NCBI RefSeq assembly: GCF_001017655.1
Contig: NZ_CP010904.1
Coordinates: forward strand, 1,500,001 to 1,532,000
Direction: 5' to 3'
DNA from: Kiritimatiella glycovorans
GTDB lineage: Bacteria; Verrucomicrobiota; Kiritimatiellia; Kiritimatiellales; Kiritimatiellaceae
DNA: 32,000 bases
Shown here: positions 1 to 32,000 of the stretch, one piece after another
Position numbering within the stretch: position 1 is the first letter of the stretch
Layout: every line of letters begins with the position of its first letter
Notes under the pieces: generated by a model
What the model saw: only the letters and a program-made list of their open reading frames with translations
What the model was told of the DNA's origin: nothing
The model's database searches: none
Translations under genes and position numbers: made by a program

Positions 1-972
1 GGCGCGCAGATTGGCCTCGGGAGTCCCGGCGGGTATTTCGCAGCCGGCATTCACGAAATAGGGGTTTCCCACCTGCTCATAGGTGCGCCGGACATGGTCG
101 CGGATCGCCTGCGTCGAACCCCGGGCCACTCCCTGCGCCGGGTCAATATTCCCCGCCAGGACCGTGCGACCGCCTACGGCATCGCGGACCGCCTTCATAT
201 CCACCATGTGATCGACATCGAGCACGTCGATATGGAGATCGGCGATGCCGGGGAGCAGATGGGTGATCTCGCCGCAGATGTGGAGCTTGACGCGCGCGCC
301 AAAGCCGTGGATCGCCTCAACCAGCCTCTTTTCCCGCGGCTGAACCAGCCGTTCATACAAGTCAGGCGAGATCTGGCTCGCCACCGCATCGCCGACCCCA
401 ATCATATCGGCGCCGGCTTCCACCTGGACCCGCGCGAAATCGACCGCCGCCTTCAGGCAGCGGTCCATAAGCTCCGCGGCAAAAACCTCATCGTCGTAGA
501 AATCCATCATCAGATTACTCGTTCCGCGCAGATCGGCGGCCTCGGCAGCAGGACCCTCGATCCAGCCCAGTATCGAATACACCCCTGCGCATTTACTTTT
601 GAACAAACGCACCGCGTCGAGGCGATCGCGCATGCGGTCCGACTGCTCCGGATCAGGATCCTTCAGCAGCGAAAAATCCCGTCGTTCCGCCATCGGCGGA
701 GTGCAGCGGGGCACGCCGTCCCTGACGAATTCAATCTGACCGCCGAACCCGGCCGCCTCGCGATACGGGTCGGAGATCGCGCTCACCTGATCCATGCCGA
801 AATCTTCGGCACAGCGCAGGTTGGCCTCCACCAGCACGCGATGATCCGAGGCGAAGGCTCCGTAGTCGGAGCCGATATACTCCGCCGCATACTGCATGAG
901 GATCGGCGTTCTCGGCACGAAATCGCACACCTCTCCTTCAAGCATGGCGTCTGTCCGTTCTTTTCCGGTCAT
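1..972 (-). CDS. Uroporphyrinogen decarboxylase (URO-D) family protein, MtaA/CmuA-like methyltransferase type; 3' end runs off the left edge
   Basis: Reverse-strand ATG at 972 is preceded by a GGAGAAAGCC Shine-Dalgarno. The frame stays open to base 1, so it is missing from the complete-ORF track. Hand translation starts MTGKERTDAMLEGEVCDFVPRTPILMQYAAEYIGSDYG and contains GARVKLHICGEITHLLPGIA, both typical of the URO-D fold family. ORF 94..1068 + is its antisense shadow. Confidence 0.7.
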   Translation of the reverse strand, partial: MTGKERTDAMLEGEVCDFVPRTPILMQYAAEYIGSDYGAFASDHRVLVEANLRCAEDFGMDQVSAISDPYREAAGFGGQIEFVRDGVPRCTPPMAERRDFSLLKDPDPEQSDRMRDRLDAVRLFKSKCAGVYSILGWIEGPAAEAADLRGTSNLMMDFYDDEVFAAELMDRCLKAAVDFARVQVEAGADMIGVGDAVASQISPDLYERLVQPREKRLVEAIHGFGARVKLHICGEITHLLPGIADLHIDVLDVDHMVDMKAVRDAVGGRTVLAGNIDPAQGVARGSTQAIRDHVRRTYEQVGNPYFVNAGCEIPAGTPEANLRA

Positions 973-1003
973 GGCTTTCTCCTTTATCCGCTGGTTCTTT
1001 CTT

Positions 1004-2758
1004 TTAACCCTGCACCGCACCAAGGGGGCCTTCAAGCCGCGCCGGAGCGGACCCCCGAACGGAATTGATCACCCTGCATTCGTCCGCGTTACGCGCTTCC
1101 TCGATCGTCACCACCCGCTCGTCCGCCGCGCCCCGATCCAGAAGATCGCCCCGGGCGGTCCCCGCGAGCAATCCGCTCCCGACGGGCGGGGTGACCCATC
1201 GGGCGCCGAAACGGAACAGTACGTTCGCGATGCAGGTCTCGGTCACCTCGCCCCGCTCGTTCCACAGCAGGGCCTCTGTTCCCTTCGGCATCCCCGAAGA
1301 CGCGCGCTCGTACACCGCCCGGCGGGTGGTCTTATGGTACAGGAACGGATCGTCCGGGTCCACGGGTTCCGGCGCGGGAGCGAGCACCACCCCCGCAGCG
1401 GGCCAAGGCTCCAGGGGCCGCGCAGTAAGCCGCACCTTCCCCGAAACGTCCATGGTCAGGCGCACACGCATCGGGACGTCCCCGAATCCCGCGGCGGCTT
1501 CGTCGAGTTTCCGGCGCACCGCATCCACGTCGCACTCGTACCCGAAGTATTGAGCCGACTGCCGCAGGCGGGTCAGATGCCGGTCCAGGAGGACGCAGCC
1601 GCTGCCGGGGCACCAGCGTATCGTTTCGAGCAAGTCGAATTCAGGACGCTTCCCCTCGAGGACGCGTGCCTTAGCCCGGCACTCCGCCATTTCCGCGTCC
1701 ACGTCGGAGTCCCAGACGATACCGCCCCCTACCCCGTACACGGCCCGGGAATCGCGGGCGGGAAAATGCGCGGTGCGTATGGCGACGTTGAACTGCGCCC
1801 GCCGGCCCGGAGCGAGATAGCCGATGCTCCCGCAGTAGATGCCCCTCGGCGAAGTCTCGAGATCGGCGATCACCTCCATGGTGCGCCGTTTGGGCGCGCC
1901 GGTCACCGACGCGGCCGGGAAGAGCGCGCCGAAGATCTCTGAGGGGCTGGCCCGGGTCCGGCCGCGCACCGTACTCGTCATCTGCCATACCGAGGGATAG
2001 CGCTCCACGTCAAAAAGCGCGGGGGTCGTGACCGTGCCCGTCTCCGCGATGCGCCCCAGGTCGTGGCGCACCATGTCCACGATCATCACGTTCTCCGCGC
2101 GCTCCTTATCCGAATCGCGGAGCATGGCCGCACGGCGCACGTCGGAGGCGTAGTCGGGGGCGCGCGGGGCCGTACCTTTCATCGGCCGCGAGGTCAGCAC
2201 CTCGCCGTCGAGGGTGAAGAGGAGTTCGGGCGAGGCCGAACAGATCACCCCCCCGCCGTAGTCGACCAGGGCGCCGTACCCCGGGCAGCGCGCGTCGGTC
2301 AGCTTCCCGAAGAAGGCACGGGGGTCCGCGGGCATCGATCCGTACAGACGATGGGTGTAATTCACCTGGTAGGTCTCGCCGGAGGCGATGTATTTCTTGA
2401 TCGCCTCGAATCCCTGCGCATAGGCCGCCGCCGAAACGGAAGGGGTCCACTTCACGGGCGGACACGTTTCGGTCTCTTCCGGGAGTTCCGCACTCACGGG
2501 CGGAGAGAACAATCCGAACCACAGCAGCGGCAGATCCGGTTCCTGCGCGTGCGCCGGAAGCGCCGGGTCCAGTCCCGGCGCGGCCTCGTAGGCGAGAAAC
2601 CCCGCCGCCCAGCATCCTTCGTGCTCCACCGCCTGTTCGATGCGGCGGAGCGCGGGGGTCACCTCCCGCGGACTTTCCGCACGCGCTATTTCGACCGGCT
2701 CCGTAAACCGCAGCCATCCGCGCGCCCCCGCGGCATAGAGTATGATTTCCGGCGCCAT
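1004..2758 (-). CDS. pabB: Aminodeoxychorismate synthase component I fused to an aminodeoxychorismate-lyase-like class IV aminotransferase domain (PabB-PabC fusion)
   Basis: ORF 1004..2887. The N-terminal part is a chorismate-binding domain (SRPMKGTAPR, SVTGAPK, GGGIVWDSD). The C-terminal ~200 aa are fold-type IV/ADC-lyase-like (FDLLETIRW, FLYHKTTRR, LLAGTARG). Start moved to ATG 2758 (MAPEIILY) because the longer version overlaps the upstream gene and is Arg/Gly-rich. Confidence 0.8.
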   Translation of the reverse strand: MAPEIILYAAGARGWLRFTEPVEIARAESPREVTPALRRIEQAVEHEGCWAAGFLAYEAAPGLDPALPAHAQEPDLPLLWFGLFSPPVSAELPEETETCPPVKWTPSVSAAAYAQGFEAIKKYIASGETYQVNYTHRLYGSMPADPRAFFGKLTDARCPGYGALVDYGGGVICSASPELLFTLDGEVLTSRPMKGTAPRAPDYASDVRRAAMLRDSDKERAENVMIVDMVRHDLGRIAETGTVTTPALFDVERYPSVWQMTSTVRGRTRASPSEIFGALFPAASVTGAPKRRTMEVIADLETSPRGIYCGSIGYLAPGRRAQFNVAIRTAHFPARDSRAVYGVGGGIVWDSDVDAEMAECRAKARVLEGKRPEFDLLETIRWCPGSGCVLLDRHLTRLRQSAQYFGYECDVDAVRRKLDEAAAGFGDVPMRVRLTMDVSGKVRLTARPLEPWPAAGVVLAPAPEPVDPDDPFLYHKTTRRAVYERASSGMPKGTEALLWNERGEVTETCIANVLFRFGARWVTPPVGSGLLAGTARGDLLDRGAADERVVTIEEARNADECRVINSVRGSAPARLEGPLGAVQG

Positions 2759-2772
2759 GATTCCGCCCGGCG

Positions 2773-3273
2773 TCAGTCCGCCCGCGAACCGTTCCCCTCC
2801 CCCCGTATCCGGCGGATCAGGGCGGTGGTGGAAAATCCTTCGACCAGATCGGCCAGCACCACGCGGCCTCCGTGCGCCTCCACGCATTCGCGGCCGCTCA
2901 CGTAGTGGGCCCAGTCCTTCCCCTTAACCAGCACGTCGGGCACGATCTCCTCGATCAGCGCGCGGGGCTCGTCCTCCTCGAAAAGAACCACGAAGTCGAC
3001 ACATTCGAGCCCGGCGAGCATTTCCGCCCGGCGGTGCTCTTCTGCGAAAGGCCGTTCCGTCCCCTTGTTGCGCCGCACCGACGCATCGGAGTTGACCCCC
3101 ACGCAAAGCGCGTCGCCCTGCCCGCGCGCGAACTCGAGATAACGGAGATGGCCGACGTGAAGCAGGTCGAAGCAGCCGTTGGTGAATACGAGCGTCCCGC
3201 CCGCTTCGCGGAGCTGACGACGCAGGCCGGGCATAGCCTCCCGCGCCGTGATTTTTTCTTCAGCCGTTCTCAT
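2773..3273 (-). CDS. rfaE2: D-glycero-beta-D-manno-heptose 1-phosphate adenylyltransferase (RfaE domain II / HldC-type cytidylyltransferase)
   Basis: 166-aa ORF with VFTNGCFDLLHVGHLRYL (HxGH nucleotidyltransferase motif), VGVNSDASVRRNKG and VLVKGKDW. ATG at 3273. Confidence 0.85.
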   Translation of the reverse strand: MRTAEEKITAREAMPGLRRQLREAGGTLVFTNGCFDLLHVGHLRYLEFARGQGDALCVGVNSDASVRRNKGTERPFAEEHRRAEMLAGLECVDFVVLFEEDEPRALIEEIVPDVLVKGKDWAHYVSGRECVEAHGGRVVLADLVEGFSTTALIRRIRGEGNGSRAD

Positions 3274-5380
3274 CCGGTTCCTTTCCCTTCACCCATTCGA
3301 GGATGTCTGCGGGCAGCGGCTTTACGGAGACCAGGCGGCAGATGATCTCGCCTTCCTCGCCGGGCACGCGCACATTCTCCCCTTCACCGTGTCCCTCGAG
3401 CGCCTGGGCGAGGGCCGTCTGCGAAGAGATGATCCCGCGTTCCTCGTCTCCGTCCCAGCACCCGAGGATAATGTAGCGGTCGCGCCGCCCGCCCGAGTAG
3501 CCCAGCTCGACCACGGTTGCCGTTCCCGCTTTCTCCGCGCCGTAGCCGCTGAAATCGGTTGGCTTCACGCGGTCGAGCATCGACTCGAGTTCGCGGACGC
3601 GCTGCGCCAGCAGCCGCTGCCGTTCCTTGGCCGCCTTGTACTCCGCGTTTTCGCGGAGGTCGCCGTAGCTGCGTGCGTGCTCGATCTCGCGCGCATTTTC
3701 CGGAATTCGGCGCTGCACGAGGTCGCGGTACTCCTCTTCCCGGGCGCGGTAACTCCGGATCGAGGTGACCGGAACCTCCTCCGCCTCACCGCGCCGGGCC
3801 TGCTGTTCGTCAAGGATCACCTGGTGCAGTTCGGGGCGTGCTTTGACGATCTTGCCCAGCACGGCATTGCGATCGAGAGTCGACCACGCCGAACTCCGGC
3901 TGATCCGGCGGACGAATTCGCTGCGCCGCCGCTCCGGCATCTCCTCGAGAATCCGCGCCAGCCACTCCGGATCCTGAAAGGCTTCGCGGATCGGGCGCGC
4001 GGCCGTGGAGCCGATTTCGTCGAGCAGCAGAAAGGCGAACTCGCCGCGGGATGCGATGTTCCACTCTTCGAGACGGTCCGAATTGCGCAGCAGCCAATAG
4101 AGAAGTCCGGGCGCCGCGGTCCGGCGGTTCAGCTCCTCGCGTATACGCGCCGCACAGGCTTCGCCGGCCCCGTGCTCCACGGCGTACGGGACGAGTTCGT
4201 TCAGCACGGGCGTACTGCAGCGGTTGAGCAGGTCCGCCAGGCCGGTGGCGGAAGAATCGCCGTGAGCGGTGACCCAGTCGAGGAACTCGCGCACCCTTTT
4301 CACGGGCAGCCCCTCCAGCGCCTGCGTGAGCGCATCCGGATCGTTCAATTCCTCCGCACCCTCCCGGCGTCCGGGGCGTTCGGGCTCGAGATTCCAGCCC
4401 GCGGCGATCAGCGCAGCCCGTGCGACCCGCGTCGCATTCCCCCTTGCGGCGTCCATGACGAAGCCGAGTCGCTCCGCCGCAACGGCCCGCATACGCTCGT
4501 CGAGCTCGATGCCGCGTGCCTGGGCCGCCTCGAATCCGTCGAGAAGGGTTCCCGCATCGCGCTCCTCCGCCATCTCTTCAAACCAGCTCCGATCGTAGCT
4601 TCGAGCCTCGCGACGCACACGGATCGGCTCTTCACGCCGCTGCGGCCAGTCGACGAGCGGGTCCTCCCGGGCGGCGGCGCGCGCGCGGTCGATAAAGGAC
4701 TTCCACTCGCCGGGTTCGATGATGACCGGAACGAGCGCATCCCCGAGTTCGTCCTGTGTCGAAGGCCCGAAGTGCGCGAGCGCCCGCTTCAGGACCGCCA
4801 GCGGCTCTTTGCGGATCATCCGCCGCAGTTCGTCGGGGTCGCGCTCCCGCAACGTGTAGAGATGATCTTCCGATACGGGTTCGAGTCGTTCCGCGGCCTG
4901 TTCGAACGGAACCTCGCGCTCATCCCGCTGCGATTCGAATTCGACCACCACCCGACGGTACAGATCGTCCACCCGCTCAATCCGGCCGAGGCCCCAGGTG
5001 CGGTCGTAGCACAGGCTCCCCGACTCGAAACCCCACAGTTTGAACAGGCGGCGGAAGGCCTCCGCGGGCGGGATGGATTCGAACCCCGCGGCTTCCACCA
5101 GCTTGCGCTCGCGATGATGGCGGGCGAACAGACGCCGCACGGCTTCGACCCGGTCTTCCGGCCGGTCCCCGTACCGTCCGAACTCGCAGACCTGCCAGCG
5201 GAGCGTTTCCGCGGCGTCCCGGATCGCCCCCTGCTCCGCGAGGGTGTCGAGCAGAAGATCCGACCAGTCCGACGCCGTGTCGGGGTCGCCTTCCTCATGC
5301 TTCGCCCTGACCGCATCCAGCAGGGCGGCCGCATCCTTCTCTTCCGACTCGAGCTGTGCCAGAAACTGTGCTTCGTCCAT
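3260..5380 (-). CDS. Large GreA/GreB-family protein: ~550-aa uncharacterised N-terminal region plus C-terminal Gre factor domain
   Basis: ORF 3260..5464. The C-terminal ~155 aa carry the Gre coiled-coil signature YGDLRENAEYKAAKERQ followed by a globular domain. Start set to ATG 5380 (MDEAQFLAQL), preceded by GCGGAGGATC. The stop overlaps the rfaE2 start by 14 nt. Confidence 0.75.
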   Translation of the reverse strand: MDEAQFLAQLESEEKDAAALLDAVRAKHEEGDPDTASDWSDLLLDTLAEQGAIRDAAETLRWQVCEFGRYGDRPEDRVEAVRRLFARHHRERKLVEAAGFESIPPAEAFRRLFKLWGFESGSLCYDRTWGLGRIERVDDLYRRVVVEFESQRDEREVPFEQAAERLEPVSEDHLYTLRERDPDELRRMIRKEPLAVLKRALAHFGPSTQDELGDALVPVIIEPGEWKSFIDRARAAAREDPLVDWPQRREEPIRVRREARSYDRSWFEEMAEERDAGTLLDGFEAAQARGIELDERMRAVAAERLGFVMDAARGNATRVARAALIAAGWNLEPERPGRREGAEELNDPDALTQALEGLPVKRVREFLDWVTAHGDSSATGLADLLNRCSTPVLNELVPYAVEHGAGEACAARIREELNRRTAAPGLLYWLLRNSDRLEEWNIASRGEFAFLLLDEIGSTAARPIREAFQDPEWLARILEEMPERRRSEFVRRISRSSAWSTLDRNAVLGKIVKARPELHQVILDEQQARRGEAEEVPVTSIRSYRAREEEYRDLVQRRIPENAREIEHARSYGDLRENAEYKAAKERQRLLAQRVRELESMLDRVKPTDFSGYGAEKAGTATVVELGYSGGRRDRYIILGCWDGDEERGIISSQTALAQALEGHGEGENVRVPGEEGEIICRLVSVKPLPADILEWVKGKEPDENG

Positions 5381-5548
5381 GATCCTCCGCTCCGTCCCGT
5401 GGTCCGAAACGGAGATTTCACCATGAAGCGCAGAACAACGGGAAGAAAAAACGGTCCCCGGCATAAACCACGGGTGGAAGAAGAAATCGCGCCCTTAAAG
5501 GATATCCTGCGGACCGTTCCAGCCGCCAGGATTCCAGAGTTCCCGAAT

Positions 5549-7003
5549 TCAAGCCTCCCCGATCCCCTTCGTCTCTCCGTCGATCCACGCGCGGACGCCT
5601 TCGGCGGCGTCCTGTCCGTCCCGGATGGCGCTCACCACGAGCGAGGCGCCGAGGGCCATATCGCCGGCGACGAAGACTCCTTCGAGACTGGTCCGGTGTC
5701 GCTCGTCGCGCGCGACGCGGCCACGTTCGTCGATCCGGAGATCGAGATCGTACATGTAGTTCGAGGGGGCCGGCTTGACAAATCCCATCGCCAGCAGGAC
5801 CAGGTCAGCCTGAAGGGTGAATTCCGAGCCTGCGACTTCGCGCGGGACGGGTCGCCCTCCCTCTTCAGGTTCAACCCATTCCACCCTGACGCAGTTCAGC
5901 TGTCTCACACGGTTTTCCGCATCGCCCTCGAACGACTTCGTCATGACCGACCACCGTCGCTCGCAGCCTTCTTTGTGGCTGCTGGAGGTGCGCAGCGAAC
6001 GCGGCCACAGGGGCCAGGGCGTGTCGCCCGGACGTTCCTTCGGGGGCTCGGGAAGGATCTCGAGCTGCGTCACGCTTTCGGCCCCCTGCCGGTTCGCGGT
6101 CCCCACGCAGTCGGCGCCCGTATCCCCGCCGCCGATGACCACGACATGGCGTCCCTCCGCATGGACACGGCGATCTTCCCGGACCGGTTCCCCCTCGTTG
6201 AGCAGGTTCTGGCAGCTCAGGAAGTCCATAGCGAAATGGATGCCGTCGAGCTCGCGTCCCGGGACCTCCAGATCGCGCGGCTCACGCGCCCCCCCGGTCA
6301 GCACGACCGCGTCGTAGCGCCGCCTCAGGAAACGGAAGGACAAGTCCGAGCCGATCTCCACGCCGCATTCAAACACGATGCCCTCGCGCTCCATCACCTC
6401 GACGCGGCGGTCGATGATCCATTTCTCCATCTTGAAGTCCGGGATGCCGTAGCGCAGCAGTCCGCCCGGACGGGGCGCGCTGTCAAAAACCGTGACCCTG
6501 AACCCGACACGATTGAGCTCATAGGCGGCGGAGAGCCCCGCCGGACCGGATCCGACCACGGCCACGGTCTGATCGCGCCGGTTCTCGGGCGGGCGGTTCG
6601 GGAAGAAGCCCTCCTCGAATCCGCGCTCCACGATCTCAAGCTCCATCTGACGGATCGTGACCGGATCGGCGTTGATGCCCAGTACGCAGGACGTCTCGCA
6701 CGGCGCAGGACAGATCCTGCCCGTGAACTCGGGAAACGGGTTGGTCGAGAGCAAAATCTCCAGCGCATCCCGCCAGCGTCCGTGAAAGACGTGCTCGTTG
6801 AACTCCGGTATCACGTTCCCGACAGGACACCCGTGCGCGTGACAGAACGGCACCCCGCAGTCCATACAGCGCGCGCTCTGCCGGCGCACCTCCTCCGGAT
6901 CCAGGCGGCGCTCCACGGCGCGGAAATCACGCACCCGCTCCTCGATTGGCCGGTAACCGGGTTCGCGCCGCCTGTACTTTATGAAGCCTCGATTCTTGTC
7001 CAT
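5549..7003 (-). CDS. gltD: Glutamate synthase (NADPH) small subunit
   Basis: 484 aa with CMDCGVPFCH, VAVVGSGPAGLSAAYEL and VVVIGGGDTGADC. Lies directly downstream of gltB. Confidence 0.9.
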   Translation of the reverse strand: MDKNRGFIKYRRREPGYRPIEERVRDFRAVERRLDPEEVRRQSARCMDCGVPFCHAHGCPVGNVIPEFNEHVFHGRWRDALEILLSTNPFPEFTGRICPAPCETSCVLGINADPVTIRQMELEIVERGFEEGFFPNRPPENRRDQTVAVVGSGPAGLSAAYELNRVGFRVTVFDSAPRPGGLLRYGIPDFKMEKWIIDRRVEVMEREGIVFECGVEIGSDLSFRFLRRRYDAVVLTGGAREPRDLEVPGRELDGIHFAMDFLSCQNLLNEGEPVREDRRVHAEGRHVVVIGGGDTGADCVGTANRQGAESVTQLEILPEPPKERPGDTPWPLWPRSLRTSSSHKEGCERRWSVMTKSFEGDAENRVRQLNCVRVEWVEPEEGGRPVPREVAGSEFTLQADLVLLAMGFVKPAPSNYMYDLDLRIDERGRVARDERHRTSLEGVFVAGDMALGASLVVSAIRDGQDAAEGVRAWIDGETKGIGEA

Positions 7004-7113
7004 TATTCTTCCCGCGCCTTAGGTTCCCCTTTGCGGTCGCCGCCCGATTCTGCTCGCGTCCCCTGTGCTTTTTTTGTGGCCATTCTTAATTCTTCCCCGC
7101 TTAACTTCGCGGC

Positions 7114-10100
7114 TCAGCGGGTCATCACCTCTTCACGCTCGGTGGCCTCGTCCTCGCGGCTCATGCGTCCGAGCACTCGGCGGTATTCCATCGGGAAGAC
7201 CTTGATGAACCGGCGGCGGCAGGCGTCCCAGTGTTCGAGGATATAGGCCGCTTTAGGGCTGCCGGTGTACTGCCGGTGCTGTTCGATCAGCTCCCGCAAT
7301 TCGCGCTCGTCTTCCTCCTCCTCGACCAGTTCGAGGTCGATCATCTCGAGGTTGCACTTGTCGTCGAACATCCCCGTCTCGTCGTAGACGTAGGCGAGTC
7401 CGCCGCTCATACCGGCGCCGAAATTGACCCCGGTCGGGCCGAGCACGACGATCCGGCCGCCGGTCATGTACTCGCATCCGTGATCGCCGATTCCTTCCAC
7501 GACGGCGCGAGCGCCGCTGTTACGGATCGCGAAGCGTTCGCCGGCCTGACCGTTAAGGTACAGCTCGCCGCAGGTGGCCCCATAGAGCGCGACGTTGCCG
7601 GCGATAATCTGTTCCGAGGGCATGAAGGTCGCGCCCTGCGGCGGGCGCACGATGATCCGCGCACCGGAGAGTCCCTTGCCGAGGTAGTCGTTCGCCTCGC
7701 CTTCGAGCAGGAACGTCATCCCGCGCGCCGCGAACGCGGCGAAGCTCTGGCCGGCCGACCCGCGGCAGCGCAGCGTCACGGTACCGTCCGGCAGCCCTTC
7801 CATCCCGTAGCGGCGTGCGATCCGGCTGGAGAGGATCGTCCCCAGCGTCCGGTGCGTATTGCGCACGGGGAGATCGAGTTCCACGGGCTCCTTGCGTTCG
7901 AGCGCGCGTTCGATGCGCGGGAGGAGCCCGTAATCCACCGCCTCGTTCAGCCCGTGATCCTGCGGGATCGTGCAGCGCACCGCCTCCGGCGGCGCGTCCG
8001 CCCGGTAGAAGATCTGCGAGAAGTCGAGTCCGCGGGCCTTCCAGAATCCGATCGCGCGATTCATCGCGAGCAGGTCGGAGCGCCCGACCATGGCATCCAT
8101 CGTCCGGAACCCGAGCTGCGCCATCAGCTCGCGCACCTCTTCGGCGACCATCAGCAGGAAGTTCACCACGTGTTCCGGCCGTCCGGTGTACCGCCGGCGG
8201 AGTTCGGGGTCCTGGGTCGCGATCCCGACCGGGCAGGTATTGTTATGGCACTTGCGCATCATCACGCAGCCGCAGACGATCAGCGCCGCGGTCGCGAAGC
8301 CGAACTCCTCGGCGCCGAGCAGCGCGCCGACCACCACGTCGCGCCCCGTCTTCATCTGACCGTCCACCTGCAGGCGGACCCGGCTGCGCAGCTCGTTGGC
8401 GACCAGCGTCTGCTGCGTCTCCGCCAGTCCGAGTTCCCACGGCATGCCGGTGTGTTTGATCGACGAAAGCGGCGAGGCGCCCGTGCCGCCGTCGTAACCG
8501 CTGATCAGGATCATGTCCGCGTGCCCCTTGGCCACGCCCGCCGCGACGGTCCCCACCCCGACCTCCGAGACCAGCTTCACCGAGACGCGCGCCTCGTCGT
8601 TGGCATTCTTGAGGTCATAGATGAGCTGGGCGATATCCTCGATCGAATAGATATCGTGATGCGGCGGGGGTGAGATCAGCGTCACGCCGGGCGTGGAGTG
8701 GCGTACGCGGGCGATCTCCCCGTTGACCTTATGGCCCGGGAGCTGGCCGCCCTCGCCGGGCTTGGCCCCCTGGGCGATCTTGATCTGGAGTTCGCGGGCG
8801 TGGACCAGGTACTCGGCGGTGACGCCGAAGCGGCCGGAGGCGATCTGTTTGATGGCGCTGCAGCGGCTGTCGCCGCCGGGCAGGGGCTCGTAGCGGGCGG
8901 GATCCTCTCCGCCCTCCCCGCTGTTGCTCATGCCGCCGAGACGGTTCATGGCGACCGCGAGCGTCTCGTGCGCCTCGCGGCTGATCGAGCCGAAGGACAT
9001 CGCGCCGGTCACGAAGCGCCGCGCGATCTCCGCGGCCGGTTCGACCTCCTCGAGCGCCACCGGCGCCGTTTCCCGGAAGGAGAAGAGTCCGCGCAGTGTA
9101 CTCTGGTGCTCCGTCTGATCGTTGATGCGCCGGGCGTACTCGCGATAGAGGCCGGGGTCGTTCTCGCGCGCGGCGCGCTGGAGCAGCGAGATCGTCTCCG
9201 GCGTCCAGAGGTGGCGTTCGCCGTCGTTGCGGTAGCGGTACTGACCGCCCGCCGGCAGGATGTTCGCCGCGCGCGGGTGCGGCGCGAAGGCCGCGCGGTG
9301 ACGCTCGTTCGCCTCGCGCGCGATCTCGTCGAGCCCGATCCCTTCGATGCGCGAGGGGGTCCCCGTGAAAAATCGGTCGATGACCCGTTGATTCAGACCG
9401 ACGGCCTCGAAGATCTGCGCGCTGCGATAGCTGCGCAGCGTCGAGATGCCCTGTTTCGACATGATCTTCATCAGGCCCTTGCAGTTCGCCTTGATGTAGT
9501 GCTCCAGGGCCTTGCAGACGCCGCAGTCGCGGCTGAGATCGCCGCGGCGGGCCATCTGCGCCACCGACTCGAACGCCAGCCAGGGGTTGATCGCCGACGC
9601 CCCGTAACCGAGAAGCAGCGCCATATGCATCACTTCGCGCGCCTCGCCGGTTTCGACCAGGACACTGATGCTGGTACGCAGACCGCGCTCGACGAGGTGG
9701 CGGTTCACGGCGGCCACGGCCAGCAGCGCCGGGATCGGGGCCCGGTCGGCATCCGCGTCGCGGTCGCTGAGTACGAGGATGCGGTGGCCGGCGCGTACGG
9801 AGGTCTCGGCGTGGGCGCAGAGCGTCTCGATCGCCTCCTCGAGCACCTCGCCTTCCCCGCCGGCGGGAAAGAGCATCGGAAGGGTCACGCAGCGGAAGTC
9901 CGGAAGATTCAGCGAGCGGATGCGCTCCAGGTCCTCGTTGGAGAGGATCGGATGATCCAGCTTGACCAGCCGCGCATGCTGCGGGACCTCGGTCAGGATC
10001 TGATCCGGATTGCCGATGAAGGTCATCAGCGACATCACCAGTTCCTCGCGAATCGGGTCGATCGGCGGGTTGGTGACCTGCGCGAAGAGCTGCTTGAAAT

Positions 10101-11667
10101 ACCAGTAGAGGAGCTGCGGTTTTTCGGACAGCACCGCCAGCGGCTGGTCCGATCCCATCGAGCCGACCGGTTCATGGGCGCTCGAGGCCATGCCCGCGAG
10201 CAGGAGCTGGAGGTCCTCGCGCGTGTAACCGAAGATCTTCTGGCGCTGAAGGATCGTGGCCGCATCCGTCTCGACCGGGGCGACCGCGCCGAAGAACCCG
10301 TGGATCCGGATCTTGTTCTCCTCCACCCAGCGGCGGTAGGGCCGCCGGTGCGCCAAGTGCATCTTGATCTCGAAATCGGTGAGGATCCGCTGTTCGTCGA
10401 GGTCGAGGAGCATCATCTGGCCCGGGCGCAGCGCCCCGCGCTCGGCGACCTCTTCGATCGGGATATCGAGCACGCCCGCCTCCGAGGCGAAGACCACGAA
10501 GCCGTCCTTGGTGACCGTGTACCGCGCGGGACGCAGGCCGTTGCGGTCCAGCGATGCGCCGACGTAGCGTCCGTCGGTGAACGCCACCGCCGCCGGGCCG
10601 TCCCACGGCTCCATCAGCCCGGCGTGATATTCAAAGAAGCCGCGCAGATCCGGGCCGAGCGGGTACTTCTCGCCCCACGCCTGGGGGATCATCATCATGA
10701 GAGCGTGATGGACGTCGCGTCCGCCCTGCGTGAGCAGTTCGACCACGTTGTCGAGGCTCGCCGAATCGCTGCCGCCCTCCTCGATGACCGGAGCGAGTTT
10801 GCGGATATCCCGCCCGAAGAGATCCGACTCGAGGTTGCGTTCGCGCGACCGCATCCAGTTGCGGTTGCCGCGCAGCGTATTGATCTCGCCGTTGTGCGCG
10901 AGGTAGCGGAACGGCTGAGCGAGCGGCCAGGAGGGGAACGTGTTGGTGCTGTACCGCTGGTGGACCACCGCGACCGCACTGGTGAACGCCTCGTCGTTGA
11001 GATCCGCGTAAAACCCGGTGACCTGGCCCGGAAGCATCAGGCCTTTGTAGACGATCGTGCGGGCGGACCAGCTCGGGATGTAAAATCCGTCCTCTTCCGG
11101 CATCCGTTCGGCGACGCGGCGTTCCACCTGCTTGCGCAGGACGTACAGCTTCCGCTCCAGCTCCGCGCCCGTTCGCCCCGCACCGACGGTAAAACACTGC
11201 TCGACCCGGGGAACCTCGCGCCGCCCCAGCTCGCCGAGCACCGAGGCGTCGGTGGGGACCTCGCGCCAGCCCGGACACTCCAGCCCCTCCTCCGCCGTCA
11301 CCTCCTCAATCAGTTCACGGCATAACGCGGCGCGCTCCGCATCCTGCGGCATGAAAATCATCCCGACCCCGTACGCCCCGGCCTCCGGCAGTTCGATGTC
11401 CAGCGCCGACGCCTCGCGCCGGAAAAAGGGGTCGCAGAGCTGTACCAGCACCCCCGCCCCGTCGCCCGTCTCCGGGTCCGCCCCCGTCGCCCCGCGATGC
11501 AGCAGATTCTCCAGTACCTCGATACTCGCCTCGACGATCCGACGCGTCGGCCGGCCGTCCATGTTCGCCACAAACCCCACTCCGCAGTTGTCATGATGAT
11601 GACGCGGATCATAGAGCCCGACCGCCCCGCCCCGCCCCCGAATCATCCCGCTGCCTCCTGCCTTCAT
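7114..11667 (-). CDS. gltB: Glutamate synthase large subunit
   Basis: 1517 aa. N-terminal amidotransferase Cys in NCGVGFVANMDG, FMN/synthase domain (SGEGGEDPARY, ISGYDGGTGASP), and C-terminal GXGXG beta-helix region. ATG at 11667 preceded by GGGAGAG. Confidence 0.95.
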   Translation of the reverse strand: MKAGGSGMIRGRGGAVGLYDPRHHHDNCGVGFVANMDGRPTRRIVEASIEVLENLLHRGATGADPETGDGAGVLVQLCDPFFRREASALDIELPEAGAYGVGMIFMPQDAERAALCRELIEEVTAEEGLECPGWREVPTDASVLGELGRREVPRVEQCFTVGAGRTGAELERKLYVLRKQVERRVAERMPEEDGFYIPSWSARTIVYKGLMLPGQVTGFYADLNDEAFTSAVAVVHQRYSTNTFPSWPLAQPFRYLAHNGEINTLRGNRNWMRSRERNLESDLFGRDIRKLAPVIEEGGSDSASLDNVVELLTQGGRDVHHALMMMIPQAWGEKYPLGPDLRGFFEYHAGLMEPWDGPAAVAFTDGRYVGASLDRNGLRPARYTVTKDGFVVFASEAGVLDIPIEEVAERGALRPGQMMLLDLDEQRILTDFEIKMHLAHRRPYRRWVEENKIRIHGFFGAVAPVETDAATILQRQKIFGYTREDLQLLLAGMASSAHEPVGSMGSDQPLAVLSEKPQLLYWYFKQLFAQVTNPPIDPIREELVMSLMTFIGNPDQILTEVPQHARLVKLDHPILSNEDLERIRSLNLPDFRCVTLPMLFPAGGEGEVLEEAIETLCAHAETSVRAGHRILVLSDRDADADRAPIPALLAVAAVNRHLVERGLRTSISVLVETGEAREVMHMALLLGYGASAINPWLAFESVAQMARRGDLSRDCGVCKALEHYIKANCKGLMKIMSKQGISTLRSYRSAQIFEAVGLNQRVIDRFFTGTPSRIEGIGLDEIAREANERHRAAFAPHPRAANILPAGGQYRYRNDGERHLWTPETISLLQRAARENDPGLYREYARRINDQTEHQSTLRGLFSFRETAPVALEEVEPAAEIARRFVTGAMSFGSISREAHETLAVAMNRLGGMSNSGEGGEDPARYEPLPGGDSRCSAIKQIASGRFGVTAEYLVHARELQIKIAQGAKPGEGGQLPGHKVNGEIARVRHSTPGVTLISPPPHHDIYSIEDIAQLIYDLKNANDEARVSVKLVSEVGVGTVAAGVAKGHADMILISGYDGGTGASPLSSIKHTGMPWELGLAETQQTLVANELRSRVRLQVDGQMKTGRDVVVGALLGAEEFGFATAALIVCGCVMMRKCHNNTCPVGIATQDPELRRRYTGRPEHVVNFLLMVAEEVRELMAQLGFRTMDAMVGRSDLLAMNRAIGFWKARGLDFSQIFYRADAPPEAVRCTIPQDHGLNEAVDYGLLPRIERALERKEPVELDLPVRNTHRTLGTILSSRIARRYGMEGLPDGTVTLRCRGSAGQSFAAFAARGMTFLLEGEANDYLGKGLSGARIIVRPPQGATFMPSEQIIAGNVALYGATCGELYLNGQAGERFAIRNSGARAVVEGIGDHGCEYMTGGRIVVLGPTGVNFGAGMSGGLAYVYDETGMFDDKCNLEMIDLELVEEEEDERELRELIEQHRQYTGSPKAAYILEHWDACRRRFIKVFPMEYRRVLGRMSREDEATEREEVMTR

Positions 11668-11699
11668 GATGCGCTCTCCCGTCCCTTAAATAGGAGTAC

Positions 11700-11728
11700 A
11701 TTAAGGGGGTATAGCCCCGTTCCGTCAA
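11700..11728 (-). promoter_or_regulatory. Candidate sigma-70 promoter for gltBD
   Basis: On the minus strand: TTGACG (11728-11723), a 17-bp spacer, then CTTAAT (11705-11700), about 35 nt upstream of the gltB ATG. Pattern match only. Confidence 0.3.
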
Positions 11729-11825
11729 TATCAAAGATCATTCAATTTCATACTTGTTTTTAGCAATCCTCTATAATACATTTTTGTACGCGTCTATTCA
11801 AATGTCTCAATATTGGAGCACTGAT

Positions 11826-13364
11826 ATGGTGAAGGAAGAGCAGATAGAGCTTGAAGTTCTGTATCGTATCTCGCAGGCGGTGACGGGTCAGGCGTCCGGG
11901 GTGAAGGAGCTGCTGGGCGAAGTTCTGGACATCATGGAGTCGGAGATGCAGGTTTCGCGGAGCACGCTGACGCTGCGGAGGCCGGACTCGGACATCTTTG
12001 TGATTGAGGCCTCGCACGGCCTTTCTTCGCGGGAGCGCGGGCGCGGGCAGTACCGGCTGGGGGAAGGGATCACGGGGCAGGTGGCGCAGACGGGCAAGCC
12101 GGCGGTGATCCCGAACGCGAGCAAGGAGCCGTCTTTCCTGGACCGGACGCGGGCGCGGGGGAGTGCGCCGGTGGCGTTCATCTGTGTACCGATCGTCCAC
12201 AACAAGCAGGTGATCGGGACGATGAGCGTCGACCTCACGACGCGGGCGCATCACGAGGATCTGCAGCGGTATCTCCGTTTTCTCGAGCTGGTGGCGAACG
12301 TGCTGGCCGAGGCGGTGGCGAACATGCGCGAGGAGAAGGAGGAGCGCGAGGGGCTGCTGGCGGAGAACGAGCGGCTGCGGCGGCAGCTGGGCGACCGGTA
12401 CAGCCTGGACAACATCGTGGGAAACTGCCACACGATGCGACAGGTCTACGAGCAGATCGCGCAGGTGGCGGAGAGCCCGGCGAACGTATTGATCCGCGGC
12501 GAGTCGGGCACGGGCAAGGAGCTGGTCGCGCGGGCGGTCCATTACAACAGTTCGCGTGCGAACAACCCGTTCATCAGCGTCAACTGCGCCGCCCTGCCCC
12601 AGAACCTGGTGGAGAGCGAGCTGTTCGGCCACGAGAAGGGATCGTTCACGGGGGCGACCAGTGAGCGGAAGGGACGTTTCGAGCTGGCGGACAGCGGGAC
12701 GATCTTTCTGGATGAGATCGGGGATATCGATTTGGCCGTCCAGGTGCGGCTGCTGCGTGTCCTTCAGGAGCGCACGTTCGAGCGGGTCGGCGGGACGAAG
12801 AGCCTGGAGGTCAACGTACGGGTGATCGCGGCGACGAGCCGGGATCTGGAGCATGCGATCAGCGACGGGGGATTTCGCGAGGATCTGTACTATCGGCTGA
12901 ACGTCTTCCCGATCTTCCTGCCGCCGCTACGCGAGCGGCGCTCGGACATCATGCTGCTGGCGGACCATTTTCTGCAGAAGTACAGCGAGCGCTACGGGAA
13001 ACAGATCAAGCGCATCTCGACCTCGGCGATCAACATGATGATGGCGTACCACTGGCCCGGAAACGTGCGCGAACTGGAGAACTGCATCGAGCGTGCCGTG
13101 CTGACCTCGTCCGACGACGTCGTGCACGGCTATAACCTGCCGCCTTCGCTGCAGACCAGTGAGCGGACGCAGACCGATCTTTTGCCGGAGGAGGGCGCGG
13201 ACCTCAAGACGATGGTCGCCTCGTACGAGAAGGAGATCCTGATCGATGCGCTCAAGAAGCACCGCGGCAATGCCGCGGCCGCGGCGCGCTACCTGAACAC
13301 CACGCAGCGGATCATCAACTACCGGATCAGGCAGCTCGGCATTGACGCGAAGCAGTATCGGTGA
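11826..13364 (+). CDS. Sigma-54-dependent transcriptional activator with N-terminal GAF domain (NifA-like architecture)
   Basis: ORF 11754..13364. Start set to ATG 11826 ([11 protein letters not shown]), 7 nt after GGAG. Contains a GAF region, an AAA+ core with [15 protein letters not shown] and GSFTGA (a GAFTGA variant), and a C-terminal Fis-type HTH ([22 protein letters not shown]). Confidence 0.9.
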
Positions 13365-13377
13365 AAACACGCCTTTC

Positions 13378-13414
13378 GAAGGTCGGGGCCTCGAGCCCTT
13401 TTTCACCTTTTTCT
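13378..13414 (+). terminator. Possible intrinsic terminator after the sigma-54 activator gene
   Basis: GAAGGU..ACCUUU outer stem and GGGC-CUCGA-GCCC inner stem, followed by U-runs (UUUUU, then UUUUU). The stems are short. Confidence 0.35.
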
Positions 13415-13642
13415 GCAGCGGATCCGCCGCAACGCGACCAGCCCGGCACAGGATCTCCTCCTCGCGATGTTACAGGGCTTCGCCCGATCCCGGGGCCGGC
13501 GGCGGGCGGTGAAACGACTGGACGACCTGGCGTGCGATGGATGCGGGCATCGGCGAGGGCACCGACGCGCCGTCCACGACGAGTCCGCCTATACAGCGGA
13601 AGATCCGGAACATTCACAGGCTGGGCGACGGGCGGCGTCGGA

Positions 13643-14437
13643 TCACAGCAGGGAGCGGAGATGCTCCGGTGTCAACAGGGCGGCTTCTCCCGGACGCTCG
13701 AGAAACGGCTCGACGTCGGAGACGATCACGTCGAAATCGACGGTGTCGATCTGCTCCCGCACCAGCCGGCGCCAGTCCGCGGCCCGGGGTGACGGTTGAT
13801 CCCCGGTCTGATCGAGAGCGTTCTGCAGGAGAACGGTATTGGGTTCGACGGGGGGTCTCTGCCCGAGGTACCAGAGCAGGTCGTACCAGTCGCGACCTTT
13901 TGCGTATTTCCGGGTCAGCAGGGCGTGCAGTTTGCCCGCCATAAGCGACGCGGGATCGTAATGCCGGAGCGCGAACATGACATGACGATGGATCACCGTC
14001 CGAATCGATGCGGCCCCCGCGGGCGGATTCGTGTCGATCTCAATCTTGATCGAGAGGTTCTGACGATCCATAGGTGAAAGTCCGAGTTCCTTCAACACGC
14101 CCGCGAACCTGATCCAACCCGTATGTACGGTTTTGCGTTCGTTCCAGGTGACCGATAGATCGAACCCCGCCAGTAACAGATCCCGTTTGATCTTCTGCAT
14201 CCACGGACGGGGACCGTAACCCTCCGGCGTTTCAAGGGTGAAGTCGAGATCCTCGGAATATCGGCCTAATCCATAAGCGAACCGCAGCGCAGTTCCCCCC
14301 ACAAAAGCAATGCGGGTGAACGCCTCGCTCTCGTGCAGGGACCTCATGGTCAGGGCCTGAAGATACTCGCGCAACAGGTTAAGCCTCCGCTCCGGGCGAT
14401 CCGCGGTCCGCGCAATGGCCAACGCCTGTTCTTTCAC
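13643..14437 (-). CDS. abiEii: AbiEii/AbiGii-family nucleotidyltransferase toxin (type IV toxin-antitoxin / abortive infection)
   Basis: ORF 13643..14482 with FVGGTALRFAYGLGRYSEDLDF (DUF1814 NTase motifs). Start set to GTG 14437, which overlaps the upstream stop as GTGA. Confidence 0.85.
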   Translation of the reverse strand: MKEQALAIARTADRPERRLNLLREYLQALTMRSLHESEAFTRIAFVGGTALRFAYGLGRYSEDLDFTLETPEGYGPRPWMQKIKRDLLLAGFDLSVTWNERKTVHTGWIRFAGVLKELGLSPMDRQNLSIKIEIDTNPPAGAASIRTVIHRHVMFALRHYDPASLMAGKLHALLTRKYAKGRDWYDLLWYLGQRPPVEPNTVLLQNALDQTGDQPSPRAADWRRLVREQIDTVDFDVIVSDVEPFLERPGEAALLTPEHLRSLL

Positions 14438-15075
14438 AACACCTCCCCTCCTCCCCGAACCTCTTCGGCATATAAAGTCCATACCCCCGCGGCCCGCCGG
14501 AGGCGGGGTGAATCATACTGGCGCGCGAACGCCTCAAGGCGAGCGGAATCCACAACCTCCGTGTTCTGGAACCGCATCGATTCCATACGCTCCAGGGTCC
14601 ATTCCCCTGAATCGAGGTACCACAGATCGAGCAACGCCTTTTCAGGATGCGCCATCAGCACGGACGCCCCGCCCGTTTCCACGGAACGATACCCGAAGAA
14701 AGCGGATCGCTTGAGATGCCGATAGCGGTAACGTCCGTACGGGTTCTCAAAAGTCCGCGGCCGACGCGTCGTCACGGCCGTGTACTGCGCGGTCATCTCC
14801 GGAATCAGTCCATACCATGAGAGCGCCCACTGCCGGCTGAGATACGAGGGCGCGTAGAGTGCGTTGCTGAGCGCGGCGGGATTAAGCCGCGTCCGGCGAT
14901 ACGTCTCCGCCAACGTATACATGCCCCGCCGAAGCGCGATTACCCGTCCCGCCCTCCTCCACGCATAGAGCCGCGTCCGTAGATGTTCCCGCGGCTCGGC
15001 CGAGAGCTGAACCAGTGTGGCAAAATCGAACCAGGCCCATCCCCCCGCATATTCAAGCAGCTCTTCAAATCTCAT
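14434..15075 (-). CDS. abiEi: AbiEi-family antitoxin / transcriptional regulator
   Basis: 213 aa directly upstream of and 4-nt overlapping abiEii. N-terminal winged-helix-like region (LYAWRRAGRVIALRRGMY) plus the C-terminal domain typical of AbiEi partners. ATG at 15075. Confidence 0.75.
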   Translation of the reverse strand: MRFEELLEYAGGWAWFDFATLVQLSAEPREHLRTRLYAWRRAGRVIALRRGMYTLAETYRRTRLNPAALSNALYAPSYLSRQWALSWYGLIPEMTAQYTAVTTRRPRTFENPYGRYRYRHLKRSAFFGYRSVETGGASVLMAHPEKALLDLWYLDSGEWTLERMESMRFQNTEVVDSARLEAFARQYDSPRLRRAAGVWTLYAEEVRGGGEVL

Positions 15076-15082
15076 GGTCGTT

Positions 15083-15135
15083 AATATATGATCTTATACA
15101 TTATATTCTATATTTATCGGTAAAAAATTTGTCAC
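15083..15135 (-). promoter_or_regulatory. AT-rich abiE promoter candidate with inverted repeat (possible AbiEi operator)
   Basis: Minus strand: GTGACA (15135-15130), 17 bp, TATAGA (15112-15107). An imperfect inverted repeat AATATATG (15083-15090) / CATTATATT (15099-15107) sits between the -10 and the ATG. Pattern match only. Confidence 0.3.
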
Positions 15136-15242
15136 ACGATTCTTTCAGGTTCTTCGCAATTTTCGGTCTTTGTAGATTTTTATGGTGAGCGACGGGAAAT
15201 CCGCACTTCGGGATCGCTCATTCGTGAACCGCCCCCGATACG

Positions 15243-15277
15243 CGCCTTCGACGCTCCGAGTACGCGTACGAGTAAGA
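15243..15277 (+). repeat. GTAC-hexamer repeat unit, copy 1
   Basis: CGCCTTCGACGCTCCGAGTACGCGTACGAGTAAGA. 30/32 identical to 17244-17275. Contains the palindrome GTACGCGTAC. Confidence 0.7.
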
Positions 15278-15358
15278 ATCACGTTCTCTGTGATCACTGT
15301 GGTTTATCTGCCGTTCGGCCCGGGAGATGATTGTCACCACAGCGATAGGATGAGAAGG

Positions 15359-15399
15359 CGGGGATGTCCCGAATCCTGTTGAAACTCGTTGGCGGTCTC
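15359..15399. repeat. IS256-family terminal inverted repeat (transposase-distal end)
   Basis: CGGGGATGTCCCGAATCCTGTTGAAACTCGTTGGCGGTCTC aligns with the reverse complement of 16965-17005. Confidence 0.65.
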
Positions 15400-16121
15400 G
15401 GTCTTCATTTCGATGTAGTTCCTTGTCATTCACTTGTCCAGTCCCTGTTCGGCAGTTCGCTTCGCTCTCTGCCTGGGGGTGAGGCGTCGTGGAGTGGAGC
15501 CCGTTCCCGCCGGAGGCGGGATGGCCCGGAGGGCCAAGGGCGGAGCGGAGCGACGCCTCAACAGCTTCCGATGGCCAGCCCAGGGATTTCAAAAGCACCG
15601 GGATCTGACGATAGCCTTTGATTCGACGGAACCCTTTCTCGGCCCTCAGAAGCGAATAGGCCAGCCAGCGTTCCGCCTGATCCGTCTCTGCGCGCCAACG
15701 CTTCACCCGCCCGATTTTTGCGCGTGTGTTTCGGAACGGGTTCTCGATGCAGTTTGTGTTCGTCAACGTGGTGTGTAGAGTGGACGGCGCATTCAGCTTG
15801 TGAACCGTAATGAGCTCCTCACCGGCCTCGTGCAGGGATTCCAGGGCCTTGTGGCTGTGCCGGCTCAGAAAGCGTTCCGGATCGGCGAGTGCTTCACGTC
15901 CGGCTTCTTCGCCTTCCACGGAGCGGAGACGCTTGAAAAGGTCGCTCACGCTGCCGTGATGACGCCTGGAGAGACAACGCTTAATATTTCGTTCCTTATG
16001 CACCAGGCATCGTTGAATGCGCGCTCGCGGAAAATGCTTCAAGACGCTGTTATGAAGTGCCCGAGAACCGTCGAGAACCGCCAACGGATCGCCCTCGAAC
16101 TCAAGACCGCGGTGGACAAGC

Positions 16122-16130
16122 CGGTCGAGC
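16122..16130. repeat. Target-site duplication of the MITE (left copy)
   Basis: CGGTCGAGC, identical to 16275-16283. Confidence 0.8.
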
Positions 16131-16274
16131 CAGCGATTCTCATTATGGCTTCACCCTTTTCGGTCGGGGTGGCACCCGACCCTCCCAGTGCCCGAAAATG
16201 CGTCGGATATCGACTCGGGAGGGACGGCTGCCACGCCGTCCGCGGTCGGAATGCGGCCATAATGAGAACGGCTG
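16131..16274. mobile_element. 144-bp MITE-like element inserted in the transposase gene
   Basis: 19-bp TIRs CAGCGATTCTCATTATGGC (16131-16149) and the reverse complement of 16256-16274 (CAGCCGTTCTCATTATGGC) match at 17/19. The element has internal arm complementarity and perfect 9-bp flanking direct repeats. It carries the TGA (16151-16153) that truncates the transposase. Confidence 0.8.
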
Positions 16275-16283
16275 CGGTCGAGC
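16275..16283. repeat. Target-site duplication of the MITE (right copy)
   Basis: CGGTCGAGC, identical to 16122-16130. Confidence 0.8.
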
Positions 16284-16912
16284 AATGCGTCACACACTTC
16301 TGTCGATTCCTGTGCGCCTATTTCAAAATCCAGCATAACTTTGCGGCCGTCCAGCGTAATGCCCAGCCCCACAATGGCGCTGAGATCCTCGGACAGTACA
16401 ATGCCGTCCAGCAGCATGCAGAAGAACCTCTCGGACTTCAGGTCGCGGTCACGGAGCTTCTGTATGCGCTGTCGGCCCTCGACAATCCAGGCGCGGGAAA
16501 CCCTGCTGCGTCCGGGCGCTGAATCGGGATACAAGGTTTTCTGATCACGTGAACTGACTCCGGCAGCTGTGGCACGCAAGATACGGTCACGAAGGTCGTC
16601 GGCCCTGTTGACCGCGTCGTAACTTTTAAGCCTGACCTCCTTCGATGTGTCTGCCTCATGGCGACGTACACGCGGCTTGCGGATCTCCTCATCAATACCG
16701 TCAATTCGAAGTCCTACGCGGGTTCCGCCGGCACGTCGGCAGCCTCTGTCCCCTGCCGGCTTGTAGGCCGGACCACACAATTCTGTGACCTCTTCAGCCA
16801 GAATATCGGCGATCAGGGTTCGCATTTCACCACGCAGCCAGTCACGGAAAACATCTCCTGCTGCAGACGGTTCAACTTGTCCAAGGACTTCAAGGACGCT
16901 ATTGTCACTCAT

Positions 16913-16973
16913 GGCGGTCTCCTTTCGGGTTGGTTTGCCCCGAGCGTCCAACATGGACGCTCAGGAGACCGCC
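16913..16973 (-). promoter_or_regulatory. Transposase 5' leader hairpin that sequesters the Shine-Dalgarno
   Basis: On the mRNA strand, GGCGGUCUCC (16973-16964, part of the terminal IR) is perfectly complementary to GGAGACCGCC (16922-16913), which abuts the AUG. A nested 8-bp hairpin GAGCGUCC/GGACGCUC lies at 16942-16962. Confidence 0.6.
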
Positions 16974-17005
16974 TTCAAGTTTCAACAGTCAACGGGACAC
17001 TTCCG
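16965..17005. repeat. IS256-family terminal inverted repeat (transposase-proximal end)
   Basis: Its reverse complement CGGAAGTGTCCCGTTGACTGTTGAAACTTGAAGGCGGTCTC matches 15359-15399 at 31 of 41 positions, with no gaps. Confidence 0.65.
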
Positions 17006-17243
17006 GGATGGGAGACGACAACCGTTTGTAGTAGCGCCGTAAGCCTGCCCCCGGCAGGCCAGGCGCGTGAAGATAACGGCCCTGGCCCCGCTGCGCGGAC
17101 CTGCGGGCCTACTACGAGCGTAAGATAGCGCGCACGATCTCTTTGCCTGTGCTCTTCTCATTCATCTTTGCGATCTCTGCGCCTTTGCGAGAGTCGTGTC
17201 TTGTGTTTTCGACCACGGATTACCGATGATACGGATGGGATCT

Positions 17244-17304
17244 CGCCTTCGGCGCTCCGAGTACGTGTACGAGTACCGCTGCGCTGAGTACGCGTACGGG
17301 TACG
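17244..17304 (+). repeat. GTAC-hexamer repeat, copy 2 (two tandem units)
   Basis: CGCCTTCGGCGCTCCGAGTACGTGTACGAGTAC-CGCTGCGCTGAGTACGCGTACGGGTACG, with GTAC recurring every 6 bp. Confidence 0.7.
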
Positions 17305-17372
17305 TTGCGGGGTTGTTCGCCTGTCCGTCTTCCCGGAGAGGCTCCGGATCATCGGGCACCCCGTTTTTTTGC

Positions 17373-17405
17373 GGCGGTTCTACCGGACAGCAGAACCGCC
17401 CTACC
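17373..17405 (-). repeat. REP-like element (GTAG head + hairpin)
   Basis: Minus strand: GGTAG-GGCGGTTCT-gctgtccggt-AGAACCGCC, a 9-bp perfect stem. Confidence 0.6.
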
Positions 17406-17537
17406 CTCACGCCCTGGTTCGGCCTGCGCCTCCTGGGCAGGGCGCACCCCACCGCGGTTCACTGAAATCCCGATCACTTTTCATCAAAACGGCGCCAAGG
17501 ACTGGACATTACTAATATAGTATAGTACATATTAGAT

Positions 17538-17819
17538 ATGTGGGAAGTATTTGAACATCGGAACCTGGTCAGAAAGCTTCCGCGCATCCCGGCGGAAATT
17601 TTGAAACGGTACGAAAAATGGAAGGACATCGTGACCATTTCGGGACCCGAGGGCCTTCGCCGGATCGAGGGATTTCATGACGAAGCCCTGCGAGGTGAAT
17701 GGAAAGGACATCGATCGTCGCGGCTCGGCAAACAGTACCGGGTAATTTACAGAATCGAACATCAGCAGTTGCACGTAAAGGTCATTAACATGACAGCCCA
17801 TGATTACCGGAGGAGGTGA
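17538..17819 (+). CDS. higB: HigB/RelE-family toxin (type II toxin-antitoxin)
   Basis: 93 aa ending ...LRGEWKGHRSSRLGKQYRVIYRIEHQQLHVKVINMTAHDY, the HigB-type RelE-fold signature. The toxin-first gene order with an HTH antitoxin is typical of higBA. Confidence 0.75.
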   Translation: MWEVFEHRNLVRKLPRIPAEILKRYEKWKDIVTISGPEGLRRIEGFHDEALRGEWKGHRSSRLGKQYRVIYRIEHQQLHVKVINMTAHDYRRR

Positions 17820-17820
17820 A

Positions 17821-18081
17821 ATGAAGGATTATCGCAAAGCCAGAAAAACCGTGGATGTTTCCGTCGGGGAGTCGGTCCGCATCATGCGGGAATTGCAGGA
17901 ACTCAGCCAGACCGATCTGGCCGAACTTACGGGGATCCCTCAGTCAACCCTGTCGGGGATCGAGAACAATCGGATCAACCTCGGGGTGGAACGCGCTAAG
18001 ACCCTTGCCCGGGCCCTCCGGTGTCACCCGGCCGTGCTGGTCTTTCCCGGATGGGATATCAAAGACCGGCCAGCCGCCTGA
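17821..18081 (+). CDS. higA: HigA-type XRE-family HTH antitoxin
   Basis: ATG 17821 lies 1 nt after the higB stop and is preceded by AGGAGG. The HTH is LSQTDLAELTGIPQSTLSGIENNR. Confidence 0.8.
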   Translation: MKDYRKARKTVDVSVGESVRIMRELQELSQTDLAELTGIPQSTLSGIENNRINLGVERAKTLARALRCHPAVLVFPGWDIKDRPAA

Positions 18082-18387
18082 CCGGACCGGGAGGGGATCC
18101 GTCGCTGTCCAGGGCGCTTGCGCTTGCGGCGCGGTGGAAGCGTGCGGTCGCGGTGAAGGGGGTAGTTCTCGATGATTTGCTCCCCCGGGGTCTCTTCGCG
18201 GATCGTCCATTTGGCAAACGCGATCGAATAGTCTCTCAGCATACCGCGATGCTACAGGGGGATCACCCAGTCCAATGTAGGCCGTTTCAACGTTGTGACA
18301 AATTCTGTTTTCATGGCGCAGTGATGCTATAGCGCCACTTTTGATTCAAGTCATTCTCTTGCTCCCGGCGTCACACCCGGGGGTTGC

Positions 18388-18446
18388 CTGAGTTCGTACG
18401 CGCACTCCCAGCGCCGAAGACGGTGGTCCTGCTGCGCCGAGTACGA
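18388..18446. repeat. GTAC-hexamer repeat, copy 3 (degenerate, one unit inverted)
   Basis: The reverse complement of 18389-18420 reads CTTCGGCGCTGGGAGTGCGCGTACGAACTCAG. 18431-18446 reads GCTGCGCCGAGTACGA. Confidence 0.55.
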
Positions 18447-18454
18447 TCAGAAGT

Positions 18455-20230
18455 CTACACGCGTTCGCGTTCGACGTAGTGCGTGTGCAGGAGGTGGTGG
18501 GAGCGTTCGCCGAGCGGTTCGCTGAAGTACTCCTCGTAGATTTTGAGGATGTCGGGGTTCTCGTGCGACTTGCGGAGCGTCTTGCTCTCGTCCTCGTCGT
18601 AGATCGCCCGGATGCGCTTTTGGCGCACGGTGTCATCGGTGATACGCGGCTGTCCGCCGCCGCCGATGCAGCCGCCCGGACAGGTCATCACCTCGACGAA
18701 GTGATAGCTCGCTTCGCCGCTGCGGATCTTCTCGACCAGCTTACGCGCGTTGCCGAGCCCGTGCGCGACGGCCACGTTCACTTCCACCCCGTCGAGGAAC
18801 GACCACTCCGCGGTCGGATTTTCGATGGTCACCGCGGCTTCCTTCACGCCGTCGAGACTCTCGATCGGCTTCACGTGCAGGTCCTCGAACGGAAGTTCGC
18901 GGCCGGTGATCACTTCGTACGCCGTGCGCAGTGCGGCTTCCATGACGCCGCCGGTGTTGGCGAAGATATCCGCCGCCCCGGAACCGGTACCCAGCGGCGT
19001 ATCCATCTCGCCGTCGGGCAGCGAGTCGAAATCGAGTCCGGCCTGCTGGATCATCCGCCCCAGCTCGCGCGTGGTCAGCACGACATCCACGTCCTGCGTG
19101 CCGCTGTCGTTCATCTCCGGGCGCCCGGCCTCGTACTTCTTGGCCGTGCAGGGCATGATCGAGACGCTGACGATATCCTCGGGCCGTTTCCCGATCTTTT
19201 CGGCGTAATACGTCTTGATGACCGCCCCCATCATCTGCTGCGGCGACTTGCACGTCGAGACGTTGGGCAGCATATCCGGGTAGAAGTATTCCATGAACTT
19301 GATCCAGCCCGGCGAGCAGCTCGTGAACTGCGGCAGCGCGACATCCGGTTCGCCGTCGACCAGCGCCTTCTTCAGGCGGCTGAGCAGCTCGTGCCCTTCC
19401 TCCATGATCGTCAGGTCCGCGGTGAATTCCGTATCGAAGACGGCATCGAAGCCCATCTGCCGGAGCGCGGTGGTCATTTTGCCCGTGACCCGGGTTCCGG
19501 GTTCGTAGTCGAAGCATTCCCCGAGCGCCGCGCGGATCGCCGGGGCGGTCTGGACGACCACGGTCTTTTCCGGATCGTCGAGCGCGGCCCAGACCTCGTC
19601 CGTCTGATCGCGCTCCGAGATCGCGCCCACGGGACAGACCGCCGCACACTGGCCGCACTGGACGCAGGTCACGGTGTCGAGATCCTGGGCGAACGCGGGT
19701 CCGATGGTGGTATGGAATCCACGCCCCTGGGGAAACAGGGCCGAGATGCCCTGCACTTCGTTGCAGATGGTCACGCAGCGGCGGCACATGATGCACTTGG
19801 CCGAATCGCGGACGAGTCCGGGCGTGCTGTGGTCCTGGCCGCGCAGCGCCTTTTCACCCGTGTACTGCAGTTCGCGGATGCCGAGGTCGCGGGCGAGGGT
19901 CTGCAGCTCACAGTCCTCGTTCCGGTCGCAGGTCTGGCAGTCGCCCTCGTGCTCGGAGAGCAGCAGTTCCACAACCGTGCGGCGCGCCTCCCGGACGCGA
20001 CGGTTATTGGTGAAGATCTTCATGCCGTCTTTGACGTGCGTCACGCAGGAGGCGACGAGATCCTTGATGCCTTCGATCTCCACCAGGCAGACGCGGCAGG
20101 CGCCGATCGCCTGCACGTTCTCCAGATAGCAGAGCGTGGGGATCTTCAGCCCGACGGACTGCGCGGCGTTCAGGATCGTCGTGCCTTCCGGCACCTCCAC
20201 AGCTTGATCGTTAATCCAGCATTTCGGCAT
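18455..20230 (-). CDS. hydA: [FeFe]-hydrogenase-type catalytic subunit (HydA-like, M3 architecture), cluster 1
   Basis: 591 aa. N-terminal 2Fe-2S ferredoxin domain, His-ligated 4Fe-4S region (SEHEGDCQTCDRNEDC), two 4Fe-4S motifs (CIMCRRCVTIC, CVQCGQCAAVCP). H-domain motifs are FTSCSPGW (atypical), MPCTAKKYE and EVMTCPGGCIGGGGQP. ATG 20230 follows GGAGG. Confidence 0.9.
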   Translation of the reverse strand: MPKCWINDQAVEVPEGTTILNAAQSVGLKIPTLCYLENVQAIGACRVCLVEIEGIKDLVASCVTHVKDGMKIFTNNRRVREARRTVVELLLSEHEGDCQTCDRNEDCELQTLARDLGIRELQYTGEKALRGQDHSTPGLVRDSAKCIMCRRCVTICNEVQGISALFPQGRGFHTTIGPAFAQDLDTVTCVQCGQCAAVCPVGAISERDQTDEVWAALDDPEKTVVVQTAPAIRAALGECFDYEPGTRVTGKMTTALRQMGFDAVFDTEFTADLTIMEEGHELLSRLKKALVDGEPDVALPQFTSCSPGWIKFMEYFYPDMLPNVSTCKSPQQMMGAVIKTYYAEKIGKRPEDIVSVSIMPCTAKKYEAGRPEMNDSGTQDVDVVLTTRELGRMIQQAGLDFDSLPDGEMDTPLGTGSGAADIFANTGGVMEAALRTAYEVITGRELPFEDLHVKPIESLDGVKEAAVTIENPTAEWSFLDGVEVNVAVAHGLGNARKLVEKIRSGEASYHFVEVMTCPGGCIGGGGQPRITDDTVRQKRIRAIYDEDESKTLRKSHENPDILKIYEEYFSEPLGERSHHLLHTHYVERERV

Positions 20231-20275
20231 GTCGGCCTCCGTCGGGGTTCCGGTGTTCTGTTCTGGGTGCCGGGC

Positions 20276-20301
20276 GGCGCGCTCGGAGATCGCGCCCTAC
20301 C
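20276..20301 (-). repeat. REP-like element (GTAG head + hairpin)
   Basis: Minus strand: GGTAG-GGCGCG-atctccgag-CGCGCC. Shares the 16-mer GAGATCGCGCCCTACC (plus strand) with 29788-29803. Confidence 0.6.
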
Positions 20302-20352
20302 TTTCTGCGGCGCGCCCGGGTCTCGTACCCTGTCCGCAACTCTCTCTAATTC

Positions 20353-20379
20353 TTACTCAGGTTTCAGGTCTCAGCCTTC
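20353..20379 (-). repeat. 27-bp heptad-periodic element, copy A (22 nt after the stop of the NuoF::GltD fusion gene)
   Basis: Minus strand GAAGGCTGAGACCTGAAACCTGAGTAA, identical to the plus strand of 28363-28389. Confidence 0.8.
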
Positions 20380-20400
20380 TCACTCGATCACATCCCCCGC

Positions 20401-23400
20401 TCACCACGTATGCTGTTTCTCCCGGTAATCGCAGCGCAGGCAGCGGCGCGCCTGGCGGCGGGCGACCGGTTCGGTCCACGGCTGTTCGACTTCGTCGAAG
20501 TTGTTCCGCCGCCGTTCGACGGGGATCAGCGGGATGGGTTCGCGATCGTCCGGGATCGGGTCGGCGTCCGGATCGAACTCCGTATCGTTATCGACCTCTT
20601 CGCGCCAGAAGGCGTGGTTCTTGCCGGTGAGCATCGTATCGATACCAACCGCGGCCTTTTCGCCCGCGGCCACGGCTTCGACCACGGATGCCGGGCCGGT
20701 GGCGGCATCGCCGCCGGCGAAGATCCACTCCTCCGAGGTCTGGCCGGTGACCGGATTGATCCGGAGGTAGCCCTTCGACTGGAGTGCGACGTCCTGCCCG
20801 TCCAGCACGGCGCCGGCATCGAGCTTCTGGCCGATCGCGGCGATCACCTGGTCGGCGGGGATCACGAAGGTCTCGTCGGAGGCCTCCGGGCGGCGGCGGC
20901 CGGAGCGGTCGAACGCGCCGAGCGTCATCCGCTTGCAGCGCACGCCGCTGACGGCCCCGTCCTTCAATTCGATCTCGACCGGATTGGTGAGCATCTGCAG
21001 GTGGACGCCCTCGTTCTCCGCCTCTTCGATTTCCTCGGTGTAGGCGGGCATCTGTTCGCGGGTGCGGCGATAGACCACGGTCACGGTCTCCGCGCCGAGG
21101 CGGACGGCCGTCCGGGCGGCATCGACCGCCGCGTTCCCGCCGCCGATGATCACCACGTTCCGGCCGGCGGGGGCCGAGCCGCGGATATTGTACTCGCGCA
21201 GGAAGCGGATCGCCTCCGTCACCTGCGGGGCGTCCTCGCCGGGGATACCGAGCGCGACCCCGTCCGGGGCGCCCATGCTCAGGAAGACCGCGTCGTACCC
21301 CTGCTCGCGCAGGCCGTTGAGCGTGACGTCCTCGCCCAGCTTCGTATTGCACTGGATATCCACGCCCATGCGCTCGATCATGCGCACCTCGCGGGCGAGG
21401 CATTCGCGCGGCAGGCGATACTCGGGGATCGTCTGGACCATCATCCCGCCCGGCCGCGCCTCGGCCTCGAACACCTTCGGCCGATAGCCGAGGCGGGCGA
21501 GGAAGTAGGCGCAGGAGAGGCCGGCCGGCCCGGCGCCGATAACGGCGATCCTGCGCGCCGCGTTCTTCTGGTTCTCCCGCACCTCGGGGACCTGGATGAT
21601 CATTTCCTGTTCGACCATGAACCGCTTCACCGCGCGGATCGAGACGGAGTCGTCGAGGCTCGCGCGGCGGCAGTGGTCTTCGCAGGTATGGAAGCACACC
21701 CGCGCACAGGCCGAGGCGAACGGGTTGCGCTCACGGTGGAGCAGCAGCGCGTCGGCATAGCGTCCTTCGGCCACGCGCGAGACGAAGCCGGGCACGTCCA
21801 CGTTCGCCGGGCAGGCGCTCTGACAGGGCGCGCGCACGAGTTCCGGGCAGACCCCCGCTTCGCACTTATGGTCGCGGATATGGGCGATGTACTCATCGCG
21901 GAAATGCCTCAGCGTGGAGAGCACCGGATTCGCGGCCGTTTTGCCGAGCCCGCAGAGCGCCGACTCCTTGATCTGGTTGCCCAGTTTCTCGAGGCGGTCG
22001 AGGTCCTCCATCTTCCCTTCGCCGCGGCAGATCCCCTCGAGGATCTCCAGCATGCGTTTCGTACCCACGCGGCAGGGAACGCATTTGCCGCACGATTCCT
22101 CCTGCACGAATTCCAGAAAATAGCGGGCCACATCCACCATGCAGCTCTCGTCGTCCATCACGATCAGGCCGCCCGAGCCCATGATCGCGCCGAGTTCCAC
22201 GAGCGACTCGTAGTCCAGCGGGACATTCAGGTGTTCGCGCGGGATACAGCCGCCCGAGGGGCCGCCGAGCTGCGCGGCCTTGAACGGCTTACCGTCGGCC
22301 ACGCCGCCGCCGACGTCGTAGATCAGTTCCCCCAGCGGGATGCCGATCGGCACCTCGACCAGCCCCGTGTTGTTCACCGCTCCGGCCAGCGCGAAGACCT
22401 TCGTGCCGCGGCTCTTTTCGGTGCCCAGCTCCGCGAACCATTCCGGCCCCTTCTGCGCGATGATCGGGACGTTGGCGAAGGTTTCGACGTTATTGAGCAG
22501 CGTCGGCTTATCCCAGAGGCCCTTCTGGGCCGGGAACGGCGGGCGCGGGCGCGGCTCGCCCCGCTTGCCTTCGATCGACGCCAGAAGCGAGGTCTCCTCG
22601 CCGCAGACGAACGCGCCGGATCCCATGCGGATCTCGATATCGAAAGAGAAATCGCTCCCGAAGAGATGCTCTCCGAGCAGACCGCCGTTGCGGGCCTGGT
22701 CGAGCGCCCGGCTCATGCGCTCGACGGCCACCGGGTACTCGGCGCGACAGTAGACGTAGCCGCGGGAGGCCCCGATCGCGAAGCCCGCCAGCGTCATGCC
22801 CTCGATCACCGCATGGGGGTCGCCCTCGAGGATGCTGCGATCCATGAACGCGCCCGGGTCGCCTTCGTCCGCGTTGCAGACGACGCTCTTGGGCGTCTCG
22901 CTCGACTGCCGCGTCAGCTTCCACTTCAGGCCGGTGGGGAAGCCGCCTCCCCCGCGTCCCCGCAGGCCGGACTGCTCCACGTAATCGACCAGCGTATCGG
23001 GATCGAGTTCGGTAAGCGCGCGCGCCAGGCCGCGGTAGCCGTCGGCGGCGATGTAGTCGTCGATCTCGTGCGGATCGACGATGCCGCAGTTGCGGAGCAC
23101 CAGCTTGTGCTGCTTGCGAAAATAATCGATGCGGTCCATTTCGGGGACCGGCTTCCCGGTACCGCCCTCGCGGTAGAGCAGGCGCGTGACCACCTCGCCC
23201 CGGACGATATGCGTGGCGATGATCTCCTCGGCGTCTTCGGGATTGAGCTTCTGGTAGAACACCCCGTCGGGCATGACCTTGGCCACCGGTCCGGCCGCGC
23301 AGGGCCCCATGCAGCCGGTCCGGATGATCCGGACCTTCTCCTGCACGCCGTGCCGTTCCACGGCCTCTTCGAGCGCCCTGCAGATCTCGAGCGCCCCGGA

Positions 23401-23553
23401 GGCCAGGCAGCCGCCCCCCACGCAGACGAGCACCTGGATCGGGCTTCCGCCGTGAATCTTTTCTTCCTCTCCGCCGCGCCGGAGCCCCAGGGCGGGACCG
23501 CGCTCGCGCTTCACTGCTTCAAGGTCGTCGATAGTCCGGATCGTTCTCATCAC
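20401..23553 (-). CDS. Fusion protein: thioredoxin-like [2Fe-2S] domain + NuoF-like flavoprotein (HydB type) + GltD/NfnB-like NAD(P)H oxidoreductase module
   Basis: 1050 aa with VCVGGGCLASG...GCMGPCAAGP; GRGGGGFPTGLKW and SCGKCVPCRVG (NuoF FMN/N3 region); then CQSACPANVDVPGF, IAVIGAGPAGLSCAY and VVIIGGGNAAVDAA (GltD-like). GTG 23553 or ATG 23550 overlaps the upstream stop. Confidence 0.9.
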   Translation of the reverse strand: MMRTIRTIDDLEAVKRERGPALGLRRGGEEEKIHGGSPIQVLVCVGGGCLASGALEICRALEEAVERHGVQEKVRIIRTGCMGPCAAGPVAKVMPDGVFYQKLNPEDAEEIIATHIVRGEVVTRLLYREGGTGKPVPEMDRIDYFRKQHKLVLRNCGIVDPHEIDDYIAADGYRGLARALTELDPDTLVDYVEQSGLRGRGGGGFPTGLKWKLTRQSSETPKSVVCNADEGDPGAFMDRSILEGDPHAVIEGMTLAGFAIGASRGYVYCRAEYPVAVERMSRALDQARNGGLLGEHLFGSDFSFDIEIRMGSGAFVCGEETSLLASIEGKRGEPRPRPPFPAQKGLWDKPTLLNNVETFANVPIIAQKGPEWFAELGTEKSRGTKVFALAGAVNNTGLVEVPIGIPLGELIYDVGGGVADGKPFKAAQLGGPSGGCIPREHLNVPLDYESLVELGAIMGSGGLIVMDDESCMVDVARYFLEFVQEESCGKCVPCRVGTKRMLEILEGICRGEGKMEDLDRLEKLGNQIKESALCGLGKTAANPVLSTLRHFRDEYIAHIRDHKCEAGVCPELVRAPCQSACPANVDVPGFVSRVAEGRYADALLLHRERNPFASACARVCFHTCEDHCRRASLDDSVSIRAVKRFMVEQEMIIQVPEVRENQKNAARRIAVIGAGPAGLSCAYFLARLGYRPKVFEAEARPGGMMVQTIPEYRLPRECLAREVRMIERMGVDIQCNTKLGEDVTLNGLREQGYDAVFLSMGAPDGVALGIPGEDAPQVTEAIRFLREYNIRGSAPAGRNVVIIGGGNAAVDAARTAVRLGAETVTVVYRRTREQMPAYTEEIEEAENEGVHLQMLTNPVEIELKDGAVSGVRCKRMTLGAFDRSGRRRPEASDETFVIPADQVIAAIGQKLDAGAVLDGQDVALQSKGYLRINPVTGQTSEEWIFAGGDAATGPASVVEAVAAGEKAAVGIDTMLTGKNHAFWREEVDNDTEFDPDADPIPDDREPIPLIPVERRRNNFDEVEQPWTEPVARRQARRCLRCDYREKQHTW

Positions 23554-24074
23554 TGGGATTCCTCCGACTTACGGTACGGGTCGAGCATCTGACGGACGCG
23601 GGCCGGCTTCACGCGCTGGTGCACGTCGTCGTCGATCATCACCGCCGGGGCGAGCCCGCAGGCCCCGAAACAGCGCGCGATCTCCAGCGTGAACTGTCGA
23701 TTCTCCGTGGTCTCGCCCACCTCCACGCCCAGCTCCTTCTTGAGCGCCTCCAGCACCTGCTTTCCCCCGCGGACGTAGCAGGCCGTGCCCAGGCAGACGC
23801 GGATCACATGCTCGCCGCGCGGCTGGGTGGAAAAATAGGAGTAGAACCCGATGACACCCGCGACCTCGCTGTACGGCCGGTCCAGCCCGCGGCTCACGCG
23901 CTTGATGACGTCCTCGGGAAGATAGCCGAACAACTCCTGCGCCTGCTGCAGAACCGGAATCAGCCCCCCGGGCACCGATCGATACCGGTCGAGCAGTTCG
24001 TCCAGCTCCGCAAAATGCTCCGCGGAACATTCCCCACCGCAACATGTGTTTTCTTCAATCCCGGAACAAATCAT
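23550..24074 (-). CDS. hydC: NuoE-like [2Fe-2S] subunit (HydC type), cluster 1, with Cys-rich N-terminus
   Basis: ORF 23550..24086, whose first codon is TTG. Start set to ATG 24074 (MICSGIEENTCCGGECS), 5 nt after GGAGG. Cluster motifs CLGTACYVRGG and CFGACGLAP are present. Confidence 0.85.
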   Translation of the reverse strand: MICSGIEENTCCGGECSAEHFAELDELLDRYRSVPGGLIPVLQQAQELFGYLPEDVIKRVSRGLDRPYSEVAGVIGFYSYFSTQPRGEHVIRVCLGTACYVRGGKQVLEALKKELGVEVGETTENRQFTLEIARCFGACGLAPAVMIDDDVHQRVKPARVRQMLDPYRKSEESQ

Positions 24075-24324
24075 AGGAGCCTCCAAATAACATCATTCAC
24101 AAAACATAAAAACTTCCTGATCTGCAAATTTTGATATTAAAAACACATCTTACGGTAACAGACAACATAATTAAGACAATAGGGGTTTTTTATTTTAAAC
24201 TATTTGGCCGCAATAAGTTATGTCTTTTTCTTCTCGCCCGCGCGCCCGAAAACGTTACAATTCGGCGAAATATTCTACTGAGCGGCTGATTGTTCGACCT
24301 CAGCGGCGTTTTAAGGAGGAGCGG
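24075..24324. promoter_or_regulatory. AT-rich divergent intergenic control region between the two hydrogenase clusters
   Basis: A 250-bp, conspicuously AT-rich spacer in an otherwise GC-rich window, lying between two divergent start codons. No convincing -24/-12 element was found by eye. Confidence 0.5.
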
Positions 24325-24705
24325 ATGGCAAAAATACTGGTGGTGGACGACGATCCGGACGTAGTGGAGGCGGTAACGCTGGTGTTGGGGTCGGAGGGAC
24401 ACGAGACGGCCACGGCGAACAACCGCGGCGACGGCATGGTGGCGGTGAAGTCGTTTAATCCTGAGCTGCTGGTACTGGATGTGATGATGGAGCAGCAGGA
24501 TGACGGGTTCACGATGGCGCAGGAGCTGCGTCGCAACGGGTTTGACCGTCCCATCCTGATGCTCACAAGTCTCGGCAAGGTCACGGGGCTGGATTACGGG
24601 AGGGATGAGTCGGTGGTGCCCGTGGATGCGTTCATGGAGAAGCCGGTGGAGCCGGGCGCGCTGGTGGAGCGGGTCAACGAACTGCTTGCGGCGAAGGAGG
24701 GTTGA
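24325..24705 (+). CDS. Stand-alone response regulator receiver (CheY-like) protein
   Basis: ORF 24220..24705. Start set to ATG 24325 (MAKILVVDDDPD) after AAGGAGGA. Receiver residues are DDD, LLVLDVMM, ILMLTS and FMEKP. There is no output domain. The stop lies 3 nt before the hydC2 start. Confidence 0.85.
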   Translation: MAKILVVDDDPDVVEAVTLVLGSEGHETATANNRGDGMVAVKSFNPELLVLDVMMEQQDDGFTMAQELRRNGFDRPILMLTSLGKVTGLDYGRDESVVPVDAFMEKPVEPGALVERVNELLAAKEG

Positions 24706-24708
24706 ACG

Positions 24709-25230
24709 ATGCTCAGGTCCGAACAGGAACAATTGCGCAAGAATATCGAGCAGTGGGTGGAGCAGTACGGCCGCGACCGCAGTGCGCTGCTCCCCGTGCT
24801 GAAGAAGGTGCAGCATGATTACGGGCACATCTCCGAATACGTGATGCAGGTGATCGCGGACATCCTGGACATCCACCCGGTCGAGGTGCACGGGGTGGTG
24901 TCCTTCTACAGTTTTCTCGGCCAGCGCCAGAAGGGGCGCTATGTGATCCGCCTCTGCCGCACGATCTCGTGCGACATGCAGGGCAAGGACCGCGTCGCCC
25001 GGCAGCTCCGCAACGATCTGGGCATCGAGTTCGGCGAGATGACCCCGGACGGCCACTTCACGCTGGAGTGGGCGAACTGCCTGGGGATGTGCGACGAGGG
25101 TCCCGCGATGCTGGTGAACGACCGCATCTACACCCGCGTCACGCCGGAGCGGATCCACGACATTCTCGAGGAGTGCCGCAAATCGTTCGGCGTCTATCCC
25201 ACCCCTATGAAGGAGGCGGAACCGGCATGA
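24709..25230 (+). CDS. hydC: NuoE-like [2Fe-2S] subunit (HydC type), cluster 2
   Basis: 173 aa with LCRTISCDMQG and CLGMCDEGP. ATG 24709 lies 8 nt after GAAGGAGG. Confidence 0.85.
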   Translation: MLRSEQEQLRKNIEQWVEQYGRDRSALLPVLKKVQHDYGHISEYVMQVIADILDIHPVEVHGVVSFYSFLGQRQKGRYVIRLCRTISCDMQGKDRVARQLRNDLGIEFGEMTPDGHFTLEWANCLGMCDEGPAMLVNDRIYTRVTPERIHDILEECRKSFGVYPTPMKEAEPA

Positions 25231-26429
25231 AGGCGAATCCCAACAAACTGACGTTTGCATCGATCGAGACGAATCGGGGGCTGGAGGCGGCGCTGGGCGG
25301 CGAGCGTGCGGACGCGATCGGACGCGTATCCCATTCGGGGCTCAAGGGGCGCGGCGGCGCCGGCTTCCCCACGGGCGTCAAATGGAACCTGGCCGCGGCG
25401 GCGCAGAGCGATCAGAAGTACGTGGTCTGCAATGCGGACGAAGGCGAACCGGGTACGTTCAAGGACCGCGCGATTCTCACCGACTACGCGGACCTGGTAT
25501 TCGAGGGCATGACGATCGGGGGCTACGCGATCGGGGCCACCAGAGGGATTCTGTACCTGCGCGAGGAATACACCTACCTGCGGCGGCGGCTCGAAAGCGT
25601 GCTCGCGCGCCGGCGGAAAGAGGGCTGGCTCGGCGAGGGCATCGGCAAGCGCGGGGATTTTCACTTCGACATCGAGATCCGGATGGGCGCCGGGGCCTAC
25701 ATCTGCGGCGAGGAGACCGCGCTGATCGAGTCGCTGGAGGGCTACCGCGGCGAGGCGCGCAACCGCCCGCCCTTCCCCGTCGACACGGGCTTCAAAAACC
25801 ACCCGACCATCGTCAACAACGTGGAGACCTTCGCCTGGATCTCGTGCATCTTCGTCAAGGGCGAGGACTGGTTCAAGAAGCTCGGCACGGAGAAGTCGAG
25901 CGGTCTGAAGCTGCTCAGCGTCTCCGGCGACTGCGCGCAGCCGGGCGTCTACGAGGTGCCGCTGGGCGTGACCGTGGCCGATCTGCTCGAGCTGGTAGGA
26001 GGCGAGGACGCGAAGGCGGTGCAGATCGGGGGCGCCTCCGGAAACTGCATCCCCGCCTCGGAATTCGAGCGGACCATCGCCTTTGAAGACGTGCCCACCG
26101 GGGGATCCATCATCGTCTTCGGCCCCGGGCGGGACATGCTGACCGTCGCCAAGAACTTCATGGAGTTCTTTGTCGACGAATCCTGCGGCCAGTGCACGCC
26201 CTGCCGCGAGGGCAACGTGAAACTGCTCGAAGGCATCGAGATGCTCGAACAGGGCACCTGCTCGATGCACTACCTCCGCGAGCTGTGCGCGCTGGGCGAG
26301 ACGATGCAGCTCGCCTCGAAGTGCGGACTGGGGCAGTCGAGCCCCAATGCGTTCCTCTCGATCGTCGAACACTTCAAGGATGAAATCATGGGGCGCCGGC
26401 CCGAAGCCGCCGCCGTGCAAGGAGCGTAA
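25227..26429 (+). CDS. hydB: Minimal NuoF-like flavoprotein subunit (HydB type) without accessory ferredoxin domains, cluster 2
   Basis: Part of ORF 24969..26429. ATG 25227 (MKANPNKLTF) overlaps the hydC2 stop as ATGA. Contains GRGGAGFPTGVKW and SCGQCTPCREG...KCGLGQ. The protein ends about 30 aa after the last N3 cluster Cys. Confidence 0.85.
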   Translation: MKANPNKLTFASIETNRGLEAALGGERADAIGRVSHSGLKGRGGAGFPTGVKWNLAAAAQSDQKYVVCNADEGEPGTFKDRAILTDYADLVFEGMTIGGYAIGATRGILYLREEYTYLRRRLESVLARRRKEGWLGEGIGKRGDFHFDIEIRMGAGAYICGEETALIESLEGYRGEARNRPPFPVDTGFKNHPTIVNNVETFAWISCIFVKGEDWFKKLGTEKSSGLKLLSVSGDCAQPGVYEVPLGVTVADLLELVGGEDAKAVQIGGASGNCIPASEFERTIAFEDVPTGGSIIVFGPGRDMLTVAKNFMEFFVDESCGQCTPCREGNVKLLEGIEMLEQGTCSMHYLRELCALGETMQLASKCGLGQSSPNAFLSIVEHFKDEIMGRRPEAAAVQGA

Positions 26430-26432
26430 TCC

Positions 26433-28358
26433 ATGGACAAGAAGATGGCCGAAGAAACGTCGCGCGCGCCCCGCAGCCAGTGTCTGGACCGGATCGAACA
26501 GCCGGACAATCCCGACGCGATCGGGGCCCAGGTCACGATCACGGTCGACGACCAGGAGATCAAGGTGCCGCTGGGCACCACGATCCTGGAAGCCGCCCGC
26601 GAACTGGGCATCCGCATCCCCACCCTCTGCTACCACGAGGACCTGTGCGTCGCCGGCGTCTGCCGGGTCTGCGTGGTGGAGGTCGAGGAGGAGCGCACCC
26701 TGCAGGCGTCCTGCTCCTACCCGGTCACCCGCCCGATCACGGTGCGGACCCATACGCGCAAGGTGCGGCAGGCGCGGCGACATATCCTCGACCTGCTGCT
26801 CTCCCGGCACTACGGCGAATGCTACGCCTGCTTCCGCAACAACAACTGCGAGCTGCAGGCGCTCGCCAAGGAGTACGGGGTCGATTTCTTCCGCTTCGGC
26901 CACCCGGAAAAACCGCGCTACGAGGTCGACCGCTCCAGCCACTCGGTCGTCCGCGACATGGACAAGTGCATCCTCTGCCGCCGCTGCGTACGTACCTGCA
27001 TCGACCTGCAGGAAACCGGTGTGCTCGAGGTGGCCGGGCGCAGCTTCGAGTCAAAAGTGGTCACGTTCGGCGACAAGCCGCTGGCCGAGGTCGTCTGCAT
27101 CAACTGCGGCCAGTGCATCAACCGCTGCCCCACCGGCGCGCTGCGCGCCAACGACCCGACCGACGAGGTCTGGGCGGCGATCGACGACCCGACCAAACAC
27201 GTCGTCATCCAGACGGCGCCGAGCCCGCGGGCGGGGATCGGCGAGTGCTTCGGACTCGAACCGGGGCACTGCCTGACGTTCGAGATGAATACGGCGCTGC
27301 GGATGTGCGGGTTCGACAAGGTGTTCGACACGAACTTCACCGCGGACCTGACCATCCTGGAAGAGGGCACGGAGCTTATCCGGAGGCTCTACGGGGCGCT
27401 GGTCGAGCAGGATGAGAACGTCGCCCTGCCCCAGTTCACGAGCTGCTCGCCGGGCTGGGTCAAGTATATTGAACACTTCTACCCGGAGTACCTGGACCAC
27501 GTCTCGACCGCAAAGAGCCCGCAGCAGATGTTCGGCTCGGTGATCAAGACCTACTACGCGCAAAAGGCGGGGATCGATCCCGAGAACATCGTGACGGTGG
27601 CGCTGATGCCCTGCGCGGCGAAAAAGTTCGAGTGCAACCGTCCGGAGATGTGCGACAGCGGGCACAAAGACATCGATTACGGCCTGACGACGCGCGAACT
27701 GGCGCAGATGATCAGCGAGACGGGCATCCACCTCCCGGGCGTGCCGAAGTCGGATTTCGACGATCCCTTCGGTACGGCCACGGGGTCCGGCGTGATCTTC
27801 GGCGCCACCGGCGGCGTAATGGAATCGGCGCTGCGCACCATCATCGAGGTGACGACCGGCGTGAAGGTGGAGGACCTGTTCGAACACGCCGACATCACCC
27901 CCATCCGCGGGTTCGAGGGCATCCGCTTCATGGAACTCCCGATCGAGAAGACCGGACCGGTGCCGGAACTGCTGCAGAATGTCGTTCAGGACTGGTCCTG
28001 GCTTGAGGGCGCCACGCTCAAAGTGGCGGTGGCCCACGGCACGGCCCACGCGAAACGGGTCATGGAGGACATCAAGGCGGGAGGACCCTGCAGCCAATGC
28101 CATTTCATCGAGTTCATGGCCTGCCCCGGCGGCTGCCTGGGCGGCGGCGGACAGCCGATCCCGACCAGTCCGGAGATCCGCGAGGCCCGCGCGCAGGCGA
28201 TCTACGCGGAGGACTCCGACGCCGAGGTCCGGAAATCCTACGAGAATCCGGCGGTGGCGGAACTCTACCGGAACTTCTTCACCGACGGCCCCTGCAGCCA
28301 CCTGAGCCATCAGCTGCTGCATACCCACTACACGCCGAGAGGAAAGTATATCGTGTGA
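26433..28358 (+). CDS. hydA: [FeFe]-hydrogenase-type catalytic subunit (HydA-like), cluster 2
   Basis: 641 aa. Same domain order as cluster 1 HydA, plus a ~40-aa N-terminal extension. Motifs are FTSCSPGW (atypical), MPCAAKKFE and EFMACPGGCLGGGGQP. Confidence 0.9.
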   Translation: MDKKMAEETSRAPRSQCLDRIEQPDNPDAIGAQVTITVDDQEIKVPLGTTILEAARELGIRIPTLCYHEDLCVAGVCRVCVVEVEEERTLQASCSYPVTRPITVRTHTRKVRQARRHILDLLLSRHYGECYACFRNNNCELQALAKEYGVDFFRFGHPEKPRYEVDRSSHSVVRDMDKCILCRRCVRTCIDLQETGVLEVAGRSFESKVVTFGDKPLAEVVCINCGQCINRCPTGALRANDPTDEVWAAIDDPTKHVVIQTAPSPRAGIGECFGLEPGHCLTFEMNTALRMCGFDKVFDTNFTADLTILEEGTELIRRLYGALVEQDENVALPQFTSCSPGWVKYIEHFYPEYLDHVSTAKSPQQMFGSVIKTYYAQKAGIDPENIVTVALMPCAAKKFECNRPEMCDSGHKDIDYGLTTRELAQMISETGIHLPGVPKSDFDDPFGTATGSGVIFGATGGVMESALRTIIEVTTGVKVEDLFEHADITPIRGFEGIRFMELPIEKTGPVPELLQNVVQDWSWLEGATLKVAVAHGTAHAKRVMEDIKAGGPCSQCHFIEFMACPGGCLGGGGQPIPTSPEIREARAQAIYAEDSDAEVRKSYENPAVAELYRNFFTDGPCSHLSHQLLHTHYTPRGKYIV

Positions 28359-28362
28359 GGTT

Positions 28363-28389
28363 GAAGGCTGAGACCTGAAACCTGAGTAA
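28363..28389 (+). repeat. 27-bp heptad-periodic element, copy B (4 nt after the hydA2 stop)
   Basis: GAAGGCTGAGACCTGAAACCTGAGTAA, identical to the reverse complement of 20353-20379. Confidence 0.8.
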
Positions 28390-28413
28390 CCGAAGACCAT
28401 GCCACCGCTCTGG

Positions 28414-28435
28414 TTCAGATTTCAGGGTCCAGGCC
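28414..28435 (+). repeat. Degenerate inverted copy of the heptad element; can pair with 28365-28385
   Basis: TTCAGATTTCAGGGTCCAGGCC versus the reverse complement of GGCTGAGACCTGAAACCTGAG. This gives an imperfect long hairpin in the hydA2-kinase spacer. Confidence 0.45.
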
Positions 28436-28471
28436 TCACACTCAAACCACCCGATCTTCCAGTTTCATCCC

Positions 28472-29752
28472 ATGCCCCGAAACCTCCAGTACCTCGATGA
28501 GCGCGGCGACGGGAAACCGTGGTCTTTCTTCACATCGGAGGAGCAGGCGCGGCTGGCGGAGATGAACCAGAAGATCGCCGGCGCGCGGTCCATACACGAG
28601 GTGATGGACCGCTTCTTTCAGACGGCCCGCGAACTCGGCGCTACCGACCGGGCCGGGCTGGCCTTCGTCGAAGAGGACGCCCGCCGCGTCACCGCGCGCT
28701 ACGCCCGGGCGAACTACGAGCCCCTGCTGCTGCGCGAAGGCTACTCCGAAGACCTCCACGGCAGCTCGCTCGAACACGTCCTCCAGCGCGGCCGCCCGCG
28801 GGTGATCAGCGATCTCGAACTCTACCTCGAACACCACCCCTTCAGCCGCTCCACCGAACTCGTCGTCCGGGAAGGCGTCCGCTCAAGCCTGACCTGCCCG
28901 CTGACCGTCGACGACCGCGTGGTCGGCTTTCTCTTTCAGAGCAGCCGTAAACGCTATGCCTACGGGGAACGGGATGTGGCCATGGTACGCGTCATCGCCG
29001 AACGGCTCAGCCAGGCCGTCGAGAAGGCGTGGCGGATCGCGCAGCTCGAATCGCTCAACCGCGCCTACACCGAGATGCTCGGCTTCGTGAGCCACGAGCT
29101 GAAAAACCCCGTCGCCTCGCTCGTCACCGACGCCCGGCTGCTGACCGGCGGCTATCTCGGCGAGCTGCAGCCGAAGCAGAAGGACAAGCTCGAAAGGATG
29201 ATCTCCAAGGCGGAGTACCTGCTCGGACTCGTGCGCCAGTATCTGGACCTCGAGCGCATCGAGTCGGGCAGCCTGGAACCCAACAGGGTCACGATCCGCG
29301 ACGTCCGTGCCGCCGTCGTCGAACCGGCGATCGATATCGTCCTGCCGCAGGTCGAGGAAAAGCGCATGACGATTGAGCGCGAGCTGCCTGATGCGCCGCC
29401 TGAAGTCGAAGGCGACGCCGGGCTGATCAAGATCGTGCTCGTCAACCTCCTGAGCAACGCCGTCAAATACGGCCGCGAGGGCGGCCGTATCCGCATGAGC
29501 GTGCGCGAGGAGAACGAGGCCCTGCGTTTCACGGTCTGGAACGAGGGCCCCGGGTTTCCCGAATCGGCGCGCGGACGCCTCTTCCGCCGCTTCTCGCGGC
29601 TCAACACCCCCGAACTGATGCGGCAGAAAGGGACCGGCGTCGGCCTCTACAACGCGCGCAAGATCGTCCTGCTCCACGGCGGCCACATCAACGCCCGTTC
29701 CGAAGAGGGCTCCTGGGCGGAATTCTCCTTCACCCTTCCCCGGCGCGCTTAG
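28472..29752 (+). CDS. Cytoplasmic sensor histidine kinase with N-terminal GAF domain
   Basis: 426 aa with a GAF-like region (aa ~40-190), H-box FVSHELKNP, N-box LLSNAVKYG and G-box GTGVGL. No hydrophobic transmembrane stretch is visible. The start codon has no clear SD, so the start is uncertain. Confidence 0.85.
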   Translation: MPRNLQYLDERGDGKPWSFFTSEEQARLAEMNQKIAGARSIHEVMDRFFQTARELGATDRAGLAFVEEDARRVTARYARANYEPLLLREGYSEDLHGSSLEHVLQRGRPRVISDLELYLEHHPFSRSTELVVREGVRSSLTCPLTVDDRVVGFLFQSSRKRYAYGERDVAMVRVIAERLSQAVEKAWRIAQLESLNRAYTEMLGFVSHELKNPVASLVTDARLLTGGYLGELQPKQKDKLERMISKAEYLLGLVRQYLDLERIESGSLEPNRVTIRDVRAAVVEPAIDIVLPQVEEKRMTIERELPDAPPEVEGDAGLIKIVLVNLLSNAVKYGREGGRIRMSVREENEALRFTVWNEGPGFPESARGRLFRRFSRLNTPELMRQKGTGVGLYNARKIVLLHGGHINARSEEGSWAEFSFTLPRRA

Positions 29753-29773
29753 CCTGTCCGCCGAAGGCATAGA

Positions 29774-29803
29774 GGGCCGAAGGCGGAGAGATCGCGCCCT
29801 ACC
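29774..29803 (-). repeat. REP-like element (GTAG head, weaker hairpin)
   Basis: Minus strand: GGTAGGGCGCGATCTCTCCGCCTTCGGCCC. The 16-mer is identical to 20286-20301. Confidence 0.5.
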
Positions 29804-29831
29804 CGGGAGACGCAGGCCGAACCCACTCCCC

Positions 29832-29881
29832 CTGAGATCGAGTACGAGTACGGCTGCGCTGAGTAAGAGTACGAGTACGAC
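29832..29881 (+). repeat. GTAC-hexamer repeat, copy 4 (two units)
   Basis: CTGAGATCGAGTACGAGTACGG-CTGCGCTGAGTAAGAGTACGAGTACGAC. Confidence 0.7.
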
Positions 29882-29979
29882 ATTTCCCTGAGTGTCCCGA
29901 TGCGGAACTCAGGAAGTGCGGGAGTCTTGCCTCCCCGGTTTTCCCGATGCTACGCTGACGCGCGACGGGAGGAGACGTG

Positions 29980-30432
29980 ATGGGTTTCGAACAGATACGC
30001 GAGCTGCTGGACCAGGCACGGGATTTTCACCGCCGCGCGGCAGAGTACTACAGGAAGCTGGACCACGAGACGTCGCCACGCGCGCGAATGCTGCTCGACT
30101 ACCTCGAACACCGCGAACAGAAGCTGGAGCAGGCGCTCAGGGAGTTTGAGGCGAACGCTCCGGAGGACGTGCTGGAAACCTGGCAGCAGTTTCCGCCGGA
30201 ACACCGATTCCGCGAGCTGCTCGCTCAGGCGGAATTCACTCCTCCCGCCGGGATCGACGACATCACCCGCCGGGCGGAGAACCTGAGCCGCGCACTGATC
30301 GATTTCTACAGCGACATGGCGTCGAATGCACCGGGCGCGCAGACCCGCGAACTGTTCGAGAGACTGCGCGAATCCGAAGAAGCCGCCCTGCATCGGATGG
30401 TGAAAAACACCCAGATGCTTGAAGATCTGTGA
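29980..30432 (+). CDS. Hypothetical helical protein
   Basis: ORF 29977..30432 (GTG then ATG). ATG 29980 follows GGGAGGAG. Balanced, helix-prone composition (MGFEQIRELLDQARDFHRRAAEYYRKL...). No family recognised. Confidence 0.5.
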   Translation: MGFEQIRELLDQARDFHRRAAEYYRKLDHETSPRARMLLDYLEHREQKLEQALREFEANAPEDVLETWQQFPPEHRFRELLAQAEFTPPAGIDDITRRAENLSRALIDFYSDMASNAPGAQTRELFERLRESEEAALHRMVKNTQMLEDL

Positions 30433-30439
30433 GGATTCC

Positions 30440-31144
30440 TCATCCGCCCCCCCCTCGCACCACCACCTCATGCACGAACTCGGTCACGGTGGAACGGAGC
30501 TCTTCGAGCTGTTCGGGCGGGGTGCGCGGGAGCGTGCGAAAGGTCTCGCCGGGAAGGGACTCGTCGGGAACGAACGGCTGCAGCACGAGACGGTTCGAGC
30601 CGTTCAGTTCGATCCCGATCCGCCGCATCCGGTCCGCATTGTGGTGGCCGGGGATCACGGTGGTGCGGAATTCATGGCGGACGCCGCCGCTCCTGAGCAG
30701 TTCGACGGACCGTCGCAGACGATCGGGCCGCGACCAGCCGGTGAGGGAGGGGTAGTCCTCGAGCGCCGTCTTCACATCCATCGCCACGTAGTCCAGATCC
30801 GGAAGACAGGCCTCCAGCATTTCCGGGTTCGAGCCGTTGGTGTCGAGTTTGACGGCGAACCCGTGCCGTTTATAGAAGCGGATCAGTTCGGGAAGCCCCG
30901 CGGCGAGCGTCGGCTCGCCGCCGCTGATGACGGCCGCATCGGTCCAGTTGCGCCGGAAATCGGCGCAGACCTCGTCCATCCGCTCCCAGCTCAGGCCCGG
31001 CCGGGGCGCTCCCATCAGCGTGGCATTGTGGCAGAAACCGCAGGAGAAATTGCAGCCGCTGGTGAAGAAGATCGCCGCGATCCGGCCGGGATAATCCACC
31101 ATGGTAGGCTGGCGGCGGAAGGCATAGACCGGCGAAGCCGCCAT
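30440..31144 (-). CDS. nrdG: Anaerobic ribonucleoside-triphosphate reductase activating protein (radical SAM)
   Basis: 234 aa with FTSGCNFSCGFCHN (CxxxCxxC) and ISGGEPT. Downstream of nrdD. Confidence 0.85.
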   Translation of the reverse strand: MAASPVYAFRRQPTMVDYPGRIAAIFFTSGCNFSCGFCHNATLMGAPRPGLSWERMDEVCADFRRNWTDAAVISGGEPTLAAGLPELIRFYKRHGFAVKLDTNGSNPEMLEACLPDLDYVAMDVKTALEDYPSLTGWSRPDRLRRSVELLRSGGVRHEFRTTVIPGHHNADRMRRIGIELNGSNRLVLQPFVPDESLPGETFRTLPRTPPEQLEELRSTVTEFVHEVVVRGGGG

Positions 31145-31539
31145 TACGACGTCTCCCGCGCCTCATTCAGCACGCCGCGGATCGTCTCCGGCTTCAGTAT
31201 GCCCCTCCCCCGCTCCGAATAATCGGTCTGCAATCCGAGTACGGGGCCCAGGCGCGAAGGGTCGGGGCCTTCCGTCTCCGCGGACGGGGCGGGAATCGGC
31301 TCGTAACGTCCGCTCTGCTCGTCACGCCGTGCGACGAGCATGGCCGGGATACGCTGGGGATTGATGCATTCCGCCTCGCAGAAACGCACCAGCCCCTGTT
31401 CCGTATCGAGATCGACGTATTCCTTCTCGAACTCCGCCATCCCGTCGCGCTTCAGTTCCTTATCCAGACGCCGATTGAGCGCCTTGCATTTGTCGCAGTT
31501 CTGTTTGCCGAATACGGTTACGCGATACGCCGTCATCAT
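31144..31539 (-). CDS. Glutaredoxin/NrdH-like thioredoxin-fold protein
   Basis: 131 aa with VTVFGKQNCDKCKAL (CxxC after beta1). GGAGGAG SD. Its stop overlaps the nrdG ATG by 1 nt (TAATG). Confidence 0.6.
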   Translation of the reverse strand: MMTAYRVTVFGKQNCDKCKALNRRLDKELKRDGMAEFEKEYVDLDTEQGLVRFCEAECINPQRIPAMLVARRDEQSGRYEPIPAPSAETEGPDPSRLGPVLGLQTDYSERGRGILKPETIRGVLNEARETS

Positions 31540-31561
31540 GCTCTCCTCCGGTATTGAGTGA

Positions 31562-32000
31562 TCAGTTCTGCCGGATTTCCGCGCCGGCTTGCGGCGAAGG
31601 CTCCTCCGCGCACTCCATGGCGTCGTCCTCCGCCGTCTCCACAGCGTACTGCCCGCGCTGCCGGGCCACCAGTTCGCCGTAGCGCTTGGACTTGTTCCAG
31701 TTCTGGATCTTGCTGAAGTAGCCCACGACGCGCGTTTCGCCGACCACGTCCTCCGAGCCGCAGGACTCGCAGCTCTCCTTCAGACCGCGCATATTGTGGC
31801 GGCAGTAGTTGCAGTAGGTGAACTCGGGCGAGATCGTGACCTGCGCCGACTGCGTCTCAAAGAACACCTTCTTCATGAGCGCGGCGACCGATTCCGGCGC
31901 CGGGCGCTCCTCGCCGACGAACGCGTGGGTGATCGCCCCCGATTCGATCAGGCTGTGGTACTTGCTCTGTTCGCGGATGCGGTCCACCAGCGTGACCGGC
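31562..32000 (-). CDS. nrdD: Anaerobic ribonucleoside-triphosphate reductase, C-terminal part (5' end off window)
   Basis: C-terminal Zn-ribbon CNYCRH...CESCGS and glycyl-radical motif TRVVGYFSKIQNWNKSKRYGE. The frame is open to the right edge. Confidence 0.85.
   Translation of the reverse strand, partial: PVTLVDRIREQSKYHSLIESGAITHAFVGEERPAPESVAALMKKVFFETQSAQVTISPEFTYCNYCRHNMRGLKESCESCGSEDVVGETRVVGYFSKIQNWNKSKRYGELVARQRGQYAVETAEDDAMECAEEPSPQAGAEIRQN

Follow-up and report, generated by a model that had tools for sequence, protein, structure and literature searches.

The question raised by this locus is whether three adjacent genes, which combine a HydA-like protein with a NuoF-like subunit carrying a GltD-type module, encode a hydrogenase or a transhydrogenase of the Sporomusa type (StnABC).

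Gene layout and the hydrogenase subunit

The genes were analysed within a window of 32,000 nucleotides whose proteins match a single 2.95-Mb record of Kiritimatiella glycovorans, a cultured anaerobe. A first-pass annotation had described three co-directional minus-strand genes; we recovered open reading frames with identical limits, and all of the peptide motifs that it had quoted were found in the translations. These are hydC/bfuC, encoding the NuoE-like subunit NuoE1 (23550..24074, minus strand; 174 residues from its ATG; AKJ64552.1, an exact K. glycovorans match), a hydB::gltD fusion encoding a BfuB with an NADP(H)/FAD arm (20401..23550, minus strand; 1049 residues from its ATG; AKJ64551.1) and hydA1, encoding an [FeFe]-hydrogenase catalytic subunit of the M3 type (18455..20230, minus strand; 591 residues; AKJ64550.1, an exact protein match). 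The strain is L21-Fru-AB (AKJ64550-64552). With a GTG start the fusion frame spans 20401..23553, and the deposited protein begins at the ATG at 23550; residues of the fusion are numbered here from the GTG at 23553. The overlap with nuoE1 amounts to 1-4 nt, in the sequence GTGATG.

An assembly artefact joining two genes had been considered for the 1050-residue frame. A sequence search returned more than 120 clusters of full-length homologues at 65-76% identity, and 58 full-length copies are present in GTDB species genomes; since such homologues exist elsewhere and the window proteins match a single record, the artefact can be dismissed. The locus matches 'sub-type I BfuABC', a widespread design of the same architecture that was already described in silico from genomes by Zheng & Huang in 2024 (PMC11406978).

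HydA1 scores 895.6 bits against NF040763 (cut-off 765) and matches A. woodii HydA1 (7q4v_A) with an E-value of 5e-190. Its Fe-S chain comprises an N-terminal [2Fe-2S] cluster, a His-ligated [4Fe-4S] cluster (H94...C107) and two further [4Fe-4S] clusters, followed by the H-domain. The annotation had credited the protein with most H-cluster motifs, and this held: P2 (MPCTAKKYE, residues 359-367 with C361; 19130..19156, minus strand) and P3 (EVMTCPGGCIGGGGQP, residues 513-528 with C517 and C521; 18647..18694, minus strand) are canonical, whereas P1, placed by gapless alignment to CpI and A. woodii HydA1 (T303-W309; 19304..19324, minus strand), reads TSCSPGW instead of the usual TSCCPxW. In this alignment C305 is the counterpart of the proton relay C299 of CpI, and S306 that of C300, a [4Fe-4S]H ligand position. 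The P1 motif is identical to that of the active A. woodii HydA1, and in A. woodii HydABC the Ser ligand is reported to be functionally silent, causing no impairment (PMC10021017). TSCSP is also the majority form of P1, beside fused HydB as well as beside canonical HydB (32 of 37). The equivalents of CpI E279, E282, R286 and S319 are kept together with M353 and M497, and every ligand position is filled as in the active A. woodii enzyme. Judged from its sequence, HydA1 is a genuine group-A hydrogenase with a complete A. woodii-type H-cluster site and a conserved proton path.

Architecture of the fused subunit

Pfam and NCBIfam resolved the fusion into a thioredoxin-like 2Fe-2S domain (39-113), Complex1_51K, SLBB and NADH_4Fe-4S domains extending to residue 558, Fer4_20 (562-651) and Pyr_redox_2 (668-964), in agreement with the three-part make-up proposed earlier, a thioredoxin-like [2Fe-2S] domain, a NuoF core and a GltD/NfnB-like module. 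The cysteines of the thioredoxin-like domain (39-125; 23179..23439, minus strand; PF01257 at 39-113), C44, C49, C81 and C85, are all invariant in sets of 14 and 64 homologues. The NuoF core (159-559; 21877..23079, minus strand; TIGR01959, 487 bits) is 57-63% identical to A. woodii HydB and A. mobile BfuB and includes the SLBB domain, an FMN/NAD(H) site (GRGGGGFPTG 199-208, CGEE 317-320) and N3-type [4Fe-4S] ligands (C488, C491, C494, C534) that are invariant in the 64 homologues. At its end lies a His/Cys motif, H558-x5-C564-x4-C569 (21847..21882, minus strand), which we mapped residue by residue onto 7t2r_B: C471, C509, H558, C564 and C569 correspond to C438, C476, H525, C531 and C536, the five ligands listed for the B2 [2Fe-2S] cluster of A. 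mobile BfuB (PMC9304861), and all five are invariant in the 64 homologues. For A. woodii and T. kivui, whose structures are solved, this loop has been interpreted as a hinge site that binds Zn2+ (PMC10021017). The His is reported to be absent from non-bifurcating HydB (PMC9304861), and NuoF2, of the second hydrogenase in the window, lacks it. By its sequence, the 1049-residue subunit is a HydB/BfuB with the bifurcation hallmarks kept through the His/Cys (B2/Zn) motif.

The N-terminal half can be aligned to BfuB and HydB (7t2r_B, 7q4v_B) as far as residue 543 of chains that are about 600 long. A GltD-type 2x[4Fe-4S] domain (562-651; 21601..21870, minus strand; PF14691) sits where HydB has its B3/B4 ferredoxin domain, its first cysteine following the last His/Cys ligand by 8 residues versus 13 in canonical HydB. 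Six of the cysteines for its two [4Fe-4S] clusters are C577, C581, C616, C620, C624 and C628; the last two of the eight, C1038 and C1041, lie in a C-terminal RCLRC (20431..20445, minus strand) that is invariant in 58 of 58 full-length fusions and homologous to a CxxC of StnC (about 562-565) and likewise of 9bov_A. The FAD and NADP(H) Rossmann domains (668-978; 20620..21552, minus strand; PF07992) carry VIGAGPAG (671-678), YRLP with Arg713 and GGGNAAVDAAR...VVYRRTREQMPA (802-837). A GGGN(T/A)A...YRR(T/S)..EMPA motif is common to the fusion, NfnA and the NADPH-oxidising StnC, which bears out the earlier recognition of a GltD-like module with an NADPH-type motif; StnC uses NADPH (PMC7483475). Furthermore, K643 aligns with K170 of StnC, the Stn-hallmark Lys (PMC10482914), a position at which bifurcating NfnB has a Glu. 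In alignments the C-terminal half pairs with GltD domains, those of 9bov_A, StnC and NfnA, and the arm scores 386, 362 and 340 bits against Stn/NfnABC GltD domains, 284 against NfnB and about 180 against GltD. By Foldseek the N-terminal half retrieved HydB chains and the C-terminal half NfnA, StnC and NfnL, and no single solved chain covers both. By sequence, the C-terminal 2x[4Fe-4S] domain of HydB, at which the low-potential branch ends and ferredoxin docks, is replaced by a Stn-type GltD module.

The subunit architecture had been equated with that of StnABC, a comparison that the literature and the PDB matches contradict. StnABC carries its GltD domain as an insertion in StnC, a 1172-residue NuoG/FdhF-like subunit in which the [FeFe]-hydrogenase H-domain is absent altogether, and its StnB, of the ordinary HydB-like kind, retains the C-terminal ferredoxin domain (PMC7483475, PMC10482914), whereas here the GltD module lies in the HydB subunit and B3/B4 is missing. 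Because of this different layout the locus is neither Stn nor the intermediate form, part Stn and part hydrogenase, which had also been suggested. The proposed link to HydDB group A2 likewise fails under HydDB's own rule, by which a NuoF-containing neighbour gives group A3 (PMC5037454).

Proposed reaction and alternatives

Of the earlier suggestions, an NADP(H)-coupled, possibly bifurcating hydrogenase is a better reading of the sequence than a pure transhydrogenase, because HydA1 has a real H-cluster site and the GltD arm an NADPH-type motif. On balance we favour a cytoplasmic heterotrimeric hydrogenase of the HydABC/Bfu family that would couple H2 to NAD(H) at the FMN and NADP(H) at the FAD. 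Electrons would pass between the H-cluster, the HydA Fe-S chain, the N3-type cluster and the FMN, where NAD(H) is expected to react; the nucleotide preference of this site is not readable from sequence. HydABC works with NAD+ in A. woodii and with NADP+ in T. kivui. The usual ferredoxin branch would be re-routed, reaching FAD and NADP(H) by way of the two GltD-arm clusters; like that of StnC, the FAD would presumably be a simple 2e-/1e- converter and not a second bifurcation site. The predicted reaction is NADH + NADPH + 2H+ <-> 2 H2 + NAD+ + NADP+, in which NADPH would take the place of reduced ferredoxin as the low-potential partner; stoichiometry, direction and NADPH use are inferred from homology. 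Calculated with E' of about -280 mV for NADH and -380 mV for NADPH, H2 evolution would be feasible up to about 150 Pa H2 for NADH plus NADPH versus about 3 Pa for NADH alone. The AlphaFold model (pTM 0.55) gave no confident inter-domain geometry, so that linker length is the only basis for connecting the GltD arm with the His/Cys site. K. glycovorans gives off gas, presumed to be H2, and possesses an Rnf complex (PMC5148204); Rnf could funnel reduced ferredoxin to NADH, and the reducing equivalents might then exit as H2 through the fusion-type enzyme and the adjacent NADH hydrogenase of the non-bifurcating type.

Ferredoxin could also have another docking site in the complex: either the surface-exposed distal [4Fe-4S] cluster of the GltD arm, by analogy with NfnB, or, by analogy with CpI, the N-terminal clusters of HydA. 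[quoted passage not shown] It accords with the bifurcation hallmarks, all present (His/Cys motif, N-terminal 2Fe-2S, BfuC cluster), with the full eight-Cys set of the GltD arm, unlike StnC, with the ability of the GltD fold to bifurcate alone in NfnAB, with the bifurcating label given to both K. glycovorans hydrogenases in the annotation of Spring et al. 2016 (PMC5148204) and with the two possible bifurcation centres, FAD being the second, proposed by Zheng & Huang (PMC11406978). We nevertheless consider it unlikely: the shown or proposed ferredoxin-binding domain of HydABC, Stn and NfnABC, B3/B4, is missing from the fusion, the arm is Stn-type, with Lys and not the Glu of bifurcating NfnB at the K170 position, and window ORFs and domain searches revealed no NfnA-like partner gene or domain for the high-potential electron from FAD. 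Rather doubtful, too, is an uncoupled, non-bifurcating enzyme with two independent entries, taking electrons from NADH (FMN) or NADPH (FAD) alone at low H2 pressure. Non-bifurcating NADH-dependent HydABC/HydAB without B3/B4 are known (PMC7311640, PMC11406978) and the fusion likewise lacks this domain, but it keeps the His/Cys motif and N-terminal 2Fe-2S domain reported missing in non-bifurcating HydB, in which it differs from NuoF2, and their invariance across 64 homologues argues that they are in use.

That the complex is a Stn-type transhydrogenase (NADH + reduced ferredoxin : NADP+) with the HydA-like subunit as a mere electron-transfer scaffold appears highly improbable. The nearest sequence relatives of the GltD arm and BfuBC core are indeed Stn/NfnABC parts, and hydE, hydF and hydG were not found in the 32,000-nt window; however, three relatives have these maturase genes no more than 10 kb from a fusion-type operon, HydA1 has the ligand positions and proton path of an active enzyme, and the subunit differences from StnB and StnC set out above apply. 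We give equally little credence to a glutamate-synthase-linked role, the idea behind the A2 assignment, in which the arm docks onto the large subunit GltB and H2 electrons feed glutamate synthesis. Some 7 kb downstream of hydA1 the same strand does carry a gltB gene (7114..11667), ammonium is the only nitrogen source used by K. glycovorans and such a role is suggested for A2 enzymes in the HydDB table (PMC5037454), but a canonical gltD (5549..7003) directly follows gltB, the stretch from gltB to hydA1 is occupied by a gene for a sigma-54 activator, two toxin-antitoxin pairs and a broken transposase, GltB occurs within 10 kb of the fusion in 0 of 84 related loci, and the arm resembles the GltD domains of Stn/Nfn far more closely than true GltD.

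The small subunit and intergenic regions

NuoE1 matches PF01257 (E 2e-48), has [2Fe-2S] ligands C94, C99, C135 and C139, and finds A. mobile BfuC (7t2r_C) and T. kivui HydC (8a6t_C) as its top PDB matches. Its Cys-rich N-terminal tag, MICSGIEENTCCGGEC (C3, C11, C12, C16), is confirmed and has no counterpart in NuoE2; it is not the oddity it had been taken for, being conserved in relatives and aligning with the N-terminus 'NCCCKGS' of T. kivui HydC. Upstream, a divergent AT-rich region (24087..24219; 27.8% GC versus 64.3% in the window) is presumed to hold the promoters of both the nuoE1 operon and that of the second hydrogenase, although it showed no match to a sigma-70 or sigma-54 consensus.

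The spacer between the fusion gene and hydA1 (20231..20400, minus strand) is exactly 170 bp, as noted before; the description 'repeat-filled' overstates one imperfect 25-nt direct repeat (76%), short palindromes and one exact copy (20353-20379) of a 27-nt repeat whose other copy directly follows the hydA2 stop. Its fold is no better than that of shuffled sequences (z +1.03), no Rfam family matches it, and its coding (minus) strand has no promoter- or terminator-like site; the single terminator-like match is on the plus strand, and such matches total no more than chance. A gap inside this operon had seemed odd, but relatives also have spacers, of 141 and 499 bp.

Two divergent operons and the HydA1 subunit

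The window carries two trimeric [FeFe]-hydrogenase operons that are transcribed divergently, with an AT-rich region between them (24087-24219, 27.8% GC versus 64.3% GC for the window). On the minus strand, nuoE1 (23550..24074, AKJ64552.1) is followed by the gene of the NuoF::GltD fusion (20401..23550, AKJ64551.1, 1049 aa from the ATG at 23550; fusion residues are numbered here from the GTG at 23553) and by hydA1 (18455..20230, AKJ64550.1, 591 aa). The second operon, on the plus strand, comprises nuoE2 (24709..25230), a short nuoF2 (25227..26429, 400 aa) and hydA2 (26433..28358, 641 aa, AKJ64556.1), and is bracketed by a receiver-only response regulator 5' of nuoE2 (24220/24326-24705, +) and a GAF-HisKA-HATPase kinase 3' of hydA2 (28472..29752, +). 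The coordinates, strand, 1050-aa open reading frame and all peptides quoted in the first-pass annotation of the minus-strand genes match the sequence, and the Pfam/NCBIfam domain calls agree with it. A sigma-70 or sigma-54 consensus was sought in the intergenic region 24087-24219 and none was detected; scans for promoters and terminators, and a search for the sigma-54 consensus, gave no signal above chance, and an Rfam scan of the whole window returned no family.

HydA1 is, as judged from its sequence, a genuine group A [FeFe]-hydrogenase catalytic subunit. Its score of 895.6 bits for NCBIfam NF040763 ('NADH-dependent [FeFe] hydrogenase, group A6') exceeds the cut-off of 765, and among solved structures its best matches are the catalytic chains of the bifurcating HydABC of Acetobacterium woodii (E 5e-190) and Thermoanaerobacter kivui (E 3e-182). 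Based on the reference H-cluster motifs (P1, TSCCPxW; P2, MPCxxKxxE; P3, ExMxCxxGCxxGGGxP), P2 (MPCTAKKYE) and P3 (EVMTCPGGCIGGGGQP) are both canonical, whereas P1 (19304-19324, -) reads TSCSPGW. The HMMER alignment of HydA1 with the reference [FeFe]-hydrogenase CpI (4xdc_A) runs without a gap through P1, where the Cys aligned with CpI C299 is kept (C305) and that aligned with CpI C300 is replaced by Ser306. We take C299 to be a proton relay and C300 a [4Fe-4S]H ligand of CpI, with E279, E282, R286 and S319 as its further proton-transfer residues and M353, M497 and K358 in the H-cluster environment. The proton path is conserved in HydA1 (C305, the E277/E281/R285 equivalents in MEEGHELLSRL and the Ser of VSTCKSPQQ), as are the Met residues of MPC and EVM.

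The P1 motif of A. woodii HydA1 is identical (TSCSPGW) in our alignment, and the Ser that replaces the Cys ligand of the H-cluster cubane in that enzyme is described as "with no apparent influence" on the H-cluster signature or activity (Katsyv et al. 2023, PMC10021017). HydA2 also has TSCSPGW. Because TSCSP is the commonest P1 in the related loci fetched from other genomes (32 of the 37 HydA genes that adjoin HydB-type genes, fused or canonical, in L001-L084), a Ser-ligated cubane seems to be usual in this clade rather than peculiar to A. woodii. The first-pass annotation had held that the HydA-like subunit keeps most H-cluster motifs, which is borne out, and had also allowed for a protein lacking essential H-cluster ligands. 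The CpI alignment points away from the latter, since Ser306 lies in a P1 shared with the A. woodii enzyme, where it has no apparent influence (PMC10021017), and the other motifs are conserved.

No hydE, hydF or hydG maturase gene lies in the 32-kb window, and a planctomycete HydG query returned no K. glycovorans protein among its best 120 matches. In relatives, hydE and hydG (NCBIfam equivalogs, all above cut-off) occur within 10 kb downstream of hydA in three fusion-type operons, L012 (19072-21579), L014 (7388-12562) and L060 (16755-23127), the last two of which also have hydF above the NCBIfam cut-off within 10 kb downstream.

Composition and distribution of the NuoF::GltD fusion

The N-terminal 576 residues of the fusion align end to end with solved bifurcating BfuB/HydB chains (A. 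mobile 7t2r_B, E 7e-231; A. woodii 7q4v_B, E 2e-226), and the alignment ends at chain residue 543 of ~600. Within this half, the ligands of the thioredoxin-like [2Fe-2S] domain (C44, C49, C81, C85), the FMN/NADH loop (GRGGGGFPTG and CGEE) and the Cys residues of the N3-type [4Fe-4S] cluster (C488, C491, C494, C534) are kept. The same is the case for all five ligands that Schut et al. (PMC9304861) list for the [2Fe-2S] cluster B2 of A. mobile BfuB, C438, C476, H525, C531 and C536, which correspond to C471, C509, H558, C564 and C569 of the fusion. All of these residues are invariant in family alignments of 14 and of 64 sequences. Schut et al. (PMC9304861) report the His of the B2 site for nearly every bifurcating BfuB and find it missing from non-bifurcating HydB, whereas Katsyv et al. 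(PMC10021017) read the His/Cys loop as a Zn2+ hinge site; under either reading the motif is a family hallmark, and the fusion retains it. In BfuB, ferredoxin is proposed to bind at a C-terminal ferredoxin-like domain (B3/B4; PMC10021017, PMC11406978), whose CxxCxxCxxxCP motifs are absent from the fusion. The CQSACP of the fusion follows the last His/Cys ligand after 8 residues, versus 13 to the first Cys of CxxCxxCxxxCP in canonical HydB of the fetched loci. The fusion thus has the FMN/NAD(H) site, N3 cluster, N-terminal [2Fe-2S] domain and His/Cys motif by which Bfu proteins are recognised, but not B3/B4.

In place of that domain, a GltD-type arm starts at C577, after the NuoF core, with Fer4_20 at 562-651 and Pyr_redox_2 at 668-964. 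It contains eight invariant Cys residues (C577, C581, C616, C620, C624, C628 and, in a C-terminal RCLRC, C1038 and C1041), which would be enough for two [4Fe-4S] clusters, an FAD motif GxGxxG at 671-678 and an NADPH-type motif GGGNAAVDAAR...VVYRRTREQMPA at 802-837. When residues 558-1050 were searched alone, the best PDB matches were 9bov_A (386 bits), StnC (8oh5_C, 362) and NfnA (9n5u_A, 340), followed by the weaker T. maritima NfnB (284), NfnL (248) and true GltD (~180 bits). The arm has in common with StnC, which oxidises NADPH (PMC7483475), the NADPH motif GGGNAA...YRRT..MPA and the C-terminal CxxC. Its K643 is aligned with StnC K170, a strictly conserved ligand of the FAD-proximal cluster that is Glu in the self-bifurcating NfnB (PMC10482914), and its C616 with StnC Ile143. 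The arm therefore reads as Stn-type, but the overall architecture does not. An AlphaFold2 model of the fusion, built from the 64-sequence alignment, folds into its domains (mean pLDDT 76.8), with an inter-domain geometry that is not trustworthy at a pTM of 0.55; in Foldseek searches, HydB/BfuB chains match one half of the model and NfnA/StnC/NfnL the other, and no solved chain spans both.

NuoE1 (PF01257, E 2e-48) carries one [2Fe-2S] cluster with ligands C94, C99, C135 and C139. Its N-terminal Cys-rich tag (residues 1-20), which had been singled out as an oddity, is indeed absent from NuoE2, as it is from A. woodii HydC and A. mobile BfuC. It is not odd, since a CxC/CC followed by an acidic stretch is found in most HydA-linked NuoE/HydC relatives and the tag is matched in the alignment by the N-terminal 'NCCCKGS' of T. 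kivui HydC (8a6t_C); the Cys-rich N-terminus is a family feature. We also considered an inter-subunit site made of the NuoE N-terminal CxC and the fusion C-terminal CxxC, and rejected it because RCLRC is invariant even where NuoE lacks the tag and corresponds by homology to a motif that supplies cluster ligands in StnC.

The fusion design is common. Database clusters with 65-76% identity and ~100% coverage number more than 120, from Kiritimatiellales, Pontiella, Lentisphaerae, Planctomycetota/Phycisphaerae and Hydrogenedentes, and at least 58 species genomes carry the fusion. Among the best 80 loci in GTDB species genomes, 58 have it in full length (41-75% identity); two archaeal MAGs are represented, one of them of Promethearchaeota (Loki), and the other genomes are spread over many bacterial phyla. 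The nearest relative among the loci found (76% identity, L003/L004) has the identical divergent two-operon layout. A full HydA directly follows the fusion in 24 of the 58, with the P1 motif TSCSPGW in 22 and TSCCPGW in two. Other 3' partners (in L025 and L037, and also in L019, L038, L046 and L053) are formate-dehydrogenase-like genes of the selenocysteine type, with ORFs that end in '...NNVDHCARL*' at what is probably an in-frame Sec TGA, and small NuoG-N-terminal-like Fe-S proteins of 226-251 aa, the Loki archaeon MAG included. Because the partners vary in this way, NuoE and NuoF::GltD form a portable module common to several catalytic partners and no one-off fusion. An NJ tree of the NuoF core was too weakly resolved to judge a single origin of the fusion.

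Known systems and a candidate route for electrons

Zheng & Huang (mSystems 2024, PMC11406978) defined a sub-type I BfuABC in genomes only, with no biochemistry, in which B3/B4 of BfuB is replaced by DPD_II (2x[4Fe-4S]) and a C-terminal FAD/NAD(P) domain. Its genes are in the order C-B-A, the BfuA is of M3a type, Ser is common at the fifth position of P1, BfuD is lacking, and the carriers include Kiritimatiellota, Verrucomicrobiota, Planctomycetota and Spirochaetota (PMC11406978). The K. glycovorans locus agrees with it on every listed point and shows no structural difference; going by sequence features, it is a group A3 [FeFe]-hydrogenase of this genome-defined kind and no Stn variant. Relative to that study (PMC11406978), the new points, read from the sequences, are that all His/Cys (B2) ligands are kept, that the arm is of Stn type, with K643 and the C-terminal RCLRC, that Sec-FdhA-like and small Fe-S proteins are further partners of the NuoE and NuoF::GltD pair, and that a cultured strain carries the design. 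Our search for a characterised NuoF-GltD hydrogenase found no enzymology within the literature searched.

HydABC of A. woodii, T. kivui and Thermotoga maritima (7q4v, 8a6t, 7p5h) resembles the locus in its HydA, including the Ser-variant P1, in a HydC that corresponds to NuoE1 with its T. kivui-type N-terminal Cys run, and in a HydB core 57-63% identical to that of the fusion, with the N-terminal 2Fe-2S domain, FMN site, N3 cluster and His/Cys motif. It differs in that the C-terminal 2x[4Fe-4S] ferredoxin-like domain of HydB has given way in the fusion to a GltD/FAD/NADPH module of ~480 aa. The first-pass annotation had instead taken the subunit architecture to be that of StnABC. StnABC (Sporomusa ovata, 8oh5) and NfnABC (C. 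saccharolyticus 9bov, T. sibiricus 9n5u), Bfu-type NADH/Fd:NADP+ transhydrogenases (PMC7483475, PMC10482914), do combine a BfuBC-like bifurcating core with a GltD-type NADPH/FAD module, but there GltD is inside a NuoG/FdhF-like third subunit (~950-1180 aa) and feeds a mid-potential path. In the 1172-aa NuoG/FdhF-like StnC it occupies residues 102-565, with no H-domain, and StnB retains its ferredoxin domain, B3/B4 (PMC7483475, PMC10482914); these enzymes have neither an H-domain nor H2 chemistry. In K. glycovorans, GltD sits behind the BfuB His/Cys motif and the third subunit is a true HydA of 591 aa; the StnABC comparison accordingly fails for the architecture. A link to HydDB [FeFe] group A2, 'glutamate synthase-linked (putative)', had also been drawn. 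A GltD-like NAD(P)H flavoprotein is indeed linked here to a group A HydA, but the HydDB rule assigns A2 only if the neighbour has GltD without NuoF, and A3 if it contains NuoF (PMC5037454); with GltD fused to NuoF in a three-subunit complex, HydA1 is A3 by rule.

The non-bifurcating NADH-dependent enzymes (S. wolfei Hyd1ABC, S. aciditrophicus HydAB; sub-type II BfuABC) are, like the fusion, without B3/B4, but they also lack the His/Cys motif and the N-terminal 2Fe-2S domain, both of which the fusion keeps while adding an NADPH arm. NuoF2 (25227..26429), unlike the fusion, fits the non-bifurcating HydB definition, having neither the five B2 ligands nor the B3/B4 and N-terminal 2Fe-2S domains. 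The second operon, whose HydA2 is 50% identical to HydA1, is thus by sequence of the non-bifurcating type and matches the 'sub-type II BfuABC' of Zheng & Huang 2024, which is without B3, B4 and B5 (PMC11406978). The ferredoxin-docking domain is missing from both hydrogenases of the locus.

We tentatively propose, as a possibility to which we give well below an even chance, that this widespread class consists of ferredoxin-independent confurcating hydrogenases (NADH + NADPH + 2H+ <-> 2 H2 + NAD+ + NADP+), with the same NuoE and NuoF::GltD module doing an equivalent job for Sec-formate dehydrogenases. In the wiring that the sequence implies, electrons would pass between the H-cluster and the FMN, at the NAD(H) site, through the HydA Fe-S chain and the N3-type cluster, and from the region of the FMN, the His/Cys motif and the BfuC cluster they would continue over two [4Fe-4S] clusters to FAD and NADP(H). 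NADP(H) would then occupy the place that ferredoxin has in HydABC, and NADPH, by way of the covalent Stn-type FAD arm, would be the low-potential partner at the FMN/Fe-S bifurcation site in the Bfu core. The physiological E' of NADPH is ~-380 mV. For H+/H2, E°' is -414 mV, and the physiological E' of NADH is ~-280 mV (PMC9304861). A 1:1 confurcation of NADH and NADPH would have a mean of ~-330 mV and a calculated equilibrium of ~150 Pa H2, versus ~3 Pa with NADH as the sole donor. This lower value agrees with measurements of 2.2-40 Pa on a non-bifurcating NADH hydrogenase (PMC7311640).

The arm FAD could also have another role. Zheng & Huang suggest a possible second bifurcating centre in sub-type I BfuABC (PMC11406978), and the GltD fold of the arm, with two [4Fe-4S], FAD and NADPH, is shared with NfnAB/NfnSL (T. 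maritima 4ylf, P. furiosus 5jca; 284 and 248 bits, TMt 0.76-0.80). NfnB, however, has Glu and not Lys at the proximal-cluster position and needs NfnA for its high-potential branch, and no NfnA homologue is found at the K. glycovorans locus. Because the arm is Stn-type in K643, NADPH motif and CxxC, by homology alone, these features support a plain NADPH entry or exit point at the FAD rather than a second bifurcation site. We accordingly regard it as unlikely that the FAD is a second bifurcating centre or that, B3/B4 being absent, ferredoxin docks elsewhere. About as unlikely is that NADH and NADPH, for each of which the fusion has a motif, are two independent nucleotide entries, in a protein that keeps the His of bifurcating BfuB.

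K. glycovorans has Rnf, and its headspace gas was "most likely hydrogen" (Spring et al., PMC5148204), in a study that published its trimeric [FeFe]-hydrogenases as two bifurcating hydrogenases. Since one enzyme is NADPH-armed, the other is of the non-bifurcating type and neither has a ferredoxin-docking domain, this reading of its H2 metabolism is probably wrong in detail. Rnf could pass the electrons of reduced ferredoxin on to NADH, with H2 then coming from two ferredoxin-independent hydrogenases. Annotation usually treats trimeric [FeFe]-hydrogenases as ferredoxin/NADH-bifurcating, and metabolic models rest on it. If confurcation with NADPH as the low-potential partner is true, Rnf-using fermenters would still evolve H2 at a ~50-fold higher H2 pressure than with NADH alone, by a reaction type so far undemonstrated in any hydrogenase and a coupling mode new to hydrogenases and the Bfu family. 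The locus is of value because its carrier is a type strain in culture, in which the proposed replacement of ferredoxin is directly testable.

Flanking genes and repeats

The spacer between the fusion gene and hydA1 had been described as a repeat-filled gap of 170 bp. It is exactly 170 bp long, but it holds one 25-nt direct repeat (76%), its RNA fold is no better than that of shuffled sequences (z +1.03), and no RNA family, terminator or promoter was detected in it. Nor is it an oddity by its length: in relatives the spacer is mostly up to ~75 bp, with some genes slightly overlapping, and two of them have spacers of 141 and 499 bp. An exact repeat of 27 nt, GAAGGCTGAGACCTGAAACCTGAGTAA, lies 21 nt past the fusion stop (20353-20379, -) and 5 nt past the hydA2 stop (28363-28389, +), in like orientation relative to each transcript, with 0 matches expected by chance. 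The copy after hydA2 has an imperfect inverted counterpart with which it can pair (-33.7 kcal/mol, z -1.67). We considered the spacer as a mobile or repeated element and rejected this, as the match in the hydA2 3' flank is the only one in 32 kb and the 27-mer, sought in the 84 related loci, is absent from them. Possible readings of the 27-nt repeat are a scar of recombination, a dispersed repeat and a 3' signal common to the two transcripts.

About 7 kb downstream of hydA1, the same strand encodes a canonical glutamate synthase, with gltB (7114..11667, -, 1517 aa) and gltD (5549..7003, -, 484 aa) as a pair. The stretch from gltB to hydA1 (11754-18081) is dense in mobile and defence elements. 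It contains a sigma-54 activator (GAF + AAA; 11754-13364, +), an AbiEii toxin with its upstream partner (an AbiE toxin-antitoxin pair; 13643-15075, -), a Mutator-family transposase split into two ORFs (15218-16084 and 16151-16954, -) and a RelE-like 93-aa ORF that overlaps an HTH_3 antitoxin-like ORF (17538-18081, +). A linkage of the hydrogenase to gltBD was rejected because gltB has its own gltD, mobile elements intervene and synteny is lacking, with GltB within 10 kb of the fusion in none of the 84 related loci; the closeness to hydA1 is best treated as coincidence.

Towards the start of the window, 1004-2887 (-) encodes a 627-aa protein in which a PabB-like chorismate-binding domain is fused to an aminotransferase class IV domain, and 3260-5464 (-) a 734-aa protein whose sole recognisable part is a C-terminal GreA/GreB module. 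At the other end, a radical-SAM gene (30440..31144, -) is probably an NrdG-type activase, since it adjoins an NrdD-type gene, a fragment of an anaerobic ribonucleotide reductase (31562..31987, -).
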